In this document: piece after piece, positions 1 through 64,000 of the stretch | Layout: each line of letters opens with the position of its first letter | Numbering within the stretch: position 1 is the first letter of the stretch | From: Bacillota bacterium | Lineage (GTDB): Bacteria > Bacillota > SHA-98 > UBA4971 | NCBI GenBank assembly: GCA_050261335.1 | Contig: JBLNDE010000058.1 | Location: 102,968-166,967 of the forward strand | Reading direction: 5' to 3' | Length of the DNA: 64,000 nt | Notes under the pieces: model-generated | What the model saw: only the letters and a program-made list of their open reading frames with translations | Database searches by the model: none | Told to the model about the DNA's origin: nothing | Translations under genes and position numbers: made by a program

Positions 1-94
1 GCGATCGTATATACCTCGCCACGGGGTTCCACGGTACCAGCATTGTCCTGGAGTTCGAGCTGCATGACCACAGGGAGAAGAAGGAGACGAGCCT

Positions 95-412
95 ATGCTG
101 ACCCTGCATGTGTCGTGGTCTGATTGCACCCGCCTGGTTGTCCTGGCCGGAGAGCTGGACATGGAAGGCGCTGCGGCGCTCGAGGAGGCTGCTCTCGCGG
201 GTACCGGGACGGGGCCGGGAACAGGGACCGAGACAGAGCTGGTCCTCGACTTTTCTCAGGTGGATTTCGTGGATTCCACCGGAATGTACTCCCTTGTGCG
301 GATCCACAGGGCCTGGCATGAGCGCGGGGGGCGCGTAACCATGATCAACCTGTCTGACGAGATCTCAGAAGTATTCGAATTGGTAGGGCTGACGGGAGGC
401 GACTTTTCATAA
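95..412 (+). CDS. STAS-domain anti-sigma-factor antagonist (SpoIIAA/RsbV-like)
   Basis: 105-aa ORF with STAS-like sequence (DFSQVDFVDSTGMYSL, conserved Ser/Thr region); AGGAGA RBS upstream of ATG; stop followed 1 nt later by start of phosphatase gene. Confidence 0.8.
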   Translation: MLTLHVSWSDCTRLVVLAGELDMEGAAALEEAALAGTGTGPGTGTETELVLDFSQVDFVDSTGMYSLVRIHRAWHERGGRVTMINLSDEISEVFELVGLTGGDFS

Positions 413-413
413 G

Positions 414-1202
414 ATGGCGACGCTGGCGGGCTTCCAGTCTGACCTCAGCACGCTACAGGGTCTTCAAGACCTCCTGACGCCGAAGTACCTTCCTCAGCTC
501 GAAGGGGCCGACATCGACGGGGCGAGCATCCCGGCCGGGGCCATCGGGGGCGATTACTTTGACGCGAGGGTGGCGCGGTCCGGCGCGCTTTTTATGTGCA
601 TGGCAGATGTGATGGGCAAGGGCCTCCGGGCTGCTCTTCTCAGCCTCAGCCTGCGCAGCGCGTTTCGCTCGGTATTGTGCTACGAGGAACGACACTGTGG
701 TATCATGAACGTTCTGAACCAGGTTGTCGGGGAGGAACTGCGCCGTGCAGGCGCGTTTGCCACCTTTTGCCTGCTCAGCTTCGAACCGGGGGCGAGGAGC
801 CTGGCGTGCAGCAACGCCGGTCACTGTCCGCCCCTGATCTACACTAACGGACACGCCACATACTTTGGAGGTGCAGGGCAGGCTTTGGGGCTCTCCGAGA
901 ATTGCCCGGCACCCGTCGCCGAGACTGCCCGGCTGGCACCAGGGGAGGTTGTGGTGCTCTATACCGATGGTCTTGTGGAGGCCCGGAACCCTCCTGGAGA
1001 GAAGTTCGGAAAAGAGCGGCTGCAGCACGCGGTGGAGGAGTCCGTCGCCCTGCGCGCAACGGAGATCCGGGAGGCCATACTGAGCCGGTTATTCTCATTT
1101 ACCGACGGCCAGGAACAGCGGGATGACATCACCCTGGCGGTTCTCAAGATCAAGGTCGAGGAGGGCGGTGCCAGGCTTGGAGGTTCAGAGAGAGCAACTT
1201 GA
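414..1202 (+). CDS. PP2C-family serine phosphatase (SpoIIE/RsbU-type catalytic domain only)
   Basis: 262-aa ORF with PP2C/SpoIIE motifs (GDYFD, ADVMGKG, DGLVEA, QRDDIT); no N-terminal sensor domain; sits between two STAS genes. Confidence 0.8.
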   Translation: MATLAGFQSDLSTLQGLQDLLTPKYLPQLEGADIDGASIPAGAIGGDYFDARVARSGALFMCMADVMGKGLRAALLSLSLRSAFRSVLCYEERHCGIMNVLNQVVGEELRRAGAFATFCLLSFEPGARSLACSNAGHCPPLIYTNGHATYFGGAGQALGLSENCPAPVAETARLAPGEVVVLYTDGLVEARNPPGEKFGKERLQHAVEESVALRATEIREAILSRLFSFTDGQEQRDDITLAVLKIKVEEGGARLGGSERAT

Positions 1203-1491
1203 CAGTGGGACGATCCTGCGAGTCTCGGGCGAGCTCGACTTCAGTAATGTCCACGACTTGCAGGAACAGATAGAGACCCAGCTTACGGGGACGGTGGAAG
1301 TCGACCTCTCGGGTCTCGCCTTCATGGACTCCTCCGGGATGGGCATGTTGCTCAACGTCGCGAGAAAGCTGGCATCGCGGGGGCAAGTGCTGAGTGTAAC
1401 CAACATCCCCGTCGAGATCCGCGAAAGCATGGCGCTGGTCGGCTTTTTCCACATTCTGGGGGACCTCTTCCCTGAGAGCCGGGCGGAATGA
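1177..1491 (+). CDS. second STAS-domain anti-sigma-factor antagonist
   Basis: STAS-like sequence (LSGLAFMDSSGMGMLLNV); ORF opens at 1123 but overlaps the phosphatase; in-frame TTG at 1177 preceded by GAGGAGGGCGG is the likely start; stop overlaps ATG of next gene (ATGA). Confidence 0.7.
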   Translation: MEVQREQLDSGTILRVSGELDFSNVHDLQEQIETQLTGTVEVDLSGLAFMDSSGMGMLLNVARKLASRGQVLSVTNIPVEIRESMALVGFFHILGDLFPESRAE

Positions 1492-3335
1492 AGATGGTGT
1501 CATCGATGTCGGATCCCTCTGCGATCGCTTCAGCAAATGATGGCGGTGAGGCGACAGGGCCTGTGGCCTGGGTGACGGGGGGCCAGGTATACGTAAGGCA
1601 CGAACCAGGCGGTCCGTACCCTGTGCTCAAACCCGGCCCGGGCGTGGAGTTGTATGTCAACGGGCGCCGCTGTGGCGATCCTGCTCTGGTCACGATGGCC
1701 GACTCGGTGGAAGTGCGTGGTGTAGACGAGACCGTCGCGGGGAAATGGGAGCTAAACGTGAGCGACGACGGCATGGCAGCCGCTCTCAGGGTAAGCCCGC
1801 GCATCGTCACGAGACGCACCATCCGCGACTTGCCACCGTCGCCCATTCTGGAGCTTGTCGCCGAAGAAAGCAGGGAGTACCTGCCTCCTGCTTCCCTGGA
1901 GCAGATCCTGGAGGCCATGCAACAGCATGGAATCGTGTTCGGTATCGACGAAGCTGCGTGCCGAGAAATGGCCCGGTGCGCCGACGAGAGGGAGCTGACC
2001 GTTGCCAGGGGTGTGCCGCCGGAGGCCGGCGTGGACGGCAGGGTCGAGATCCTGTTCTGGCCGGAGGCCAGAAGGCCCCTGAGCAAGACGAATGAACACG
2101 ATCGTGTCGATTTCCGCGAGCGGTTCCAGTTCACCTCGATAGAGCCCGGAACCGTGCTGGCCCGAAAGGTGCCGCCGACACCTGGGAAGCCGGGACGAGA
2201 CGTCTTTGGCAGGCTGGTCCCGCCTCCGCCGGCCAGGAGCATGGAGATCGTGGTGGGCAAGGGGGTCGTCCTGAGCGCCGACGGCATGGAGGCCGTTGCC
2301 GTCCGCTCCGGTCGCCCTGTCGCGGGTCGGCAGGGTGAGGGTGTGTACCTGGCGGTTCGAGAGGTCCTTGCGGTCGATCATGATGTCGGCATAGAGTCAG
2401 GGAACGTTGCTTTCCGGGGAGACGTCCACATCACGGGGAACGTCCTGGAAGGGATGATGGTCAGAGCGGGCGGTCACGTCATCATCCGTGGATATGTGGC
2501 CGGCGCCACCGTCCGCGCCGGTGGCGGGGTTCTCATCTCCGGCAATGTCTTTTCCTCGCAAGTGACCGCCGGCGGCGCGTCCTCCGCCGCCCGCGAGGTG
2601 GCTTCGGTGCTGCGGAACATACAGAGCCGGTTGGGTGATCTATTGGCCGCCACCGACCAGGTGCAGCGGCATCCGGCCTTTCGCCAGGCCGACCTCCGGG
2701 ACGGCCCGGGACCGCTATTGCGGCTCCTCCTGGAACGGAAGTTCCGCGATCTTCCGTCTCTGGTGCGGGTTCTCGGGCAGGCTGTCAAGCTTTTGCCGCC
2801 TGAGATGTGGGATGAGGAGCTGTCGGGGCTGTGCCGCCAGTTGGAGATAGCGCTGGTTTTCTCTCCCATGACGGTGAGGGACGTGAGCTCACTCAGGCTG
2901 CTGGCCGCAGCCGCCCGGGACATGGAGGCAGAGTTCGGGCCACACGACGGCGAGGGCACCGATCTCGTGGTCGGGTACGCGCTCAACTCCACGCTGGCGA
3001 GCGCCGGCGCGGTCAGAGTGGTAGGTAGCGGCTGCTACAACACGCGCATTCTGGCCGGGGCGGGAGTGGTCATCGTTGGCAGCTGCAGGGGAGGGGAGGT
3101 GGAGGCGGGAGGCGATGTCGTTGTCGGCGAGCTTGGATCTCAGGCCGGCGTGAAGACGTCGGTGAGGGTCCCACCCGGCTCAAAGGTCACGGTAAGGCTG
3201 GTCTGGGAGCACGTGCAGGTTCAGGTGGGTCACCAGGCCCACCGCTTCGATCGGCAGGCAAGAAACGTGCGCCTGGCCCTCGACCGCGAAGGAAAGCTCC
3301 GGTTGAGCCGGGTTCGAAGGCTCGCGGCATGGTGA
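1488..3335 (+). CDS. FapA-like / DUF342-family protein (flagellar-assembly-protein-A-like, beta-helical repeats)
   Basis: 615-aa ORF; N-terminal region resembles DUF342/FapA (IVFGIDEAA, GTVLARKVPPTPGKPGRDVFGR); central hexapeptide-like G-N-V/A-G-G repeats typical of this family; translationally coupled to upstream STAS gene. Confidence 0.65.
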   Translation: MKMVSSMSDPSAIASANDGGEATGPVAWVTGGQVYVRHEPGGPYPVLKPGPGVELYVNGRRCGDPALVTMADSVEVRGVDETVAGKWELNVSDDGMAAALRVSPRIVTRRTIRDLPPSPILELVAEESREYLPPASLEQILEAMQQHGIVFGIDEAACREMARCADERELTVARGVPPEAGVDGRVEILFWPEARRPLSKTNEHDRVDFRERFQFTSIEPGTVLARKVPPTPGKPGRDVFGRLVPPPPARSMEIVVGKGVVLSADGMEAVAVRSGRPVAGRQGEGVYLAVREVLAVDHDVGIESGNVAFRGDVHITGNVLEGMMVRAGGHVIIRGYVAGATVRAGGGVLISGNVFSSQVTAGGASSAAREVASVLRNIQSRLGDLLAATDQVQRHPAFRQADLRDGPGPLLRLLLERKFRDLPSLVRVLGQAVKLLPPEMWDEELSGLCRQLEIALVFSPMTVRDVSSLRLLAAAARDMEAEFGPHDGEGTDLVVGYALNSTLASAGAVRVVGSGCYNTRILAGAGVVIVGSCRGGEVEAGGDVVVGELGSQAGVKTSVRVPPGSKVTVRLVWEHVQVQVGHQAHRFDRQARNVRLALDREGKLRLSRVRRLAAW

Positions 3336-3519
3336 GCGCAGGCCTCCTCGATCTCTCGTGCGAGGTCGCACCTGTTGGGACGACCTCGCTCCATGCCCTG
3401 GTTGGGCCGGCCGTGCCGTCCGCGGTTCGGGAGGCGGCGTTCGTCCGCAGGCCTCGATCGGTGCGGGCAAGAGCTGCCTCGCTGTCATCCATCGGTAGCC
3501 TCACCAAAATGCCCGTCCG

Positions 3520-3548
3520 GAGATCCCAACTTGTGTGATACAATCTCA
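3520..3548 (+). promoter_or_regulatory. candidate sigmaA promoter with extended -10 (TGTGATACAAT) upstream of the NhaC-like gene
   Basis: Sequence cttgtgtgatacaatctc; located ~100 nt upstream of the predicted start. Confidence 0.35.
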
Positions 3549-3641
3549 TTGCGGTGCGCCCGCTGTGCCGGGCGAGTGACGCCCGATTCGGGATGGATCG
3601 GGGTGGCTGGGAGGTTACGGAGCGTGCGCAGGACTTTCTCG

Positions 3642-5243
3642 GTGGCAGAGGCATCGTTCATTCTCGCCGGAATTGTGGTGCTGCTTGCCATATCCATTGC
3701 TGTGCTACTCATACCTGCGTACTGGCCCCTGTTCACGGCGCTGTTCGGGTGCGTGTGTCTGGCCTTGCGCCGGGGGTTCCCTCTCAGCGCGGTGCTGGAG
3801 ATGGCGCGCGAGGGCGTCGGGAAGGCGATGGTGCCGATCTGGATGCTGGCGCTCATCGGCGCGCTGATGGGCCTGTGGCGGCTCAACGGGACGGCGGCGA
3901 CCATAGCCGTCTATGGCAGCCCCCTGGTGAGCGCGAGGCATTTCGCGCTCGGAGCTTTCCTTTTGTGTGCCGTGGTTTCCATGGCCATGGGGACTGCCAA
4001 CGGCGCGGCGAGCATAATCGGCCTCCCGCTCATGATGGTTGCACAGGCGCACCGACTGCCGCCCGGATTCATCGCCGGGGCCGTGGTCTCCGGCATTTAC
4101 CTGGGCGACCGCTCATCGCTGGTGTCGAGCGTCCTCCACATGGTCTCGCGCCTGACCGGGAGCGAACCCCGGGCAGTGTTCCGCCGGCTTGCGGCAACGC
4201 TGGTTCCTGCAGTGGCGCTGTCAGCGCTGCTATACTGGCTCGGCGGCCCCGGCCCCGCGGACAGCGGCAGGGGGGGTGCGTCCCTCTCCGCATCCGCCCC
4301 CGTATCCGTAACCGCGGTCGCATCTGCGTCTGCACTGGGACCTCCACCCGGGCGAGCAGACGCACAGGTGTTTGCGCCTGTAGCTGCACGTGCGTTTTCA
4401 CCTTCACTTTCACCTCCACCTTCGCCTTTACCTGAACCTGCGCCTGGGCCCGGGCCGGGCTCTGCCTCCGCCCCCGCTTCGTGCTCCGCGTCTGAGCCTC
4501 CACCGGCATCAGGATCGCCCGCCATCCTCGATGCTCTCAAACGGAGCGGCGGCGTTTCGCCCGTTCTTTTGCTCGCCCCGGCTTGCATGATGATCCTGGC
4601 CGCTTTCAGGGTGCCGATCCTCACGAACCTCTCCCTGAACGTCCTGGTGGCCGCGGCCGTTGCCATCGTTGCACAGCGCGCGTCGCCCGTCATAGTGGCT
4701 CGCACAGCCCTTCTCGGGCACCACCCGCCCGGCACTGCGGCTCTGGCCGCCGTAACAGCCGGAGGCGGGCTCGCGTCGATGGTCGGCGTCCTGCTCGTGC
4801 TGATCTCGTCAACCGCCCTGTCGGGCGTCCTTGTGGGGACCGGGATCTTCGACGCCGCCCTCGGGAAGTGGCTTTCGGGCCTTGCGAGCCCACGCAGGAT
4901 CCTCCTTGCCAGCATGGGCTTCAGTATCGCAACAGGCATGGCCGCAGCGAATCAGGCCATCTCGGTGGTACTTCCGTGCACGCTGCTCGAACGTGTCTAC
5001 CGCGAGAAGGGGATGCCCGGGCTTGCCCTCGCCCATGCGGTCTCAGACTCCGGCGTCATAGTCGCGCCGCTCGTCCCATGGAGCGTGGCAGCGCTCGGGC
5101 CTGCTGCGATCCTCGGCGTTGCGCCCGCCGCGTACCTGCCGTACGCGTTTCTCTGCTGGACGCTTCCCGCGGTCTCGGTTGCGTGGATCCTGCTGAGAGA
5201 GGCTACTTACGCCCCGCGCCTCGCGGAGGCACGCCGGCAATAG
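3642..5243 (+). CDS. Na+/H+ antiporter NhaC-family membrane transporter with internal low-complexity linker
   Basis: Multi-TM protein resembling NhaC family; ORF opens at 3375 but the hydrophobic core begins at in-frame GTG 3642; ~90-aa Pro/Ala/Ser/Gly-rich insertion between the two halves. Confidence 0.6.
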   Translation: MAEASFILAGIVVLLAISIAVLLIPAYWPLFTALFGCVCLALRRGFPLSAVLEMAREGVGKAMVPIWMLALIGALMGLWRLNGTAATIAVYGSPLVSARHFALGAFLLCAVVSMAMGTANGAASIIGLPLMMVAQAHRLPPGFIAGAVVSGIYLGDRSSLVSSVLHMVSRLTGSEPRAVFRRLAATLVPAVALSALLYWLGGPGPADSGRGGASLSASAPVSVTAVASASALGPPPGRADAQVFAPVAARAFSPSLSPPPSPLPEPAPGPGPGSASAPASCSASEPPPASGSPAILDALKRSGGVSPVLLLAPACMMILAAFRVPILTNLSLNVLVAAAVAIVAQRASPVIVARTALLGHHPPGTAALAAVTAGGGLASMVGVLLVLISSTALSGVLVGTGIFDAALGKWLSGLASPRRILLASMGFSIATGMAAANQAISVVLPCTLLERVYREKGMPGLALAHAVSDSGVIVAPLVPWSVAALGPAAILGVAPAAYLPYAFLCWTLPAVSVAWILLREATYAPRLAEARRQ

Positions 5244-5602
5244 CGACTGTGCCGCCGGACCGGCCTCCGAGCCGGTCCCCAAGCCGGCCTCCGGGTCGGC
5301 CCCTGGGTCGGCCGCCTGGCCTCGCGGCGGCACCGCAAGTACAGGTCCGCCGTCGGCTGTACAGTCGGGTCAGCTCGGGTCCACCTGCCAGGCAGGAATC
5401 CAGATTTGCATGTGGAAGCCTACAACTTTGTGAACCTCTGCGTCACGCCATCCGGGTTGCGGCCTTGCGTGACTGCGCCTGGCTTCGCCGCCCTGCACCA
5501 CGCCATGCCACGCCGCACTGCGCCGACCGATGATTCCCGGGAGTTGGACGATAGACGAATACACGCCATGATGGCCATTGGAGGGCCAAGCGGGCTTCCA
5601 TC

Positions 5603-6916
5603 ATGATCAGAAAGGCAGCGATGAAAGCACAAACAGGGTCAATGGCCACGCGCATTGCGCGGGCGTTCGCAGGCAATTTCGGCCGGATTCGAGGAAACGC
5701 CAGAGCCATCCTGCTTCTCGAACCCATGTGGGCCATACCCTTCAGCATGTACAGCGTCTATGCCAGCCTGTTCATGCGGGAACTCGGCCTCACCTCGCAG
5801 CAGATCGGCCTTCTGGCCTCGGTGGGCATGGCGAGCACGATTCTGAGTTCGGGCGTCTCCGGCTATGTCACAGATCGGCTCGGGCGGCGGCGGACAACCC
5901 TCATCTTCGACATGGCGTGCTGGTCGGCCTCGACGCTCGCCTGGGCCACTGCGCACGGTTTCTGGCAGTTCTTCCTGGCGGCTGTCCTCAACGGGTTGCA
6001 GGCCGTTCCTATGACATCCTGGACATGTCTGCTCGTGGAGGATAGCGACCCGCACGACCGGCTTCCCATTTTCACGGCCCTGCAGGTGATAACCGTAGCG
6101 GCGTCCTTTGCCACCCCTCTTGCGGGGCTGGCTATCCGGCGCTACGGGGTGGTGACAGGCACCCGGGGCCTGTATCTTTTTGCCTTCATCAGCATGACCA
6201 CGATGTTCCTGCTACGCAACCACCTTACGCGGGAGACCCGGGTGGGCCATGCCCGGAGGAGCGCCACGGGCTCGCATGGATTCCGGGAGTCGCTGAGCGA
6301 ACATGGCGGCGCGCTCCGTTCGATGCTGCGACACCGTGAGGCCCTCACATACTTCCTCCTTGCGGCAATTGTATGGTTCCGCGACAGCCTCACCCTGCCG
6401 TTCGGGCAGTTGCTGCTGGTTGACCGCCTGGGGTTGCCAGGCGACATCCTGGCGACGTTTCCCGCCCTGGGCGCCGTCGCAACGCTTCTGGTATCGGCGT
6501 TCGTCCTGCCAGCCCTTGCGCGGCACGAGGGCGCGGGGATCCTGGGTGGCCTGGCCTTGTCCGGGGCGTCCACAGCCATACTGCTCTGCGTGCCTCGCGG
6601 CAGCGTGGCCGGCGTGGTGGTGAGCAGCGTCGTCGGAGCTGCCGGCGCCGCGATGTTCGTGCCGGCCCTGAACACCGGATGGAACAACTCGCTCTCTGAC
6701 AGCGGGAGAGCGCAGATCCTGGCCATGTCCTCCACCACCTGGGGCCTAGCCCGCCTTCCGGCAGGCTGGATCGGTGGGCAGCTTTACGCCCTCGCGCCGG
6801 TATCGCCCTTTTACGCCGGGCTCGCTCTGACCGTGGCTGGCATGGCCCTGGTCTCCTTGCGGGCGATGCGGACGGCTCCCCACGCGAGATCCCCCCGCAG
6901 CGAGCGTGCGATGTAA
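5603..6916 (+). CDS. MFS-family transporter
   Basis: 437-aa ORF with 12 predicted TM segments and MFS signature-like motif (GYVTDRLGRRRT); alternative ATG at 5621. Confidence 0.75.
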   Translation: MIRKAAMKAQTGSMATRIARAFAGNFGRIRGNARAILLLEPMWAIPFSMYSVYASLFMRELGLTSQQIGLLASVGMASTILSSGVSGYVTDRLGRRRTTLIFDMACWSASTLAWATAHGFWQFFLAAVLNGLQAVPMTSWTCLLVEDSDPHDRLPIFTALQVITVAASFATPLAGLAIRRYGVVTGTRGLYLFAFISMTTMFLLRNHLTRETRVGHARRSATGSHGFRESLSEHGGALRSMLRHREALTYFLLAAIVWFRDSLTLPFGQLLLVDRLGLPGDILATFPALGAVATLLVSAFVLPALARHEGAGILGGLALSGASTAILLCVPRGSVAGVVVSSVVGAAGAAMFVPALNTGWNNSLSDSGRAQILAMSSTTWGLARLPAGWIGGQLYALAPVSPFYAGLALTVAGMALVSLRAMRTAPHARSPRSERAM

Positions 6917-7018
6917 CCCTCTTTGGCCTCCTTTCTTCCTGCCCCAGGGATCCTCCTTGCCAGCCGCCCGGCCGGCGTCTGCTGCCAGGTGGCCGGCGCC
7001 AGGGCGCCGGGTGGCGGT

Positions 7019-7048
7019 TGACAGTGCGGGCTGCGTCCCGTAGACTTG
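7019..7048 (+). promoter_or_regulatory. candidate sigmaA promoter (TTGACA-17-TAGACT)
   Basis: ggTTGACAgtgcgggctgcgtcccgTAGACTtgg upstream of the Uma2 remnant. Confidence 0.35.
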
Positions 7049-7101
7049 GTGTATGGATGGAATTCCCAACACGATTGCCGAAGTGAGGACGGGTGAGCAG
7101 A

Positions 7102-7539
7102 GTGACGGACTCGCGCGATTCGGATATGTCGCGGGAGACCGCCCCGAAGTACGTGGCGACCAGTATACCGCTCACGTACGATGACTACTGCCGGAAGCCG
7201 CCTGGGCAGAGATACCAGCTCGTCGAGGGGACCTTATGATGGTGCAGTCGCCAAACGTGTTTCATCAGGAGACCTCCGGCAGGATAGGGGATGCTCTGCG
7301 CCGGTGGATCCATGGCAACAGCTTCGGCAAAGTGTACCATGCCCCCGTCGACGTGGTGCTGGGGGAACACAACGTCTTCCAGCTGGGTGGTCGATCCCGA
7401 AGCTCGGAGCGTCGAGGCGGCCGCCCACAATGGGCATGAGCTTGCCACTGTGCAGGTCTATCCGCGCGGAACGTCGCTTGAGACCCCCTTTTTGCCCGGG
7501 CTTGCGCTGCACATAGACGGGCTTTTCCGTGAAGAGTGA
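7102..7539 (+). pseudogene. Uma2-family (DUF820) endonuclease remnant, frameshifted and internally deleted
   Basis: Three frames carry consecutive pieces of a Uma2-like protein: ...IPLTYDDYCRKPPGQRYQLVEGTL* (stop at ~7237), then MMVQSPNVFHQETSGRIGDALRRWIHGNSFGKVYHAPVDVVLGEHNVFQ, then ...WVVDPEARSVEAAAHNGHELATVQVYPRG...LPGLALHIDGLF; the central PD-(D/E)xK segment appears missing. Confidence 0.55.
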
Positions 7540-7670
7540 ATGGTATAGGGGTTTCGCCGGCCGTTTTCGGCTTCCTTTCGTGGTGTATAATGTACGTGGG
7601 CCGCTCGAGTCCAACGGTAAGACCCTGCGTGTCGTTTCGAGAGACAACGGCCTGGATGGGAGTTGGTAGC

Positions 7671-8153
7671 ATGCCACGGCCGCCCAAGTGCAGGCGAGTG
7701 GAGTTCCTACCCGAGGTGACTGTATTCAAGCCCGCCGGCGTTCCCATGCGCGGGCTCCGGGAAGAGGTGCTGACCGTCGAGGAACTGGAGGCCGTCCGCC
7801 TGAAAGACCTCGAGGGACTCGAGCAGGAGGAGTGCGCCGAAAGGATGCAGGTCTCGCGGCCGACCTTCCAGAGGGTTCTCGTGTCTGCAAGGGAGAAGAT
7901 CGCAAGGGCCCTGGTCGAAGGCATGGCCATTCGTGTGCAAGGCGGCACCTACCGTCTCGCCTCGCGCACGTTCCAATGCCGAGCCTGCGGCCACGAGTTC
8001 GAGGTGTCCTTTGGCACCGGTCAGCGCGGGATCGACATGACCTGTCCACAGTGTGGGGCTGGCGAGGTTCATCGCACCGACCAGGACGGTCACGGGTCCG
8101 GCAACATGCCCTGGGGTCGCCGCGGCCGGGGGTGGGAGCGGGAGCGGGAGTAG
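7671..8153 (+). CDS. DUF134-family protein with C-terminal zinc-ribbon (CxxC...CxxC)
   Basis: [70 protein letters not shown] matches DUF134 (UPF0251); GGGAG RBS before ATG 7671; C-terminal CRACGHEF...CPQCG. Confidence 0.7.
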
Positions 8154-8235
8154 CCGTCCCGGGCTGGGGACGCGTCGCAAGAGCGCAAGGCGTCCGACCA
8201 GGCCTCTTCCATCGTTCCCAGGCGTTTCGATACGT

Positions 8236-8533
8236 GCCGTTTCTTCAGCACGCTTTTTCTTCAACGCGCGTAACGTTGGGCAGATACCGGATGCGGACGG
8301 CGTCGGGATGATCTGAGACCTCTCTCAGGAGCTTGCCATGGGCAAGACCCTCGAGGAGGCCTGCGCCATCACGGAGGGGGGACGTCCTGCGAAGCCTCGG
8401 TGGCCTGCCTGAGCACAAGATCCACTGTTCCGCGCTCGGCCCCGCAGCGCTTCGGCTGGCGATCTTCGACTACATCAGGAAGTCGCGGCGGCGCGAGGGC
8501 GGCGCCGAGGCGGGGGCGGCGGAGGCGCAATGA
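8236..8533 (+). pseudogene. IscU/NifU-type Fe-S scaffold remnant (internal deletion of cluster-ligand region plus frameshift)
   Basis: N-terminal-like segment ...FNARNVGQIPDADGVGMI* joined directly to a C-terminal-like segment LSQELAMGKTLEEACAITEG / (frameshift at G-run ~8378) / DVLRSLGGLPEHKIHCSALGPAALRLAIFDYIRK; the Cys-containing middle (~70 codons) is absent. Confidence 0.5.
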
Positions 8534-8683
8534 AGCGTTGAGCAGACGTGGACAGGTGCGAAAGCCGGCTACGGGCCATGCAGGGCACGCAGGAATGCCG
8601 GGGTACGGCGGAGAATGAAATGGCCGTGCGCATTACCTGTGTGTACCGTACGTGTATCCTGCGGAACAGGAGGGTCGCGTGAA

Positions 8684-9721
8684 ATGGTCCAGGCCGACCG
8701 GGATCTCGAGCTTTCGGAAGTACGCAGGCGCGCAAAGGAGAGGATGGACGGCATCTGCCGGGTGTGCCGGGTGTGCGACGGCAGGGTATGCGCCGGGGAG
8801 GTCCCGGGAATGGGCGGGATCGGCACCGGCGCCGGGTTCATCCGCAATGCCGAGGCCCTTGCGCAGGTCAATCTCAACATGAGAGTCCTGCACGACGTCG
8901 CCGCGCCGGAACTCGAGGTTACGCTATTCGGGCTGCCCCTGGCACTTCCGGTCCTCGGTGCGCCCGTCGCAGGCGTGAAGATCAACTTCCGCGAGCTGAT
9001 GAGCGAGGAGGACCTCGCAGCCGCCATGGTGGGCGGCTGCCTCGACGCGGGCACTATCGCGATGACGGGCGACGGCGGCCATCCCGAGGTGTTCGCGTCT
9101 GGGATCGCCGCCGTACGTGAGACCGGCGGGCGGGGCATCCCCATAATCAAGCCAGGTCCGAACCACGACATCATCCGCAAGTTCAGGGCGGCCGAGGAAG
9201 CAGGAGCGCCGGCGGTGGGCATTGACGTGGACGCGGCCGGCCTCGTGAATATGCGCCTCCTCGGCGCCCCCGTCGGCCCCAAGTCCCCGCAAGCCCTCCG
9301 CGAGCTGGCGGGGTCCACCTCTTTGCCGCTGATTCTGAAGGGCATCATGACTCCCGACGAAGCCGAGATCGCGGCGGAATGCGGCGCGGCGGCGATCGTC
9401 GTGTCAAACCACGGCGGGCGCGCGCTCGACCACACGCCCGGGGTGGCGGAGGTGCTTCCCGGCATTGCGAGGGCCGTCAAGGGCAGGGCCACCGTCCTTG
9501 CAGACGGAGCCGTCCGCACGGGTGTGGACGTCCTCAAGTACCTGGCCCTCGGCGCCGACGCTGTCCTGGTGGGGCGTCCGCTGGCGATCGGCGCGTTCGG
9601 AGCCGGACGCGCCGGCGTGGCCCGCGTAATCGGGGCCATCCGCGACGACCTGCGGACGGCCATGATCCTCACCGGCTGCCCGTCGATCCTCGCCATCGGA
9701 CCGCAGGTGCTTGCGTCGTGA
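8684..9721 (+). CDS. FMN-dependent alpha-hydroxy-acid dehydrogenase/oxidase family protein with N-terminal Cys cluster
   Basis: TIM-barrel FMN-dependent dehydrogenase motifs (IVVSNHGGRALD, LALGADAV); N-terminal CRVCRVCDGRVC; GGAGGG RBS before ATG 8684. Confidence 0.7.
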   Translation: MVQADRDLELSEVRRRAKERMDGICRVCRVCDGRVCAGEVPGMGGIGTGAGFIRNAEALAQVNLNMRVLHDVAAPELEVTLFGLPLALPVLGAPVAGVKINFRELMSEEDLAAAMVGGCLDAGTIAMTGDGGHPEVFASGIAAVRETGGRGIPIIKPGPNHDIIRKFRAAEEAGAPAVGIDVDAAGLVNMRLLGAPVGPKSPQALRELAGSTSLPLILKGIMTPDEAEIAAECGAAAIVVSNHGGRALDHTPGVAEVLPGIARAVKGRATVLADGAVRTGVDVLKYLALGADAVLVGRPLAIGAFGAGRAGVARVIGAIRDDLRTAMILTGCPSILAIGPQVLAS

Positions 9722-9783
9722 CAGGGAGGCCGTCCGGTCCTGGGCTGCGGGGCTGGTCCCACTCCTTCTGAAGAGAGATGCGT

Positions 9784-9801
9784 GATGCCTGTCAGGGCAT
9801 C
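9784..9801. terminator. hairpin (GATGCC-tgtcag-GGCATC) at convergent gene junction, overlapping the glycosidase stop codon
   Basis: Perfect 6-bp stem/6-nt loop, extendable to GAGATGC...GCATCTC; no T-tract (common in high-GC genomes). Confidence 0.3.
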
Positions 9802-11666
9802 TCCACAATGTCCCCTTCAGACGGGCCGAACGTAAGCCAGAGCGCGCCATCATCTGAAGGCAGGGGCACGTTCCGGCGCCAGGACCAGGCGGAACGCCCG
9901 CCAGCTTGCGGGACGGCGATGTGAACCGTCTGCCCTCGCGGGTCGTGGTTTACGACCACGAGCGTCCTCCTGTCGGGCGATGCGAACTCCCTGACCTCCA
10001 CGGCGGGGTTGGGATCTATCAGTGCGCCCTTGATGCCGGCAAGGCTCGCCGCGTACGAGTAGACCGCATGGTAAGGGTGCTGCGCCTGCTCGAATGCGTA
10101 CGGGGTCGTAGCGAGGTAGAGTTCGAACGGCAGCGTTACGAGCAGTGCGTGGCCTCGTCCGTACTCGTTTACGACGAAGCCAGGGTTCAAGCTGTCCCCG
10201 CGCGCCGAAAGGCTCAGGTGTTTCCTTGCGAGGAGCGCCGGCGTCGGCTTCGGCAGCGGGCCTACCAGCGTGCGCTCGCACCCGGGGACACCCACAGACC
10301 AGACGTCGCCCTGCGGGGTGCTCGCGCAGGTGACGCTGGCGCCGAACAGGTCATCCATCCCGTCCACAGCGAGGCCATCATACGAGCAGTATAGCGTCCC
10401 GCCCGACTCCACGAACGCTCTCAACGCCGCGAAGTCCGACACGTTCAGCGTCCCGCGCCGCGTGGCGCAGGGCACGAAGATCGCCCGGTAGGAGCGGGCG
10501 GCGTCCTGCAGCCTGTCCACGGCCAGGAGGTCCACATCGATCCCGGCCCGCTTCGCCAGGATGTATGAGGCGAACAGGACCGCCGCGTTTCGCTCCGGCC
10601 CGTTCTCGGGGTCGGGGTTATCGTAGTAACGCCTGGGGATGGCTATGGCCGCTCGGGCCGGGGCCGGTTCCAGCTCTCCCATGCGCGCGGCCCGCACGGT
10701 TCGTGCGAAGGACGCGAGCACCTCGCCTTTTGCCTTGACGCGTCCGTCCGCGGCGGTTATTCCGAAGCCGACCTCGTAGGGCGTGGAGTCGTAGGGCAGT
10801 CGGTCCTGCCTCCTGAAATCCCCGAAACACCAGGCGAGCGCGCCCGTTGCGCCGTTTGCGAGGGCGCTGTGGAGGGCGGCTGAGAAGAAGCGGGCCTCGA
10901 CGTCTTCCGCGTCCATCTGCGTCGTGGACCCGAACTCCTCGAGCAGGACCCTCTTGCCGCCGAGCCCCTCCGTGAGCCTGCATGCGAACGGCACGAAATG
11001 ACTGCTCCGAACGCTGTCGAGCGGCTCGGGACACAGTTGCGTGTAGGAAGGATACGGGTGCATGCAGAGGAAATCGCTCACCTCCGCGACATCGCGCAGG
11101 CGGAACGGCCCGGGGGTGAAGAGCGACCATGCGTGGGTGCCCAACGTCACCTGGTGGGTGGGGTCGTGCGCCTTGATCTCACGGTAGAGCACGCGCGCCC
11201 ACAGCCAGGCGGCGTCCACGGAGGGGGGCGTGGCGAAGACGTCAGGCTCGTTGGCGAGGTCCCAGAAGAGGATGGCGTGCTCGTCGCGGTAGCGCCGGGC
11301 GAACTCGCCCACGAGCCTGACCTGGGCTCGCAGCATGCCGGGGTCGGTGTAAGGGTTGCGGTCGCGCCGCCACGGCACGTCCCAGTTCTCGCCGCTCATG
11401 TGGCCCGTGAAGAACGTGGGTATGAGTCGCACGCCATGACGCCGTGCGATCTTCACGAGCTCATCGAACCTGGCCATGGCCTCCTCCGACACGGTCTCCG
11501 GGTGTGGCTGGAAGTCCTGCCAGAGGAGGAAAATCCTGCATGCGTTCAGGGATAGCTCCGCCATCTGCCTGAACTCCGCCTCGATGGAGGATGCGTTCCA
11601 CTCTTTCCACATGTGCACGCCGGTTTCCCTCGGCCAGTAATTGACGCCGCAAGTAAACTCGTTCAT
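9792..11666 (-). CDS. clan GH-A glycoside hydrolase (GH5/GH42-like TIM barrel, NEP motif) with GH42-trimerisation-like C-terminal domain
   Basis: GVNYWP..., WDLANEP catalytic acid/base-type motif; C-terminal region resembles beta-galactosidase trimerisation domain; GGAGGT RBS, second ATG (11666) preferred. Confidence 0.65.
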   Translation of the reverse strand: MNEFTCGVNYWPRETGVHMWKEWNASSIEAEFRQMAELSLNACRIFLLWQDFQPHPETVSEEAMARFDELVKIARRHGVRLIPTFFTGHMSGENWDVPWRRDRNPYTDPGMLRAQVRLVGEFARRYRDEHAILFWDLANEPDVFATPPSVDAAWLWARVLYREIKAHDPTHQVTLGTHAWSLFTPGPFRLRDVAEVSDFLCMHPYPSYTQLCPEPLDSVRSSHFVPFACRLTEGLGGKRVLLEEFGSTTQMDAEDVEARFFSAALHSALANGATGALAWCFGDFRRQDRLPYDSTPYEVGFGITAADGRVKAKGEVLASFARTVRAARMGELEPAPARAAIAIPRRYYDNPDPENGPERNAAVLFASYILAKRAGIDVDLLAVDRLQDAARSYRAIFVPCATRRGTLNVSDFAALRAFVESGGTLYCSYDGLAVDGMDDLFGASVTCASTPQGDVWSVGVPGCERTLVGPLPKPTPALLARKHLSLSARGDSLNPGFVVNEYGRGHALLVTLPFELYLATTPYAFEQAQHPYHAVYSYAASLAGIKGALIDPNPAVEVREFASPDRRTLVVVNHDPRGQTVHIAVPQAGGRSAWSWRRNVPLPSDDGALWLTFGPSEGDIVEMP

Positions 11667-11780
11667 CCTCATACCTCCGCATCACTCACGTCCTGGTGCA
11701 TCTGCGTGTGTGCCCGTGCCAGCGCGCTAGGGCCGTCACGTCACTAACCGACTCTCTTCGAGTCGCCAGCAACCCATCTC

Positions 11781-11890
11781 AAAGCCGGCAACATTCTTGC
11801 GCGAGACCGTTGATTCTCCCCGGTAACTGTCAGTTCGGCCGTGGACGGCGACCGTCTTCCGGGATTCCACCGGGTCGCGCTGCCATGAAA
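11781..11890. repeat. copy X of a ~110-nt duplicated non-coding element (second copy at 21048-21157)
   Basis: ~85% identity over ~110 nt: ...gcgcgagaccgttgattctccccggtaactgtcagttcggccgtggacggcgaccgtcttccgggattccaccgggtcgcgctgccatgaa. Confidence 0.6.
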
Positions 11891-12075
11891 TCGGCGACGC
11901 ACATCATCGTTGCCGCCTTACCCGTTCCATACATCACGGATCTCCTGGGAACTACACGGTCAAGGGCTGCCAGGGCCAGGAGTCGGCCCCCTAGACAGGC
12001 CCGCCGGACCGGCCGAACCGGGTGGCATCCCCCATGTGACAGAGCGGTATTGGCCGTCCTCCGGCTATCCTCCGG

Positions 12076-12972
12076 CTATCCTTTCAGGCCGGTCAGCGAT
12101 ATCCCCTCGATGAAGTAGCGCTGTGCCACGAAGAACGTTACGAGCATCGGCAGGGCGAGCACCGTGGACATGGCCATGAGCCAGTGCCACTGGGGCGCCT
12201 CGTTCACCCCGCCCATGAATAGATACATGCCAAGCGTCAGCGTGTACTTGCCCATGTCGTTCAGGTAGATGAGGGGCCCGAGGAAGTTGTTCCAGTAGCC
12301 CCGGAAAGCGAATACCGCCACCGCCAGGATGGCGGGCTTTATCTGTGGCAGCATCACGTGGCCGAAGGTCTGGAGCACATTGGCCCCGTCGATCCTCGCG
12401 GCCTCCTCCAGGTCACGCGGTATGCCCAGGAAGAACTGTCTCAACAGAAACACGTAGAACGGACCCCACGCCGTCCACGCAGGCAGGACCAGTGGGTCGA
12501 AGGTGTTGAGGAGACCCAGGTTCCGCCAGATCATGTAGGTCGGGATCAGCGTCACATGGTAGGGAAGCATCATGGTGGAGAGGAGTATGAAGAAGAGCGC
12601 GTTCCTCCCTGGGAAGGAATACCGCGCGAACCCGTACGCCACGAGGGTGCAGCTTGTAAGCTCCGCGAACATCCCGAGGGCCGTGACGAACACGGTGTTC
12701 GCAAGATACCGCCCGAACGGAACGGCCCGCCAGGCGTCGAGGTAGTTGTGCCACTGCGGAGGGATGGGCAGCCACGCCGGCGGGTAGGCGAACACGTCTT
12801 TCAGCTCCTTGAGGGAGCTCGACACCATCCAGAAGAACGGCACGAGGAGCACCGCCGCGCCTGCGGTCACGACGAGGTATGAAACCAACCGGACCGCGAG
12901 CTTCGCAGTGCGCCGCCGGCGCCTCGCTCTCAAGGAGATCCCGGTGACCAGTGCCTGTGCTTGCCCGCTCAT
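12076..12972 (-). CDS. carbohydrate ABC transporter permease (MalG-like)
   Basis: 6-TM permease with EAA-type loop; ATG 12972 overlaps upstream permease stop (ATGA). Confidence 0.85.
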   Translation of the reverse strand: MSGQAQALVTGISLRARRRRRTAKLAVRLVSYLVVTAGAAVLLVPFFWMVSSSLKELKDVFAYPPAWLPIPPQWHNYLDAWRAVPFGRYLANTVFVTALGMFAELTSCTLVAYGFARYSFPGRNALFFILLSTMMLPYHVTLIPTYMIWRNLGLLNTFDPLVLPAWTAWGPFYVFLLRQFFLGIPRDLEEAARIDGANVLQTFGHVMLPQIKPAILAVAVFAFRGYWNNFLGPLIYLNDMGKYTLTLGMYLFMGGVNEAPQWHWLMAMSTVLALPMLVTFFVAQRYFIEGISLTGLKG

Positions 12973-13964
12973 TTCCGCACCTCCGCCTCGTAGTAGACCC
13001 ACGCGCTTGACGAGCGAAAGACGAGGAGCGTGAGGCCGAGGATGATGACCAGGAGCACCCATGCGATGGCCGAGGCCTCGCCCATCTTGAGTTGCAGGAA
13101 TCCGCGCTCGTATACGAGCTGGTTCATGAACCGCCCCGCGGCCGACGTGGGCCGCGCGAACATGGCCACGGTGAAGATCTGCAGCGCGCCGATGATTCCC
13201 ATGATCACCTGCAACAGGACCACCGGCGATATCTGCGGAAACGTCACGCTCCAGAACTTCGCGAGGGGGCCCGCTCCGTCGATCTCAGCGGCCTCATAGA
13301 GGACCTTTGGCACGTTCTTGACGGCGGCGAGGAAGACCACCATGTTTATGCCGAATATTCCCCAGATGCTCATGATAACGAAAGCCGGGAGCACAAACTC
13401 CGGGTCGCCGAACCAGTCCGGCTTTCCGAGGCCGAGAACCCCGAAGAGGGGACGGCAGACGACGTTGAGAAGGCCGGCCTCGCTGTTGAAGATCCAGCGC
13501 CATAGAAGAGCCACCGATACCTCGGGAAGGACCGCCGGGAGGTAGTAGACCGTCCGGTAGGTGCCTATCCCCCTGATGTCGATTGAGAGGAGCAGCGCCA
13601 CCATCAGGGATCCCACAACTCCCAGGGGCACGCTGAGGAATGCATACGCGAGCGTGAGCTTGACGGACGGCCAGAAATCAAGTATGTCTGAAAAAAGCCA
13701 TCTATAGTTCTCGAGGCCCACCCACTTCGGCGCCGTGAAGAGGTCGTACGACGTGAAGCTCAGGCCCAGGGACGCCAGAATGGGCCCGGCGGTGAACACG
13801 AGGAAACCTGCAAGCCATGGGGTTATGAGCGCGTAACCCGCTGCGGTCTCTTCGCGGGCGTGGACGAGCTTGAGCAGGCCATACACACCGAGGCAAAGCA
13901 GGGCCACCATGCCAGAGGTCACTAGATATCGGGCGAGCGTGCCGGCGTAAAGGCTGCCGTCCAT
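12969..13964 (-). CDS. carbohydrate ABC transporter permease (MalF-like)
   Basis: 331-aa multi-TM permease typical of CUT1 sugar ABC systems. Confidence 0.85.
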   Translation of the reverse strand: MDGSLYAGTLARYLVTSGMVALLCLGVYGLLKLVHAREETAAGYALITPWLAGFLVFTAGPILASLGLSFTSYDLFTAPKWVGLENYRWLFSDILDFWPSVKLTLAYAFLSVPLGVVGSLMVALLLSIDIRGIGTYRTVYYLPAVLPEVSVALLWRWIFNSEAGLLNVVCRPLFGVLGLGKPDWFGDPEFVLPAFVIMSIWGIFGINMVVFLAAVKNVPKVLYEAAEIDGAGPLAKFWSVTFPQISPVVLLQVIMGIIGALQIFTVAMFARPTSAAGRFMNQLVYERGFLQLKMGEASAIAWVLLVIILGLTLLVFRSSSAWVYYEAEVRK

Positions 13965-14328
13965 CTGGCATCTTCTCCCTCCTTACTATCCTGTCGCACA
14001 TTGTGGCGCGGCGCTATGCTGAGCTATGCTGAGCTGAGCTGAGCTATGCTGTGCAGTGCTGGGCTGCGCCATAATGTGCCGTGCCGTATCGAGCCATGGG
14101 GGGCCCGCGAACCCAGGGCTGGGCAGGGGGCGGTGCTCACAGTGCGGCTCCCTGGCGTCTGCCTTGCCGCCCCCCACCAGGCTATGAGCTGCGCCTGAAC
14201 GGCAGCCCCAGACCGGGCGATCGCTCTCCTGGCCTTGCGCGGCCGGACGCACCGGCGTCGGGTACCCCGTCCTTTCCACTTTCGACGTTCCGCGTTCAGA
14301 GTCCCGCTTTCCCGTTTCCGCCTGCCGC

Positions 14329-15627
14329 TTACTTGCCCAGCGTCTTCTCAAGCAGCGGCCGGACGCGCTTTGCAAGCTGCTCGGCGGTGCCGCGACCGTT
14401 CATGAGCGGGTCTGCGAACTGGTTCCAGAAGATGCTGTCCCACTCGGCATAGTTGGGGAAGATGCGAAAGCCCCGGGTATCCTCCATGGCGGCCACGATG
14501 GCGTCGATGGAATGCCTCTTCTCGGGCTTCAACTTGAGCAGCATCTCCTTTGTGGCGAGCGATCTTCGCGGCGGCACGACCTTCCAGTGGTGTATCGCGT
14601 CGGAGAGGTCGAGGAACGCCTCGAACGCCGCGTCAGGCTGCTTCGTCTTCGCGTTGATGGCCATTCCGCCTATCCACACGAAGCTTGCGCGCCTGCCCGA
14701 CGGCCCCTTCGGGATCATGAACGCCTGAGACCTGAATATGGGCTTGTAGTCCAGGTCGTCGGCGGCGCCGCCCATGAACATCGCCACCTGCTGGTTGCGG
14801 TACATGGTGTCGAAGCCGCGGTCTCTTATAACCGAGAGAGGCGGCGCCACATGGTACTTGTTCATCAGGTCCACGTAGAACTGCGCCCCTTTGATGGCCT
14901 CAGGCGAGTCCACCGGGCACGACTTGAAGTCAGGGCCTATCACGTCGCCGCCCGCCTGCCAGATGAACATCTGCACCGGCGGCCAGCCGTTCAGCGTGAA
15001 GCCCCACTGCTGGACGTTGTCGGGATCGAAACCCTTGTCATCTGGGTGCTTGCCGTTCTTGTCCGCGGTCAGCGCCTTCGCCGCGGCGAGGAACTTATCC
15101 CAGTCCCAGGTCTCGTCGGGGTAGGCGAGCTTTGCCTTGTCGAAAAGATCGAGGTTCACGAACAGCATCACCGGCTGGTTGATCCAGGGTAGCCCGTAGA
15201 CCTTTCCCTCGTAGGTCAGGCGCTCCAAGGACGCGGGGAAGTAGTCATCCAGCCTGGCCGCGGGATGTTTCGATGCCTTCAACCGGTCCGTGATGTCCAT
15301 GAGCGTGCCCTTCTGCGCGAAACTCGGCACGAACTCCTGGCCGATCCAGAAGAGGTCTGCGCCGGTCTGCGCGGCGAGGGTCGTCGTGAGCTTGGTCATG
15401 TACTCCGCGGGGCTCGATTCCTGCACGATCTCGTACGTGCCCGACTTGGCGTTGAGCTGGTCGAGGATGGCCTGAAGCTCCTTGGCTTCCTCGACGCCGG
15501 CCCATGTGGCGAGGCGTATCTTCACCCTGGACGCAGCGAGCCCTTGCTGCGCCCCACCTGTGAGCGCAAGCGACGTCAGCAAGAGCAAACTGAGCACGCA
15601 AACCAACGTAAGCCTGCGACCTGACAT
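14329..15627 (-). CDS. extracellular solute-binding protein (family 1), sugar ABC transporter
   Basis: Signal/lipoprotein-like N-terminus (MSGRRLTLVCVLSLLLLTSLALTGG) after GGAGG RBS; the ORF opens at 15852 but ATG 15625-15627 is the likely start. Confidence 0.85.
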   Translation of the reverse strand: MSGRRLTLVCVLSLLLLTSLALTGGAQQGLAASRVKIRLATWAGVEEAKELQAILDQLNAKSGTYEIVQESSPAEYMTKLTTTLAAQTGADLFWIGQEFVPSFAQKGTLMDITDRLKASKHPAARLDDYFPASLERLTYEGKVYGLPWINQPVMLFVNLDLFDKAKLAYPDETWDWDKFLAAAKALTADKNGKHPDDKGFDPDNVQQWGFTLNGWPPVQMFIWQAGGDVIGPDFKSCPVDSPEAIKGAQFYVDLMNKYHVAPPLSVIRDRGFDTMYRNQQVAMFMGGAADDLDYKPIFRSQAFMIPKGPSGRRASFVWIGGMAINAKTKQPDAAFEAFLDLSDAIHHWKVVPPRRSLATKEMLLKLKPEKRHSIDAIVAAMEDTRGFRIFPNYAEWDSIFWNQFADPLMNGRGTAEQLAKRVRPLLEKTLGK

Positions 15628-15886
15628 CTTCAATCGCCCTCCTCGTAGACGTTCAGAGTCGTTCGCGTCACCCGCGTTACCCTTCGTGCAACCTTCGCGC
15701 CACCTTCTTGCCGCCCCTTCGTACCACCTCTCCCATCGTCTCGGGATGTTCCCGCGATCCCACCTGGATGCGTGGATGTGCGACCAATCGTCCTCTCGGC
15801 GAGTTCCGGCTTCATCCGGCTTCCGCCCCGCCTTCCTGGGCCGTTCCATCACCTCCCTTTGCTTTGAGTGTGACCGCGCCCTTGCG

Positions 15887-18658
15887 TCACACTGCCTTCA
15901 TCGAGTTCCCCCAGCCTTCGGGCAGAACCACCAGTTTGCAGCATTCGCCGGGGTCGAGGGCGACGTCGACGGAGCCTCCGGACGCCGCTTGGGTGCGCGC
16001 AGCCTCCCATCGCCCGTCCTTGCCGAGACAGGCCGCTTCCACTCTCCATGGGCGCCTGAGGTGGGCGGCGGAGGTGAGGTCCACGGTGCCCTGGAACCGC
16101 GTGGACGTCGGGTTGTACACCAGCACCGACCGGGGCGCGTCCTCGTCCATGAACGGGCGGTCCCAGTCGAGAAGGTCGAGGTAGACCGTGGTTATCGACG
16201 GGTCCGATGCCCTTGCGAATGCCTCGAACATGAGATACAGCCACAGGACCTCGCCGGCGCCGTATATCTCCTTGCCCACGTAACCTGTGGAGTCTGGTAG
16301 TTCCAGCGTGCCGATGTTCTCGTAGGGGATGTGGGGGCAGGCCGCTCCTGTCCGCTCCGGCTCCGGCAGGAAGGGATCGAAGTAGTAGAAGTTATTGCGG
16401 CGCTGAAGGTCCAGGACCCTGAGGAGGGCGGGGTTGAAACCGCCTTTTTTCAGCAGCGGCAGCCATGGCAGCACCGACTCGACGTTCTCCTTGAACGCAG
16501 GGTAAAGGATGGACGCGCATGCCTGGAAGAGGCCACGCGTGTGATACGCGCCGCGGCTTCGCGCGAGGTCATCGTACCAGTAAAGCATCCGCAGCTCGGC
16601 GCGGATGAGGTCATGAGAGATGCGGGCGAGGGACGGGTCGTCGAGGAGCGACGAAAGCTCGAAGGCCGCGAGCGCCCCGAACGCGAACTGCTGAGGCTCG
16701 TGGTACAGGAGGTCGAGCGGCAGCCTGATCATGGTCAGGAGGGCGTCCCTCGCCTCGCCCAGGAACTCCTCACGCCCGCTGAGGCGGAACGCGAGGACCG
16801 CGCCGTAGGCGTAGAGCCCGGCCACGGAGTAGTTCGTTCCCGAGTCCGCCGGCATACCGGTCGCAGGGTCGTAGAAGAGAGGGAAGACGTGGCGCACGTT
16901 GTGGGCGTAACGCCTGGCGCTCTCGAAAGCCGCCATGAACATGTTCGCGAGCTTCGCCGTGTCAGCCGCGGGGGGTGTGAGGCGGTGCGATTCCTGAAGT
17001 ATCTGCCATGCTTTTACTGCCTGCTGTGTCTGCTGTGTGTTCGGCGTGCGGGGCGCATGCGGCGCATGCGGCGCGTGCAATGCGCACAGTGAAGGCGGCA
17101 TCCGCCGCGCCGCCTGCTGCGCAGCCCGCTCACGCGTCTTCTGCGCCGCCTGCGACATCTCCAGGAGGTGCACGATCCACGGCCACTTGATGAGGCCATT
17201 CTCGAAGGAATACCACGTATCCACTTTCTCCTGGCCGTGCGTGTGCGGGTAGTTGTTGCTGATGAAGCCGATGTCCTCCCGGAAGAAGTGGGGGAGGGTG
17301 GCCGTCAGGCGGCGAAGGTACTCGAGCAGAGCCGAATCCGGGCCTGCGCTGACCCCCCGGGGCGCGTCGATCCCAGGGCCTCTCTCGCACGGGTGCTGCA
17401 GGCAGGAAGCGGGCTCACCGTGGCGGGCGGGTGCGGCCGCATCTTCGGATGAGGCGGCGGATCTGCCGGGCTCGCTTGCGCGGGCGTAGTGCAGGAGGGG
17501 CCAGAGCACGTCTGCCTGCGTCATCAGCTCGAACGACCGCGGCTCCGCCCACTGACGCGAGCTCGAGCGCACGTATGCGGGGTGACCCCAGATGCCCTCC
17601 ACCTCGGTCTGGCATGCTGGGTCGTGCATGAGCTCATCCAACGCCGCGCCGGCCACTTCCGCCCAGGAGCCACGTGGAAGGCGTCCACTCCGGCGCCCCT
17701 GCGACCGAGGCCCGAGTTCCGGCTTCTCATCGCCGCCGAGGAGCAGCGAGGCGGCGTCGATGAGCGTCGCGAGGGCATCCCACTGCGAAGGGATGTCCTG
17801 GCGGTGGCGCTGGTAGATTGAGTATCGGAAGACGTGGTCGCCTGCGGGGAAGACCCGGCCGTGGTAGTGGTCTGCCCAGAGCCCCACGCCGAACCGCTCC
17901 TTGCGCGGCCCGCCGAGCTTGCTTGAGCACAGGCAATCCTCGAACCTTGCCAGACTCGCCCGGGACATCCATGTCATGCAGGTCATGTCGAAGTACAGGA
18001 CGACCTCGGCACGTCGGACAGGGTCGTAGCAATACACGGCGGGGAAGTCGTTGCCCCGCACGCCGGTGCAGTTCCTCGTGGGGTTCGAGATGACGACCCT
18101 GCGCCACTCGTGGTTCTGGCGCTCGTTCATGGTGGCGTACTCTGACATCCAGAGGACTATCTCCGGCTCGATGGACGGGGATGGCTGAAGGACCAGCGGC
18201 CTTTCGAGGTGGACGGCGACGGACACGTGGATCCACGGGTCGCCGGGCGTCACGGAGACTTCGGCGTCGAACGGGTACAGGGCTTTGTCGACATCGCGAA
18301 GACCCTCCGCGTCCGTCGCGCAGTATTCGGGGTTGCGCGGGGCGGCGCCGTCTTTCGGCACGCATCCCGTTCCGGTCCCTGAGAAGAGGACGGCCTGCCG
18401 TCCGTCGCCGCGTGAGGGAGCGATGGTGTATGAAGACGGCGCAAGGTCGAAACTGGCCCCGCCCACGAGGACGTTGGGAAGGCCGGCGACAACCGTCCAC
18501 CCGGCTCCGTCGTGCACGCGGGTTGTGAAGCGCAGTCTACCGTCGTCCCCGCGCCTGAAGATCATCTGTTGCCCTGACGCGGTAACGACCGGCCCTGACG
18601 GCGTGTCGTATATGGCTGTGTCGCGTTCGGACAGACCTGGGAGGTCGCGGTCTTCCAT
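15887..18658 (-). CDS. large hypothetical protein (~920 aa), possibly a novel carbohydrate-active enzyme
   Basis: Long ORF with AGGAGG RBS before ATG 18658; immediately downstream of the LacI regulator and upstream of the sugar ABC transporter and glycosidase on the same strand; no confident family assignment from sequence alone. Confidence 0.55.
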   Translation of the reverse strand: MEDRDLPGLSERDTAIYDTPSGPVVTASGQQMIFRRGDDGRLRFTTRVHDGAGWTVVAGLPNVLVGGASFDLAPSSYTIAPSRGDGRQAVLFSGTGTGCVPKDGAAPRNPEYCATDAEGLRDVDKALYPFDAEVSVTPGDPWIHVSVAVHLERPLVLQPSPSIEPEIVLWMSEYATMNERQNHEWRRVVISNPTRNCTGVRGNDFPAVYCYDPVRRAEVVLYFDMTCMTWMSRASLARFEDCLCSSKLGGPRKERFGVGLWADHYHGRVFPAGDHVFRYSIYQRHRQDIPSQWDALATLIDAASLLLGGDEKPELGPRSQGRRSGRLPRGSWAEVAGAALDELMHDPACQTEVEGIWGHPAYVRSSSRQWAEPRSFELMTQADVLWPLLHYARASEPGRSAASSEDAAAPARHGEPASCLQHPCERGPGIDAPRGVSAGPDSALLEYLRRLTATLPHFFREDIGFISNNYPHTHGQEKVDTWYSFENGLIKWPWIVHLLEMSQAAQKTRERAAQQAARRMPPSLCALHAPHAPHAPRTPNTQQTQQAVKAWQILQESHRLTPPAADTAKLANMFMAAFESARRYAHNVRHVFPLFYDPATGMPADSGTNYSVAGLYAYGAVLAFRLSGREEFLGEARDALLTMIRLPLDLLYHEPQQFAFGALAAFELSSLLDDPSLARISHDLIRAELRMLYWYDDLARSRGAYHTRGLFQACASILYPAFKENVESVLPWLPLLKKGGFNPALLRVLDLQRRNNFYYFDPFLPEPERTGAACPHIPYENIGTLELPDSTGYVGKEIYGAGEVLWLYLMFEAFARASDPSITTVYLDLLDWDRPFMDEDAPRSVLVYNPTSTRFQGTVDLTSAAHLRRPWRVEAACLGKDGRWEAARTQAASGGSVDVALDPGECCKLVVLPEGWGNSMKAV

Positions 18659-18662
18659 GGAG

Positions 18663-19898
18663 TCATGCCTCCGTTTCGTTTGTCGGCTCGGACGTTTCGC
18701 CGCCCGCCGTGCCACTCGTGGCGGATGCAGGCATGGCCACCGTACCGCGCGTCATGAGCGTCGCCCGGATCACGATTTTGATCGGGGCGGGGTCGACCCC
18801 GTTGATGATATCCACGAGCCTGCGGGCGGCGATGGAACCAAGCTGCTGCTTTGGGATGTGCATCGTTGTGAGCGGGGGGTGGGTGTGGCTCGCCACCTGT
18901 ATGTCGTCGAACCCGATGACGGACACTTCGTCCGGCACCCTGATGCCGCGCTCGTGGAGAGCCTTGAGCACACCGAGCGCGGTCATGTCGTTGTCCGCGA
19001 ATATGGCGGTTGGCGACTGAGGCAGGTCCATCAGACGGAGCGTTCCCTCATATCCGATCTGCGGGCCATGCGTGTCAACGGACTCGGAGAACACCACCAA
19101 TCTACGATGGGACGGCAGGCGAAGTTCGTCAAGGGCCTTCGTATAACCAGCATAACGCTGCGCAAGGGAGATGTGCGACTGCGGCCCACCGACGAAAGCG
19201 ATCCGGCGGTGGCCGGAGCGGTATAGGTGCTCTATCGCAGACCTGGTCGCGGCCTCGTTGTCCGAGACCACGCAGTCTACAGGCTCGCCCGGAAGCTCGT
19301 TATCCACGAGGACCACCGGGATCCCACGCTCGCGGGCTGTCCGGGCCACCTGCGGGTGAACGTCGCATCCCACGAGGAGCAGTCCTCTGAAGCCGCTGCA
19401 GCCGTTCTCGCCTGCCTGATCAGCGAAGAGACCGCTGTTATCGCCGGCGCCGTCTATGCTTCGAAGGAAGACCCGGTAGCCCAGGTTCTGCAGGCTTTCC
19501 TCGATGCCCGCCACTACTGCGCCGTAGAACGGGTCGGTCACCAGGGACGAAAGCCGCCTGTTGAATACGATGCCGATGCTTGCGCTCAAGCCTCCAGACA
19601 CGCCGGCGCCCGCACCCACACTCGCGCCCGCGCCGCCGCCACTGCCACTGCTACTGGCGCCGCTGTTGCCGCTGCTATTGCCGGTGCTATTGCGGCCGCC
19701 GCCCGCGCCGTGCCATGCCCTGGGCCCCGTAGCCGCGTCCACCGCCTCCGCGCGTGGACGGTAGCCCAGTGACCGCGCTACGTTCAGGACGCGGGAACGG
19801 GTCCGCTCGCTGATCCGCCCTTTCCGGCTGAGGGCTCGTGATGCCGTGGAAGGCGAGACTCCGGCCTGCCTCGCGATCTCTCGAATGGTCGTGTCCAC
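18663..19898 (-). CDS. LacI-family transcriptional regulator with Gly/Ser-rich insertion
   Basis: N-terminal HTH (MDTTIREIARQAGVSPSTASRALS) and periplasmic-binding-fold C-terminal domain; ~60-aa G/S/A low-complexity insert after the HTH. Confidence 0.85.
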   Translation of the reverse strand: MDTTIREIARQAGVSPSTASRALSRKGRISERTRSRVLNVARSLGYRPRAEAVDAATGPRAWHGAGGGRNSTGNSSGNSGASSSGSGGGAGASVGAGAGVSGGLSASIGIVFNRRLSSLVTDPFYGAVVAGIEESLQNLGYRVFLRSIDGAGDNSGLFADQAGENGCSGFRGLLLVGCDVHPQVARTARERGIPVVLVDNELPGEPVDCVVSDNEAATRSAIEHLYRSGHRRIAFVGGPQSHISLAQRYAGYTKALDELRLPSHRRLVVFSESVDTHGPQIGYEGTLRLMDLPQSPTAIFADNDMTALGVLKALHERGIRVPDEVSVIGFDDIQVASHTHPPLTTMHIPKQQLGSIAARRLVDIINGVDPAPIKIVIRATLMTRGTVAMPASATSGTAGGETSEPTNETEA

Positions 19899-20230
19899 TG
19901 AGGAATCGTCTCCCTTTCGGCAATCGTCCTCCTGCCTCGGCGATCGTCTTCTTGCGGTCGCCGCGTTCTCGCTGCGGAGTGACGATCACTGTTGCAGTGT
20001 TGTGGTGTTCTGGTGTTGTGGTGTTGCGCAAACATGCGCACGCGTTGCCCATCTATTGATGCAATACTATGTCACGCGCCAGATTCCTCCTTTCGGGCGG
20101 AATTCTTTTCGCATTCGCAGCTTACCCAAGAATGCCAGCGGAGCAGGCAGAAGAGAGGGCGTACGCCACGCAGGCACGCTCGCGCGGACGCTCGCAGGCA
20201 TGTTGCGCACAGTTGCGCATCGCGCGCAGA

Positions 20231-20303
20231 AGGGAGACGGCTCGTCCCTGGTACTGCTCTGTCAGATACGAAATGCCATCCGGTCTTGGGGGTCTGGCGG
20301 GCT
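20231..20303 (+). repeat. conserved ~65-nt leader element, copy 1 (second copy at 23199-23279)
   Basis: gtactgctctgtcagatacgaaatgccatccggtcttgggggtctggcgggcttgtctggcagg vs gtactgctttgccagatacgaaataccacccggcctcgcgggcctggcgggtttgtctg...: ~85% identity; flanks not similar. Confidence 0.7.
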
Positions 20304-20350
20304 TGTCTGGCAGGTCGGCTCCTGGCCGTGGTGGCCGTGGTGGCCATGGT
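20304..20350 (+). repeat. short tandem repeat (GGCCGTGGT)x~4-5 between leader 1 and array 1
   Basis: tggccgtggtggccgtggtggccatggtggccgtggtggccc; absent from the second copy. Confidence 0.8.
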
Positions 20351-20389
20351 GGCCGTGGTGGCCCTTGACCGTGCAGTTCCTTGGAAACC

Positions 20390-20860
20390 CGTGATGTACG
20401 GAACGGGTGCCGCAGAAAGAGTGATGTACGTCAGCAGTCGGTTCCGATGCGTAACGCAAGGAACGGGTAAGGCCGGGACCGGTGACGTACATCAGCGGAT
20501 GGCGCTCAATGATGACGTAGGGAACAGCTCAGGGGGAACCCGTGATGTACGTCACCCGTCCCGCTTCGACGAGTGACGTACGGAACGATTTATGGAGAAC
20601 CCGTGATGTGGGGAACGGATAAGGCGGGAACGCTGATGTACGTCACCGATTGGCTCCCGATTCGTGACGTATGGAACGGGAAGAGCCAGAGGAGTGACGA
20701 GCGTCATCCTTCCCCTTGCATGCGTGACACAGGGAACGGGTAAGGTCCGGACCAGTGATGTACATCAGCGGATGGCGCTCAATGATGACGTAGGGAACCG
20801 TTGAGGACGGACCCGTGACGTACGTCAGCCGTCGGCTCTGGTGACGGCACTATCAGGCGC
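20390..20860 (+). repeat. array 1: ~15 direct repeats with ~30-31-nt period, each starting GTGAYGTAYG; alternating palindromic (GTGAYGTACGTCAC) and GGAAC-type (GTGACGTAnGGAACGGG) units
   Basis: Unit starts near 20390, 20420, 20451, 20481, 20512, 20541, 20571, 20602, 20633, 20662, 20693, 20722, 20753, 20784, 20813; ~66-nt segment duplicated within the array (20461-20525 vs 20727-20795). Confidence 0.85.
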
Positions 20861-20929
20861 TCCATATGTGACAGAGCAGTACTAAGTGAGGGTTCGTTGG
20901 CTCTTCCCCGTTTTCTAGCGGCTGCTGGG

Positions 20930-21045
20930 CTCTCGGTGTTGCACTCGGAGACGGCGCTCTGAGCCGGGCGCGCTTCGCCAAAACCTGGCTCGCCGGGCCA
21001 GTCGCCGGGTCTTGACACCTCTCGTGCAGTCACCGCGAGCCCCTC
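20930..21045. repeat. dispersed intergenic repeat family 2, copy A (core GTTGCACTCGGAGACGGCGC...GGGCGCGCTTCGCCAA)
   Basis: Shares 60-120 nt of similarity with copies at 56280-56410, 49398-49560, 40970-41070 and 25487-25580. Confidence 0.55.
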
Positions 21046-21047
21046 CC

Positions 21048-21157
21048 AAAGTCGGAAGCATTTCCGCGCGAGATCGTCGATTCTCCCCAGTAACTGCCAG
21101 TTTGGGCGTGGACGGCGACCGTTTTCCGGGATTCCACTGAGTTGCGTTGCCATGAAG
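21048..21157. repeat. copy Y of the ~110-nt duplicated element (see 11781-11890)
   Basis: ...gcgcgagatcgtcgattctccccagtaactgccagtttgggcgtggacggcgaccgttttccgggattccactgagttgcgttgccatgaa; ~135 nt upstream of the DUF1848 gene. Confidence 0.6.
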
Positions 21158-21293
21158 TGGAGGAAACCGGCAATCTCCTGCACCATCACTTGGGGGGGCG
21201 GGGCAGAGGGCTGCTTGGCTTTTACCGACGCTTCTTTGGGTGTAGAATGCTATTGGCAGGAGCACGCTGCCCGCCCTGCCTTCCTCGCACGAG

Positions 21294-22148
21294 GTGAGCG
21301 AAGTGATCATTAGCGCAAGCCGCAGGACTGACATACCGAAGTTCTACGCCGAGTGGTTCATGGACCGCGTTCGCGCCGGCCGCTGCGCGTGTCCGAATCC
21401 CTTCAATCCGAAGCAGGTCTTCGAGGTGTCCCTGCGGCCCGAGGACGTTGACGTGATCGTCTTCTGGAGCAAGGACCCGGATCCCCTCCTGGCGCACCTG
21501 GACGAGCTCGACCGCAGGGGGTTCAGGTACTACTTCCAGTTCACCCTGAACGGCTATCCGTCGTTCCTGGAGCCGGGCGTGCCGCCGCTGGAGAAGACCT
21601 TCGCGACGTTCAGGCGCCTGTCGGAGGCGGTCTCTCCTGAAAGGGTGATCTGGCGCTACGACCCGATAGTGCTCACCAGCGTGACTGATGCTTCATATCA
21701 CGAGCGCCGGTTCCGGGAGATCGCAACGGCCCTCGCGGGCAGAACCAGGCGCGTGGTCATAAGCCTCGTCGACGATTATCGGGGCTCGCGCGCTCGCCTC
21801 GCCCGGCTGGCAGGCCAGGGCATACAGGTAGCGCAGCGATGCAGCGCCGATGACCCGCCCACGGCAGGCCTCCTTGCGACTATGGCGCGCGTCGCCGTCG
21901 AGTCGGACATGGAGATCGTGACCTGCGCTGAGGAGAAGGGCCTCGAAAGCCTCGGGATCAAGCCCGGCAAGTGCATCGACGACGAGTACATCGCCCGCGT
22001 TTTCGGCATCCGCGTCCCGGGCAAGAAGGACCCCGGCCAGCGCGCGGCATGCGGCTGCGTCGTGAGCAGGGATATCGGCGTGTACGGCACGTGCCGGCAT
22101 GGTTGCCTCTACTGCTACGCTTCCGCAACCGTCCCGCAACTTTCTTGA
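21294..22148 (+). CDS. DUF1848-family protein with C-terminal Cys cluster (possible Fe-S enzyme)
   Basis: N-terminal ISASRRTDIPKFYAEWF characteristic of DUF1848; C-terminal CGCVVSRDIGVYGTCRHGCLYC; GTG start; candidate -10 TAGAAT at ~21243. Confidence 0.65.
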   Translation: MSEVIISASRRTDIPKFYAEWFMDRVRAGRCACPNPFNPKQVFEVSLRPEDVDVIVFWSKDPDPLLAHLDELDRRGFRYYFQFTLNGYPSFLEPGVPPLEKTFATFRRLSEAVSPERVIWRYDPIVLTSVTDASYHERRFREIATALAGRTRRVVISLVDDYRGSRARLARLAGQGIQVAQRCSADDPPTAGLLATMARVAVESDMEIVTCAEEKGLESLGIKPGKCIDDEYIARVFGIRVPGKKDPGQRAACGCVVSRDIGVYGTCRHGCLYCYASATVPQLS

Positions 22149-22167
22149 CAACTGGGGTCCGGTAGTC

Positions 22168-22205
22168 CTAGAATAAAGGCGGCGATCATATATATGTAGC
22201 ATGCA
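22168..22205 (+). promoter_or_regulatory. AT-rich imperfect palindrome (ATATATGTAGCATGCATATAT) plus TAGAAT element upstream of the padR-like gene; candidate autoregulatory operator/promoter
   Basis: Only strongly AT-rich stretch in the local region, centred on GCATGC, immediately upstream of RBS AGGGAG. Confidence 0.35.
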
Positions 22206-22224
22206 TATATAGGGAGCGATCAGA

Positions 22225-22644
22225 ATGTGCAACGATGATCGGGACCGGTGCCACTCCAACGGGTCGAGGGCCCACAGGTGCGACTGCGCAGGTTCGCGGG
22301 TCGAGCGCTTCATCGAGCCGTGCCTGCTCTTGCTCCTGCTCGAGAAGCCTGCGCACGGGTACGACCTGATGGAACGGCTCAGGGAATTCGGGTTCGATGC
22401 CGAAGACCAGGACCCCGGCATGGTATACCGCAACCTTCGGCGCCTCGAACACCAGGGCATGGTCGAATCCGAGTGGGACACATCCGGGCCTGGCCCCGCA
22501 AAGCGCCTCTACCAGGTCACAGCGGAAGGTCGCGACTTACTTCAGGCGTGGAGCGCGGTCATCAGGCGGAACAAGGCGACCCTCGAGGAATTCCTCGAAC
22601 GTTACGAAGCTCTGGCAGGACGATCCGATACTCCCTCCGGATGA
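22225..22644 (+). CDS. PadR-family transcriptional regulator with Cys/His-rich N-terminal extension
   Basis: Winged-helix PadR core (LLLLLLEKPAHGYDLMERL...MVYRNLRRLEHQGMVESEW...KRLYQVTAEGR); N-terminus MCNDDRDRCHSNGSRAHRCDCAG; AGGGAG RBS. Confidence 0.75.
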   Translation: MCNDDRDRCHSNGSRAHRCDCAGSRVERFIEPCLLLLLLEKPAHGYDLMERLREFGFDAEDQDPGMVYRNLRRLEHQGMVESEWDTSGPGPAKRLYQVTAEGRDLLQAWSAVIRRNKATLEEFLERYEALAGRSDTPSG

Positions 22645-22885
22645 CTCCCGCTTCCTCATCGCGTATGGTAAACGTGGTACACGGGATGTGGGGATGCGCG
22701 TCTTTGGCAAAGGGCTGGCTTTGGAGCCGGCTTCCAGAAAAGCGCCCCACGACTCCTGCCGGGCGGTGCTGCGGGTGGCGGGGGAGGACGAATTTCCAGC
22801 TTGGGGCCAGAGAAGGTGGCCAATCTGAAGGGCTTATCCCTAAGGGCGAGACCCGGAAGGCGGGCATGGAAAGGAGGGGGAGGAC

Positions 22886-23107
22886 GTGATGTGTTGTGAA
22901 GGACACACTTACCATCATGGTGCAAGGGAGCATGCGGGCGGAGGATGCTGCTGCCATGCGGAGCCACGATATTTCCATAGGCGCTTCTTTTCGCGCGAGG
23001 AGACCCTTGGGATGCTCAAGGACTACCTCGAAGACCTGAGGGCCGAGGTGCGCGAGGTCGAGAGGCGGATAGAGTGCCTCGAGAAGGACGCTCATAAAGA
23101 GGAGTAG
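22886..23107 (+). CDS. DUF5320-family small protein (Cys/His-rich N-terminus plus coiled coil)
   Basis: MMCCEGHTYHHGAREHAGGGCCCH...RRFFSREETLGMLKDYLEDLRAEVREVERRIECLEK; strong RBS AGGAGGGGGAGG. Confidence 0.6.
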   Translation: MMCCEGHTYHHGAREHAGGGCCCHAEPRYFHRRFFSREETLGMLKDYLEDLRAEVREVERRIECLEKDAHKEE

Positions 23108-23198
23108 GGTGGCATCTCTTCACGGAAGGCGGCCCGCACATGTGTTGGTTTGCGTATGCATTGAGTCGTTGGCGGGCCGCCTGTCACGTTTTGGCCTA

Positions 23199-23279
23199 GT
23201 ACTGCTTTGCCAGATACGAAATACCACCCGGCCTCGCGGGCCTGGCGGGTTTGTCTGCGTCTGGCAGGGGGGGCGCCGG
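23199..23279 (+). repeat. conserved leader element, copy 2
   Basis: See 20231-20303. Confidence 0.7.
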
Positions 23280-23352
23280 GGAGGGATGGAGCGACTCGTG
23301 GTCTTGGTGACCCTTGACAGCGTGGCTCCCGGAAGACCGTTCCCGGAAGACC

Positions 23353-23895
23353 CGTGATGTGCTGAAGGGGTAGTACGGAAAGAGTGACGCACGGTACCCG
23401 TCCCGTTGCACGCGTGACACAGGGAACCGGTGAGGACAGGACTAGTGCTGTACATCAGCGGACGGCTCCCAAGCGTAACGTGCAGAACGCTTGGGAAACA
23501 ACCCGTGATGTGCGTCACCCGTCCCGGTTCGAGAGTGACGTATGGAAGACTTCGCGGTGGAGCCGTGACGCAGGGAACGAATAGGGTGGCAGTGATGATG
23601 CACGTCACTGATCAGGCGCGGATGCGTGACGTGCGGAACACTTCATGAGGAACACGTGACGGAGGGAACGGGTAAGGCGGGAAGGATGACGTACGTCACG
23701 GATCGGGTCCTGATGCGTGACGCGCGGAACGGGAAGAGCCTGACCAGTGACGTAGGTCACGCGTTCCCTGGCACATGTGATGTTGGAAACGGGTAGGGCC
23801 GTGACGGGTGAGGTGCGTCACCCGATAGCTGTCAACGATCACGTGGGGAACGCTTAGTGAAACACCCGTGACCTACGTCAACCGTCAACTTCCAG
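23353..23895 (+). repeat. array 2: ~18 direct repeats with ~30-nt period, same GTGAYG-initiated repeat family as array 1
   Basis: Unit starts near 23353, 23384, 23414, 23445, 23475, 23505, 23535, 23565, 23592, 23626, 23656, 23687, 23716, 23746, 23776, 23800, 23842, 23867; includes palindromic units (GTGATGTGCGTCACCC, TGACGTACGTCAC) and GGAAC-type units. Confidence 0.85.
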
Positions 23896-23950
23896 GGCCA
23901 TCGAACGGCGGGAGCGGGGGAGCCGTCGGTTTTCCGCGTTCAAAGAGCGA

Positions 23951-24487
23951 ATGGTCTTCCCAGCGGACTCGAAATGGGCGCACTGTCCAGACAGGGGGTG
24001 GACTGTTACGTTCACGTCGACTACATATACAATCGCTATTGTGTTTTTCCTCATCTCATTCGCGAAGGACCGCGACAGGACCCGCACGGCCTTACGTAAG
24101 TCCCTCGCCGCGTTTCTCGGTATCCTTCCTGACTTCGCGGCGGTGCTGGCCGTTGTTGGGCTTGTTCTGACGTTCCTGTCCCCGACGACAGTGGCCGGAC
24201 TCATAGGGGCGGGGACCGGGTTTGTCGGGATGATCATCACCTCGCTCATAGGCGCCGTCACCCTGATCCCGGGTTTTGTCGCTTTCCCGCTCGCTAAGTC
24301 CCTCCTTGAACGCGGCGCCGGGATCGCCCAGATAGCAGTGTTTGTGTCCACGCTCATGATGGTCGGCTTTGTGACCGCACCTCTTGAGATCCGCTACTTC
24401 GGCAGGAAGGTCACGCTCCTCAGGAACGGTCTCGCATACCTGTATTCCTTCATAGTGGCCTTCATCATAAGGGTGGTGGTTAAGTGA
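23951..24487 (+). CDS. permease (DUF318/PF03773), first subunit of a split two-component membrane permease
   Basis: Hydrophobic multi-TM ORF; stop overlaps GTG start of second half (GTGA); true start may be downstream of 23951. Confidence 0.6.
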   Translation: MVFPADSKWAHCPDRGWTVTFTSTTYTIAIVFFLISFAKDRDRTRTALRKSLAAFLGILPDFAAVLAVVGLVLTFLSPTTVAGLIGAGTGFVGMIITSLIGAVTLIPGFVAFPLAKSLLERGAGIAQIAVFVSTLMMVGFVTAPLEIRYFGRKVTLLRNGLAYLYSFIVAFIIRVVVK

Positions 24488-25227
24488 GCCGCTCACTGCA
24501 CGATGATCCACCACGCGAGAGTAGCCCGGCCAGTGCTATGGTAACCGGCGATATCAGCCCGAGGCCGGGGGTGGCACCGGCCTCGGACACCGCGGACGCC
24601 GCGAATTGCGCCACGGGGGGCGGCCGCCCCGTAGCGGCGCACAGAACAGCGGCGCACAGAACGATTGGCACGATGGGCCGGAGCCGGCTGGCGGCGGTCG
24701 CGAGGGTGGCCCTCCGCTACAGGGTGTTTCTCCTCATCATAGCCGCCGACGCAGTGATCTGGGCGGTTCGTCCCAGCGCCGGAACGGCGGTGTTCGAGCG
24801 CACGCTGTCCAATTTCGCTGAAATGGCGGCTGTCCTACCGCCGATCTTTCTCTTGATCGGCCTGTTGGATGTCTGGGTCCCGAGGGAGACTCTCATGCGG
24901 TTTCTCGGCGATAGATCCGGGCTCCTTGGGGTCGCCATCAGCATTGTCCTTGGAGCTGTGGCCGCAGGTCCTCTCTACGCCGCCTTCCCGGTGGCGGCCA
25001 TCATGATGAGAAAAGGTGCTAAGTTCTCCAATGTGACCGTGTTCCTCGGCTCCTGGTCCACCCTGAAGATCCCCATGGCTCTCTTCGAGGCATCGGCGCT
25101 CGGCGCCCGTTTCGCCATCACGCGCTGGATCGCGAGCGTGCTCGGGGTTGCTGCAATGGCCGTAATCATCGACCGCGCCGTCACTAAGGACGAGAAACGT
25201 GCGGTGTACACTCGGCATGAGGTCTGA
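24484..25227 (+). CDS. permease (DUF318/PF03773), second subunit of the split permease
   Basis: Multi-TM C-terminal region resembling predicted-permease family; N-terminal 60 aa low-complexity, alternative start ATG ~24673. Confidence 0.6.
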   Translation: MSRSLHDDPPRESSPASAMVTGDISPRPGVAPASDTADAANCATGGGRPVAAHRTAAHRTIGTMGRSRLAAVARVALRYRVFLLIIAADAVIWAVRPSAGTAVFERTLSNFAEMAAVLPPIFLLIGLLDVWVPRETLMRFLGDRSGLLGVAISIVLGAVAAGPLYAAFPVAAIMMRKGAKFSNVTVFLGSWSTLKIPMALFEASALGARFAITRWIASVLGVAAMAVIIDRAVTKDEKRAVYTRHEV

Positions 25228-25486
25228 CCATCGCGCAGCGTCTGTCCGCCTGCGCCATCACCTGAGACCACGGCGATTTGGTTCGCAAGAGCCGCAAGGA
25301 GGTTCGCACGGGCCGTGGATCTCGCAGATCGTCCAGCAACTGCCTGATTTTCGTTGACTGCCCACTTCGGGGAGCGTATAGTAGTGATGAAAGGGGGGAG
25401 ACGAGCGTGGACGGCGACCCAGGTAGTACCGGGCTACGCGGCCTCCGGTGCCGGAGTTCGGGAACCGCGGCTGCCTCTGGCGTCTA

Positions 25487-25580
25487 GGCATGGCGCCATA
25501 AGTTCTCGCCACTTTTCTTGAGGGTGCTAGGGTTGCCTGTGCTTGCTGGGGCGGGGTGCCGGGAATTTGGCTGGCCCGTG
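25487..25580. repeat. dispersed repeat family 2, copy E (5' module ATGGCGCCATAAGTT...GGTTGCC.GTGCTTGC...)
   Basis: ~80% identical over ~75 nt to 49398-49475. Confidence 0.55.
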
Positions 25581-25584
25581 CGCC

Positions 25585-25700
25585 AGATTCGGACGAGGCT
25601 CGCCGCACGCGCCGTCCCCGGAGGGCAACACCGGCAACCCTGCTGGAAAGGACTCGCCCGCTGAAATGGGGCGCGAACTTGCGGCGATGCACTTAGCATG
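25585..25700. repeat. dispersed repeat family 3, copy F2 (CCGCACGCGCCGTCCCCGGAG.GCAACAC.GGCAAC...GCTGAAA...GCGCGAA...GGCGAT..ACTTAGC)
   Basis: ~110 nt similar to 33880-33995. Confidence 0.55.
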
Positions 25701-26028
25701 CCTTTCCGGGAGCATTGACCCCTCGTGATGCGGCGCGCATCCGCGCGTTCGAGGGTGTTCCGCGCGAGGGCGCCGGGAGGTTGCGCCGGGTTTCGCGACC
25801 CTGGCCCCATGGGCCAAGGATGAGTTGTGACCCGACGTGAGATCTCAGGCCGCTTTCCTTGTGTACATCTCGCGGACACCCGTTTGAACAGACGACCTGC
25901 GCGCAGGCGCGACAGGGTGCGGGCTTCGGGCGGGCCGGCCGGCGGGCGGACGGGCAGGTATGCACGCTGACCGACGCCGAAACCGGACCTTCGGACGCGC
26001 CGCACTGGGCATCGAGGGAGGGGTACGA

Positions 26029-27003
26029 GTGCTGGCTGCATACAAGACTGTCGGCGACGACCTTGCAAAGACCGACGCCATAGGCGAAAAGGGCACCTGG
26101 GTGAGCCTTCTTGGCCCTACGGAGGAGGAGATACTCCGGACCCACAAAGAGCTGAACGTGTTGCTGGACTTCCTGCGGGCGCCCCTCGACGAGGAGGAGC
26201 GGCCCCGGATCGAGTCCGACGAAGGACAGGTGCTGGTCCTCATAAACGTCCCGATAGCCATGGGGAACGGCGACCCTGTGCTATACGATACGATCCCGGT
26301 AGGCATCATCATCACCGAGGACAACATCGTCACCGTGTGCCTCCAGGAGAACCCCATCCTCGCAGAGTTCGCCTGCGCGAAGCCCAGGACGCTCTACACC
26401 TTCAAGAAGACGCGGTTCCTTCTGCAGCTTCTCTTCAAGACAGCCGGGCTTTACCTGAGGTACCTGCGGCAGATCGACAAGCAGACCAGCGAGATCGAGG
26501 CGCGGCTTCACCGCTCGATGAAGAACGAGGAGCTTGTAAAGCTGCTCAACCTCGAGAAGAGCCTCGTGTTCTTCAGCACGTCCCTCAAGTCGAACGAGAT
26601 CGTCATGGAGAAACTGCTCAGGCTCTACCTCGTGAGAGCCGACGCCGGCGCACATGCCACGACTAGGGTGCTCAGGGCCTATCCCGAGGACGAGGACCTG
26701 CTCGAGGACGTCATAACCGAGAACAAGCAGGCCATCGAGATGGCGGACATATACACTAGCATCCTGACGGGCATGATGGACGCGTTCGCCTCGATGATAT
26801 CCAACAACCTCAACATCGTCATGAAATTCCTGACATCCGTGACGATAGTCCTGTCCATCCCGACCATTGTGGCAAGCTTCTACGGGATGAACGTCTCTCT
26901 CCCGTTCCAGCGCTCGCCTTACGCATTTCTCGGCACCATGGCCGTCTCTTTCGCAGCGAGCCTGACCGCGGTGATTCTGCTGGTGAGGAGAAGGATGTTC
27001 TAG
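26029..27003 (+). CDS. corA: CorA-family magnesium/cobalt transporter
   Basis: C-terminal two TM helices with FYGMNV motif; GAGGGAGGGG RBS before GTG 26029; ORF opens at 25960. Confidence 0.8.
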   Translation: MLAAYKTVGDDLAKTDAIGEKGTWVSLLGPTEEEILRTHKELNVLLDFLRAPLDEEERPRIESDEGQVLVLINVPIAMGNGDPVLYDTIPVGIIITEDNIVTVCLQENPILAEFACAKPRTLYTFKKTRFLLQLLFKTAGLYLRYLRQIDKQTSEIEARLHRSMKNEELVKLLNLEKSLVFFSTSLKSNEIVMEKLLRLYLVRADAGAHATTRVLRAYPEDEDLLEDVITENKQAIEMADIYTSILTGMMDAFASMISNNLNIVMKFLTSVTIVLSIPTIVASFYGMNVSLPFQRSPYAFLGTMAVSFAASLTAVILLVRRRMF

Positions 27004-27461
27004 GCATGGCGTCATGAGTCTGCGCCGCATCTCCTGCCGGTGTCGGGGTTGTCGATGCCCGAGCAGCCGGTTGCGGGCCGCGGTGTAGACTGGTAGGACA
27101 ATCGGTTTCCAGCGGCGCTGGCCGGAGACTGTCCCGAGACTGTCTTGGAACTATCCCCGCCTTGTCCTCAACAGGCCTACGCAAACTGACAGACTTATGG
27201 TATCATATAGCTAATAGAGCGGCGTTGGAAACGCACCCAGAGTATGGAACTATACTCGGCTGGCGCCGGAAGCATGTTTCGGCAGCGCGGAAGCAGCGAG
27301 CGGTACCCTGTCCCGCAAGACCGTACAGGCTTCAAGGGATCTCGAGTCGATTGCGACCGCGCGTTGCGCACGTGAATGCGGCCTGACAATCGAGCCCTAC
27401 ACGGGCTTGCGAGGCACAGTAGCAGGGGCAGGCCCTCGGGAGAGCAGGGGGGAGACGGGGA

Positions 27462-28700
27462 GTGGGCACGGCTCGAGGTTTGCTACGTGAGTCAAGGATC
27501 TTCTCATCCGACGTTTCCGGGATTGTGTGGCGCAGCCTTGACTGCTTGCTTCAAAGGAGGGGCGGAGCGGCGATTGTGCTGGTGCTTCTGCTGACGGTCG
27601 CATGTTCCGTCCCAGGCCGGGCCGCGCTGGTCGCGGGCTCCCTTGCGGTGCTGGCCGGATGCGTCCGCGGCGGAGCGCGCAGCGGGCTTGCCTTCGCGGC
27701 GATCACGGTGGTGGCGGCCGGCGCTTGCGGGGTTGTGCGGTACGGCGCCCTGCCTGGCGGTCTTCTGCTAGATGCCCTGGTGCTTGTTTCATTCGCCACC
27801 GTCTTCGGGAGCCTCGTGGACTCCACCCGCAGCCGTGTTGCACTTCCCGTTGAGGAGCCGGAGGGGCGACAGGCGTACGACGCTCTCGTGAACCTCATGC
27901 AGGAGGGAATGGTCCTGGTGGACCTCAAGGAGAATATCGTCTTCGTCAACAGCGCTTTCGCGCACATGCTCGGATATGCCTCCGACGAGCTGGTCGGCAG
28001 GAACCTCGCGGAGCTTACCTCGCCGGACCAATACCGGGTTTACAGGGAGAAAACGAAGCAGCGTAAGAAGGGGCGCTCCGACAGATACGAGTCGAAGATG
28101 TTCAGGAAGGACGGCGAGGTCGTGGACGTTCTCGTCTCGGCGACGCCGTTCGTTGCGTCGGACGGGACTGTGAAAGGCACGATAGGGGTCTTCTGGGACA
28201 TCACCGATCGCAAGAAAGAGGAAGAGGAACTCAAGTACCTGAGCACGCACGACGGGCTGACCGGCGTGTACAACAGGGCCCACTTCGAACATGAGATGAA
28301 AAGGCTCGACGCCGAGCATTACCTTCCGGTCTCCATGATAATGTGCGATGTGGACAACCTCAAGCAGGTGAACGACGCCCACGGCCATGCGGCCGGTGAC
28401 CACACACTGAAACGGGCCGGAGAGATCGTGCGGAGCGCCGTCCGCGCGTCCGACATCGTAGCGCGCATCGGCGGGGACGAGTTCGCGGTTCTCCTGCCCT
28501 ACACAAACGCCAACGCCGCCAGGGCCATCCGCGAGCGGATCCGTCAGCGCGCGGCTCTCGCAAGCGACCTCCTGACCAGCCTGTCCCTCGGCGCAGCGAC
28601 CAGGGACAGCATGAACATGAGCATGGCGCAGCTTTTCAAGGGCGCCGACGACGCCATGTACGTCGAGAAGCCCAAGTCAACCCGCGCCTATGCGACATGA
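27462..28700 (+). CDS. membrane-anchored PAS-GGDEF diguanylate cyclase
   Basis: N-terminal TM segments, PAS-like region, intact GGDEF active site (RIGGDEFAVLL) with RxxD I-site (RASD); exact start uncertain. Confidence 0.75.
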   Translation: MGTARGLLRESRIFSSDVSGIVWRSLDCLLQRRGGAAIVLVLLLTVACSVPGRAALVAGSLAVLAGCVRGGARSGLAFAAITVVAAGACGVVRYGALPGGLLLDALVLVSFATVFGSLVDSTRSRVALPVEEPEGRQAYDALVNLMQEGMVLVDLKENIVFVNSAFAHMLGYASDELVGRNLAELTSPDQYRVYREKTKQRKKGRSDRYESKMFRKDGEVVDVLVSATPFVASDGTVKGTIGVFWDITDRKKEEEELKYLSTHDGLTGVYNRAHFEHEMKRLDAEHYLPVSMIMCDVDNLKQVNDAHGHAAGDHTLKRAGEIVRSAVRASDIVARIGGDEFAVLLPYTNANAARAIRERIRQRAALASDLLTSLSLGAATRDSMNMSMAQLFKGADDAMYVEKPKSTRAYAT

Positions 28701-28743
28701 CCGCACATGACGGTCCGCGGGCACCGGGTGTTGTGCCCATGGC

Positions 28744-30342
28744 CTATGTGGCGTGCCCGCGCCTTAGGACGCGGCCGGGCGCAAGGCCCGTGTGCTCGCC
28801 GCGCTCGATGACGGGCCGTCCGGCCACGAGCACCCAGTCTATTCCCACGGGATAGCGGTGAGGGTCATCGTAGGTGGCGGTGTCGGCCACTTCGTCCGGG
28901 TCGAAAACGACGAGGTCCGCGACCATCCCTGGGCGGATCACGCCCCGGTCGAACAACCCGATTCGCTGGGCCGGAAGCGACGTCATCTTCCGGACGGCCT
29001 CCTCCAGCCGCAGGATGCCGCGCTCCCGCACGTATCGCGCCAGCACCCTCGGGAACGTCCCGTAGCTCCTCGGATGTGGCTTGCCCCTGCCGAGCGGGCC
29101 GTAAGGTGCCCGCACCGACGCGTCGCTCCCGACGGACGCCCCGGGCCAGGCCAGCACGTATTCCACGTCGTCCTCGCACATGCCGAACCGCACCGTCTGC
29201 ACGGCCGCCGACTCGTCAATGATAAGGTCCAGCGCAGCGGCGAACGGATCCTTCCCGGTCATCGCCGCGACCTCCGCCAGGTTCCTGCCCTCGAAGCACT
29301 TGTTGCGCTCCTTCGTGACAGACGATATCACCGTCTTGTCCCAGCCGCGCTTTCGGCCCTCCTCTTCCTCCACGAGCGGGCGGATACACTCGCGCACCGA
29401 CCCGTCTTTGAGCCTTTCGATGGCCCTGTCGAGCCCGCCGTCGAATATCCACTGGGGCAATATGACCGAGAGGCCCGTGGATGACGCCGTGTAAGGGTAT
29501 ACGTCGCAGGCTACGTCCACACCGCGCGCCCTCGCCCTGCGCATGAGGTCGATGGTCGTGCGGACCTTGCCCCAGTTCTGGACGCCCCCTGACTTGTGGT
29601 GGGACACCTGGACCGGTACCCCGGCCCTCTCGCCGACGGAGATGGCTTCCTCCACCGCCTCAATTACCCTGTCTTCCTCGTAGCGGATGTGGCTTGCGTA
29701 GATGCCTCCCGCATCGGCGGCGACGCGCGCGAGGTCGACGATCTCGTCGGTGGACGCGTAGCACGACGGCGGGTAGATGAGGCCCGTGGACAGGCCCCAC
29801 GCGCCCTCAGCCATGGCCTGTGCCACCAGGGACTTCATGCGCTCCATCTCCTCGCGCGACGGGGCCCGCTCGACGCACCCCATGACGGCCCGCCTCACGG
29901 TGCCGTGGCCGACGAGGGACGCGATGTTCACAGCGGTGGTGGACTCCTCGACGAACCTCAAGTATTCGCCGAACGACCTCCAGCGCACGTCGATCCCGGT
30001 ATCCTCGAGGTCACGCCTTATGTCGGCGTGCGCCTCGCCTTCCAGCGGCGCGAGGGAGTACCCGCAATTGCCGACGACCTCAGAGGTCACTCCCTGGCGG
30101 ACCTTGCTCTCGGCGCGCGGGTTCACGAGGATGGTGTCGTCGGAGTGGGAGTGGATGTCGATGAAGCCCGGGGCCACGACGCGCCCGTCAGCGTCGATGA
30201 CGTGGGCACCCGGCGCCGCGTCGAGATGTCTTCCGACGCGGGCTATCCTGTCGCCCGCGATCTCCACGTCTCCCAGGAACCACGGCGCGCCGGTCCCATC
30301 GACGATCCTCGCACCCCGGATGACGACCCTCTCTTCCGGCAT
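28744..30342 (-). CDS. N-acyl-D-amino-acid deacylase (D-aminoacylase) family amidohydrolase
   Basis: MPEERVVIRGARIVDGTG...IDIHSHSD; AGGGAGG RBS before ATG 30342. Confidence 0.8.
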   Translation of the reverse strand: MPEERVVIRGARIVDGTGAPWFLGDVEIAGDRIARVGRHLDAAPGAHVIDADGRVVAPGFIDIHSHSDDTILVNPRAESKVRQGVTSEVVGNCGYSLAPLEGEAHADIRRDLEDTGIDVRWRSFGEYLRFVEESTTAVNIASLVGHGTVRRAVMGCVERAPSREEMERMKSLVAQAMAEGAWGLSTGLIYPPSCYASTDEIVDLARVAADAGGIYASHIRYEEDRVIEAVEEAISVGERAGVPVQVSHHKSGGVQNWGKVRTTIDLMRRARARGVDVACDVYPYTASSTGLSVILPQWIFDGGLDRAIERLKDGSVRECIRPLVEEEEGRKRGWDKTVISSVTKERNKCFEGRNLAEVAAMTGKDPFAAALDLIIDESAAVQTVRFGMCEDDVEYVLAWPGASVGSDASVRAPYGPLGRGKPHPRSYGTFPRVLARYVRERGILRLEEAVRKMTSLPAQRIGLFDRGVIRPGMVADLVVFDPDEVADTATYDDPHRYPVGIDWVLVAGRPVIERGEHTGLAPGRVLRRGHAT

Positions 30343-30349
30343 GACCTCC

Positions 30350-31696
30350 CTACCTCCTCTCGAGCAACTCCAGGACAACGTCGACCATCAGCGCGACCCC
30401 GGTGGCCATGGCGTCCTCGTCGAAGTCGAACTTCGGGTGGTGCGCCGGGTAGCGCGCGCCCTTCTCGGGGTTGCCGGCACCCAGCATGAACATGACGCCG
30501 GGTACCTCCTGGAGGAAATACGCGAAATCCTCCCCTCCCATCGAAGGCTCGATGTCCTCGATGACGCGCCTTTTGCCCAGCATCTTCCTGGCGCTGTCGG
30601 CCACGATCGCCGCCACCCTCTCGTCGTTCACGAGGGGCGGGTAGCCTGGCGAATACGTGAACTCGAACGCGGCGCCGGCGCTTCGGGTAACCCCGTCGAG
30701 CGTCCGCCTGATGATGTCAGGGATGGTCTTTCGCAGCGCCGGGTTCAGAGTCCGGACCGTGCCGCTCATCGTGACCTTGTCCGCGATGACGTTATGGCGG
30801 TAGCCGCCGGAGATGGTTCCGATGGTGAGGACCACCGGCTCAACGGGGTTCACCTGACGGCTGACGATGGACTGGAGCGCCGTCACCGCCTGGGCTGCCA
30901 CGACGATGGCGTCCACGGACCTGTGGGGCGCCGCGCCGTGGCCCCCCTCGCCCCTGATGGTGATGGTGATGCTGTCCGCGGCCGCCATGACCGGGCCGCC
31001 CTTCACCGCGATCACACCGGTGGGTAGGTCTGGCCAGAGGTGCGTCGCGACGATGGCGCACACATCAGGGTCGGAAAGCGCGCCGTCCCTTATCATCGGC
31101 TCAGCGCCGCCCGGCCCCTCCTCGGCAGGCTGGAATATCAGCTTCACGCTCCCCGTGAACTCTCCCGCAAGCGAAGAGAGCAGCTTCGCCGCTCCGAGGA
31201 GCATCGCGACATGGCCGTCGTGGCCGCAGGCGTGCATAACGCCTGGCACCCGAGATCTGTAATCGACGTCCTTGCGGTCCTCGATGGGAAGCGCGTCCAT
31301 GTCAGCACGAAGCGCAACGCAGGGTCCCGCGGTGGAGCCGCATCGCGGTCCGCTGCCGGGGCCGATGCCAGGGCCAGGATGGGGCGTAGCGCCGGCGCAG
31401 GCGCCGCCGTAACCAGCTGCGCCTGGGGCGGTGTCGTCCCTGGAGCAGGAACCCGGGGCGGGTCTGGCCCCGAGACCCCGGACCACACCGACCACGCCCG
31501 TTCCGCCGACCGCCTCCCTCACGCTCGCCCCAAGCTCACACAGCTTGGACGCAACCATTCCTGCCGTACGTCGCTCCTCGCCGCCGAGTTCGGGGTTCAT
31601 GTGAAGGTCGCGCCGCACGGCGATCATCTGGGGAAGCAGGTCGTTCGCCATGGCGAGAAGCGTGCGTCTTCTGGACCTCGCTCTGCCGTCTGTCAT
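30350..31696 (-). CDS. M20-family amidohydrolase/peptidase (hippurate hydrolase / N-acyl-L-amino-acid amidohydrolase-like) with low-complexity insert
   Basis: M20D motifs (HACGHD, metal ligands); ~60-aa G/P/A-rich insertion; GGAGGT RBS before ATG 31696 (alternative ATG 31651). Confidence 0.75.
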   Translation of the reverse strand: MTDGRARSRRRTLLAMANDLLPQMIAVRRDLHMNPELGGEERRTAGMVASKLCELGASVREAVGGTGVVGVVRGLGARPAPGSCSRDDTAPGAAGYGGACAGATPHPGPGIGPGSGPRCGSTAGPCVALRADMDALPIEDRKDVDYRSRVPGVMHACGHDGHVAMLLGAAKLLSSLAGEFTGSVKLIFQPAEEGPGGAEPMIRDGALSDPDVCAIVATHLWPDLPTGVIAVKGGPVMAAADSITITIRGEGGHGAAPHRSVDAIVVAAQAVTALQSIVSRQVNPVEPVVLTIGTISGGYRHNVIADKVTMSGTVRTLNPALRKTIPDIIRRTLDGVTRSAGAAFEFTYSPGYPPLVNDERVAAIVADSARKMLGKRRVIEDIEPSMGGEDFAYFLQEVPGVMFMLGAGNPEKGARYPAHHPKFDFDEDAMATGVALMVDVVLELLERR

Positions 31697-31715
31697 GGCT
31701 TGCCAATACCTCCGC

Positions 31716-32540
31716 TTACTGCAAAGTCTCGCCCGCAAGCGTGATGGCGGCCCTCATCGCTTTGAACACCGTGATATAGTCGTCCGCGGCGAACTTCACC
31801 GCTCTCGGGCCGATCCGTTCCACGCCCGGGATAAGCTCCGCCATGTCAGCCATACCGGTATTGTTCACATGCAGCTCGAGACATACTGGCGGATGCACCT
31901 CGAAACAGGCGACGGACCCCAGGCCCGCAAGGGCCTTCTTCGCCCCATCCCTGATGAGTGCCTGCGCCTTCTCTGGGTGCAGGGACCTTGCGGCGTACCG
32001 GCCTATCGCCTCCTTGACGGCCACAGTCACGACACCCGGGATGAGGCCCCTGGCCTGCTGGACGACGGCGGTATCGCCGCTCACCATGGCGACAGGGACT
32101 CCGAAGTAGCCTGCCACGGCGGCGTTGATCCCCGTTTCACCAAGTTCCATGCTGTTGATGACCGCCCGCGACACCACGCGCCCCGCGTAGGTGTGGTCCA
32201 GCACGGCGTCCTGGGTGCCGCACGCGGCGTGGTAACCGACGAACAGCGCGGCATCGAAGGTATCGTCTATGCCCTCCATCATGCTGAGGGGCTTGGGCGT
32301 GCCGGATATGAGGTAGGCGTCTCTATGAAGTCTTTCAGGGAGTATATTGCGCATGGTACCGTGCGAGTCGTTGACCACTATCTCGGTCGCACCCGCCTCC
32401 ATGGCGCCCGCTATGGCCGCGTTCACCTCCTCGGTCATGAGGAGACGCGCCCGTTCGTGCTCCTTGCCGTCTCTCATGGTGTGCTCGGCGTGGGTGACCC
32501 CGGCCACGCCCTCCAGGTCGGCTGAAATGTACACCTTCAT
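31716..32540 (-). CDS. dppA: D-aminopeptidase DppA (peptidase M55)
   Basis: MKVYISADLEGVAGV...VNDSHG matches M55; AAGGGGG RBS before ATG 32540. Confidence 0.8.
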   Translation of the reverse strand: MKVYISADLEGVAGVTHAEHTMRDGKEHERARLLMTEEVNAAIAGAMEAGATEIVVNDSHGTMRNILPERLHRDAYLISGTPKPLSMMEGIDDTFDAALFVGYHAACGTQDAVLDHTYAGRVVSRAVINSMELGETGINAAVAGYFGVPVAMVSGDTAVVQQARGLIPGVVTVAVKEAIGRYAARSLHPEKAQALIRDGAKKALAGLGSVACFEVHPPVCLELHVNNTGMADMAELIPGVERIGPRAVKFAADDYITVFKAMRAAITLAGETLQ

Positions 32541-32787
32541 CGCGTATACCCCCTTGTCCGCGGTAATGACCGCTCGTTCCCAGTTGCGGCCGAGTGCGAG
32601 TCCGGAGATGACCGCCGCTTTGCAGCAGATTCGCGGTGCCGGCACGGCGCCTGCACTCCGCGGGCCGCACGCTTGCGGCGCCCTTTGTTGGATCTGGCGC
32701 CTCAGGCAGATCGAGTCCGAAGCCCCATGTGGTGCAAACGCTGGTCTCGAATTCATCACCGGGCTGGTACGGACTTCTAAACCCCAC

Positions 32788-33840
32788 TCACGACCTTAGT
32801 TCGAACTCCGGGACGATCTCGCCCACGATGTCGCCCCGATGGTTCAGCACATGGGGATGATGATGCGCGGCGAGCGCCTGGAGCTGCCTTTGGTCGAGGA
32901 CCCCCAGGCGTGCCAGCACCTCGAGCACCACCGGGCCCGCGGCTCTTACGTTGCCGTCCTCGATCTTCACGGCGACGCCGATACCTCGATCGAGGACGCC
33001 GATGCAGTACACTCCCTCAGCTCCGCTCTTTGCCACGAGCCGATCCCCGGCCACCTCCATGAGGGCGGTGGTGAGCCTGCCGCGCCCCGCCACCATGTGG
33101 GGATACGCCCGCATGGCGCTACAGACGCGTCGCGCCCCCGCGGCCGCAGCGCCCCCTGGCAGGCGGTCAGGGCGGACGAGCGTTGCGAACGCCCTCGCCA
33201 TGGCTGCCAGGGGAAGCCCGAAGACCGGCACCCCGCAGCCATCCACGCCGATGGCGATGGCATCCGCGGGCACGCCCGCAAAGAGCGATACCTCACGGAG
33301 CATCAAGCGCTGCACGGGATGGTCCGGCCGGAAGTAGCCTTCGATGGGGTAGCCCATGTGGACGGCCACGGCGAGCATGGCCGCATGCTTGCCCGAGCAG
33401 TTGCAGTGGAGTTGCCACGGCGCGACGCCGCACGCGAGAAGATTCCTGGCCGATCCTGCGTCGAGCGGCGGATGCACCCCGCAGGCAAGGGCGGAATCGG
33501 TGAGGCCGAGTTTCCGTAATATGCCTGCGACCGTTCGAATGTGGACATCCTCGCCACTATGAGATGCACACATGACGGCGATCTCGCAGTCCTCGAACGC
33601 GAAGCGCTCCGCGGCCCCGGTCTCGATGACCGGCACCGCCTGTATGGGCTTGGCGCTCGACCGCCAGTAACTCACCTTTCCCGGGTCTCCGACCCAAAAT
33701 AAAACGCGGCCCGCACTGTCGGCAACCGCCACGTCAGCCCTGTGGACGCTTTCGACAATGGGCCCGCGCGTCACCTTAACGGCCGGCTCTGACAACAAGA
33801 CCACCTTCCTGCTGTGTTGCGATCGGCGCCTGACGCCCAA
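32788..33840 (-). CDS. asparaginase-like protein (Asparaginase_II / PF06089 family)
   Basis: ~350-aa soluble protein with family-like conserved blocks (HSGE..H, GxDGCGVP); assignment from memory of the family signature. Confidence 0.55.
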   Translation of the reverse strand: MGVRRRSQHSRKVVLLSEPAVKVTRGPIVESVHRADVAVADSAGRVLFWVGDPGKVSYWRSSAKPIQAVPVIETGAAERFAFEDCEIAVMCASHSGEDVHIRTVAGILRKLGLTDSALACGVHPPLDAGSARNLLACGVAPWQLHCNCSGKHAAMLAVAVHMGYPIEGYFRPDHPVQRLMLREVSLFAGVPADAIAIGVDGCGVPVFGLPLAAMARAFATLVRPDRLPGGAAAAGARRVCSAMRAYPHMVAGRGRLTTALMEVAGDRLVAKSGAEGVYCIGVLDRGIGVAVKIEDGNVRAAGPVVLEVLARLGVLDQRQLQALAAHHHPHVLNHRGDIVGEIVPEFELRS

Positions 33841-33879
33841 CGCCTGAGCATACCGCGATAAGCCTTGAGCGCCGAATTC

Positions 33880-33995
33880 GAACGCATCTCACCGCACGCG
33901 CCGTCCCCGGAGTGCGACACGGGCAACTCTGGATAGAGCCTGCGCGCTGAAAAGTAGCGCGAAATGGTGGCGATCTACTTAGCGCCTTGCGGCCG
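33880..33995. repeat. dispersed repeat family 3, copy F1
   Basis: See 25585-25700. Confidence 0.55.
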
Positions 33996-34764
33996 CCTCA
34001 GCCACGAACGTCTCGAATATCTCGAGCATCGCCGGATGCGCGCGTGTCATGCACTCCGGGTGCCACTGCACGCCCACGACGAAGAGGTCATGGGCGGACT
34101 CTACGCCCTCGATCACCCCGTCGGTGGCGCGAGCCGAAACCAGGAATCCCGGCGCGACCTCGCGCACGGCCTGGTGGTGGAAGGAGTTCACGGAGACCTC
34201 ACCCGCGCCTACCATCCCCGCCAGCTTGGAATGGCGCTCCACGACGACCTTGTGGCTTGCGTGGTATCGCGGCGCGTCCTGCTTATGCTTGATGGCCCCG
34301 TTCACCTGCGACGCGATGTCCTGGTAGAGGGTACCGCCCATGGCGACGTTGAGGACCTGGATGCCCCTGCAGATCGCGAGGATCGGCGTGCCCGCCTGGA
34401 TGGCCGCTCGCACGAGGGCAAGCTCGAACGCGTCACGCTCCGGGTCGATGTGCCCGAGGCACGGGTGAGGGTCCTCGCCGAAGTGCCTGGGGTCGAGGTC
34501 GGCTCCGCCTGTGAGGAGTATGCCGCCGAGGGTGCCGGCAAGACGGACCGCGGACTCGCCGTCGTCGCATGTGGCAGGCAGGATCACAGCATCACCGCCG
34601 GCCCTGGCGAGGGCATAGATGTAATCGTGGGATAAGGTATACCTCTTCGATTCGCCGGTTTCGTTCGGACCAGAACTCGAACACGTTACGCCGACGAGCG
34701 GTCGCAATCCCGGTCCCCCTCTCGTGACACGCGCGCGAGCCGTGAGCGCCGGGTGACGCGTCAC
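33979..34764 (-). CDS. class-I glutamine amidotransferase-like peptidase C26 (gamma-glutamyl hydrolase PuuD-like)
   Basis: Cys-His catalytic region (LAICRGIQVLN...WHPE); start codon uncertain. Confidence 0.75.
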   Translation of the reverse strand: MTRHPALTARARVTRGGPGLRPLVGVTCSSSGPNETGESKRYTLSHDYIYALARAGGDAVILPATCDDGESAVRLAGTLGGILLTGGADLDPRHFGEDPHPCLGHIDPERDAFELALVRAAIQAGTPILAICRGIQVLNVAMGGTLYQDIASQVNGAIKHKQDAPRYHASHKVVVERHSKLAGMVGAGEVSVNSFHHQAVREVAPGFLVSARATDGVIEGVESAHDLFVVGVQWHPECMTRAHPAMLEIFETFVAEAAARR

Positions 34765-34894
34765 TCTGGACTATATTCGCCTGGACAGGCCAAACTCCTC
34801 CGGGGAAGGCGAGGAAAAGTATCCATGGTGAGGATGCGAAGCCCGCGCAGCCATGCTGCAAGCCGCGGTTCCAGCGGGCCTCGCGTGACCGGCG

Positions 34895-35254
34895 CTACAT
34901 CTCCACGAGGCCGAGGCTGATCTCGAGGGCTCTTTCGACCCGGTCCATCGTGACCGGGTCAAGGTGGGAAACCTTCTCGATGAGTCTGCGGCGGTCTATC
35001 GTCCGCAGCTGCTCGAGAAGGATGACCGAATCCATCGGCAGTCTGCTCTTGCTCGAATGCAGTTCGACGTGGGTGGGAAGCCGCGCCTTGTCGATGCGCG
35101 AGGTGATGGCCGCCACGATCGTGGTGGGGCTGTACCGATTCCCGATGTCGTTCTGGAGGATCAGGACTGGCCTCGTGCCGCCCTGCTCCGAGCCGATGAC
35201 GGGGTTCAGGTCCGCGTAGAAGATGTCGCCGCGCCTAAGCTCCTTCGGTTCCAT
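34895..35254 (-). CDS. mazF: MazF/PemK-family endoribonuclease toxin
   Basis: [52 protein letters not shown] typical of MazF/PemK. Confidence 0.85.
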
Positions 35255-35504
35255 TGCTGCGCGCCAGGACCTCCTCGTAGAGGGCGAGGGCCTCGTTCTC
35301 CACTGCCACGGCTTCGCCGGCAAGCTCGAGGTTCAGCCCGGCCATCTTCCGGTAGCCCTCCTTCAGCCTTTCGCGCAGTTCCAGCCTGCGCTTCTCCTCG
35401 ATGTAGCGTCGCATGGCCTCCCGTATGAACTCGCTCCGGTTCCGCTTCTCCTGCCTTGCGATCCCATCAACCTCCTGCAAAAGGCTATCCGGCAGGGTGA
35501 TCAT
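35235..35504 (-). CDS. mazE: ribbon-helix-helix (CopG/MazE-like) antitoxin
   Basis: [37 protein letters not shown]; AGGAGGATC RBS abutting ATG 35504; overlaps toxin start by 20 nt. Confidence 0.8.
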
Positions 35505-35584
35505 GATCCTCCTGACCTGCTGGGCCACGGCAACCCCTCCGCTCGCTCGGGCACTATAATATATACTATAGTCTACACCGAGAT

Positions 35585-35622
35585 TATATACATGCCTAGG
35601 AAAACCTGTCAACGACGTATAT
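35585..35622 (-). promoter_or_regulatory. sigmaA-type promoter (TTGACA-16-TATATAAT) for mazEF, followed by a short ACTATAGT...ATAGT palindrome
   Basis: Minus-strand sequence cgtcgTTGACAggttttcctaggcatgTATATAATctcggtgtagactatagtatatattatagtg. Confidence 0.5.
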
Positions 35623-35639
35623 GGGCGCGAGCATGAGCA

Positions 35640-35705
35640 TGGGCATGAACATGAGCATGAGCATGGGTGCGAGGAAGGGCATGGGTGAGTCGACATGGGT
35701 CTGTG
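35640..35705. repeat. imperfect hexanucleotide microsatellite (GAGCAT/GGGCAT)n, ~10 units
   Basis: gagcatgagcatgggcatgaacatgagcatgagcatgggtgcgaggaagggcatgggtgag in a non-coding spacer. Confidence 0.8.
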
Positions 35706-35904
35706 CGCGTGGATCTGTGGGCCAGGGCCGGTGGGCGTGACCTGTGAGCATGGCCTGTCCGCATGAAAAACGCACCCCCGCGTCGCCAGGTCTGCACGAC
35801 GCCGCGTCTCCACGTGCTCGTGTGCGCATCGTCATTGTGGATTCTCCGGTTATGCGTGTGGTATAATCTGCTTGAATTCGCCCTTCGTGCGGGAGGTTCC
35901 GCTG

Positions 35905-36528
35905 GTGCTGGTATACCGGGCTTCGGGCCCGAATGACACGAGAAGGCTTGGGGAGGCGCTGGGGAAGCTACTCAGGCCTGGCGATGTGGTTTGCCTCGAT
36001 GGCCGGCTCGGTGCCGGCAAGACCGTGTTCGTGCAGGGCGTGGCCGCGGGCATGGGCGTCAGGGGTCGGGTCACGAGCCCCACGTTTACCATAATCCATG
36101 AGCATCCCGGGAGAGTGCCGCTGTACCACATCGATGCCTACAGGCTTGACGGGGCACCGGATGCCGTGACCGTGGGGATCGAGGACTACGTCTACGGGTC
36201 GGGCGCCGTGGCCATCGAGTGGCCTGAGAGGATCCGCGAGCTTTTGCCCCAGGAGAGGCTCGACGTGGAGATTATGGTGCCCGCAGACGGTGACGGTGGG
36301 CGTGAAGACGCGCGCTGGCACAGACCCGGGGGCAGGCGTGTCGGCGGGAACGGGAGCGAGAGCGACGGCGAGGGCGAAGGTAAGGACGTGAGTGAGGGCG
36401 GGGACGAGAGCGGTGGCGACGGCGAGGGCGCGAGCGACCATACCAGAGAGATCGCGTTCTCTCCGCGCGGGGAGAGGTTCCGGCGCATGGTCGAGGAGTT
36501 GAGAGTGCTTGCGGGTCCTGGGGATTGA
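35905..36528 (+). CDS. tsaE: tRNA threonylcarbamoyladenosine biosynthesis protein TsaE with acidic Gly-rich C-terminal extension
   Basis: Walker A (GRLGAGKT), SPTF and IEW motifs; GGGAGG RBS before GTG 35905; candidate extended -10 TGGTATAAT at ~35856. Confidence 0.8.
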   Translation: MLVYRASGPNDTRRLGEALGKLLRPGDVVCLDGRLGAGKTVFVQGVAAGMGVRGRVTSPTFTIIHEHPGRVPLYHIDAYRLDGAPDAVTVGIEDYVYGSGAVAIEWPERIRELLPQERLDVEIMVPADGDGGREDARWHRPGGRRVGGNGSESDGEGEGKDVSEGGDESGGDGEGASDHTREIAFSPRGERFRRMVEELRVLAGPGD

Positions 36529-37327
36529 CACTTCCACGTTCACGGGAGGGGTGGCGCTCGTATCCGGCGACGAGGTGGTCGCCGAGTACAGCGCCATTGT
36601 AACGAGGACGAGCTCGGAGAGCATCGCCGCAGCCTGCGAGAGGCTCCTTGCTGAGGCCGGATGGACCGTCTCTGACCTGGATGGTGTCGCGGTGGCCGTA
36701 GGCCCGGGGTCGTTCACGGGTGTCCGGATAGGTGTGACCATGGCCAAGGCGCTGGGCTACGCGCTGGACCTCCCCATCGGCCCTGTCGTGACCCTTGACG
36801 CCATCGCGGCGAACCTGCCCTTCTCGAGGGCGCTCGTGTGCCCGCTCGTCTCTGCCAGGCGTAACCTTGTGTACACGGCCACCTACCGCGTGGGCGGGCA
36901 GTATCCGGAGCGGATGACCGACTACGAGGTCAGGGATGTCTGCGAGCTCGCGGCGAGATTACGAGTGCACACGGACGTGGACGTGGGCGTGGACGCCGAC
37001 CTGCACGCGCAGTCGGGCCCGGACGGGTACTCGGGCTCGAACCCGGACGCACACGCGGGCGGGGCAGAGGTCCTGTTCGTCGGGGATGGCGCGATGGCGC
37101 ACAGACAGGTTATACTTGAAAACGCCCGCGGAAGAGCTGCGATAGGGCCGGAGTGGTGCATCGGGCCTCGTCCTGCTGTGGTGGCGGCCATGGGAAAGCT
37201 CGAGATAGAGGCAGGGCGCGCCGCGGATGTCTATGGGCTGGAGCCGTTCTACCTGGGGAGATCCAGCGCCGAGACGGTGAGGGGCGAGGCTACATCAGGC
37301 GGGGGGCGTGCACAGGGTGGATTTTGA
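36509..37327 (+). CDS. tsaB: tRNA threonylcarbamoyladenosine biosynthesis protein TsaB (YeaZ) with internal low-complexity insert
   Basis: LGIDTSTFTGGVALVSGDEVVAEY...GPGSFTGVRIGV; TTG start. Confidence 0.8.
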   Translation: MRVLGIDTSTFTGGVALVSGDEVVAEYSAIVTRTSSESIAAACERLLAEAGWTVSDLDGVAVAVGPGSFTGVRIGVTMAKALGYALDLPIGPVVTLDAIAANLPFSRALVCPLVSARRNLVYTATYRVGGQYPERMTDYEVRDVCELAARLRVHTDVDVGVDADLHAQSGPDGYSGSNPDAHAGGAEVLFVGDGAMAHRQVILENARGRAAIGPEWCIGPRPAVVAAMGKLEIEAGRAADVYGLEPFYLGRSSAETVRGEATSGGGRAQGGF

Positions 37328-37811
37328 GATCAGCCCCATGCGGCAGAGCGATCTCGATGACATCATGGAGATCGAGAAGTCCTCGTTCCCGACTCCGTGG
37401 TCCCGGAACGCGTTCCTCTCGGAAATCTACGAGAACAGCAGGGCGTGTTACCTGGTGGCCCGGGAGAACGGCGCCGTCATAGGTTACGTCGGGATCTGGA
37501 TCATCCTCGACGAGGGCCACGTCACGAACCTCGCGGTACATCCGGACCACCGACGTCGCGGCGTCGGCGAGAAGCTCATGAAGGCTATCATGGACTATGC
37601 CAGGTCGAAAGGGGCCGGGAGGATCACCCTCGAGGTCAGGGTGTCCAACCTCGGGGCCCAGCGACTCTATGAGAGACTGGGGTTCGTGAGCGTCGGCATA
37701 CGGCCTGGCTACTACCACGACAACGGCGAGGACGCCATGATAATGTGGAAGAACGAGCGGCCCCCGAAGGACCGAGATCGACCTGTGAGGGACCGGCATG
37801 GGCGACGCTAG
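37308..37811 (+). CDS. rimI: ribosomal-protein-alanine N-acetyltransferase RimI (GNAT)
   Basis: GNAT acetyl-CoA motif (HRRRGVGEKLM); genomic context tsaB-rimI-tsaD; start may be GTG 37308 or ATG 37338. Confidence 0.75.
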   Translation: MHRVDFEISPMRQSDLDDIMEIEKSSFPTPWSRNAFLSEIYENSRACYLVARENGAVIGYVGIWIILDEGHVTNLAVHPDHRRRGVGEKLMKAIMDYARSKGAGRITLEVRVSNLGAQRLYERLGFVSVGIRPGYYHDNGEDAMIMWKNERPPKDRDRPVRDRHGRR

Positions 37812-38853
37812 AGGCCGCGCGTCATGCGTGCTCGGGATCGAGACAAGCTGCGACGAGACATCCGCGGCCGTGCTGCAGGGCGATGGGTCGGGCGAGACGT
37901 CCTCCCCTGGCCTTCGGCTTCGGTCCAGCGTGGTCGCATCTCAGGTATGTCTTCACACGCGGTTCGGCGGGGTCGTTCCCGAGGTCGCCTCGCGCCGCCA
38001 CGTGGAAACGATCATCCCCGTCATCGACCAGGCGCTGCGCGATGCAGGTGTAGCCCTTTCGGACTTGACGGCGGTGGCGGCGACTCGCGGGCCTGGCCTC
38101 GTGGGCGCCATCCTGGTGGGGCTGTCGGCGGCCAAGACCATGGCGCTGGCGCTGAAGGTGCCTTTCATCGGGGTCAACCACATCGAGGCTCACATGTATG
38201 CGAACTTCATCGAGCACCCGGATCTTCGTCCGCCGTTTGTGTGCCTCGTGGTTTCGGGGGGGCATACAGACCTCGTGTACCTGCGGGACCACGGCTCCTA
38301 TGAGGTGATGGGTCGCACGCGCGACGACGCCGCAGGGGAGGCGTTCGACAAGGTGGCGCGGGTGCTCGGGTTGGGCTACCCCGGAGGCCCCGCGATCGAC
38401 AATGCAGCGCGAGGCGGGGACCCGGGCGCTGTGCGCTTTCCCAGGGCGTTCCTGGAGGAAGGATCGTATGACTTCAGCTTCAGCGGGCTCAAGACCGCTG
38501 TGGTGAACTTCGTGAGAAAGGCCGAGACGAGCGGCGTGCCCCTGGGCATTGCCGACATTGCTGCCAGCTTCCAGGAAGCGGTGGTGGACGTCCTGGTGAA
38601 GAAGACGGTTCGGGCGGCGCTCGATAAGCACGTTTCCACTCTCGCGCTCGCCGGTGGCGTGGCGGCCAACTCCAGACTCAGGGAACAGCTGGCGCGAGGT
38701 GCATCTGAGGTAGGGCTACGCCTCGTGTCGCCGTCGCCTGCTCTGTGCACTGATAACGCAGCCATGGTGGCATGCGCGGGTTACTTCCGCGTGGCGAGAG
38801 GGGAGGCCAGCTCTCTGGACGTCCCTGCCGTCCCCGACCTCGACCTTGAGTGA
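37798..38853 (+). CDS. tsaD: tRNA N6-adenosine threonylcarbamoyltransferase TsaD (Kae1/Gcp)
   Basis: VLGIETSCDETSAAV..., HIEAHMYA, GGVAANSRLRE motifs; short S/G-rich insert near N-terminus. Confidence 0.85.
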   Translation: MGDARGRASCVLGIETSCDETSAAVLQGDGSGETSSPGLRLRSSVVASQVCLHTRFGGVVPEVASRRHVETIIPVIDQALRDAGVALSDLTAVAATRGPGLVGAILVGLSAAKTMALALKVPFIGVNHIEAHMYANFIEHPDLRPPFVCLVVSGGHTDLVYLRDHGSYEVMGRTRDDAAGEAFDKVARVLGLGYPGGPAIDNAARGGDPGAVRFPRAFLEEGSYDFSFSGLKTAVVNFVRKAETSGVPLGIADIAASFQEAVVDVLVKKTVRAALDKHVSTLALAGGVAANSRLREQLARGASEVGLRLVSPSPALCTDNAAMVACAGYFRVARGEASSLDVPAVPDLDLE

Positions 38854-38922
38854 CCAGAGTGAGATGCAAGGTAATTCCGCTTCCGGGTTTTCGATGGCAC
38901 AATGCCGGCCGGGCCTACCAGC

Positions 38923-38956
38923 TTGTGGATAACCCTGTGGATAATGTGGATAAAAG
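38923..38956 (+). promoter_or_regulatory. cluster of three tandem DnaA boxes (TTGTGGATAA, CTGTGGATAA, TGTGGATAAAA)
   Basis: Three same-orientation matches to the DnaA-box consensus TTATCCACA (reverse complement TGTGGATAA) with 12- and 10-nt spacing, inside a lower-GC ~250-nt spacer. Confidence 0.6.
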
Positions 38957-39157
38957 GGAAGGCTTGGCAGAGGAGGATGGTCCACCCAACAATCTATATG
39001 CAGGGGTGGCCAGGATTATGACAGTATCAGGAGACAATGTTTGTAGACAGTTCTGCACCGTGTCACATTCTCATGACGTATCGGAGCGGGATTGACAGGG
39101 TGCCGGTGCTGGGGCGAGGGCGAAACGCAAAGACGAAGAGGGAGAGGGGGTTGAAGC

Positions 39158-40123
39158 GTGGCACGTATCGGAGGCGGCGATATCGGCCTTGAGCCGGGGG
39201 GACCGGCCGGGCCCGTAGGCCCGAGCCCGTTTGAGCCGGTGGAGAGGCCGCGCCTCATCACGTTCTGGCGTATGCTCTTCCTTATCGGCGCGGCCATCGC
39301 TGCGCTCGTTATTACGCTATACGTGCTCGTGTCCTCGTGGCTTGCGCCTGAGGCCACTTTCGGCGTGGCGGATCGGCCGGTGAACATTCTCATCCTCGGA
39401 ACGGACAGGACCTACGACGACCACGGGAAGCCCATGGAGGGGCCGGTACGCGCAGATGTCATAATGCTCGCGTCGGTGAACCCGCAGGTCAATAAGATCT
39501 ACCTCGTGTCGATCCCGAGGGATACGAGGGCGCGGATCCCGGGGCACGGCACGAACAAAGTGAATGCCTCGCACACCTTTGGCGGGCAGGACCTGACTCG
39601 CAGGACCGTCGAGGACCTCGTTGGCGTGCCCATCGACCGTTACGTGGAGGCCGATTTCCAGGGGTTCGTGCGCATCGTGGACGCCCTTGGAGGGGTCGAG
39701 ATCGATGTGGACAAGGACATGCGGTACGTGGACAGGGCCGGCGGCTTCAAGGTCGATCTGAAGAAGGGCAGGCAAGTCCTGGACGGGGCGAAGGCGCTTG
39801 GGTACGTGAGGTACCGGGCGGATGCCCTCGGGGACATCAGCCGGGTGAGACGCCAGCAGACGCTTCTAAAAGCCGTTGCTCGCCAGGTCGTAAGCTTGCG
39901 CAACCTTCGCAATGCGCGCAAGATCCTCGGGATACTGATGGACCACGTGAGGACCGATATGTCCAGGCGCGACATGGCGTCCATCGGCTGGTTCGTCGTG
40001 AGGACGAAGGCCGAGGTGGTGTCGGAGACACTGCCGGGGGAGTTCTCCCCGTTATACTGGGTTCCTGACCAGAAGCGGATAGAGGAGCTCGTGGACGCAA
40101 TGCTGGAGGGTTTCGGGAAGTAA
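39158..40123 (+). CDS. LytR-CpsA-Psr (LCP) family cell-envelope phosphotransferase
   Basis: N-terminal TM anchor then LCP domain (ILILGTDRTYDDHG...IPRDT...GYVRYR); GGGAGAGGGGG RBS before GTG. Confidence 0.8.
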   Translation: MARIGGGDIGLEPGGPAGPVGPSPFEPVERPRLITFWRMLFLIGAAIAALVITLYVLVSSWLAPEATFGVADRPVNILILGTDRTYDDHGKPMEGPVRADVIMLASVNPQVNKIYLVSIPRDTRARIPGHGTNKVNASHTFGGQDLTRRTVEDLVGVPIDRYVEADFQGFVRIVDALGGVEIDVDKDMRYVDRAGGFKVDLKKGRQVLDGAKALGYVRYRADALGDISRVRRQQTLLKAVARQVVSLRNLRNARKILGILMDHVRTDMSRRDMASIGWFVVRTKAEVVSETLPGEFSPLYWVPDQKRIEELVDAMLEGFGK

Positions 40124-40128
40124 GGCGG

Positions 40129-40884
40129 GTGCAGCAGAACAGGGGGAGGTTCAGGGGGATGGTGCGCATCGACGTGGCCCTTGTGCCACAGGAGATTGAG
40201 GCAAGAAGCCTCAACGGGATCACGGCAGTAGTCATCGACGTTCTGAGAGCAAGCACGAGTATCGCATGCGCCATCTCAAACGGATGCGACGAGGTCATTC
40301 CCACGATCTCCGTGGAGGAGGCGGTGGAGATCTCGCGCGCCTACGCGAGGGGTGACTATCTTCTCTGCGGTGAGCGAAAGGGGGAGAAGATCGAGGGCTT
40401 CGACCTTGGCAACTCCCCGCTGGAGTACACGGAGGACCGCGTGGCGGGAAAGAAGATAATCATGACGACCACCAACGGCACGGGCGCCATCAGGGCGGTG
40501 AAGGCCGCGGACGACGTCATCGTGGGGTCCTGCTGGAACCTTTCCGCGGCCTGCGAGCGGGCCGTGTCGTTCGGCAGGGACATCCTCATCGTGTGCGCCG
40601 GTGAGGGCAGGAGGTTCGCCCTGGAGGATGCGGTGTGCGCGGGCATGATGTGCGCGCGGATCGCTTCTATGGTCGAAGCGGACGAGTCCGATGGCTGCGT
40701 CGCCGCCCGCCGTCTGTACGCCGCCTTCCGCGACGATATCGAGGCTGCGCTCGCGGGCTCGGAGCACGCACGGCATCTTGCGCGCATCGGCTTCGGCGAC
40801 GACGTCACCGCGGCCGCGCAGGTGGACAGGGTCTGCGTGGTGCCGGTGCTGCACGGCGGCCATATCGTGCGGAAAGCCGAGTAA
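40129..40884 (+). CDS. 2-phosphosulfolactate phosphatase (ComB) family protein
   Basis: ITAVVIDVLRASTSIA..., GERKGEKIEGFDLGNSP motif characteristic of ComB family. Confidence 0.7.
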   Translation: MQQNRGRFRGMVRIDVALVPQEIEARSLNGITAVVIDVLRASTSIACAISNGCDEVIPTISVEEAVEISRAYARGDYLLCGERKGEKIEGFDLGNSPLEYTEDRVAGKKIIMTTTNGTGAIRAVKAADDVIVGSCWNLSAACERAVSFGRDILIVCAGEGRRFALEDAVCAGMMCARIASMVEADESDGCVAARRLYAAFRDDIEAALAGSEHARHLARIGFGDDVTAAAQVDRVCVVPVLHGGHIVRKAE

Positions 40885-40969
40885 CGTGGTGAGCGACTTG
40901 CGCAGGGTGATACCAGGTAGATCGTCGCAGACCCGCGCCACTTGTGAGTACGGGAATCCTGTCCAGGGT

Positions 40970-41070
40970 CGCCGGTGTTGCACTCCGGGGACTGCGCGTG
41001 CGGAGCGATGCGTTCGAGTCTGGCGCTCAAGACCGGCCGAATTCCGGGCGCCCCGCCCTGGCAAGCACCG
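40970..41070. repeat. dispersed repeat family 2, copy D
   Basis: ggtgttgcactccggggactgcgcgtgcggagcg...; upstream of the SpoIID-like gene. Confidence 0.5.
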
Positions 41071-41107
41071 GCAGCTCCGACATCTTCAGGAAAAGCAGCG
41101 CAGATGT

Positions 41108-43207
41108 ATGGCACCATACTTAGTGACTGCACTGGCCCTGAGTATCGTGGGCGCGCGGGCGTGGGGCTTCTTCGCCTCGGAGCCGGCGGAAGCCGCGGAC
41201 GGCGTGGTGGGTGGCAAAGCGGTATCCGCCGAGGCTGGGGTCAGGGCCGAGGCTGCGACCGGCGCCGAGGCCGAGGCCGGGACCGGGGCGGCTCATATCA
41301 TGATGCAGGTGCGCCTCTCGGCGCGGTCGCCCGTCAGGTTCACACTGGACCAGGACGCGACGGCCATGGCGGTCTGGGACGAGGTGATCGCGCGCGAGAC
41401 CACGCTCGGAAGGTCGTTCACAGCTGTCCTGGGTGCCTCGGGAGCGGGCGACGGTGCTTACCAGGTGGAGGTGGCGAGGTTCGAGCACATCGAGGATGCA
41501 CTCGGCCTGCGGTCAAAGCTCGCAACATGCCTTTCGTATGACGACAGGGTGCGGTGTCTGCCGTACATCGTGCCCGAGGGTGACAGATGGGTCCTGCGGA
41601 TCGGCAAGACGGGCGATCCGGACACGGTGTACAGGCTGCGGGCGGCGCTCGCTTGGGCGGGGATGGAGCGGGGCTTCTTGCCGACCCCCGTCGTCGTGAG
41701 GCCGCAGGCCGAGGAGAGGACGCGCCTCGTGGCCGCGGGCGGGGCCTGCGAGGTGCGCGCCGGCGATCTTCCCGGTGAGGTCGTGCTGGCAACCGCGTCC
41801 GGCGAGTCCATGTCCTTCCCGGGCGGGCGCGTGCGCATCGTGCCGCGCAACCCTCTGGATATCGGGTTTACGCTGGGCGGTGTCCGCTACAAGGGTGAAC
41901 TCGAGGTAGCACGCAGGGACTCCTGGGACGGCAAGGTCGAGCTTGTGGCGACAAATCGCGTCGACATCGAGTCCTACGTGGAGGGTGTGTTGGCAGGCGA
42001 GGTGTACCCCAACTGGGAGATGGAGGCGCTCAAGGCGCAGGCAGTTGCGGCGAGGACGTACGCGCTCTACCGTAAGGCCGACAGCTACTACGACCGCGGG
42101 TACGATGTAGACGATACGGTGGCGTACCAGAAGTATTCGGGCGGGCACGCCATACAGTCGTTCCGGCAGGCGGTGGCCGAGACCCGCGGCGAGGTCATTA
42201 CTTACCAGGGCAGGCTCATAAAGGCGCATTACTTTGCTTCAGGCGGCGGAACGACCGAGGGTGACGAGGAGATCTGGCCCGGCGGCGGAGACGAGCCTTA
42301 CCTTGAGGCAGTGGCGGACTTCGACCAGATCTCGCCGCATTACCTCTGGCAGAATCCCCTGGCGATGTGGGCGGGGGATCTCCTCGCAAAGCTCGGCCTC
42401 GGGGCGGCGTTTCCCGCGTGGATCGAGCCCTCGCTGACGTCAGACTCGGGCGAGAAGGTGCTCGCGTACCGTTTCCGTACGGCCGCCGGCAGCGTGACCC
42501 TGACGCGGGAACAGGTCAGGCGCAAGCTGGGTCTCAAGAGCCCTCTCTTCACCATCAAGCTCATCGGGACTGAGGAGACGCGTGTCGCCCTGCCGCGGGC
42601 GACGCCGCTTGCGTCTCCCGAACCCGGGCCGGATGGCTCAGGCAAGCCCGGCGCTCCCGGAGCGCCGCCAGGTGCGGCGGGGGGAGCGGCGCACGGTGCG
42701 GCTGTTGTGGCTTCGAGCGGGGCCGGTAGCCCCGTGCTTCCCGCAGTCGGTGGCTGCGTGCCGGTGAGGGACGGCGCCATTACAACCGGCTACAGGGTCA
42801 AGCTGGACAGCGACGTGTTCGTGACGGGCACAGCGGTCGGTCCCGGACGCGCCGGAGAGTTGTCTCCCGCGACCCTCGTCGTCATCGACGGCGCAGGGTA
42901 CGGCCACGGTGTGGGCCTCAGCCAGTGGGGCGCGCAGGGCATGGCACTCATGCGGGACGAGTCTGGAAAGCCTCTGTATACATACGTGGACATCCTGAAG
43001 CATTACTACACCGGGGTAGAGGTAGTGGGCAACTACAACCTACCCGTCGTCCCTGCGGGCCCCGGTCCCGGGACCGCCCCCGATGTCGTCCCCGATGCGG
43101 TTCCCGGCGCTGCTCCCGGTCAGAGCGTCCCCAATCAGGAGGCCCCCGGTCGCAGCACCCCTCCTGCTGACCTCCCCGCCACGGATGTCTCTTTCGAGCG
43201 TCGGTAG
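41108..43207 (+). CDS. SpoIID/LytB-domain protein with N-terminal signal anchor and Pro/Ala-rich C-terminal tail
   Basis: SpoIID/LytB domain blocks (LKAQAVAARTYALYR, GEVITYQGRLIKAHYFASGGGTTEG); ATG 41108 gives a signal-peptide-like MAPYLVTALALSIVGARA; the ORF opens at 40691. Confidence 0.7.
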   Translation: MAPYLVTALALSIVGARAWGFFASEPAEAADGVVGGKAVSAEAGVRAEAATGAEAEAGTGAAHIMMQVRLSARSPVRFTLDQDATAMAVWDEVIARETTLGRSFTAVLGASGAGDGAYQVEVARFEHIEDALGLRSKLATCLSYDDRVRCLPYIVPEGDRWVLRIGKTGDPDTVYRLRAALAWAGMERGFLPTPVVVRPQAEERTRLVAAGGACEVRAGDLPGEVVLATASGESMSFPGGRVRIVPRNPLDIGFTLGGVRYKGELEVARRDSWDGKVELVATNRVDIESYVEGVLAGEVYPNWEMEALKAQAVAARTYALYRKADSYYDRGYDVDDTVAYQKYSGGHAIQSFRQAVAETRGEVITYQGRLIKAHYFASGGGTTEGDEEIWPGGGDEPYLEAVADFDQISPHYLWQNPLAMWAGDLLAKLGLGAAFPAWIEPSLTSDSGEKVLAYRFRTAAGSVTLTREQVRRKLGLKSPLFTIKLIGTEETRVALPRATPLASPEPGPDGSGKPGAPGAPPGAAGGAAHGAAVVASSGAGSPVLPAVGGCVPVRDGAITTGYRVKLDSDVFVTGTAVGPGRAGELSPATLVVIDGAGYGHGVGLSQWGAQGMALMRDESGKPLYTYVDILKHYYTGVEVVGNYNLPVVPAGPGPGTAPDVVPDAVPGAAPGQSVPNQEAPGRSTPPADLPATDVSFERR

Positions 43208-44632
43208 CCCAATGAGGCTCGCGAATTCGAGCCGTACCAGCCGCTTCCCAGTGATGAGCCTCGGGGCGAACTGCTTCTTGCAGGAGACGAACCAGTAGAG
43301 CGACACGACTGCGAGCCAGGCAAGGCCCGAAATGAAGCCGACGCGCTGCCCCGGCACGAACGGCAGCGTCAGGATGACGCCGGTGATGAGAGCCACGGTC
43401 ATGCATGAGGTGTATGGGTATCCAGGCATTTTGAACTTGAGCGCCGACGGGTCCCGCGCGAGGATCCGGCGGCGCATGTATAACTGGGACAGGCTTATGA
43501 TGAGCCAGGAGAACAGAAACCCGAACCCCCCGATCCCCGTGATATAGAGAAACGCCGTCTTGGGCACCAGGTAGTACAGGATGACCCCGATGTAAAGAAA
43601 GAAGGTGCTTCCAACGACGGCGAGATACGGGACGCGGGACTTCCTCCCAAGCCGCGTGAAGAACCTGGGCGCTGCCCCCGCCTCTGCCAGTGAGTAGAGC
43701 ATCCGCGAGCTTGTGTACAGCCCGGAGTTCATGCTCGACAGGGCGGCCGTGATGACCACGAAGTTCATGATGTCGGCGGCCGCGGGGATCCTGAGGAGCT
43801 GGTATACACGGACGAAGGGGCTCGCCCCGAGGCCCACTTCGAACCAGGGTATGGTGCCCACGAGCACGGTCATTGATCCGATGTAGAGCACGATGGTCCT
43901 GAGGGCGACGCCGTTCACCGCCCGGGGCACGCTGGTCGCAGGGTCCTCGGTCTCGGCTGCGGCCACCCCGATGACCTCCGTCCCGCCGTATGCGACCATC
44001 ACCATGACCATGGCCAGGAGCACGCCGGCGACGCCCTTGGGCGCGAAGCCTCCGTGCCCGACATAGTTCCTGAGGCCGACCGGGGTGAAAGGCCCGATCC
44101 CGAGTATGACAGCTCCGCCTATCAAGATGAAGGCCACTATGGCCACGACCTTGATCATGGCGAACCAGAACTCGAACTCGCCGAACGACCTGACGCTGGC
44201 GAGGTTCACGATCGTCATGGCCACGGCGAAGACGAGGCCGAAGACGAGCGCAAGCTCGGGCGAGACCCAGAGGCGCATGTATGTCGATGCGGCCACGATC
44301 TCGGCGGACATGATGACCACCCAGGCGATCCAGTAGGTCCAGCCGACCACGTAGCCAGCGTATGGGTGCAGGGATTCCGCCGCGTAAGTGCGAAAGGAGC
44401 CCTCTACGGGCTCGGCCACGGACATCTCGGCGAGAGCGAGCATCACCATCATCATGATGACGCCGCCGAGCGCGAAGGACAGGATGACGGCCGGGCCCGC
44501 GAGTCTCACCGTGGCCGCACTGCCGAGGAACATCCCCACCCCGATGACACCGCCGATGGATATCATCGAGAGGTGGCGCGAGGCAAGGCCGCGACGAAGC
44601 CCGCTCTGCCCGGAAGAGGCCAATGAATTCAC
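43040..44632 (-). CDS. APC-superfamily amino-acid permease
   Basis: 12-TM amino-acid permease signature (SMISIGGVIGVGMF); GTG start; C-terminal tail overlaps the convergent SpoIID-like gene by ~168 nt. Confidence 0.8.
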   Translation of the reverse strand: MNSLASSGQSGLRRGLASRHLSMISIGGVIGVGMFLGSAATVRLAGPAVILSFALGGVIMMMVMLALAEMSVAEPVEGSFRTYAAESLHPYAGYVVGWTYWIAWVVIMSAEIVAASTYMRLWVSPELALVFGLVFAVAMTIVNLASVRSFGEFEFWFAMIKVVAIVAFILIGGAVILGIGPFTPVGLRNYVGHGGFAPKGVAGVLLAMVMVMVAYGGTEVIGVAAAETEDPATSVPRAVNGVALRTIVLYIGSMTVLVGTIPWFEVGLGASPFVRVYQLLRIPAAADIMNFVVITAALSSMNSGLYTSSRMLYSLAEAGAAPRFFTRLGRKSRVPYLAVVGSTFFLYIGVILYYLVPKTAFLYITGIGGFGFLFSWLIISLSQLYMRRRILARDPSALKFKMPGYPYTSCMTVALITGVILTLPFVPGQRVGFISGLAWLAVVSLYWFVSCKKQFAPRLITGKRLVRLEFASLIGLPTLERDIRGGEVSRRGAATGGLLIGDALTGSSAGNRIGDDIGGGPGTGARRDDG

Positions 44633-44754
44633 CCCGAACGCTAGGATTTCCGCGCTCCGCGTCGAATATTCAGCCGTGGCGCGTAAAGCGTGCTCCCGGG
44701 GTCGCGAAACCCCGGTGCAGGACCCGTCCGGGTCGGATAGGAGGTGGGCGTCCC

Positions 44755-45558
44755 ATGGGCAGGACAGCGTGCCGGCTTGCCGCCGTCCTCGTCCTGTCTT
44801 CGGTCATGCTTACCGGCTGTCTTCCGAAGGCGCGTGAGGAAGCCACGAACCCCTCGGACCTCTTCCGGGCCGCGGTAGACAATACATTCGCCCTGAAGAG
44901 CGTGCGAGTGGTCGAGGAGACGGCGTTTCCGTCCTCCGAAAGGCTGCTCCCTGCTCGCGAGGCGAAGGCGCTCGGCACGGGGATATGGACGCGCGTCGTG
45001 GAGTTCGTGGCGCCCGACCGGGTTCACTATTCCTCGTCGTCCGAGGACGGAGGGATGGAGGCGTACCGCGTGGGATCCTCCATGGCATACAGGCTCACCG
45101 ACCTTGAGGGATCTGGCGATGAGCCAGGTGGGGCAGGCAATGGGGGATGGATCCGGGTGGATCGCGCCGCGGACGTGAAGGACGAGACGGTACGCTCAGA
45201 GCTCGAATGGCTCGCTGGAGTGACGGGGGCAGAGAGCATCCTCGATGGCGGGCTGCGTGAGGTCGAGAACGTCACGAAAACAGGGGAGGAAAACGTCGAG
45301 CGTGTGCGCTGCGCCGTCCTCAGCTTCGACAGCCCGGCCTGGCTTGCGCGCTTTGAGGCGAATCTCGCGGAGGCAGGGATCAACGCGAAGCAGGTGAAAT
45401 ACGAGATAAGGGGGTGGGTGACATCGAGGGGCGAACCGCTCATCTACAAGATCGAGGACATGTGGGTATACCAGGAGCCGGGGTCGGGTGTCTACGAGTA
45501 CACGATAAGCACGAGGGTGCTGGAGCCTGTCCCGGACCTTCGCATAGAGCTTCCCTGA
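44755..45558 (+). CDS. hypothetical lipoprotein
   Basis: Lipobox (VLSSVMLTGC) after GGAGGTGG RBS; no family assignment. Confidence 0.55.
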   Translation: MGRTACRLAAVLVLSSVMLTGCLPKAREEATNPSDLFRAAVDNTFALKSVRVVEETAFPSSERLLPAREAKALGTGIWTRVVEFVAPDRVHYSSSSEDGGMEAYRVGSSMAYRLTDLEGSGDEPGGAGNGGWIRVDRAADVKDETVRSELEWLAGVTGAESILDGGLREVENVTKTGEENVERVRCAVLSFDSPAWLARFEANLAEAGINAKQVKYEIRGWVTSRGEPLIYKIEDMWVYQEPGSGVYEYTISTRVLEPVPDLRIELP

Positions 45559-45649
45559 TGGCCAGCGCGGCGTGCGGGCGTGCGGGAAGGAGGGAAGGAG
45601 GCGGTCCCCGGGGTACGGATCGACAGGACATGTGCTATACTTGAGTCAA

Positions 45650-45795
45650 GCTGCCAAGTTACCCTCCGAGTCACGACGCCTGCACCTTTCATGGATGGCG
45701 CGTGACCGGCAGCCGCGAGGGTCACGCCTTTGCGGCTCGAGGGTTTGCTGGGAAACCGGCAAGCCTCCCATTATTGGAAAGGAGATGTAAGAATC
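45650..45795 (+). ncRNA. candidate molybdenum/tungsten-cofactor (Moco-type) riboswitch upstream of tupA
   Basis: Leader contains CCCTCCGAG...CTCGAGGG pairing and GCCTCCcattattGGAAAGGAG overlapping the RBS, reminiscent of the Moco RNA motif; assignment from memory, not verified. Confidence 0.3.
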
Positions 45796-46680
45796 ATGTC
45801 AGGTCTCAAGGGTCTTCTCTTCGCTCACGTAGGACGTCAGCTCGTCATGTTCACGCTGCTCATAAGTACCCTCGCTACGATTCCCGGTACCGCCGCCACT
45901 GCGGCGCCCGCCAGCCGTGAGGTCATCCTGGCCACCACCACGAGCACACAAGACAGCGGCCTCCTCGACGTGCTAATCCCCATGTTCGAAAGCCAGACCG
46001 GGTACATAGTAAAGACCATCGCCGTCGGAACGGGGCAGGCCCTCGCGCTCGGGGCGCGGGGCGAGGCTGACGTGCTCCTGTGCCACGCACCCGCGGCTGA
46101 GATGGAGCTCGTCAAGAGCGGAGCTGCCACGAACCGCAAGCTCGTCATGCACAATGACTTCATCATCGTGGGGCCGGCGACCGACCCGGCCGGCATACGG
46201 GGCGTTGCGTCCGCGGCTGAGGCTTTCGCGAAGATCGCCGCAGCACAGGCTGTATTCGTGTCGCGGGGCGATGATTCCGGCACGCACAAGAAGGAGAAGG
46301 AGATCTGGACGAAGGCTGGGGTGAAGCCCGCGGGGCGCTGGTACCAGGAGGCTGGGGCCGGCATGGGACAGACCCTCAACATCGCGTCAGAAAAAGGGGG
46401 TTACACTCTCACCGACCGCGCCACGTACCTCGCGCTCAAGAAGCGCCTGGGCCTCGAGATCCTGGTGCAGGGCGACGGGGTGCTCCTCAACATCTACCAC
46501 GTGATGCAGGTGAACCCCGAGAAGTTCGACAAGGTGAACGGGCCGGGGGCCGTCGCTTTCGTGGACTTCATGGTTGCTGAGAGCACCCAGAAGGCCATAG
46601 CCTCGTTCGGCGTCAAGGAGTACGGCGAGCCGCTCTTCTTTGCCGACGCCGGCAAGAGCGAGAACGAGCTCGGGCGGTGA
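45796..46680 (+). CDS. tupA: tungstate ABC transporter substrate-binding protein TupA
   Basis: TTTSTQDSGLLD anion-binding motif typical of TupA/WtpA; signal peptide; AAGGAG RBS. Confidence 0.8.
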   Translation: MSGLKGLLFAHVGRQLVMFTLLISTLATIPGTAATAAPASREVILATTTSTQDSGLLDVLIPMFESQTGYIVKTIAVGTGQALALGARGEADVLLCHAPAAEMELVKSGAATNRKLVMHNDFIIVGPATDPAGIRGVASAAEAFAKIAAAQAVFVSRGDDSGTHKKEKEIWTKAGVKPAGRWYQEAGAGMGQTLNIASEKGGYTLTDRATYLALKKRLGLEILVQGDGVLLNIYHVMQVNPEKFDKVNGPGAVAFVDFMVAESTQKAIASFGVKEYGEPLFFADAGKSENELGR

Positions 46681-46687
46681 GGCGCGC

Positions 46688-47386
46688 TTGGATCTCATAG
46701 TCGAAGGCGTAGTTAAGGCGTTCTGGCTACTTGTCAGAGCCGACCGTGAGGTCGTGCGGATCACCCTGCTCACTCTGCGGGTGTCGGGGCTTGCAACCCT
46801 CATAGCCGTGGTGGTGGGCGTGCCTCTGGGGACCGTGCTTGCGCTTTCCACTTTTCGGGGTCGCCAGGTCGCGGTGAGCATCGTGAACACCGGCATGGGC
46901 CTCCCGCCCGTGGTGGTGGGGCTGTGGGTGAGCATCCTCCTTTGGCGATACGGCCCGCTCGGGTTTCTGCGCCTTATGTATACTCCTGCGGCCATGGTGA
47001 TAGCCCAGTCGGTGATAGCCACGCCTATCGTGACAGGTTTCACGATGGCGGGGATAGGTCAGCTCGACCCGGGGGTACGCTTGCAGATGCTCTCGCTCGG
47101 GGCGTCGCGATGGCAACTTCTCTGGATCCTTCTGCGTGAGGCCAGGCTCTCGGTGCTCGCTGCGGTGATGGCAGGATTCGGCGGGGTGATATCGGAGATC
47201 GGCGCGTCAATGATGGTGGGCGGCAATGTCATGGGCCAGACGCGCATCCTCACCACGGCCACCGCCATGGAGGTGTCGCGCGGCCACTTCGACATGGCCA
47301 TAGCGCTCAGCGTGATCCTGCTCGCGCTTGCCTATGGGATCACGTTCGGGCTCACCCATCTCCAGCAGAAGGGCACGCACGTTTGA
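46688..47386 (+). CDS. tupB: tungstate ABC transporter permease TupB
   Basis: 5-6 TM permease downstream of tupA; TTG start. Confidence 0.75.
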   Translation: MDLIVEGVVKAFWLLVRADREVVRITLLTLRVSGLATLIAVVVGVPLGTVLALSTFRGRQVAVSIVNTGMGLPPVVVGLWVSILLWRYGPLGFLRLMYTPAAMVIAQSVIATPIVTGFTMAGIGQLDPGVRLQMLSLGASRWQLLWILLREARLSVLAAVMAGFGGVISEIGASMMVGGNVMGQTRILTTATAMEVSRGHFDMAIALSVILLALAYGITFGLTHLQQKGTHV

Positions 47387-47413
47387 GTTCGAGTTCGAGA
47401 GAGGGATGTACGC

Positions 47414-48202
47414 TTGGAAGAGGCGGTCCTGGAGATCAAGAACCTCAAGGTGCACCGGGGAACGAGGCCGGTGCTGGACGTGTCGCACCTTGTGGTGCGG
47501 CGGGGCGAAACGCTCGCGGTGGTCGGCCCGAATGGGGCGGGCAAGAGCACGCTCCTCCAGGTGATGGCATGCCTCCTCCGACCTGCCGGGGGCGAGGTCC
47601 GGGTATGCGGCGAGGCGGTCGGACGGGGGACCGACCTCGTGAGGCTGAGGCGCCGCATGGCCATGGTGCTCCAGCGCCCGTACCTCCTGGACGGGACGGT
47701 CTTCGACAACGTGGCCGTGGGTCTTCGGATGCGAGGCCTTCCCCGCGACGAGGTCCGCCGGAGGGTAGAGGGCGCGCTCGCCGCTTTCGGCATCGAGCAC
47801 CTTGCCGGGCGGCGGGCGCGGACACTCTCGGGCGGCGAAAGCCAGAGGGTGAGCCTCGCGAGGGCGTTCGTGCTGGAGCCAGAGGTGCTGTTTCTGGACG
47901 AGCCCACGAGCTCGCTGGACGCGCCGACCCGGATGGCCCTGCTCGCCGAGCTCGGCGAGGAGGTGCGAAGGACGGGCGTGACCACTGTGTTCGTGACCCA
48001 CGATGTGATCGAGATCCCGTTCCTCGCCGACAGAACCGTCGTCATGGCGGGCGGGCGGGTCGTGGCTGACGGGCCGGTGAGGGAGGTGCTGGGCGCCGAC
48101 ATGCGTCGGGCCCTCGCTGACCTCGCGGGGTCGGCCCGCTGGATTCTGTCCTGGGACGGTGATGGAGTTGCCGCTTTTCCTGTCGCTCACGCCTCCGGAT
48201 GA
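47414..48202 (+). CDS. tupC: ABC transporter ATP-binding protein TupC
   Basis: Walker A GPNGAGKST, signature LSGGESQR, Walker B LFLDEPTSSLD. Confidence 0.8.
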   Translation: MEEAVLEIKNLKVHRGTRPVLDVSHLVVRRGETLAVVGPNGAGKSTLLQVMACLLRPAGGEVRVCGEAVGRGTDLVRLRRRMAMVLQRPYLLDGTVFDNVAVGLRMRGLPRDEVRRRVEGALAAFGIEHLAGRRARTLSGGESQRVSLARAFVLEPEVLFLDEPTSSLDAPTRMALLAELGEEVRRTGVTTVFVTHDVIEIPFLADRTVVMAGGRVVADGPVREVLGADMRRALADLAGSARWILSWDGDGVAAFPVAHASG

Positions 48203-49397
48203 GGCCTGGCGGAGGCTGGAGGAGCACCTTCCTCCGGGCCCGCACGAGACCGCGACGGTCGGCCTCTTCGAGGCCTGTGGCCGCGTGCTTGCGGAGGACG
48301 TGGCGTCCCCGGGCGACCTGCCGGGCTTCCCCAGGTCGACGGTGGACGGCTTTGCGGTCCGCGCCCGCGACACGTTCGGGGCGACGGAGGGCCTGCCCGC
48401 GATCCTCACCCTTGGCGGTGAGGTGCGCATGGGCGAGGAGGCCCGCTTCGTCGTTGGCCCAGGGAAGTGCGTCCGGGTCGCAACCGGCGCGATGATGCCC
48501 CCCGAAGCGGACGCCGTGGTGATGGTGGAGACCGCCGAAGACATAGGGGACGGGCTCGTCGCCGTCACCAGGCCCGTAGCGCCGGGCGAGAACGTCGTGG
48601 GTGCAGCGGAGGACGTGGAGGGTGGCGACGTCCTGGTGCGTAAGGGCGCGAGGCTGCGCCCGCAGGACATCGGCGCGCTCGCGGCTGCGGGGGTCTCCCG
48701 GGTGAGAGTGGCCGTCGGCCCAAAGGTGGCGATAATGTCCACCGGAGACGAGCTGGTGGAGGTCTCCTGTGCGCCCGCCCCCGGAGAAGTGCGCGACACG
48801 AATTCATACTCGCTGTACGCAGCGGCGCTCGCCGAAGGTGCCCGACCGGTGGCGACGGGGGTCGTGAAGGACGATTACGATGAAATCGCCCTGGCCATGC
48901 GCGAGCAGCTTTCCCGCGCGGACATGCTCATCGTCTCGGGCGGCAGCTCAATCGGGGCGCGGGACTTCGCCCGCAACGCCATGGACTCGCTGGGACGGCC
49001 CGGGGTGCTGGTGCACGGAGTCGCAGTGCGCCCGGGCAAGCCCACCATCCTCGCGGCGGCTGACGGAAAGCCCGTGTTCGGCCTGCCTGGTCACCCGGTG
49101 TCGTGCCTGACCGTCTTCAGGCTCTTCGTGGCGCCTGCCATAGCGAGGTGGATGGGGACCCGCCCGCAGCGGCGCGATGTCGAGGCGCGCCTCGGGGCCA
49201 ATGTTGCGTCGGTGGCCGGCCGCGAAGACTACGTCGGGGTGAGGCTCGTGCTGCGCGATGGCGTGAGATGGGCGGAGCCGGTCTTCACGAAATCCGCCCT
49301 GATATCAGGGCTTGTGGCTTCCGACGGGGTCGTGAGGATCCCGGCAGACGTCGAGGGCCTGGAGAAGGGTGCCCCTGTTACCGTCGCCCTGTTCTAA
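48159..49397 (+). CDS. moeA: molybdopterin molybdenum/tungsten-transferase MoeA
   Basis: MoeA domains (LEACGRVLAEDV, GGSSIGARDF, PGKP); start overlaps tupC 3' end (alternative later starts possible). Confidence 0.8.
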   Translation: MMELPLFLSLTPPDEAWRRLEEHLPPGPHETATVGLFEACGRVLAEDVASPGDLPGFPRSTVDGFAVRARDTFGATEGLPAILTLGGEVRMGEEARFVVGPGKCVRVATGAMMPPEADAVVMVETAEDIGDGLVAVTRPVAPGENVVGAAEDVEGGDVLVRKGARLRPQDIGALAAAGVSRVRVAVGPKVAIMSTGDELVEVSCAPAPGEVRDTNSYSLYAAALAEGARPVATGVVKDDYDEIALAMREQLSRADMLIVSGGSSIGARDFARNAMDSLGRPGVLVHGVAVRPGKPTILAAADGKPVFGLPGHPVSCLTVFRLFVAPAIARWMGTRPQRRDVEARLGANVASVAGREDYVGVRLVLRDGVRWAEPVFTKSALISGLVASDGVVRIPADVEGLEKGAPVTVALF

Positions 49398-49560
49398 GTA
49401 TGGCGCCATAAGTTTGCGCCATCTTCCCTGACGGTGTTGGGGTTGCCGGTGCTTGCACTCCGGGGACGGCGCCCCAGGTCAGGGCGCGCTGTGGCAGTAT
49501 CTGGATTGCCCGGCAACCGACGGGGGCTCGAGGCCTCTTGTGTAGTCACCTCAGCGTACT
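49398..49560. repeat. dispersed repeat family 2, copy C (begins immediately after the moeA stop)
   Basis: tatggcgccataagtttgcgccatcttccctgacggtgttggggttgccggtgcttgcactccggggacggcgcc... Confidence 0.55.
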
Positions 49561-49565
49561 GGAGG

Positions 49566-51500
49566 GTGGATACGACGAAGCGCAACGTATACCTGGAAGA
49601 GACGCCTCTCGATGAGGCGCGGCAAAGGTTTTTCGATGCGCTCGACGCCCGGGGAATCGCGCGGCCGCGAGACGGCGAGACCATCCCCGTGGACGTCCCG
49701 GCGCTCGGGCGCATTACAGCTTCACCCGTGTTCGCGCGCATCTCGTCCCCGCATTACCATTCGTGCGCCATGGACGGCATCGCCACGCGCGCGCAGGCGA
49801 CTTTCGGCGCAAGCGAGAGGAATCCTGTCGCCTTGCGCCTTGGGGAGGACGCCGTGTGGGTGGATACGGGCGATCCTCTGCCTTCCGGGTTTGACGCGGT
49901 CATAATGGTCGAGGACCTCGTGCAGATCCGCGACGACTCTGTCACCGTGATAGCTCCCGCAAGGCCGTGGCAGCACGTACGCACGGTGGGCGAGGACATC
50001 GTCGCCACCGAGCTCGTCCTCCCCGAGAACCACTCGATCCGCCCGGCGGATCTCGGGGCCATGCTCGCGGCGGGCGTGATGGAAGTAAGCGTTCGCAAGA
50101 GGCCCAGGGCGGCCGTGATTCCAACAGGCGACGAGCTTGTCCCGCCGGGGACCAGGCTCTCGCCCGGGGACATCGTGGAGTTCAACTCGAGGATCATCGG
50201 CGGCCTCGTCCACGAGTGGGGTGGGAAGCCCCTCTTCCATGAGATCGTGAGGGACGATTACGATGCCATCGCGAAGGCCGTGCGTGCCGCGGCGGGGGAG
50301 GCAGACGTCGTCATCGTGAACGCCGGGTCCTCGGCGGGAAGCGAGGACTACACGAGCCACGTCGCGAGGTGTCTGGGCGAGCTTATCGTGCACGGCGTCG
50401 CCGTCAAGCCCGGCAAGCCCACCGTCCTCGGGATCGTCTGCGGACGGCCGTTCCTGGGAATTCCAGGGTACCCGGTGTCCGCGGCGCTTGCGTGCGAGCT
50501 TTTCCTGAGGCCGATCCTGGCGAGGATGTTGGGGCGTCCCGTGAGCAGGTCCCCGAGGCTTGCTGCCGTGGCCACGCGGCGCGTCGTCTCTACGCCGGGC
50601 GTGGACGAGTTCATCAGGGTGAAAGTGGGCGAGGTGGGCGGAAAGCGCGTGGTCACGCCGCTTGCGCGAGGGGCGGGGGCGATAATGTCCCTGGTGCGCG
50701 CGGACGGCATCGTTCGCATCCCGCCCTCGGCACAGGGCGTGGAAGAAGCGTCCACCGTGGAGGTGGAGCTTCTGCGGGATCCCGACGAGATAGCCAGCAC
50801 CGTGGCCGTGATAGGGAGCCACGACCTCGCTCTCGACGTGCTTGCGAGCCACGTGGCTCGCTCGTTTCCCGGCATGAACCTTTCGTCGGCGCACGTGGGT
50901 AGCATGGGCGGCATCATGGCGATCCGCAGGGGCGAGGCGCACCTCGCGGGCATCCATCTCATTGACGAGGAGACAGGGGAGTATAACGTCCCATACGTGA
51001 AACGCCTGCTCGGGGCGGAGGGCTTTGCCCTGGTGAACCTCGTCCACCGCGAGCAGGGGTTCATCGTGGCGAAGGGAAACCCGAAGGGCATCGCGGGATT
51101 AGCGGATGTTGCGAGGCCTGGAGTTGTGTTCGTGAACAGGCAGCGCGGCGCCGGCACCAGGATACTCCTGGACCTCGAGCTTGCGAAGCTCGGCATCGAC
51201 CCTGGCAGGATCGCAGGCTATGAGCGCGAAGAGTATACTCACATGGGCGTCGCGGCGTCCGTGGCCAGCGGGGCGGCGGATGCGGGCCTGGGGATACGGA
51301 GCGCCGCGGTGGCGCTCGGCCTCGATTTCGTCCCGGTGGCGAAGGAGCGGTACGATCTTCTCACGACGAGGGCATTCCTGGGGTCTTCGATGATGGAAAG
51401 GCTTCTTGCCGTGATGCGGTCGGAGGATTTCAAGGAGGCCGTCGTGGCGCTCGGCGGATACGACGTCTCGGACACCGGAAGGGTCGTGTGGCAGGGATGA
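49566..51500 (+). CDS. MoeA paralog fused to C-terminal COG1910-type periplasmic-binding-like (molybdate/tungstate-binding) domain
   Basis: N-terminal ~400 aa MoeA-like (PGKPTVLG, GSSAGSEDY); C-terminal ~250 aa PBP-like domain; GTG 49566 inferred start (RBS spacing short, uncertain). Confidence 0.7.
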   Translation: MDTTKRNVYLEETPLDEARQRFFDALDARGIARPRDGETIPVDVPALGRITASPVFARISSPHYHSCAMDGIATRAQATFGASERNPVALRLGEDAVWVDTGDPLPSGFDAVIMVEDLVQIRDDSVTVIAPARPWQHVRTVGEDIVATELVLPENHSIRPADLGAMLAAGVMEVSVRKRPRAAVIPTGDELVPPGTRLSPGDIVEFNSRIIGGLVHEWGGKPLFHEIVRDDYDAIAKAVRAAAGEADVVIVNAGSSAGSEDYTSHVARCLGELIVHGVAVKPGKPTVLGIVCGRPFLGIPGYPVSAALACELFLRPILARMLGRPVSRSPRLAAVATRRVVSTPGVDEFIRVKVGEVGGKRVVTPLARGAGAIMSLVRADGIVRIPPSAQGVEEASTVEVELLRDPDEIASTVAVIGSHDLALDVLASHVARSFPGMNLSSAHVGSMGGIMAIRRGEAHLAGIHLIDEETGEYNVPYVKRLLGAEGFALVNLVHREQGFIVAKGNPKGIAGLADVARPGVVFVNRQRGAGTRILLDLELAKLGIDPGRIAGYEREEYTHMGVAASVASGAADAGLGIRSAAVALGLDFVPVAKERYDLLTTRAFLGSSMMERLLAVMRSEDFKEAVVALGGYDVSDTGRVVWQG

Positions 51501-52504
51501 CAGGACTCTACGACAGGTTCGGGCGCAGGATCACCTACCTTCGCGTGTCCGTGACGGATAAATGTAACCTCCGATGCGTGTACTGCATGCCCGAAGAGGG
51601 CATTGTTCCCCGGTCGCATGACGAGATACTGAGGATCGAAGAGATCGTCCGCGTGATTCGGGTCGCGACGGGCCTTGGTATCAACAAGATCAGGGTCACC
51701 GGCGGGGAGCCGCTGGTAAGAAAGGGCGTCGTCGACCTTGTGAGGATGGTCGCCACGATCCCGGGCGTGCAGGACCTCTCCATGACCACCAACGCCACTC
51801 TCCTCAGGCACCATGCCCGCGATCTTGCGAAGGCGGGGCTGCGGCGGGTGAACGTCAGCCTCGACACACTGCGTCCCGATGTATACGCGAAGATCACGCG
51901 GCGCGGCGACATCCGGACGGCGCTCGAGGGGATAGCCGCCGCCGAGGTTGCAGGGCTTCGTCCACTCAGGCTGAACGCCGTGGTCGTGCGTGGCATGAAC
52001 GATGGCGAGATCGAGGACCTCGCCAGGCTCACGCTGACGCATGCGTGGGACGTCAGGTTCATCGAGTTCATGCCTTTCTGGGGGAACGGCGGGAGTCTCG
52101 GGCCGTCGCAGGTGGTTCCCATCGAGGAGATAAGGGGGAGGGTGGTCGATCTCGGGCCGCAACCTTGCAGCGCGTGTCAGCCCCCGGGCGGGGCCGGCCC
52201 TGCGACTTACCTGCGGCTTCCGGGCGCCATGGGACGGGTGGGCTTCATATCCAGGGAGGGCGACGGCTTCTGCGTGCGATGTAACAGGCTGCGTCTCACT
52301 GCCGATGGCAAGCTCCTGCCGTGCCTTCTGGCCGGCCTGGCGCTGGACCTGCGGGGCGCGCTCCGGGGCGGCGCCGGCGACGATGATATCGCGGCGCTCA
52401 TCCGCAAGGCCGTGGCACTGAAGCCCGAGAGCGGGGCCGTGCGCGGGGACGGTGGCACGTGTTCTCGGCGGGTCGCGCCGCCGCTGTCAGACATCGGCGG
52501 GTAG
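51497..52504 (+). CDS. moaA: GTP 3',8-cyclase MoaA (radical SAM)
   Basis: CNLRCVYCMP radical-SAM motif, ITYLRVSVTDKCN; ATGA overlap with upstream stop. Confidence 0.85.
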   Translation: MTGLYDRFGRRITYLRVSVTDKCNLRCVYCMPEEGIVPRSHDEILRIEEIVRVIRVATGLGINKIRVTGGEPLVRKGVVDLVRMVATIPGVQDLSMTTNATLLRHHARDLAKAGLRRVNVSLDTLRPDVYAKITRRGDIRTALEGIAAAEVAGLRPLRLNAVVVRGMNDGEIEDLARLTLTHAWDVRFIEFMPFWGNGGSLGPSQVVPIEEIRGRVVDLGPQPCSACQPPGGAGPATYLRLPGAMGRVGFISREGDGFCVRCNRLRLTADGKLLPCLLAGLALDLRGALRGGAGDDDIAALIRKAVALKPESGAVRGDGGTCSRRVAPPLSDIGG

Positions 52505-52575
52505 GGCAAGACACGGGGCGCGGCTGCGCGTGGCCTCAGCTTCGTGTGGTATGGGCTTGAGAGGGCGGTGGGTAC

Positions 52576-53088
52576 ATGAACGAAGGAGTGTCATGCGGGG
52601 GCCTGACGCACCTCGACGAGGCGGGCAAGGCCCGCATGGTGGACGTGACCGGTAAGCCCGACACCGCGCGCGAGGCACGGGCGAGGTGCAGGATCGCGAT
52701 GGCCCCTGAGACCCTGGCGATGGCAGAGAGGGGCGAGGGGCCGAAAGGAGACGTCTTCGGCGTCGCAAGGGTGGCCGCGGTGATGGCTGCGAAGAATGCG
52801 TCCTGTCTCATCCCGATGTGCCATCCCATTCCCATAACCGGGGTCGACGTGGCCTTCAAGACCGATGCCGCCGGGACCGTCGACGTCCAGGTCACAGTGC
52901 GCACGTTCGGGAAGACGGGCGCCGAGATGGAGGCGCTCACCGGCGCGTGCGTGGCCGCGCTCACCATCTACGACATGTGCAAGGCTGTGGACCGGTCCAT
53001 GGTGATATGCGACGTGCGGCTCGTGCGCAAGTCAGGCGGCAAGAGCGGCGAGTTCGTGCGGGAGGGAGAGGAGCCGTGGGAGGAGTAG
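52576..53088 (+). CDS. moaC: cyclic pyranopterin monophosphate synthase MoaC
   Basis: LTHLDEAGKARMVDVTGK, CHPIPITGV, ALTIYDMCKA motifs. Confidence 0.85.
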   Translation: MNEGVSCGGLTHLDEAGKARMVDVTGKPDTAREARARCRIAMAPETLAMAERGEGPKGDVFGVARVAAVMAAKNASCLIPMCHPIPITGVDVAFKTDAAGTVDVQVTVRTFGKTGAEMEALTGACVAALTIYDMCKAVDRSMVICDVRLVRKSGGKSGEFVREGEEPWEE

Positions 53089-54002
53089 TCGTTGCGGTTT
53101 GCGTGAGTGAGACGAAGGGCGTGAGCAAGCGCGACGTCGGTCGGGCGAGGCTGGTGGAGGGGCACGGCCTGGAAGGCGATGCCCACGCAGGTCCGTGGCA
53201 CAGGCAGGTGAGCCTCCTTGCCGAGGAGAGCATTGGGAAAATACAGGCGAAGGGCATCGACGTCGGTGCCGGAGCGTTCGCCGAGAACATCACGACGCGC
53301 GGTATCGACCTTTACCACCTGCCCGTAGGCACGCGCCTCGAGGTGGGTCGCGAGGTGGTGCTGGAGATCACCCAGATTGGCAAGGAGTGCCACAGCGGCT
53401 GTGCCATCTTCAGGCAGGTCGGGGAGTGCGTGATGCCGCGGGAGGGCGTATTCGCCAGAGTGGTGCGCGGGGGAGAGATCGGGCGAGGAGATGAGATCAG
53501 GGTGAAAACACCGGTCCTGTTCGCTATCCTGACTGTGAGCGACAAGGGGTCGCGGGGCGAGAGGCGAGATGAAAGCGGAGACGTGATCGAGCGCACGGTA
53601 TCGGACCTGGGCAGGGTGGTGGAGCGACGCATCGTGCCCGATGATTACGACATGATCGTGGAGGAGTTGCGGCGCATGTCCGACAAGCTCGGGGTCGACG
53701 TCGTCCTGACCACCGGCGGCACGGGCTTCAGCCCCCGCGACATCACGCCGGAGGCTACGAGGTCCGTCATCGACAGGCTGGTCCCCGGCATTCCCGAGGC
53801 GATGCGCGCGGCGGGCCTGGGCAAGACACCCCACGCGATGCTGAGCAGGGCCGCGGCCGGGATTCGCCGCAAGACCCTCATCGTGAACCTGCCCGGCAGC
53901 CCGAAGGGTGTTGAGGAGTGTCTGTCCGTGGTGCTTCCGGCCATCCCCCACGCCGTGGAGACCCTGCGTGGGGTGGCGGTCGAATGCGCCCGCGCCGACT
54001 GA
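53076..54002 (+). CDS. MOSC-domain / MogA(MoaB)-domain fusion protein
   Basis: N-terminal ~140 aa MOSC-like; C-terminal ~165 aa MogA/MoaB-like (LTTGGTGFSPRDITPEA, IVNLPGSP); GTG 53076 after GGGAGGGAGAGGAG RBS; the ORF opens at 52818. Confidence 0.7.
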   Translation: MGGVVVAVCVSETKGVSKRDVGRARLVEGHGLEGDAHAGPWHRQVSLLAEESIGKIQAKGIDVGAGAFAENITTRGIDLYHLPVGTRLEVGREVVLEITQIGKECHSGCAIFRQVGECVMPREGVFARVVRGGEIGRGDEIRVKTPVLFAILTVSDKGSRGERRDESGDVIERTVSDLGRVVERRIVPDDYDMIVEELRRMSDKLGVDVVLTTGGTGFSPRDITPEATRSVIDRLVPGIPEAMRAAGLGKTPHAMLSRAAAGIRRKTLIVNLPGSPKGVEECLSVVLPAIPHAVETLRGVAVECARAD

Positions 54003-54146
54003 GCGCGGCAGCGCGGCCTGATGCTTGTCCCTGGAAGGCTGAGGTTGTATAATGTGTACGTTCTTTCCGCCGGTGCCCCGGCTGTCCCGACCAGGGGCCA
54101 GGCGGCCGGGACGAGCTTTTGGAACATGCGGGAGGCGGAGGAATTG

Positions 54147-54679
<533 letters not shown>

Positions 54680-54683
<4 letters not shown>

Positions 54684-56209
54684 TAGCCATCCTTGACTTC
54701 GGCTCACAATACAGCATGCTCATCGCCCGCAAGGTGCGCGAGCTTTCGGTGTACTGCGAGATCCTTCCGCATGATACGTCCGCGTTCCATCTCGCGGCGC
54801 TGAAGCCAGAGGGCATCATCCTTTCGGGCGGGCCATCGAGCGTGTACGAGGAGAACGCGCCCGGCTGCGACCGGCGCGTATTCGAAATGGGCGTCCCGGT
54901 GCTTGGGATATGCTACGGGATGCAGCTCATGGCGCATGTCCTTGGGGGAGACGTGACTCCCTCCGGCCTTCGCGAGTATGGCAAGACCACGGTTTTCGTG
55001 GACGACCCGTCCGACCTTTTTGCCGGGATGGGCGCCAGTTTCACGTCGTGGATGAGCCACCAGGACCGCGTGAACGCGCCCCCGCCTGGCTTCGACCTCA
55101 TCGCTCACACCACGAGCACCCCTGTTGCCGCCATGCGCGACCGAGGGCGCAAGCTATACGCACTGCAGTTCCATCCTGAGGTGGTCCACACCGAGCGCGG
55201 CAAGGAGATCCTTGCGAACTTCCTGCTCAAGGTGTGCGGCTGCGAGCGATCGTGGACCCCTGGAAGGTTTGTCGACGATCAGGTGGACCGCATCCGGCAG
55301 GAGGTGGGCGAGGGGCGCGCCGTCGCCGCGCTTTCAGGCGGGGTGGATTCGTCTGTGGCCTCTGTTCTGGTGCACCGGGCGATTGGCGACAGGCTCACCT
55401 GCGTCTTCGTGGACACGGGCCTGCTCCGAAAGGGCGAACCCGACCAGGTGCGCGCGACGTTCGGCGAGCATTTCCGGATGAACCTGCGCACCGTCGATGC
55501 GCGCGAGAGGTTTTACGCGGCGCTGCGGGGGGTCATCGACCCCGAGGAGAAGCGGAAGAGAATCGGGCGCGAATTCATCGACGTGTTCGAGGAGGAGGCC
55601 CGGCTCTGCGGCGACGTTGACTTCCTGGTGCAGGGCACGCTGTATCCCGACGTCATCGAGAGCGCAGGGTCGCGCCTCGGCCCTGCGGCGAAGATCAAGT
55701 CTCATCACAATGTAGGCGGACTTCCCGAGACCATGAGGCTGCGGCTCATAGAGCCCTTGCGCTATCTCTTCAAGGACGAGGTCCGGGCCATCGGGCGCGA
55801 CCTGGGGATACCGGCATCGATACTCGAACGGCATCCTTTCCCTGGACCGGGGCTCGCTGTACGGATCGTTGGAGAGGTTACCCCGGAGAGCCTCGAGATC
55901 CTGCGTGAAGCGGACGCCGTCATCGAGGAGGAGACGAGGGCAGCGGGGCTGTACACCGGCCTGTGGCAGGCGTTTGCGGTCCTCCTCGACGTGCGGAGCG
56001 TGGGGGTGATGGGCGACATGCGCACCTATGAGCGGCCCATCGTCATCCGCGCCGTGACGAGCGAGGACGGCATGACGTGCGACTGGGCGCGCCTTCCCCA
56101 CGAGGTGCTGGAGAAGATCTCCACGCGCATCGTGAACGAGGTCAATGGTGTGAATCGCGTGGTGTATGACATAAGCACGAAGCCGCCGGCCACGATCGAG
56201 TGGGAGTAG
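54680..56209 (+). CDS. guaA: GMP synthase (glutamine-hydrolysing) GuaA
   Basis: GATase domain (GICYGMQL), ATP-PPase SGGVDSSV, C-terminal dimerisation domain ending IEWE. Confidence 0.9.
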
Positions 56210-56279
56210 CGTTCCCGTGCGCCCTGAGCAGATCGCCGCAAATCTGCGCTGCTCTTCAGCGCGCAGGTCCTCGCCAGGG

Positions 56280-56410
56280 TTGTCGCTGGTGCACTCGGGG
56301 ACGGCGCGCCAAGCGGGGCGCGCTTCGCCAAGAGCCGGCCTGTCGGGCGGGCGGCCGGATTCTAACACCCCTCGTGCCGCACCGTGTGTCTGCACGTCGG
56401 GCGATAAGGC
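56280..56410. repeat. dispersed repeat family 2, copy B
   Basis: ggtgcactcggggacggcgcgccaagcggggcgcgcttcgccaagagccggcc...; between convergent guaA and the purine permease. Confidence 0.55.
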
Positions 56411-56641
56411 CCCTGCGGAGCCTCAGTAGCTACCGCAAGGGCCTTGTGTTTCGTAGAGCGTCCTTCGGATGCCGGGTGGATCACCTCGCACTGCCGCCTT
56501 GCCGCGCGCCGACGCGCTCCAGGTTGCGGGCATCGCGCCTCTCCGACAGATCTCGAAGGATTCCATCGCAGGAGCCTTGCCAGACGTGGCTGCAGTCGAA
56601 ACGGCAGGCGTCTTTCCGCCGGCCCCGCTTCGTCCTCGGCA

Positions 56642-57988
56642 TCAGGTTATGAGCGGCAGGATGAATCTGATGACGAAGAGCACCGCCAGCACCCACATGG
56701 TCGCGCTGATCTGCCTTGCCCTGCCCGCCAGCAGCTTGATGATGACGTACCCGAGGACCCCGAATACGAGCCCTTCCGCTATGCTGTATGCGAACGGCAT
56801 CATGGCGATGGCGAGGAACGCCGGGATCGCCTCGGTGAAGTCAGTGAAGTCTATCTTCATGACCGGCTCCATCATGAAGATGCCTACGATTATGAGAGCC
56901 GGCGCCGTGGCTGCGGCGGGAATCAGCTTCACGAGCGGCGCGAAGAACAGCGACAACAGGAACAGCACCGCGACCGTGACCGCCGTGAGGCCCGTGCGGC
57001 CGCCCTCGGCGACTCCCGACGCGCTCTCGATATAGGTGGTCACCGTGCTGGTGCCGAAGACTGCCCCGCCGATGGTGCCCACCGCGTCTGCAAGGAGGGC
57101 CTGGTCGGCTCTGGGTAGCTCGCCCTTTTCGTTCAAGAAGCCTGCCTTTGTGGAGACGCCTATGAGCGTGCCTGCTGTGTCGAAGAGGTCAACGAAGGTG
57201 AAGGTGAAGACCACAGTTATGAGACCCACGTCCAGCAGGCCGCGGAAGTCCATCTGGAGGAAGGTCGGGGCGAGGCTGGGCGGGGCGCCGACAATGCTCG
57301 CAAGGCTCGTCGGCGTGGGGTTCAGCTTGAATGCCATCCCCACGACCGTGGTAATGAGGATGCCGAGGAGCAGCGATCCCTTGACGCGTCGCGAAATGAG
57401 AAGCCCCATCACAGCGAGACCGAAGAGGGAGAGGAGCACGTTGGGAGCCGTTATGGTTCCGAGGCTCACGAGTGTAGCCGGATTCTTCACGATTATGCCG
57501 GCTTCCTGCATTCCTATGAACGCGATGAACAGGCCGATGCCAACGCTCACTGCAAGCTTGAGGGTCATCGGCACACCGTTGATGATGGCCTTTCGAACCG
57601 GGAGCAGCGTCAGTATCAGGAAGATCACGCCGTCAACGAACACTGCGGCAAGGGCTGTTTGCCAGCTTATGCCCATTCCGAGGACGACCGTGAATGCGAA
57701 GAAGGCGTTCAAGCCCATTCCCGGCGCCATCGCAAACGGGTAGTTTGCGTAGAACGCCATGATGAGGGTGCCTAGAGCGGTGCCGAGGATGGTCGCGACC
57801 ATCACGGCCCCGACGTCCATGCCCGTGTTGCCCAGGATGGAAGGGTTGACAATGATGATGTAGGCCATGGTCATGAACGTCGTGATGCCCGCTATGATCT
57901 CGGTTCTGACGTTGGTCCCGTTCTCTTTCAGGTGGAACACGCTTTCAAGGAGCCCGCCATCTGCACTGTGCGACTTCACCTGTGCCAT
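56642..57988 (-). CDS. NCS2/AzgA-family purine (guanine/hypoxanthine) permease
   Basis: IAGITTFMTMAYIIIVNPSIL and later NCS2 blocks; GGAGG RBS before ATG 57988. Confidence 0.8.
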   Translation of the reverse strand: MAQVKSHSADGGLLESVFHLKENGTNVRTEIIAGITTFMTMAYIIIVNPSILGNTGMDVGAVMVATILGTALGTLIMAFYANYPFAMAPGMGLNAFFAFTVVLGMGISWQTALAAVFVDGVIFLILTLLPVRKAIINGVPMTLKLAVSVGIGLFIAFIGMQEAGIIVKNPATLVSLGTITAPNVLLSLFGLAVMGLLISRRVKGSLLLGILITTVVGMAFKLNPTPTSLASIVGAPPSLAPTFLQMDFRGLLDVGLITVVFTFTFVDLFDTAGTLIGVSTKAGFLNEKGELPRADQALLADAVGTIGGAVFGTSTVTTYIESASGVAEGGRTGLTAVTVAVLFLLSLFFAPLVKLIPAAATAPALIIVGIFMMEPVMKIDFTDFTEAIPAFLAIAMMPFAYSIAEGLVFGVLGYVIIKLLAGRARQISATMWVLAVLFVIRFILPLIT

Positions 57989-58442
57989 GCCGAAACCTCC
58001 TCACGTTCTGACATCCTCCGAGTGTGAGCCCAGAGATGTCTGCTGTTCCTCCAAGTGTCGCCGGTGCTGCGCCATAGTTGCGCTCGTTGCGCTCCTGGGG
58101 CGGTGTGCTGGGTGCGAGCTTCCCTGGGACCTGGCCTTCGAGCCTGCCGAGTCCGAATGGTGGAGCAGCGCGGACTCAAGCTACCTGGAACGCACCGGAC
58201 GACTGGCACAGACCAGTGAGTGTGCACTTGGACGCATAACATGCGAGTCATGACTGTGCCTGATGCGTACCTGATCGTGCTCCGTGGCGCCAGAGACCCG
58301 TTGAGTTTGCTTTCCTTTGCCTCCTCCGGGACCTCCCTCCCTTCTCGCTCGATCCGCCGCGGCCCGAAACCCAAGCCGCTGGCATGTCCTCTTTCTGGCA
58401 TTTCGACGCGTCTATGCAAAAACCTCCTCAGTCAGGACGGCC

Positions 58443-59639
58443 TCAGCGGCCCGACGGTCGGCGGGCGCCGACGGATGCTGCAAGGGCGGATATGACGTGA
58501 TCGAGGTCGTCCCTCGTGAGCGCAGGGTGCACGGGAAGCGAGAGAACGCGCCGGTAGGCCCACTCCGTCACGGGGCACGACGCGGCCGCCGCACTGAAGC
58601 GGTCCGCGAGGGCGGGCTGGGCATAGATCGGCTGCGGGTAGTGGACACCGGTTTCCACGCCGGCCGCCTTCAGGGCCGACGCGATCTCGTCGCGGTTGCG
58701 GCCAGCCTTCTCCTCGTCCACGGTCACGGTATATTGATGAAAAGCGTGCGTCACGTGCGGCGCGACGTAAGGAGGCGTTATGCCCGGGAGCGCCGACAGC
58801 GCGGAGGTGAGGTGCGCTGCGTTTTCCCGCCGGGCGCGCGAGAAGTCGTCCATGAGGCCGACCTGCGTGCACCCGATCGCCGCGGCCACCTCGGTCATGC
58901 GGTAGTTGAAGCCGACCATCGTGTGGTGGTATTTGCTCTCCTGGCCGATGTTGCGCAGGCGGCGCATCTTCGCGGCCAGGTCGTCACTCGCAGTGGTTAC
59001 GAAGCCGCCCTCCATCGTGTGGAGGTTCTTCGTGGCGTAGGTGCTGAAGCAGGTTACATCGCCTATCGTTCCGACCTTCTTGCCCCGGTATTCGGCGCCG
59101 ATGGCCTGCGCTGCGTCCTCCACGATGAAAAGGCCGTGGCGCTCGGCGATTGACCGGATGACGTCCATCTCTGCGGGCTGGCCATAGAGGTGTACCGGCT
59201 CGATGCCCACCGTGCGCGGGGTTATCCTTTCCTCGATGGAGGCAGGGTCGATGTTGAACGTCCTGGGGTCGATGTCCGCGAAAACCGGGGTTGCGCCGCA
59301 ATACATGATAGCGTAGGCCGACGAAGCGAAGCTGAAAGGCGTCGTGATGACCTGGTCCCCGGGGCTGATCCCGAGCGCCAGAAACGCAATGTGCAGTGCG
59401 GCGGTGCCGCTGCCGACCGCGATCACGTGTTTTGCTCCCAGGTAGTCACGAAGCCGCTCCTCGAAGTCTTCGACCATCCGTCCCTGAATGAGCATTCCGG
59501 ACCGCAGCACCGAGAGCACGGTCTCCTCCATCTCCCGACCGTGGTAGGGCTTCGCCATGGGGACCCGCCGGTATCCCGGGTTCAATGCAGCCACGCCATT
59601 TCCACCATCATTGCCGTTCAGCTCGCGTTCTGACTTCAT
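58443..59639 (-). CDS. DegT/DnrJ/EryC1/StrS-family PLP-dependent aminotransferase
   Basis: PLP-fold motifs (DAAQAIGAEY, lysine in FSTYATKNL); GAGGAGAG RBS before ATG 59639; the ORF opens at 59960. Confidence 0.8.
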   Translation of the reverse strand: MKSERELNGNDGGNGVAALNPGYRRVPMAKPYHGREMEETVLSVLRSGMLIQGRMVEDFEERLRDYLGAKHVIAVGSGTAALHIAFLALGISPGDQVITTPFSFASSAYAIMYCGATPVFADIDPRTFNIDPASIEERITPRTVGIEPVHLYGQPAEMDVIRSIAERHGLFIVEDAAQAIGAEYRGKKVGTIGDVTCFSTYATKNLHTMEGGFVTTASDDLAAKMRRLRNIGQESKYHHTMVGFNYRMTEVAAAIGCTQVGLMDDFSRARRENAAHLTSALSALPGITPPYVAPHVTHAFHQYTVTVDEEKAGRNRDEIASALKAAGVETGVHYPQPIYAQPALADRFSAAAASCPVTEWAYRRVLSLPVHPALTRDDLDHVISALAASVGARRPSGR

Positions 59640-60023
59640 CGTATCTCTCCTCGTGTGACGGCCTTCACCGAGACGTTCTACGAGGCCGCTCTTGCGGTGT
59701 GCCGAGTAGATGGCCACAAGCTCGCGCTGTCCTTGTGCCATGCTTGGCCGCGAGGCCCTGCCGCACCGCTGGGGTTGCAGCATGGAATCCCGGCCTTCTG
59801 ACGGCCTCCATCTCTGCGTTCTTAACACACGACAGAGCATATTCTGCGCATGACCTGGATCTCCTGCCTCTTGGTGGCGCGACGCCGTCGCGCCCGTCCT
59901 GGAAAATCCGTCCTCGGAGTGGAGGGATACGGTGACGTCGTGTAGAATACCCAACAACATGCCAGAGGATCACGCGGCCGACTGAGGACGCCACCTGAAG
60001 ACATATCGGAGGGGGGACGCATC

Positions 60024-61475
60024 TTGCGGGACGTGCCGGAACTCGAGGAAGCCCTCGATCTCGCGGTCGCGAGAGGGGCGAGCTATGCCGACATCAGGGT
60101 GGTGAGAAGACGCCAGGAGTCGCTGTCCGTCAAGAACGGGACGGTCGAGGGCGTGTCCATGGGCGAAGACGCAGGCTTCGGCGTGAGGGTTCTCGTGAAC
60201 GGCGCCTGGGGGTTTGCGTCCAGCTCGAAGCTGGACCTTGACGAGGCGCTGCGGGTTGCGGGCGACGCGGTCAGGATAGCGCGGGCAAGCGGCGCTGTCA
60301 GGCAGCGCGAGGTCAGGCTGGCGCCTGTGGAGCCTGTCGCCGGATCGCACGCGACGCCGTGCAAGGTCGACCCGTTCGAGGTCCCGGTGGACGAGAAGAT
60401 CCAGATCCTCCTCGACGCTGACAGACTGGCGCGCGAGGATGGGAGGGTCAGGGTTTCCACGGCCTCGATGGGCTTCTTCGAGGAAGAGAAGACCTTCATG
60501 TCGACGGAAGGCGCGAGGATCGAGCAGAGGAGGGTGGAAAGCGGCGCTGGCCTCTCGGCGGTGGCAGTCGGCCAGGGAGAGGTGCAGAGGCGGTCTTACC
60601 CGGCGGCGTTCGGGGGCGATTTCGCGTGCGCCGGGTATGAGTTCGTGGAAGCGCTCGACCTTCCGGGCCATGCGGAGCAGGTGGGCAGGGAGGCTGGGGA
60701 ACTTCTCGAAGCCCCGCAGTGCCCGTCCGTGACCACCACCGTGATCGTGGGAACCAACCAGATGGCCCTGCAGATACACGAGTCCTGCGGGCATCCGTCG
60801 GAACTCGACAGGGTGCTTGGCACCGAGGCGAGCTACGCGGGCACGAGCTTCCTGACCCCCGAGAAACGAGGCAAGTTCAGGTACGGGTCCGAGCTCGTGA
60901 GCATCACGGCGGATGCGACGATCCCGGGGGGCCTTGGCAGCTTCGGGTATGATGACGAGGGTGTGCCTGCCCAGCGGACGCCGCTCGTGGACGGGGGCAT
61001 ATTCGCGAATTACCTGACATCGCGGGAGACGGCGGCGAGGTTCGGCGAAATGAGCGGCGGGACCATGCGCGCCGACGGCCCGCACCGGATGCCGATAATC
61101 AGGATGACCAACATCAACCTCGAGCCCGGCGATTGGACTCTTGAGGAGATGATCCGCGACACCAAGGAAGGCATCTTCCTCGACACGAACAAGAGCTGGA
61201 GCATTGACGACAAGCGCCTCAATTTCCAGTTCGGCACGGAAGTGGGTTACCTCATCAAGGACGGCGCCATCGCCGGGATGGTGAAGAACCCGACCTACAC
61301 GGGGATCACGCCGGAGTTCTGGGGTGGCTGCGATGCCGTCGCAGGCAGGGGCGAATGGCGTCTGTGGGGCATTCCCAGTTGCGGCAAGGGCGAGCCGATG
61401 CAGGTGGCGCACGTCGGCCACGGCTCGGCGCCTGCGAGATTCCGCAACGTGAGGGTAGGTGTTGGGAAATGGTAG
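60024..61475 (+). CDS. tldD: metalloprotease TldD
   Basis: HESCGH motif, TldD/PmbA fold blocks; GGAGGGGGG RBS before TTG 60024; a 514-aa antisense ORF over it is judged spurious. Confidence 0.85.
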   Translation: MRDVPELEEALDLAVARGASYADIRVVRRRQESLSVKNGTVEGVSMGEDAGFGVRVLVNGAWGFASSSKLDLDEALRVAGDAVRIARASGAVRQREVRLAPVEPVAGSHATPCKVDPFEVPVDEKIQILLDADRLAREDGRVRVSTASMGFFEEEKTFMSTEGARIEQRRVESGAGLSAVAVGQGEVQRRSYPAAFGGDFACAGYEFVEALDLPGHAEQVGREAGELLEAPQCPSVTTTVIVGTNQMALQIHESCGHPSELDRVLGTEASYAGTSFLTPEKRGKFRYGSELVSITADATIPGGLGSFGYDDEGVPAQRTPLVDGGIFANYLTSRETAARFGEMSGGTMRADGPHRMPIIRMTNINLEPGDWTLEEMIRDTKEGIFLDTNKSWSIDDKRLNFQFGTEVGYLIKDGAIAGMVKNPTYTGITPEFWGGCDAVAGRGEWRLWGIPSCGKGEPMQVAHVGHGSAPARFRNVRVGVGKW

Positions 61476-62830
61476 GCGCGAAGGGCAAGGCCTTGCGGAG
61501 CAGGGACCATGCACGGGTGGCCGACATCGTGCTGAATACGTCCAGGGCAGACCAGGTCGAGGTGGCCGTCGAGACGGCTGAAACTTACCTCACGCGGTTC
61601 GCCAATTCCGAAATCCACCAGAACACCGGTGAACGTACGACAGAAGTGGTGGTGAGATCGGTATTCGGCCGAAAGGTGGGAGTGGCTTCCACCACCAGCC
61701 TCGATCGGGGGGCGGTGGAGGAGACGGTGAGGCGGGCCGAGGATATCGCGAAGCTGCAGCCCGAGAACCCCGGGTTCCCCGGGCTGCCGGGGCCGGCCGA
61801 GTATGGGGCGGCCGATGGGTACTGCGAAGAGACTGCCGCGTGCTCGCCCGAACAGCGGGCGGCTGGGGTGGCCGAGATCTGCGGGCTTGCGGTCAAGAAC
61901 GGGCTTGTGGCCTCGGGGTCGTTCTCCACGACTGCGCGCGAGGCGATGGTCGCAAACTCGCGCGGGCTTCTCGCCGAGATGCGGTTCACCCGTGCGAACC
62001 TCCTCACGGTCGTCATGTCTACGACGGGTTCGGGTTACGGGGAGCAGTTCTCGGTGTGCGTGGGCGACATAGACCCGCGCCAGGTGGCCGAGGAGGCGGT
62101 GGAGGGATGCCTCGCCGACGCTGAGCCAGGGGATGTCGAGCCAGGCGAGTATGAGGCCATCTTCGAGGAGTACGCGGTGGCAGACATGATCCAGATGCTC
62201 GCCTACATGGGGTTTGGCGCGCTGGCGTTCCAGGAAGGCCGCAGCTTCATGTCGGGTAACATCGGGCAGAGGATAACAGGCGGCAACGTCACAATCTGGG
62301 ATGACGGGCTCGACCCGGCGGGGGTGCCGCTGTCCTTCGACGTTGAGGGCGTGCCCAAGCAGAAGGTGGTGCTCATCGAGGGGGGCGTCGCGCGGGGTGT
62401 CGTGTACGACTCGTACACGGCGGCGCGGGAGGGGAAGCAGTCCACAGGCCATGCCATATCGCCTATGCCTTCGGCCGGGCCTTTCGCCGTCAACCTCTTC
62501 ATGGCGGGAGGCGACTCCAGCCTGGAGGAGATGATCGCCGCCACGAAGCGCGGCATCTACGTGAAGCGACTCCATTACACGAACCCCGTCCATCCCGTGA
62601 AGTCGCTCCTGACGGGCATGACCAGGGACGGCACGTTCCTTGTGGAGAACGGCAGGATCGTGCGGCCCGTGAAGAACCTTCGCTTCACCGAGAGCATCCT
62701 CGGCGCGCTGGGGTCGACGGAACTCGTCTCAAGGGAGACGAAGCTCCTGCCCCTCTACTCGCTGGGCGGCGTGAGGGCCCCGGCAGTGAAGGTGAAGAGG
62801 TTCACCTTCACGGGTGTTACCGAGTACTAA
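61469..62830 (+). CDS. pmbA: TldD/PmbA-family protein (PmbA/TldE partner)
   Basis: PmbA-like blocks (FANSEIHQNTGER, ending FTFTG); ATG 61469 overlaps tldD stop. Confidence 0.8.
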   Translation: MVGAKGKALRSRDHARVADIVLNTSRADQVEVAVETAETYLTRFANSEIHQNTGERTTEVVVRSVFGRKVGVASTTSLDRGAVEETVRRAEDIAKLQPENPGFPGLPGPAEYGAADGYCEETAACSPEQRAAGVAEICGLAVKNGLVASGSFSTTAREAMVANSRGLLAEMRFTRANLLTVVMSTTGSGYGEQFSVCVGDIDPRQVAEEAVEGCLADAEPGDVEPGEYEAIFEEYAVADMIQMLAYMGFGALAFQEGRSFMSGNIGQRITGGNVTIWDDGLDPAGVPLSFDVEGVPKQKVVLIEGGVARGVVYDSYTAAREGKQSTGHAISPMPSAGPFAVNLFMAGGDSSLEEMIAATKRGIYVKRLHYTNPVHPVKSLLTGMTRDGTFLVENGRIVRPVKNLRFTESILGALGSTELVSRETKLLPLYSLGGVRAPAVKVKRFTFTGVTEY

Positions 62831-62900
62831 GGGTACCGCCCTTCGTTGCGCACGGAGGCGCGAACGTGGTGTAACCGGAGTTCGGCGTCTGGGAGGCAAT

Positions 62901-63716
62901 TCAGGGCGGGCCGACCTGGTAGAGTCTGAGGTCCTCGGTCTTGATATCATCAGGGGGCACGAGTCGGTAGTGACGTTCAGAGGCGATCCTGACCTGGCTG
63001 TCCTGCTGGACGAACTCAAAGAGAGCAATGTGGTTGCTACTGATAAACTGGGCTCCGATCGGTCGGCAGATCAAATCAGGGAGCCTCAACTGACACATTG
63101 CGAAGTCCTGCTCGACCTGAACGACACTCAGTACGTCGCTACCGCCCTTTGCCTGGACAGGGAATACATAGTGCGCGCCTCGCCGATCCAAGCCGACATA
63201 CACTTCGTCCGTCTCCAATTGGCCGAGGCCCGGGACGTTGGTGCGAAGGTGGCTTTGCAATGAGTAGCACGTGACGCCGGTGAACGTATCGACCAAGCGG
63301 TTGTAACGCAGTTTCGCCAAACGAGCCTGCTCGTCGCTCAGAGCGTACATCGCAACTATGCCGGGGGTCGCGTCTGGCACCTTTGTCTCCTCCATCCCGA
63401 CTGTCGGCGATACCCAAGCTAGAGCGGTAGCCACGAAGCGGTACCTGGCCGGCCCAGTTCCCCTGATGATCCAATCCTCTCCGGGAGGCGCCTTCCTGCG
63501 TACCGCTTCAGGCAGCGGCGTGCGGTACCTAAAGGAGTAGACGACATCCCCGAGGTTCTTGGGCCTGGTGATGCCGAGAGCCTCACAAGCCTTGAGGATA
63601 TCATCTCGCTCCCAATCGATTGCTCGTTCGCCTTCGCGGTACTTGGATTCGAAAACCCACTCGATGATCCTGCTGTACGTAGTGTCTCTATCGCTCACTG
63701 AGGCGCCCTCCCTCAC
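62901..63716 (-). CDS. hypothetical protein, possible PD-(D/E)xK-type nuclease (candidate restriction endonuclease)
   Basis: 271-aa ORF in a slightly lower-GC segment; D...EVYVGLD...VQAK arrangement loosely resembles a PD-(D/E)xK core; adjacent to a partial ORF with weak methyltransferase-like C-terminus. Confidence 0.35.
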   Translation of the reverse strand: MREGASVSDRDTTYSRIIEWVFESKYREGERAIDWERDDILKACEALGITRPKNLGDVVYSFRYRTPLPEAVRRKAPPGEDWIIRGTGPARYRFVATALAWVSPTVGMEETKVPDATPGIVAMYALSDEQARLAKLRYNRLVDTFTGVTCYSLQSHLRTNVPGLGQLETDEVYVGLDRRGAHYVFPVQAKGGSDVLSVVQVEQDFAMCQLRLPDLICRPIGAQFISSNHIALFEFVQQDSQVRIASERHYRLVPPDDIKTEDLRLYQVGPP

Positions 63717-63723
63717 GACGATC

Positions 63724-64000
63724 CTAGACTCGGCCGCCCGGCCACCGTAAGACGAGCACCTCTTCGCGCATCTGCTCCCTGGTTGCTGTGGCCAGGCGCG
63801 TCCGGAACAGGTCTATGCCTAATACTTCATACCCGAGCGATGAGGCGATACTGGCCAGGAGCTGGCCCGTTCTTATCATGACATGCAGGAACGATGCCTG
63901 GTCACCGACGACGTAAGCTAAATGGGCCCCAGGGCGCAGGGCGGAACGCAATCCAGCGAGGTGACGAGCCATGCCGCCGAAATAGAGCTTGGTGACTGAA
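63724..64000 (-). CDS. partial CDS (C-terminal end; gene continues beyond window), weakly DNA-methyltransferase-like
   Basis: In-frame coding continues to the window edge; C-terminal TGQLLASIASSLGYEVLGIDL resembles the SAM-binding region of N4/N6 DNA methyltransferases. Confidence 0.3.
   Translation of the reverse strand, partial: SVTKLYFGGMARHLAGLRSALRPGAHLAYVVGDQASFLHVMIRTGQLLASIASSLGYEVLGIDLFRTRLATATREQMREEVLVLRWPGGRV

Follow-up and report, generated by a model that had tools for sequence, protein, structure and literature searches.

A conserved partner-switch-like gene cassette that ends in a DUF342 gene and lacks a linked sigma factor

In the Bacillus subtilis RsbU/RsbV/RsbW-sigma-B and SpoIIE/SpoIIAA/SpoIIAB-sigma-F switches, a STAS protein with a D-S-[ST]-G motif, a HATPase_c_2 kinase and a PPM/PP2C phosphatase are encoded by overlapping genes, traits that recur in the cassette described here. 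Other switches act on other partners. In Pseudomonas aeruginosa, phosphorylation of the STAS protein HsbA at Ser56 by a REC-controlled kinase/phosphatase selects between FlgM and the cyclase HsbD, which ties the HptB-HsbR-HsbA pathway directly to a c-di-GMP enzyme and to the motility/biofilm decision (PMC5085249). Chlamydia trachomatis has two STAS antagonists, one kinase and one phosphatase (RsbU-RsbV1/RsbV2-RsbW) and no sigma-B (PMC8256260), minimal rsbRSTX modules have outputs other than a sigma factor, reached in some cases via RsbU_N domains (PMC9237108), and in the Anabaena HenR/All4160 module a phospho-switch made up of PP2C and STAS targets a non-transcriptional effector directly (PMC13555669). 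Vibrio FapA, the founding DUF342 protein, binds only dephosphorylated EIIA-Glc, according to a passage of PMC6877527 that cites Park et al. 2016 and 2019. We found no description in the literature of a sigma-free cassette that joins HD-GYP, kinase, STAS, PP2C and DUF342 genes.

The distal part of a cassette of this kind lies at the beginning of the window, that is, the whole 64,000-nucleotide stretch of DNA that was analysed. Its features are as follows.

3..101, plus strand: 3' end of a kinase gene, RsbW/SpoIIAB-like HATPase_c_2 (last 32 codons and stop)
95..412, plus strand: STAS1, a single-domain protein of 105 aa (Pfam STAS_2 E 5e-16, STAS E 2e-12)
414..1202, plus strand: PP2C/PPM serine phosphatase, 262 aa (Pfam SpoIIE E 4e-41, residues 57-246)
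1177..1491 (ORF open from 1123), plus strand: STAS2, single-domain, about 104 aa (Pfam STAS_2 E 1e-18)
1488..3335, plus strand: DUF342/FapA-family protein, 615 aa (Pfam FapA_N E 4e-44, FapA E 7e-24)
3360..3389, plus strand: GC-rich inverted repeat, read by eye in the sequence (low confidence)

The order STAS, PP2C, STAS, DUF342 that the original prediction had proposed was borne out by the open reading frames at these coordinates and by their Pfam domains, and the four frames were read as coding because third-position GC (0.71–0.76) exceeds that of position 2 (0.45–0.49). The junctions were also seen to be as tight as had been claimed: STAS1 and PP2C are 1 nt apart, PP2C overlaps STAS2, and the STAS2 stop shares 4 nt (ATGA) with the DUF342 start. 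STAS2 most likely begins at GTG 1168 or TTG 1177 (104–107 aa) and not at ATG 1123, as suggested by a GGAGG just upstream and by the starts of its orthologues. Beyond DUF342, the last gene of the cassette, the repeat arms GCGAGGTCG and CGACCTCGC, which are 12 nt apart and follow the DUF342 stop codon by 25 nt, may form a terminator hairpin without a T-tract, and an extended -10-like sequence 3' of them (TGaTACAAT, 3536-3544) probably serves the next gene. Both readings are of low confidence, since a consensus scan called neither a terminator nor a promoter in the 3360-3544 region.

The original prediction had found neither a sigma factor nor an anti-sigma-type kinase in this DNA. The first part stood, with no sigma factor within 37 kb downstream in the window, but the second did not: positions 3-101 translate as the end of a protein, ...DRIYLATGFHGTSIVLEFELHDHREKKETSLC followed by the stop, which is a conserved HATPase_c_2 kinase C-terminus, and the kinase stop codon (99-101) overlaps the STAS1 ATG (95) by 7 nt. 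This tail aligns with the C-terminus of the kinase encoded at L001:6710-8614, in a relative with 94.8% nucleotide identity over the cassette, and with the stand-alone kinases of loci L003, L005 and L006, which have the C-terminal motif DR[IV]YLATG..GTS[IL][IV]LEF in common. The full-length L001 protein has 634 aa and a REC-PAS-HD-GYP-HATPase_c_2 architecture (Pfam; the HD-GYP domain is HD_5). The N, G1 and G2 boxes of the kinase are invariant among the aligned orthologues. Upstream of position 1, as read from L001, there is no rsbW-sigB or spoIIAB-sigF pair, and no sigma factor was found within 8.6 kb upstream in that relative. The view that this is not a sigma-B or sigma-F operon, with which the absence of a sigma factor near the 634-aa gene agrees, is thus upheld.

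A classical anti-sigma function could also be exercised in trans, the kinase sequestering a sigma factor whose gene lies at another locus, with DUF342 and HD-GYP in an accessory role. Such sequestration has been proposed for Chlamydia RsbW, and both trans-acting and non-canonical targets are documented (PMC8256260). In the cassette, the STAS proteins have hits to anti-sigma-antagonist models, and the curated family closest to the kinase domain is the anti-sigma F factor SpoIIAB or, at the Desulfofundulus locus L010, an RsbA-type anti-sigma factor (E 1e-6 to 1e-8). However, kinase-domain scores on the anti-sigma models, SpoIIAB included, are 27–33 and thus far below the 135-bit cut-off, and the kinase forms the C-terminal part of a large protein with several domains (413–634 aa), not a free anti-sigma factor of 140–160 aa as in B. 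subtilis. Moreover, a sigma factor gene is linked in none of the six lineages sampled (0/6), whereas DUF342 always is. We consider a trans-acting anti-sigma role quite unlikely.

The linkage of DUF342 was assessed in about seven genomic contexts. Six lineages carry the core [HD-GYP]-kinase-STAS1-PP2C-STAS2-DUF342 with unrelated flanks, and to judge from these loci the cassette is conserved in spore-forming Clostridia. The DUF342 protein of the window is 57–58% identical to those of L003/L004, L005 and L006, 45% to that of Desulfofundulus salinus (L010), 39% to that of Moorella sp. Hama-1 (L011) and 38% to that of L013, where the cassette is rearranged. Distances between cassette genes are at most 76 nt everywhere, and all components diverge in parallel. 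It might be argued that DUF342 is an unrelated neighbour downstream of an ordinary STAS/PP2C operon, given that partner-switch genes are missing next to some distant DUF342 genes: none were present at L007 and L008, nor within 2.8 kb upstream and 8 kb downstream of L012 (full-length DUF342, 37% identity), and a partner switch is hence no universal requirement of DUF342 proteins. Nevertheless, the co-occurrence of DUF342 with STAS/PP2C pairs held down to 38% identity while both flanks changed, the 4-nt overlap seen here is matched by STAS2-DUF342 gaps of at most 50 nt elsewhere, and collinearity between the window and L001 breaks just past the DUF342 gene, 14 nt after its stop codon. Because its linkage to the kinase, STAS, PP2C and STAS genes persists amid differing flanks, DUF342 is not an unrelated passenger; that reading is extremely improbable and effectively refuted by the synteny data.

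Two STAS proteins around one phosphatase, which the original prediction regarded as non-canonical, turned out to be a real and ancient arrangement. In a neighbour-joining (NJ) tree of 14 copies, STAS1 and STAS2 formed two separate orthologous clades, and D-S-[ST]-G was kept in 14/14, so that by sequence they are ancient paralogues with the phospho-serine kept in both. The STAS1 motif is F-V-D-S-T-G, with its serine aligned with SpoIIAA Ser58 and RsbV Ser56; that of STAS2, F-M-D-S-S-G, falls on the FMDSSG of SpoIIAA (PDB alignment, 1th8_B). In every lineage sampled the STAS1 orthologue comes after the kinase gene, and the STAS2 gene is always directly upstream of DUF342. The presence of two STAS proteins per kinase and phosphatase has a precedent in Chlamydia RsbV1/RsbV2 (PMC8256260). 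The chlamydial genes, however, do not lie in one cassette with DUF342 or HD-GYP genes and have sigma-66 or a metabolic protein as proposed target, whereas here both STAS genes stand in the operon as ancient orthologous pairs. From the B. subtilis switches the cassette differs in these two conserved paralogues, in having HD-GYP and DUF342 as constant members and in the absence of a sigma factor from the operon and its surroundings.

The phosphatase lacks a sensor, as had been claimed: a SpoIIE-type catalytic domain is the only Pfam domain in its 262 residues. Its metal-ligand motifs (GGDY, DVMGKG, YTDG and RDDIT) are intact and invariant in five orthologues, and its identity to the PP2Cs that occupy the corresponding place in the Desulfofundulus and Moorella cassettes is 41%. 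In the five lineages in which the PP2C was inspected it has no sensory domain, so an external activator would be needed. DUF342 itself could be this input, activating or tethering the PP2C (as RsbT does RsbU) or the kinase; the assembly or localisation state of DUF342 would then set STAS phosphorylation, and free STAS would act on an unlinked target. STAS-only outputs with unlinked or unknown targets are known (SypA and RbaV; PMC8256260), and at L013, where the PP2C carries PAS-GAF sensors, its gene is no longer flanked by the two STAS genes. On the other hand, the operon-terminal position of DUF342 and its translational coupling to STAS2 fit a target or partner better, and the PP2C has no RsbU_N-like docking domain (Pfam). 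We regard an input role as unlikely.

At E<=1e-30 the DUF342 protein has 668 relatives, and nearly all of the best 150 among them are full length. AlphaFold2 (AF2) models reached a pLDDT of 80.3 (whole protein) and 88.9 (C-terminal half). The modelled chain begins with a beta domain, followed by the alpha/beta domain FapA_N, a first beta-solenoid (residues 300-361, approximately), a helical-bundle insertion of roughly 120 residues (363-483) and a C-terminal beta-solenoid (493-608). The best matches among solved folds were MinC C-terminal domains, though not significant, so that the solenoid is at most weakly MinC-like, sub-threshold in every test. This resemblance fits the earlier idea of a cytoskeletal or assembly target; that DUF342 serves as output, and not as scaffold, input or co-effector with c-di-GMP, is suggested by gene order, the one basis for this part of the idea. 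No flagellar or HubP context was seen around DUF342. It has the FapA_N and FapA domains in common with Vibrio FapA and may resemble it in an availability set by one phospho-form of a small phospho-protein, to follow the same passage of PMC6877527, but the regulator would be a Ser-phosphorylated STAS protein and not the His-phosphorylated EIIA-Glc, and of the 272 positions in the generic Pfam FapA solenoid model just the first 79 are matched. In the Anabaena module the STAS domain is fused to a glycosyltransferase effector, whereas the cassette has unfused STAS proteins and DUF342 as its candidate effector. A glycosyltransferase also occurs among the DUF342 relatives, in the GT4 fusion P0117.

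The HD-GYP member offers another possible output, namely second-messenger turnover: the STAS proteins and kinase domain would regulate the HD-GYP phosphodiesterase, as HsbA-P activates HsbD (PMC5085249), and DUF342 would be a c-di-GMP-responsive effector or a scaffold for localising the enzyme rather than the target of the switch. HD_5 accompanies the cassette in 5/6 lineages: in the window lineage (via L001) it is joined to the kinase in one protein, and in L003, L005, L011 and L013 it is encoded immediately upstream. Its L013 counterpart is a dCache-GGDEF-HD_5 protein, and in P0141, a full-length DUF342 relative, HD_5 is fused to DUF342 itself. The L001 domain has a full HHERMDGSGYP motif, and of the curated models one for a family of c-di-GMP phosphodiesterases is the closest. 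Moreover, the window encodes a PAS-GGDEF cyclase (27462-28700), and the distant DUF342 genes of L007 and L008 adjoin GGDEF/EAL/ComFB or REC-cyclase genes. Against this, GYP is replaced by GYL in several orthologues, which makes the substrate of the HD domain uncertain, no c-di-GMP-binding motif was identified in DUF342, and in L010 no HD gene adjoins the cassette, the nearest one (PocR-GAF-HD_5) lying downstream of DUF342 at a distance of about 2 kb. We judge this alternative somewhat unlikely, although it overlaps with the reading we prefer and is not strictly exclusive of it. The HptB-HsbR-HsbA pathway is like the cassette in its receiver-controlled multidomain STAS kinase and in a STAS phospho-state that selects the partner, as is proposed for the cassette. 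Nevertheless, HsbR is a REC-PP2C-kinase protein with one STAS partner, while the cassette has a REC-PAS-HD-GYP-kinase, a separate PP2C and two STAS proteins; its c-di-GMP enzyme is of the phosphodiesterase type and not a cyclase like HsbD, the linked candidate target is DUF342 and not FlgM, and its host belongs to a Gram-positive Clostridia lineage.

A possible source of the signal is seen upstream in L001, where overlapping genes for RsbRD_N-STAS, STAS, HATPase_c_2 and SpoIIE proteins make up a minimal stressosome, rsbR-S-T-X, followed by RsbU_N-HisKA-HATPase_c, REC and then the REC-PAS-HD_5-HATPase_c_2 gene. The H-box and the receiver acidic pockets are intact. The fusion and the stressosome are extrapolated to the window lineage from this ~95%-identical relative. 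As in the Vibrio vulnificus-type rsbRSTX loci, the genes after rsbR-S-T-X encode a two-component output with RsbU_N, the RsbT docking domain, on its kinase, but in L001 the same gene string goes on to a full second partner switch with DUF342 at its end, an arrangement absent from the downstream architectures quoted in the text of PMC9237108. Given the kinase fusion and this extended operon, a path from stressosome to DUF342 is likely; the signal would pass from the stressosome through RsbT, the RsbU_N-histidine kinase and the receiver(s) to the kinase/HD-GYP protein, and from there through STAS1/2 to DUF342.

Our preferred reading, held tentatively, is that the cassette is a sigma-independent partner switch in which the phospho-state of the STAS proteins controls a MinC-like DUF342 scaffold, c-di-GMP hydrolysis, or both. 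From motifs and gene order we infer a direction of control and a division of labour between STAS1 and STAS2. The kinase domain would phosphorylate the D-S-[ST]-G serine of both STAS proteins, the sensor-less PP2C would strip the phosphate from both, and the phosphorylation state of each would set which partner it binds. STAS1, whose gene is coupled to that of the kinase, would be antagonist and substrate of the kinase, as RsbV is for RsbW. STAS2 would bind or release the DUF342 protein according to its own phospho-state and would thereby gate the availability, localisation or assembly of the beta-solenoid scaffold, and the HD-GYP enzyme may work in the same complex as DUF342 and STAS2. A switch with DUF342 in the place of a sigma factor would give this classic bacterial switch an undescribed and probably non-transcriptional output.

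The four ORFs claimed by the original prediction were recovered at the proximal end of the window, with coordinates and Pfam domains in agreement and every Pfam match far above its curated cut-off:

95-412, + strand: STAS1, 105 aa, with Pfam STAS/STAS_2 matches above the curated cut-off
414-1202, + strand: PP2C, 262 aa, with a Pfam SpoIIE-type domain alone (E 4e-41)
1123-1491 (open frame), + strand: STAS2, with Pfam STAS/STAS_2 matches above the curated cut-off
1488-3335, + strand: DUF342 protein, 615 aa, with Pfam FapA_N and the start of the FapA beta-solenoid

Codon-position GC backed the reading frames of these genes, and NCBIfam agreed with Pfam at the superfamily level, naming no equivalog for any of the four. 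The junctions are as tight as had been claimed, with a 1-nt gap, then an overlap, and then a 4-nt ATGA overlap at STAS2/DUF342. For STAS2, a GGAGG upstream together with orthologue comparison suggests a start at GTG 1168 or TTG 1177 (~104-107 aa) rather than at ATG 1123. As for the kinase, the original prediction had found none downstream and allowed for one upstream, which stands, but the window is not kinase-free: bases 3-101 in frame 3 read DRIYLATGFHGTSIVLEFELHDHREKKETSLC, followed by a stop codon that overlaps the STAS1 start. Only the final 32 residues of this kinase lie within the window.

The residues expected of a partner switch are conserved. The phospho-acceptor motifs are FVDSTG in STAS1 and FMDSSG in STAS2, and the D-S-[ST]-G serine is kept in all 14 STAS copies from seven loci. 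In PDB searches the STAS2 motif aligned on the FMDSSG of Geobacillus SpoIIAA (1th8, chain 1th8_B), with 1tid carrying a FMDASG variant at the same position; B. subtilis reference sequences in the STAS alignments served as guides only. STAS1 and STAS2 sequences each fall into an orthologous clade of their own, and the duplication is therefore older than the sampled lineages. In the PP2C the metal motifs GGDY, DVMGKG, YTDG and RDDxT are invariant, and Pfam finds no second domain beside the SpoIIE-type one, in line with the claim that it consists of the catalytic domain only. In a less favored reading, the DUF342 protein may act as an activator of this sensor-less phosphatase. Among 148 DUF342 homologue representatives surveyed, none was fused to REC, STAS, PP2C or kinase domains.

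As the upstream DNA lies outside the window, it was represented by that of L001, a contig of a Bacillota MAG found by genome scan, whose cassette shows 94.8% DNA identity over window 10-3349; exact-sequence matching with the window's DUF342 and PP2C proteins, and with the 100%-identical P0001, had yielded no contig. The window kinase fragment aligns with the end of the L001 HATPase_c_2 domain and with the matching tail that four further kinases conserve. Taken together, the STAS antagonists, a GHKL-type serine kinase and a PPM/PP2C phosphatase would constitute an RsbW/RsbV/RsbU-type partner switch. As a separate observation, STAS1 of the window and of L001 carries a Gly/Thr/Pro-rich insertion of ~8 residues (AGTGTGPGTGTETE; window 188-235, residues ~32-47) in the loop past helix 1, which is missing from orthologues in other lineages.

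The L001 counterpart of the window kinase is a protein of 634 aa with Response_reg, PAS, HD_5 and C-terminal HATPase_c_2 domains. Its HD_5 domain (E 8e-38) contains the motifs LLHDIGK and HHERMDGSGYP and is therefore of the HD-GYP type, GYL replacing GYP in the HD_5 orthologues of two more distant contigs (L003 and L005). The nearest curated model is a c-di-GMP phosphodiesterase family, and the motifs predict a phosphodiesterase of this kind. Upstream of the kinase, L001 contains an unbroken string of overlapping genes:

L001 2935-5246: RsbR-like (RsbRD_N and STAS), RsbS-like STAS, RsbT-like HATPase_c_2 and RsbX-like PP2C
L001, after the RsbX-like gene: histidine kinase with RsbU_N, HisKA and HATPase_c, its H-box SHDLRAPL intact
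L001, between the RsbU_N-histidine kinase and the kinase gene: single-domain receiver

A minimal stressosome gene string, RsbR-RsbS-RsbT-RsbX, is thus present in L001, in the layout of a minimal stressosome plus a non-sigma output known from many phyla, and the RsbU_N domain is regarded as an RsbT docking site (PMC9237108). From the ~95% identity of the adjoining cassette we infer that the window's own genome probably encodes the same stressosome.

The HATPase_c_2 domains of four kinases (L001, L003, L005 and another orthologue contig, L006) score 33-38 bits in Pfam, against a cut-off of 27.4, and keep the N, G1 and G2 boxes (EALTNxxKH, DxGPG and GSGF/GCGF). The nearest curated model is SpoIIAB, yet the score reaches only 27-33 bits (cut-off 135); on this score and on their length (413-634 aa), the kinases are not members of the SpoIIAB/RsbW anti-sigma equivalog TIGR01925, whose model protein has ~140 aa. 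The stand-alone kinases share an N-terminal region of ~290 residues, in which CxxC-x6-10-CxxC and a beta-rich segment are accompanied by a PAS-like block whose last residues are DITE (...FDLHGxPFD..GGxLAxDITE). They were found in two of these contigs, in Desulfofundulus salinus (L010), in Moorella sp. Hama-1 (L011) and in a relative of Jag_N type (L013):

L005:937-2193
L006:243-1484
L010:6352-7623
L011:6362-7609
L013:6991-8268

No match to this region was found in Pfam or NCBIfam, making it a candidate for an undescribed sensor module. A PilZ-like reading of the beta-rich segment, weighed because of the c-di-GMP link, was discarded, as there was no Pfam match even at E<=1 and DxSxxG is not kept. 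In the window lineage REC-PAS-HD-GYP stands in place of the ~290-residue region, with the linker AYREAIxAVTGGRL kept.

The original prediction named a standard rsbW-sigB or spoIIAB-sigF pair immediately upstream as the arrangement that would speak against it. No such pair is present in L001, and the prediction holds here because no sigma factor occurs in the 8.6 kb upstream in L001 and no Sigma70-domain protein is encoded over the 37 kb that follow the cassette in the window, the latter extending its claim that no sigma factor lies downstream. Those 37 kb contain transporters, peptidases, tsaE/tsaB-like genes and one PAS-GGDEF cyclase. Nor does a sigma factor adjoin the cassette in L005, L006, L010, L011 or L013; in L003 an ECF sigma factor lies 8 kb off, with unrelated genes between. 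The cassette does not have the canonical sigma-B/sigma-F form, in which a cognate sigma factor is encoded with the switch. Its target may still be a sigma factor encoded elsewhere, a less favored reading.

Several other window genes deserve mention. The DUF134 protein at 7536-8153, whose C-terminus carries a CxxC zinc ribbon and whose sigma-70 region-4-like HTH match is weak (below cut-off), is a small DNA-binding regulator and not a sigma factor; its gene is kept near the cassette region in L001 (20944-21844). In the NhaC-type antiporter ORF at 3375-5243 the family match falls in two separate stretches, the listed one covering the C-terminal third only (residues ~387-604), after an Ala/Ser/Pro-rich low-complexity segment (~300-385), and the gene probably starts well beyond 3375. 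Neither this gene nor the MFS gene at 5603-6916 occupies this position in L001. Two ORFs with a strong coding signature, one of 942 aa (15887-18715, - strand) with a LacI-family regulator on one side and an ABC sugar-transporter operon on the other, and one of 178 aa (23951-24487, + strand), had no Pfam match at E<=1e-6.

The original prediction had called for a check of whether DUF342 genes co-occur with STAS/PP2C pairs. Three further contigs (L003/L004, L005 and L006; 57-58% identity) contain HATPase_c_2 kinase, STAS, SpoIIE, STAS and DUF342 genes in the same order, in unrelated flanks without receiver or stressosome. An HD_5 gene lies immediately upstream in L003 and L005, and the L006 contig ends there. 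Moorella sp. Hama-1 has HD_5, kinase, STAS, PP2C, STAS and DUF342. With HD_5 genes so placed, the true output may be c-di-GMP turnover; the string in Desulfofundulus salinus reads kinase, STAS, PP2C, STAS, DUF342. In L013 the order is dCache-GGDEF-HD_5, kinase, STAS, STAS, Jag_N-DUF342, PAS-GAF-PP2C and REC. The switch is missing from a full-length DUF342 relative, L012, whose sole neighbor is an MpsC gene, and from the distant DUF342 loci L007 and L008. Intergenic distances in the cassette are <=76 nt in all lineages sampled. Between the window and Moorella, identities are 52% for the kinase domain, 42% for STAS1, 41% for PP2C, 51% for STAS2 and 39% for DUF342, the components diverging in parallel. 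Judged by this conservation, chance adjacency of the DUF342 gene and the switch is untenable. Collinearity of the window with L001 stops 14 nt past the DUF342 stop codon; downstream of the gene a GC-rich hairpin and an extended -10-like element could be read, at which a consensus scan called neither terminator nor promoter.

A metagenome scan with one alignment (A4) gave one distant locus only. The gain from a homologue search with a profile of 13 sequences was a single protein, and the set grew usefully once the next-closest representatives served as seeds. L002, a 72-kb Clostridia MAG contig, was left out of the evidence as a third close relative, since it holds just a 0.9-kb internal fragment (9466-10363, matching window 960-1849 with 91% identity). 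This piece spans mid-PP2C, STAS2 with DSSR instead of DSSG, and DUF342 to codon ~121, between flanks of unrelated sequence, and represents a decaying remnant or, alternatively, a chimera made in assembly. In L003 (8724-8945 and 9706-9984; same in L004) both STAS N-termini are disrupted, the frames opening mid-domain with the upstream part in another frame. This is seen in both an NCBI MAG and a Logan assembly, possibly from one shared sample, and could be pseudogenization or a common sequencing error. An MpsC-family gene (PF10057), just upstream of DUF342 in L012 (2415-2771) and at the cassette head in L013 (4453-4809), is a possible further recurrent companion. Second-messenger genes flank the DUF342 genes of L007 (9499-9780; REC-PAS-GGDEF, EAL and ComFB) and L008 (10479-11807; REC-guanylate cyclase), which hints at a wider tie of DUF342 to second messengers.

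The DUF342 protein matches FapA_N (PF20250) with 150 bits (cut-off 27), its residues 88-279 covering profile 2-175 of 178. The FapA solenoid (PF03961) scores 85 bits against 31, but is aligned only at profile 1-79 of 272, a partial match common to every full-length relative sampled. An exhaustive HMMER search of a 1.84-billion-protein library returned 9,084 relatives at E<=1e-3, of which 668 reached E<=1e-30; alignments of the best 150 representatives were almost all end-to-end, at 28-46% identity, and a search seeded with the nearest led to cultured Clostridia (Desulfofundulus, Carboxydothermus, Moorella, Pelotomaculum, Thermanaerosceptrum and others). No solved homologue was found by sequence. 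AlphaFold models (full-length pLDDT 80.3; pLDDT 88.9 for residues 296-615, built from 61 sequences) exhibit N-terminal beta and alpha/beta domains followed by a beta-solenoid, broken by a helical bundle of ~120 residues after which it resumes. The top Foldseek matches of the C-terminal half were MinC C-terminal domains, namely 1hf2 (1hf2_D, E 0.025), 4v02_D (target-normalized TM-score 0.58), 5xdm and 6riq, none reaching 1e-3. The window protein has no match to Pfam MinC_C (PF03775), relatives score ~20 bits against a gathering cut-off of 33.2, and phmmer against 1hf2 gave E 0.18; among relatives there are also Pfam matches to MinC_C and bactofilin, either sub-threshold or precomputed. On these figures the likeness to MinC is consistent yet weak and does not amount to membership.

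Fusions were surveyed in the 148 listed representatives aligned with the window protein, leaving out P0113, a 3,620-aa multi-repeat match. About 50 of them (e.g. P0024, P0031, P0033, P0220) bear an N-terminal Jag_N domain, which opens Jag/KhpB-type proteins, and the Jag_N-type member in L013 is still within a partner-switch cassette. P0141 (817 aa) is an HD_5-DUF342 fusion and P0117 (987 aa) a GT4 glycosyltransferase-DUF342 fusion. Two fusions, HD_5-DUF342 and, in the window lineage, HD_5-kinase, link HD_5, kinase and DUF342 independently of gene order. Vibrio FapA acts in polar flagellar assembly and binds HubP and dephospho-EIIA-Glc (PMC6877527). These features are those of Vibrio FapA alone, and the part of the window that was annotated showed no flagellar genes.

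The most likely explanation, drawn from gene content and order, is a sigma-independent partner switch with a DUF342 scaffold controlled by STAS2. Phospho-dependent partner exchange is proposed for the cassette, in which the kinase and the PP2C would set the phosphorylation of two specialized STAS proteins. STAS1 would be antagonist and substrate of the kinase, the phospho-state of STAS2 would determine binding or release of the DUF342 scaffold, and the HD-GYP enzyme would sit within the same assembly as that scaffold. In the window lineage, input may run from the stressosome through the RsbU_N-histidine kinase and the receivers to the switch. There are precedents for REC-controlled STAS kinases and for a STAS protein whose alternative partners are FlgM and a c-di-GMP cyclase (PMC5085249), for one kinase with two STAS proteins (PMC8256260), for an enzyme acted on directly by a PP2C/STAS switch (PMC13555669) and for a DUF342 protein that binds a small protein in just one of its phospho-forms (PMC6877527). 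It is possible, although we hold it with low confidence, that this is an unrecognized partner-switch class, in which two dedicated STAS proteins would couple environmental input, arriving here by way of a complete stressosome and two-component relay, to the assembly or localization of a MinC-like DUF342 scaffold and to an HD-GYP phosphodiesterase, a spatial, post-translational output bypassing transcription. PADLOC gave no defense-system match save a trivial HD one.

Partner switching is a textbook mechanism, mostly understood via sigma-B and sigma-F, and to our knowledge the targets of the sigma-independent forms SypA, HsbA, BtrV and RbaV are mostly unidentified. As non-sigma-output partner switches are already known, the cassette adds a form, not a category. 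The literature searched, with most subscription-journal papers outside it, held no link of the DUF342/FapA family with STAS, PP2C or partner switching, and within the same coverage the work on partner switching with HD-GYP or STAS did not describe the cassette. Here a candidate target is encoded in the operon itself and kept in lineages from Moorella to Desulfofundulus, so that the question lends itself to a direct test. DUF342/FapA proteins may gain a first regulatory handle, and they are tied to c-di-GMP enzymes via gene neighborhood and one gene fusion. The end-points of the widespread rsbRSTX modules outside Bacillales are a standing question, to which the window lineage contributes a seemingly complete wiring between a stressosome and an end-point of non-transcriptional kind. 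If true, the proposal would provide the first regulatory logic for the large, obscure Firmicute DUF342/Jag_N-DUF342 family and a defined non-sigma end-point for a stressosome.

Follow-up and report, generated by a model that had tools for sequence, protein, structure and literature searches.

Each of the two repeat-array modules in the 64-kb stretch of DNA analysed here (the window) is very probably one copy of a non-autonomous MITE, a DNA transposon of about 0.60–0.64 kb that carries no transposase. The array-bearing element is specific to one narrow group of Bacillota that are uncultured and high in GC. From alignments of the copies, we defined its anatomy as TA, a terminal inverted repeat on the left (TIR; RTACTGCTCTGTCAGATACG...), about 125 nt of G-rich leader, an array, typically of fifteen 30.3-nt units (range 13–18), and a tail of about 40 nt, which closes with the inverted TIR (CATATGTGACAGAGCAGTAY) and is followed by TA. 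The element is non-coding, with no ORF of coding-type GC3 signature within element interiors. Both strands fold strongly in comparison with shuffled controls (z = -5.3 for the G-rich strand, -7.0 for the antisense), which is a typical trait of MITEs and consistent with such an identity.

We searched 185,579 species genomes with the pattern GGAACGGRTAAGGN{9,10}TGAYGTAC and recovered 16 matching stretches, all within two related MAGs. In the sister MAG, Bacillota bacterium Yes71-24, the leader-array-tail module is present at 15 loci on 14 contigs, in both orientations, and UBA6811 contains one copy. Full-length matches to the first module of the window are 71–91% identical. The neighbour survey placed 17 of 17 element copies in intergenic DNA; the only one touched at its edges by flanking ORFs is the truncated copy at L054, which directly adjoins the stop codon of the HAD-like gene next to it. 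The neighbours of the copies are housekeeping genes with no relation to one another (GH4, GT2, CarA, aminotransferase, ABC ATPase, GH65, amidase, GntR, ADP-ribosylglycohydrolase and DUF3084). Dispersal of this kind, which the initial annotation had named as evidence against its own proposal, is what we observed, since at least 15 separate intergenic loci in the sister genome contain the module. Its view that leader and array belong together was borne out, as leader, array and tail recur as a collinear block at unrelated loci, and this collinearity shows that the entire 0.6-kb block was copied as one unit. Short-read contigs of the same organism terminate within the arrays (L001), as expected of a dispersed repeat. 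Expansion of minisatellites in place at two intergenic regions, with no mobile element involved, would account for unit numbers that differ between copies (13–18) and for a 9-nt microsatellite expanded within the first leader of the window. However, copies at unrelated loci are collinear in unit order, unit-specific spacers, leader and tail, and the copied block is bounded by TIRs and TA flanks, and we regard such expansion as extremely improbable.

Regarding the ends of the element, similarity in an 18-copy alignment stops sharply at RTACTGC... and ...GCAGTAY. The TIRs measure 20–27 nt across the aligned copies and both TIR ends are conserved in WIN1, L043, L044, L047, L049, L050, L053, L055, L056 and L058. 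TA stands before 13 of 16 left ends and after 9 of 11 right ends, with TG in its place at the others, and the junction context in most copies is C-TA, element, TA-R (CTAR). At L043, a mini-element of 133 nt that has these TIRs too is joined to the array element, and one TA is common to both (...GCAGTAC-TA-GTACTGC...GGCAGTAC-TA), which is the expected product of insertion into a flanking TA. The TIRs, the TA flanks and the mini-element junction are hallmarks that, as far as sequence features go, point to a MITE of the IS630/Tc1-mariner type. The TA may represent a target-site duplication, given the consistency of the junctions and the shared TA, or it may belong to the inverted repeat itself; no clean pair of filled and empty orthologous sites was recovered among the loci compared. 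An IS630/Tc1-mariner-type transposase encoded elsewhere would bind the TIRs, and the element would be cut and pasted into a TA inside CTAR with duplication of the TA. Copies would build up in intergenic DNA, and the unit count would then shift via slippage or unequal exchange, similarly to the boxB modules of the pneumococcal BOX. In the window and about 122 kb of Yes71-24/UBA6811 loci, we found neither an autonomous element nor a transposase whose TIRs match. A metagenome scan with the TIR pattern resulted in one true match, which was the L043 locus again, eight chance matches and no cognate IS.

In the window, all features lie on the forward strand. Both arrays were recovered where the initial annotation had placed them, with 15 units at 20388–20841 and 18 units at 23351–23894. 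The two leaders it described as similar are 84% identical (20247–20309 vs 23195–23257), with a weaker similarity of 71% up to the array starts. The left TIR of copy 1 (GTACTGCTCTGTCAGATACGAAATGCC, 20251–20277) is 27 nt long and 81% complementary to 20856–20882, and the multi-copy similarity starts exactly there; the preceding dinucleotide (20249–20250) is TG, where most copies have TA. Self-comparison of the window and the multi-copy alignment delimit its G-rich leader, or 5′ module, at 20251–20387. The leader contains a window-specific microsatellite (9-nt TGGCCGTGG repeated 4.6 times, 20323–20363), which is absent from the orthologous copies L050 and L056. The array is made of units of 30/30/31 nt with cores at 20391 to 20815 and contains a 9-unit (273-nt) higher-order repeat, 78% identical. 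Inverted repeat and alignments define the tail (20842–20882), which ends in the right TIR (20856–20882, ...CATATGTGACAGAGCAGTAC) and is followed by TA at 20883–20884. We also found a 15-nt inverted repeat missing from the initial annotation, AGTACTGCTCTGTCA, at 20250 (+), 20869–20883 (-) and 23198 (+), so that the first array is bracketed by 27-nt inverted repeats. Copy 1 is situated between a gene for a LacI-type regulator and the DUF1848 gene. Window positions 15856–21064 have orthologues at 92% in L050 and L056, and the other copies are paralogous. Since the same site is occupied in two sister species that are about 92% identical, copy 1 is old. An unrelated dispersed repeat adjoins it (20883–21090, end approximate; TA followed by AGTGAGGGTTCG), which belongs with the R2 MITE family and repeats akin to it. 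This repeat is separate from the array element, and its end also adjoins the array elements at L047 and L048. The intact copy at L050 (6829–7019) measures 191 nt, and this second TA-flanked MITE family is abundant in the same genomes.

Copy 2 begins with a leader at 23199–23350, defined by leader similarity and alignments, which includes the left TIR (23199–23222) and is preceded by TA at 23197–23198. Its array, about 70% identical to the first, has cores at 23354 to 23868, and TRF reports a period of 91 at 23564–23730. The tail (23895–23988) is non-canonical, as it has no match to the other copies and no right TIR was found in it; the right end of this copy has been lost. It contains a weak hairpin followed by TTTT at about 23909–23936, and the first listed start of the downstream ArsP-type permease (ATG, 23951) falls inside it. 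Array and tail together form a 638-nt block (23351–23988) that is missing from L006, where the leader is kept (91% identical). In L003, whose PadR is 89% identical, the genes for PadR, the small protein, two permeases and CorA are contiguous, with neither leader nor array. In L002 and L005, too, permease genes come after PadR, whether or not the small protein is there, and the module is absent. Module 2 is thus an insertion polymorphism, as L003 lacks it, L006 has only its leader and the window has all of it, and copy 2 has landed between the gene for a small Cys/His protein and two permease genes that are contiguous in relatives.

The genes between the copies (21294–23107, from the ORF list and Pfam) are host genes and bystanders. 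The names given to two of them initially agree with Pfam, DUF1848 (21294–22148, E = 4e-98) and PadR (22225–22644, E = 6e-18), whereas the label DUF5320 found no confirmation for the third (22886–23107, from the ORF list), a 73-aa Cys/His protein without any Pfam match. A long hairpin read from the sequence at 23129–23185 (GGCGGCCCGC...GCGGGCCGCC followed by a T-run), upstream of copy 2, is a likely terminator of the PadR/small-protein unit; it is also present in L006. The initial annotation listed, among candidate roles of the modules, recombination substrates that delimit a mobilisable cassette, and it noted a CRISPR-like layout lacking cas genes. In line with a cassette, the copies lie in direct orientation 2.9 kb apart and rearrangement breakpoints of relatives fall at element ends, with L056 departing exactly after the right TIR. 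Against it, DUF1848, PadR and small-protein genes are missing from the surroundings of at least 15 other copies, and the window copies, at about 70% identity, would be poor substrates for homologous recombination. Moreover, PadR and the small protein occur beside permease genes in relatives free of the module, and DUF1848 is unlinked to PadR in L003, where the 640 nt of contig that precede PadR contain no DUF1848 sequence. The resemblance to CRISPR is limited to regularly spaced repeats that come after a leader. Here the degenerate 14-nt core and the total period of 30 nt lie outside CRISPR geometry, and the element has TIRs and TA flanks; the spacers are the same between copies and therefore not acquired. 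The initial reservations about CRISPR hold in that the unit has no CRISPR features, and a Pfam scan of 20 proteins of the window gave no Cas family. A CRISPR array, which would have near-identical repeats of 23–47 nt and unique spacers about as long, was rejected on the degenerate 14-nt core and on collinear, 86%-conserved spacers at unrelated loci. Taken as cassette boundaries or as a CRISPR-like system, the modules are very poorly explained, and we give either proposal hardly any credence. The flanking of three genes by two copies in direct orientation is coincidental.

The initial annotation knew of no described element with this architecture, but TIRs with TA flanks are MITE traits and the modular build is BOX-like. 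BOX of Streptococcus pneumoniae is likewise dispersed, intergenic and non-coding, with a 5′ module, short tandem internal modules of variable number, a 3′ module, inverted-repeat ends and strong folding. Its A-(B)n-C build is matched here by leader, 13–18 units and tail, a likeness which is architectural only. The boxB module is 45 nt long and its repeat number is variable, whereas most copies of our element carry the same 15 units, which differ from each other, are 30/31 nt long and alternate between two types. Our element also has clear TA flanks and a size of 0.6 kb, in contrast to roughly 0.1–0.3 kb for BOX. Homology to BOX is implausible in view of GC content, the only property compared for this purpose (60% here vs about 40%). 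For BOX, mobilisation in trans by an IS transposase has been proposed (PMC3049150). The MITEs of the IS630/Tc1-mariner group (RUP, Correia of Neisseria, Nezha of cyanobacteria) share with our element short TIRs, TA insertion, lack of a transposase, many intergenic copies and nested or abutting insertions. RUP is a pneumococcal MITE, and the target of IS630 is CTAG, with the TA duplicated. Those MITEs are, however, about 100–160 bp long with simple interiors, and the element here holds a 454-nt periodic array. Centromere and iteron arrays of plasmids (F sopC, which consists of 12 x 43 bp, R1 parC and P1 incA) also contain tandem dyad-symmetric protein sites in fixed helical phasing, protein binding being putative in our case. 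They are single-copy and lie beside par or rep genes on the replicon, whereas ours sits on the chromosome in multiple copies, within a TIR element, and has neither par nor rep genes nearby. A plasmid or phage array of this kind was rejected on the chromosomal context of the window (TsaD, SpoIID, LytR, peptidases) and on searches of plasmid and phage collections, which gave no match to the module.

The array unit consists of a 14-nt core and about 16 nt of spacer. The two repeat types noticed initially correspond to two core types, A (GTGAYGYRNGGAAC) and B (the palindrome GTGAYGTRCRTCAS), which follow the order ABABABAABABABAB in the first array. Unit lengths are strictly 30/30/31 nt in all copies, so that units average 30.33 nt with a superperiod of 91 nt, and most paralogous copies have the same 454-nt, 15-unit array. 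The motif GTGAYGTNNG has 15 matches in the window vs 5.0 ± 2.1 expected, 13 of them inside the two arrays. Among 9–10 non-orthologous copies, the outer bases of the core, GTGA-N6-(GAAC/TCAC), are conserved at 0.96–0.98, compared with 0.87 in the core centre, 0.86 in the spacers, 0.85 in the leader and 0.81–0.89 in the TIRs. The difference between core and the rest holds without CpG/TpG/CpA positions (Mann-Whitney p = 5e-10).

Two further readings assign a function to the element. Under one, it is or contains a structured non-coding RNA with a functional G-rich strand, co-transcribed with its neighbours and acting on mRNA stability or termination, roles that have also been suggested for Correia, ERIC and BOX elements. 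Transcription has been described for BOX elements, as has a predicted folded structure (PMC3049150). The G-rich strand is the sense strand in 8 of 8 copies between co-directional genes (two-sided binomial p ~0.008) and its folding is strong. However, the antisense strand folds better still, no promoters were detected in the leader, and the element has no match in Rfam 15, the sole above-threshold match in the window being a Moco riboswitch (45652–45797). RNAalifold on 11 copies attributed only -1.44 of -135.5 kcal/mol to covariation, and the predicted pairs link interchangeable cores and covary almost never. The orientation bias is more simply explained by Rho-dependent polarity of the C-rich, G-poor untranslated transcript of the opposite orientation, or alternatively by replication-strand skew. 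We consider a functional RNA improbable. Under the other reading, compatible with a MITE and giving the array a function, the array is a selected periodic platform with one 14-bp dyad site per unit, spaced 30.33 bp centre to centre, which the MITE only spreads; the partner would be a dimeric host regulator, a nucleoid protein or a transposon accessory factor. Conserved outer tetranucleotides around a freely varying centre have the look of dimeric helix-turn-helix sites, and CRP/FNR- and Rex-type sites have the same GTGA-N6-TCAC spacing. Outer core positions more conserved than spacers, leader and TIRs, together with the unit length held in all copies, also speak for it. On the other side, a candidate binding protein was not found, and there are no isolated GTGAYNNNNRTCAC sites elsewhere in the window and so no hint of a host regulon using that site. 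The conservation may also stem from constraint on a master copy or from short-tract gene conversion between units. The TIRs contain no core-like site (best position-weight-matrix scores -7.9 and 4.2, compared with at least 15 for true cores), which means that the array is not merely a reiteration of transposase sites. A selected platform is a possibility we hold as rather unlikely, and the initial suggestion of a periodic protein-binding array is a possible one to which the conservation pattern lends some support.

For the array-bearing MITE, a selfish element that simply decays would not account for exactly 15 units in most copies and for an array more conserved than the TIRs. The higher conservation of the outer core bases relative to spacers, leader and TIRs suggests that the array is functionally constrained. 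Judged by this pattern, its dyads are most likely putative sites for a dimeric DNA-binding protein that would serve the element or its host.

Direct reading and dissection of the region confirmed two repeat arrays in the window, array 1 with 15 units (20388-20841) and array 2 with 18 units (23351-23894). The core-to-core spacing is strictly 30, 30 and 31 nt throughout both arrays, so that the period averages 30.33 nt and the superperiod is 91 nt; TRF also reports period 91 at 23564-23730. Each unit consists of a 14-nt core and about 16 nt of further sequence, and the cores are of two kinds, type A (GTGAYGYRNGGAAC) and the palindromic type B (GTGAYGTRCRTCAS). For the motif GTGAYGTNNG, 5.0 ± 2.1 occurrences are expected in the window; it has 15, of which 13 are inside the arrays. 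Array 1 shows a higher-order repeat, units 10-15 being units 1-6 again, 273 nt further on with 78 % identity. The leaders (20247-20309 and 23195-23257) share 84 % identity, so the similarity claimed for them in the initial annotation stands. What the first reading missed are 27-nt inverted repeats at 20251-20277 and 20856-20882, which bracket array 1; the right one is absent from copy 2. Scanning the leaders for promoters and terminators returned only weak terminator-like hairpins, about as frequent as in shuffled sequence. Leader 1 contains a 9-nt microsatellite, TGGCCGTGG repeated 4.6 times (20323-20363), which is missing from the orthologous copies in L050 (Yes71-24) and L056 (UBA6811) and is therefore a recent local expansion.

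A generic three-core pattern gave 35 matches in viral contigs. These were unrelated, nearly all being coding-looking 30-nt tandem repeats (10-aa period, units often identical) or simple tandem repeats, which led us to switch to a family-specific pattern from the arrays, GGAACGGRTAAGGN{9,10}TGAYGTAC. Scanned over 185,579 species with one genome each, where we estimate about 2 matches by chance, it matched 16 stretches: one in Firmicutes bacterium UBA6811 and 15 in one MAG, Bacillota bacterium Yes71-24 (JASEJE01), where they are spread over 14 contigs. A published study gives the groundwater of the Yessentuki mineral-water deposit as the origin of its MAGs named Yes71 (PMC12667266). The same pattern had zero matches in viral contigs, and blastn of module 1 against plasmid and phage collections gave no match.

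Two loci, L050 and L056, are orthologues of window 15856-21064 at 92 % identity, with module 1 in the corresponding position; the similarity of all remaining loci to the window is confined to the module or other dispersed repeats. The other copies are 71-91 % identical to module 1 over up to its full length, and in most of them the array is 454 nt long with exactly 15 units (range 13-18). Every copy is intergenic, one truncated copy abutting a stop codon, and no ORF with coding-type GC3 was found within any copy. The initial annotation had read the modules as bracketing a DUF1848/PadR/DUF5320 cassette in a CRISPR-like layout. Neither reading survives the refuting test that the initial annotation itself had set, as the module is scattered over 15 loci of Yes71-24 and is not tied to a gene family: ten neighbour genes scanned with Pfam are unrelated to one another and to DUF1848 or PadR. 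Two copies are irregular. In L054 (about 6540-6560, minus strand) a truncated, leaderless array of 13 units adjoins a HAD-hydrolase-like gene, and the array sequence TTCGACGAGTGA apparently provides the last codons and stop codon of that gene. In L048 (about 2700-2850) an inverted partial leader of about 70 nt replaces the normal tail, resulting in much longer inverted ends.

The window is ordinary chromosome (TsaD, SpoIID, LytR and peptidases by Pfam), and PadR homologues put the source organism among uncultured high-GC Bacillota. In the related locus L003 (PadR 89 % identical), the genes for PadR, the small protein, two ArsP-type permeases and CorA form one tight block without leader or array, and L002 and L005 (74 %) likewise lack arrays. 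Because this block is contiguous in relatives, module 2 is an insertion into it. Another relative, L006 (91 % DNA identity), carries DUF1848, PadR, the small protein and leader 2, followed directly by the permease gene; it lacks window 23351-23988, i.e. array 2 and a 94-nt tail. No clean empty site of the element was recovered; for module 2, reconstruction from L003 failed, as the intergenic regions there are too diverged and a different MITE is present. The short-read contig L001, from the same organism and 100 % identical, terminates within array 2, a break that a dispersed repeat would be expected to cause. Comparison of L006 2341-2360 with window 24243 and 25081 also shows the N-terminal part of permease 1 fused to the C-terminal part of permease 2, so that about 840 nt appear to be deleted; this is a deletion allele or else an artefact of assembly.

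We aligned 18 copies with 100-nt flanks and prepared a cleaner 11-copy alignment (A1). In the 18-copy alignment the similarity begins sharply at RTACTGCTCTGTCAGATACGAAAT and stops at CATATGTGACAGAGCAGTAY. The dinucleotide TA stands before 13 of 16 left ends and after 9 of 11 right ends, with TG at the others, and more widely the junctions mostly read C-TA|...|TA-R. A TA within CTAR is the characteristic target of the IS630/Tc1-mariner superfamily. Locus L043 contains a 133-nt arrayless element with the same termini directly after an array element (...GCAGTAC-TA-GTACTGC......GGCAGTAC-TA-G); an insertion into the flanking TA of the first element would leave such a shared TA. Terminal inverted repeats, TA flanks, small size, lack of coding sequence, many dispersed copies, insertion polymorphism and shorter elements with the same termini all point to a MITE, and we consider it very probable that modules 1 and 2 are two insertions of one such lineage-specific mobile element. 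Their joint presence in the window is a coincidence. A foldback of the whole element was rejected, as global alignment against its own reverse complement matches only the TIRs and palindromic cores. A TA-flanked autonomous partner would correspond to the ends RTACTGCTCTGTCA...TGACAGAGCAGTAY; none was found in the fetched DNA (the 64-kb window and about 122 kb of loci), and a JGI metagenome scan with the TIR pattern gave one true match, the known L043 locus, and 8 chance matches.

The family is new and lineage-specific, with a BOX-like modular build. Membership tests ruled out a CRISPR array, a plasmid iteron or centromere and a known RNA family. Of known systems, pneumococcal BOX is closest in architecture; it consists of boxA, a tandem boxB array and boxC, is dispersed, has inverted ends and is proposed to be mobilised by an IS (PMC3049150). 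The mechanism fits TA-targeting MITEs, for example RUP, which has TIRs similar to those of IS630-Spn1 (PMC3049150). Unlike in BOX and RUP, the array here is long, has a near-fixed number of units of two alternating types and is better conserved than the ends, and the family is confined to a narrow clade (2 of 185,579 species genomes matched).

In the source genome, small repeats form a patchwork in the intergenic DNA. There is a second, abundant MITE family of 191 nt, TA|AGTGTGGGTTCAG...CTCACACT|TA, found in almost every fetched locus, with copies at window 25530-25642(-), 33861-33933(-), 40962-41087(+) and 49440-49472, L050 6829-7019 and L003 1309-1392; the L050 copy splits a HEPN-like ORF beside a nucleotidyltransferase gene. 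Directly next to the right TIR of array element 1, at 20883, lies a related end, TA AGTGAGGGTTCG. Further dispersed intergenic repeats (71-80 % identical) lie downstream of element 1 at 20883-21300 and at 11752-11889, 56277-56384 and 49447-49550.

Regarding the genes between the copies, Pfam supports the labels DUF1848 and PadR, but the 73-aa Cys/His protein (22886-23107) had no Pfam match, leaving its label DUF5320 unconfirmed. Its N-terminus reads MMCCEGHTYHHG...GGGCCCH and its C-terminus is a coiled coil; the N-terminal extension of PadR (22225-22330) is also Cys/His-rich. As both genes precede two half-size ArsP-type permease genes and a CorA gene, the arrangement suggests a metal-responsive unit. 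The region just upstream of PadR (22145-22212) contains a strong promoter of the sigma-70 type, TTGACA-18-TAGAAT, and after it an AT-rich dyad, CATATATATGTAGCATGCATATATAG; the arrangement is kept in the related loci L003, L006 and L007 and probably serves as the operator for PadR autoregulation.

Across non-orthologous copies, the outer core positions (GTGA, and GAAC or TCAC) reach a column conservation of 0.96-0.98, compared with 0.87 in the core centre, 0.86 in spacers, 0.85 in the leader and 0.81-0.89 in TIRs. Variation in the core centre is mostly C/T and G/A at CpG, and outer cores exceed spacers even after removal of CpG/TpG/CpA positions (p = 5e-10). Half-sites conserved around a free centre, at a fixed phase of 30.33 bp (9 units are 273 bp, about 26 helical turns), form the pattern that a dimeric DNA-binding protein would impose. 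Alternatively, the conservation may stem from gene conversion or from a constrained master copy. The idea that the cores are reiterated TIR or transposase sites was rejected: a position-weight-matrix scan of leader and tail, no better than shuffled controls, found no core-like site in the TIRs. A search for host operators with the B-type dyad found none of these dyads elsewhere in the window. We propose only tentatively, as a rather unlikely reading, that the MITE is a vehicle for a selected phased array (about 15 dyads, GTGA-N6-TCAC/GAAC per 30.33 bp) that would load a dimeric protein into a higher-order nucleoprotein structure, either spreading binding platforms (sponges, insulators or nucleoid anchors) to a dozen or more intergenic sites or being required when the element itself transposes.

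At the RNA level, the predicted folds of both strands are far stronger than those of shuffled sequence (z = -5.3 and -7.0). The alignment fold contains essentially no covariation (-1.44 of -135.5 kcal/mol), and Rfam over the whole window gave nothing at the locus. Elsewhere in the window there is a Moco (molybdenum/tungsten cofactor) riboswitch at 45652-45797 (+) (60.9 bits, E = 3.6e-12). The G-rich strand is the sense strand in all 8 copies located between co-directional genes (p of about 0.008); this bias could come from selection against a C-rich untranslated insert (Rho polarity), from replication-strand skew or from an RNA-level role.

The result mainly removes a false lead, as there is neither a new cassette nor a CRISPR-like system. 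The element explains why metagenome assemblies of the clade break at these sites, and in this lineage one copy stands between PadR with the small protein on one side and the permease and CorA genes on the other. The remaining puzzle is the element itself, a bacterial MITE with a long, fixed and strictly phased array whose dyad motif is more conserved than its predicted transposase-binding ends. The one point standing out is this phased dyad array, which, judging from the sequence comparison, may be conserved by selection. If the conservation reflects protein binding, it would be a clear case of a transposon spreading ready-made binding-site arrays round a bacterial chromosome.

Follow-up and report, generated by a model that had tools for sequence, protein, structure and literature searches.

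A phased 30-nt repeat array as the probable core of a MITE-like, high-copy composite element in uncultured Bacillota

What is a long, strictly phased array of short repeats doing in the noncoding DNA between a LacI-family gene and a DUF1848 gene, and is it a locus in its own right or part of something larger? The DNA in which the question arises, a 64-kb stretch that we analyzed as a whole and call the window, is chromosomal, has a GC content of ~65%, and comes from a sporulating, flagellated Bacillota lineage whose genes here include SpoIID, FapA, TsaBDE, MazF, molybdenum cofactor genes, and sugar ABC transporters. A first-pass annotation had singled out a periodic array at ~20390-20860 and read it as recognition sites for a sequence-specific, possibly dimeric protein or as a structured repeat RNA. 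Judged from sequence comparisons across genomes, it forms the core of a composite element that is MITE-like, present in high copy number, and restricted to a lineage of uncultured Bacillota.

The array itself is real and non-random. Segmentation of 20100-21200 resolves 15 clear head-to-tail units of 30 or 31 nt each at 20391-20840, which bears out the annotated region, with unit starts at 20391, 20421, 20451, 20482, 20512, 20542, 20573, 20603, 20633, 20664, 20694, 20724, 20755, 20785, and 20815. The spacing follows a strict 30, 30, 31 cycle, so that three units span 91 nt and the mean is 30.33 nt; the repeat of ~30 nt described earlier thus stands, while its exact value of ~30.5 nt does not. 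Two further, degenerate units that start with GTGAC (20841 and 20868) lie immediately 3′ of the array. The units are of two types: P units carry a dyad, GTGA-N6-TCA(C), and read GTGAYGTACRTCA(C/G), an imperfect 14-bp dyad, and G units carry GTGA-N6-GAAC, with the consensus GTGAYGTAnGGAAC and no complementary arm. Across the array they run G P G P G P G G P G P G P G P, so that the alternation reported in the first pass holds except for one break, where units 7 and 8 are both G. The statement that every unit begins with GTGAYGTAYG proved too strong: the match is exact in only 6 of the 15, the rest being variants with one to three mismatches (GTGAYGTAYG variants in the array include GTAACGCAAG, ATGACGTAGG, CTGATGTACG, GTGACGAGCG, and GTGACACAGG). 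Likewise, the supposedly perfect palindrome GTGACGTACGTCAC is found nowhere in the window, where only one-mismatch versions occur, at 20542 and 20815. Even so, GTGAYGTA is found 14 times in the window against 1.6 expected, all 14 inside this element family, and TGAYGNNNGGAAC at no more than one mismatch gives 23 matches against 9.1 expected. The units within the array are only 33-70% identical to one another, yet the same seven core positions recur in all of them. The internal duplicate of ~66 nt at ~92% identity is genuine (58 of 62 positions identical at an offset of 273 nt, 20461-20522 versus 20734-20795) and belongs to a 171-nt duplication (20390-20560 versus 20663-20833, 78% identity). 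The unit-level expansion once read from it is ancient and fixed in the family, most copies having the same 15 units in the same order. As annotated, no credible ORF and no frame of high GC3 were found over the array; its 91-nt super-period is not a multiple of 3, and indels differ between element copies.

What the first pass overlooked is the main point: the array does not stand alone but lies inside a multi-copy element bounded by terminal inverted repeats. The array makes up the inner part of a 630-bp element (20252-20881) that lacks an ORF and whose termini, TACTGCTCTGTCA...TGACAGAGCAGTA, form imperfect terminal inverted repeats of ~26 bp. Read along the plus strand, the parts begin with the left flank CTGG (20248-20251), a degenerate YTAR that is CTAA in the orthologous copy of the Yes71-24 genome, followed by the left terminal inverted repeat, TACTGCTCTGTCAGATACGAAATGCC (20252-20277), at which homology among copies starts sharply. 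This repeat opens a leader module (20252-20390) that is kept in all copies and that encloses a 9-nt tandem repeat, TGGCCGTGG, in 4.6 copies (20323-20363). The 15-unit array (20391-20840) comes next and gives way to a tail module (20841-20881) consisting of the two degenerate units and the right terminal inverted repeat, ...CCATATGTGACAGAGCAGTA (20856-20881), beyond which lies the right flank CTAA, a YTAR, at 20882-20885, as placed by comparison with the empty site in locus L005. Measured as 20251-20277 against 20856-20882, the inverted repeat is 81% complementary over 27 nt, and its outer 14 nt are perfect (GTACTGCTCTGTCA / TGACAGAGCAGTAC). These boundaries are shared. When 20100-21200 was compared by BLAST with all fetched loci, nearly all full copies gave matches that started at 20248-20254 and ended at 20881-20896; 19 copies aligned with MAFFT have collinear units in identical order and unrelated flanks, and homology among 18 copies begins and ends at the terminal inverted repeats. 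The canonical length is 603 bp, exactly so in seven copies, and the window copy measures 630 bp instead because the 9-nt repeat of its leader has expanded by 27 nt relative to the canonical copy. An intermediate expansion of the same leader repeat is seen at locus L028.

A family profile searched with nhmmer finds exactly three copies in the window, all with the ~140-nt leader in common. The second copy (23200-23890, plus strand) belongs to a subfamily, B, with 18 units; it is collinear with the first array and 77% identical to it apart from three extra units, and its left end is intact with a CTAG flank, whereas its last ~55 nt, the right inverted repeat included, are missing. The third is a remnant on the minus strand (12049-11882), reduced to its left inverted repeat, leader, and two units, which correspond to positions 1-168 of the 603-position profile; it sits directly 3′ of the stop codon of an ABC permease gene. 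The first array lies between the divergent LacI-family gene on its left (18663-19898, minus strand) and the DUF1848 gene on its right (21294-22148), and the second is flanked by PadR (22225-22644) and ArsP-like permease genes. Could the arrays be tied to these DUF1848 and PadR neighbors? That idea was rejected, as the same genes lack arrays in relatives and arrays occur in unrelated contexts; in the syntenic loci L001-L006, retrieved through DUF1848 homologues of 74-93% identity, the intergenic region is short and holds no array. The interval from DUF1848 to CorA, which in the window contains ~3.8 kb (22149-25960) comprising PadR, the second array, the ArsP-like ORF, and a repeat, is missing from the more distant relatives L001-L004, and the Yes71-24 genome has an extra 1.4-kb insertion between DUF1848 and PadR (L039, 6127-7542) that holds an abundant short repeat. 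The DUF1848-CorA locus is an insertion hotspot. Elsewhere in the window, a molybdenum-cofactor riboswitch (RF01055, 45652-45797, 60.9 bits) precedes genes for a molybdate-type ABC transporter and for MoeA/MoaC, which is an ordinary arrangement, and a MazF/PemK-type toxin gene occupies 34895-35332 on the minus strand.

How far does the family extend? Scanning 185,579 species genomes with a P-then-G pattern returned 62 loci. About 36 collinear intergenic loci on more than 25 contigs fall in a single Bacillota metagenome-assembled genome, Yes71-24, many with two to six pattern matches each, and further copies occur in Firmicutes UBA6811, AS02xzSISU_21, MAG-64, and Clostridia MAG111; the remaining loci are single matches in unrelated taxa, roughly the number expected by chance. 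In the metagenome scan, multi-match contigs came almost only from JGI sample Ga0067045, related samples, and one ENA bioreactor assembly, and a search of plasmids, phages, and viral contigs gave no real matches. Array lengths are quantised at 455, 425, 395, 364, and 546 bp, mostly 455 bp, which corresponds to 15 units; unit number thus varies among copies, and most keep 15 in fixed order. Subfamily B, with its 18 units, reaches a full length of ~757 bp at L019 and L010. Truncated and decaying copies are also present. One of them, truncated and degenerate, is orthologous between two loci, a bioreactor contig among them (L087, 1247-1520; L046, 2674-2939), whose flanks are ~82% identical, and because this degenerate orthologous copy persists, the family predates the split of the two lineages.

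Short elements of 132-143 bp with TACTGCTCTGTCA termini and YTAR flanks but no array are found at L012 (5852-5983) and L067 (6611-6753), the former abutting a full copy and sharing its CTAG, which suggests a wider MITE superfamily served by one transposase. Directly downstream of the first array follow members of two more repeat families (20927-21035, similar to 56277-56384; 21019-21156, similar to 11752-11889). The right-flank sequence CTAAGTGAGGGTTC... is common to many array elements at other loci, and since it recurs, the element tends to sit end-to-end with another repeat. Another short interspersed repeat is scattered over both strands of the window (25483-25704, 33861-33988, 40959-41123, 49393-49456, 56221-56308), with ~75-160 bp aligned per copy and 76-85% identity between copies, and it is present in nearly every 8-kb Yes71-24 locus, with 34 matches to one 200-bp segment. 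Genomes of the Yes71-24 type appear unusually rich in intergenic repeats.

The flanks carry the signature of insertion. Over ~92% identity spanning 15856-22590 of the window, a filled site is found at the same position in L039 (Yes71-24) and L055 (UBA6811), and the LacI-DUF1848 intergenic region lacks the element in the more distant relatives L001-L006. The inferred empty site, CCC(T/C)AAGTGAGG, occurs once in L005, where the sequence reads ...CCCCAAGTGAGG... in place of the filled ...CCCTAA[element]CTAAGTGAGG.... Both flanks follow Y-T-A-R among 26 distinct copies, 21-22 of which have TA on a given side; the left 4-mer equals the right one in 5 of the 26, about the level of chance given the YTAR pattern, and the flanks together with this one empty-site comparison fit duplication of TA as well as duplication of YTAR. 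IS630 has a CTAG target and duplicates TA. A like ambiguity is described for IS711, an IS5-family member in which TA within YTAR is duplicated and which inserts preferentially into other repeats, the Bru-RS (PMC2266754), and IS5 itself duplicates YTAR (PMC5009759). Furthermore, the inverted-repeat ends co-vary (pair 5/757 is GC in nine copies and AU in four), as would be expected if one protein reads both ends. We infer that the element is, or formerly was, moved in trans by the cut-and-paste action of a DDE transposase, which would recognize the TACTGCTCTGTCA termini and insert at TA within YTAR, and which probably would be of the IS5 family, IS427 group (IS711), or of the IS630 family. The features of a MITE are present in the sharp-ended terminal inverted repeats, the 603-757 bp without coding capacity, and the dispersed copies with presence/absence differences. 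A cognate autonomous insertion sequence with matching inverted repeats was missing from the DNA sampled, the window plus ~290 kb: Pfam searches of all large window ORFs revealed no transposase, SPFH and PBP paralogues accounted for all multi-copy ORFs in the ~290 kb of Yes71-24 loci, and pairs of inverted-repeat-like termini 0.9-3 kb apart yielded no candidate.

If the ends serve transposition, what do the units serve? With seven core positions defined per unit (1-4, GTGA; 11-13, TCA or GAA), divergence from the majority base among 16 dispersed copies is 1.2-2.4% in the cores, compared with 14-15% in the linkers, 9-20% in the N6 centre, 12-15% in the leader, and 19-20% in the tail and inverted repeat; the cores are about ten times better conserved than linkers, leader, or inverted repeats. 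The contrast between core and remainder holds at G/C and A/T positions separately (Mann-Whitney p ~1e-10) and extends to distant subfamily copies, from which cores differ by 6-19% and linkers by 16-44%, with the 30/31-bp phase retained in subfamilies ~30% diverged. Considering such conservation of the cores at a fixed phase of 30.33 bp, the most likely role of the units is as double-stranded DNA sites recognized by a sequence-specific protein, and the first-pass idea of sites for a possibly dimeric protein fits these data. By virtue of their dyad, P units would be putative dimer sites, and G units putative hybrid or half sites. An excess of T5/G10 over C5/A10 among 220 P units was considered as covariation within the palindrome and set aside, as it reflects only seven ancestral units and is not independent evidence. 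The right inverted repeat shares only GTGAC with the array core motif, and since that motif differs from the inverted-repeat sequence, binding by the end-recognition domain of a transposase is not implied. Overall, we consider it probable that this is a MITE-like, BOX-like composite element, with the array forming its internal modules and the cores most likely serving as protein recognition sites.

Whose protein would read them? The more likely course is that the sites are kept because the element needs them in cis to propagate, for instance as accessory sites for the transposase or a cofactor. Alternatively, they may be kept because a host protein uses them: the dispersed arrays would then be exapted landing pads for a dimeric DNA-binding protein of the host, perhaps a CRP/FNR/Rex-like regulator of GTGA-N6-TCAC or a nucleoid-associated protein, with the spacing of about three helical turns allowing a cooperative filament or wrap and mobility being a mere means of spread. 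Such use could account for a core deficit of substitutions in resident copies, where selection for transposition should not act: in six orthologous pairs compared in situ, cores show 5/344 substitutions and linkers 45/850 (Fisher p=0.002; p ~0.02 without one noisy pair). The GTGA/TCAC arms around a tolerant N6 centre, the 30.33-bp phase shared across subfamilies, and a mild orientation bias, by which 22 of 32 elements point the same way as the downstream gene, would also suit a host reader. The constraint in place, however, is not universal, as the older orthologous pair L046/L087 (~82% identical) has 8/56 substitutions in cores and 28/158 in linkers, a decaying copy whose cores are not spared, and two of the three window copies are truncated. 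The arm spacing of GTGA-N6-TCAC is that used by CRP/FNR/Rex-type proteins, whose consensus sites are TGTGA / GTGAA; the P units have the GTGA/TCAC arms and a variable centre but not the flanking T/A of such operators. GTGA-N6-TCAC occurs seven times in the 64-kb window, only three of them outside elements, with ~1.1 expected by chance, and as it is not enriched outside elements there is no sign of a host regulon with such a site. An element-encoded reader is favored by arrays that stay conserved along still-transposing lineages and decay in old resident copies, and a host reader by the core deficit in young orthologous copies. Host use of the platforms is, in our estimation, possible but doubtful, and that purifying selection by the host keeps transposon-seeded intergenic multi-site platforms for a DNA-binding protein seems unlikely in the same measure.

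Might the array instead be doing nothing at all? A functionless minisatellite that expanded in tandem and hitch-hiked in a successful MITE would leave internal duplications, such as the 273-nt offset and a 91-nt insertion, and variation of unit number among copies, both of which are seen. Neutral expansion is nevertheless very unlikely to have preserved the same seven core positions in units that are 33-70% identical within a copy, or to have produced the roughly tenfold stronger conservation of cores over linkers seen across copies and subfamilies. A structured or sponge RNA, in which the array forms a multi-hairpin transcript like a CsrB-type decoy with GGA motifs, gains from the many GGA motifs, a conserved TTGAC motif in the leader, and folding that is better than that of shuffled sequences (z = -3.9 and -5.3 on the two strands). 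Low folding energy, however, is expected of any repeated palindromes, and here both strands score. The structured RNA proposed in the first pass found no support: RNAalifold on 15 copies puts the covariation term at -0.24 kcal/mol, compensatory pairs being all but confined to the inverted repeats, Rfam gave no match at gathering thresholds or at E<5, and a scan for promoters and terminators in and beside the array was unconvincing, with no -10 box or terminator detected. Since the cores are nearly invariant (GTGA above all) and RNA covariation is missing, what is conserved is a bipartite, sequence-specific motif at fixed phase and not base pairing, the G units having no partner arm in any case; we accordingly rate an RNA function highly improbable. 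A cluster of REP/BIME type, spread through the action of a REP-associated tyrosine (HUH) transposase on single-stranded hairpins, would share the palindromic units, the two alternating types, the intergenic location, and the many copies, and is scarcely credible given that all units are direct rather than alternately inverted as in BIMEs, that the whole 603-bp block moves as one piece with terminal inverted repeats and YTAR/TA flanks, and that no RAYT-like gene is present in the window or sampled loci. Finally, a plasmid-type centromere or iteron array, or a degenerate CRISPR array, evoked by the phased, dyad-bearing direct repeats and by a leader-plus-array layout that is superficially CRISPR-like, is effectively refuted by copy number and context, namely near-identical copies by the dozen on each chromosome, the lack of par, rep, or cas genes nearby in the window, inter-core sequences shared by every copy rather than unique spacers, and no plasmid or phage matches.

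What would a mobile element with such an interior mean? Bacterial MITEs are usually short and AT-rich, with little inside. The present element differs from those described in its size, its GC-richness, its fixed complement of 15-18 diverged modules, and its cores as the most conserved part. Cores that are better conserved than the element's own inverted-repeat ends point either to a cis-acting architecture for mobilisation or to the spread of ready-made binding platforms. Should the latter hold, the chromosomes of an uncultured, high-GC Bacillota lineage would be strewn with transposon-delivered, phased landing pads, possibly used in regulator titration, local repression, or nucleoid organisation, and would offer a bacterial counterpart of the dispersal of regulatory sites by eukaryotic transposons. 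For genome scans the lesson is that an apparently unique repeat array should first be tested as a copy of an interspersed element.

In known systems, the closest architecture is that of the BOX elements, with MITEs of the IS5 and IS630 families next. Pneumococcal BOX elements are built as boxA - boxB(n) - boxC with a variable number of boxB modules (PMC3049150). Like them, the present element is a composite, noncoding, intergenic interspersed repeat in which inverted-repeat-like terminal modules surround a variable tandem array; mobilisation in trans is supposed for both, and members of either kind lie among, or directly beside, other repeat families. The likeness is claimed for architecture alone, as the sequences appear unrelated and the two differ in host clade and base composition. 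Unlike BOX, it is made of 15-18 modules of 30/31 nt, which alternate between two types, are diverged (33-70% identity) around an invariant 7-nt core, and keep a fixed order across copies; it is also GC-rich, 603-757 bp long, and flanked by YTAR/TA. With MITEs of the IS5 family (IS427 group, IS711) and the IS630 family, such as RUP, Correia, and Nezha, it shares terminal inverted repeats, a TA-centred YTAR target, the lack of an ORF, high copy number, intergenic location, empty sites in relatives, and insertion beside or into other repeats, as for IS711 and Bru-RS (PMC2266754). It is larger than most bacterial MITEs and not AT-rich, and where others hold a simple spacer or hairpin, it holds a long array under selection; literature searches for the palindrome and for prokaryotic MITEs with tandem repeats found no match. 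The BIME-2/REP clusters of E. coli are likewise regular intergenic arrays of two kinds of palindromic unit with specific linkers. They serve as protein-binding platforms for gyrase and IHF. Their units, however, are found in alternating orientation and associated with RAYT transposases, and neither terminal inverted repeats nor a target duplication accompany them, whereas the units here are all direct and form a block with inverted-repeat ends. Lastly, phased direct repeats with a short dyad at whole-helical-turn spacing, a layout that suits cooperative binding, recall iterons, NrdR-box-like phased operators, and sopC of the F plasmid, whose 12 repeats of 43 bp each contain a dyad bound by SopB; the motif here is unrelated, no partition, replication, or regulator genes lie alongside the array, and each chromosome has dozens of copies, which a mobile element carries.
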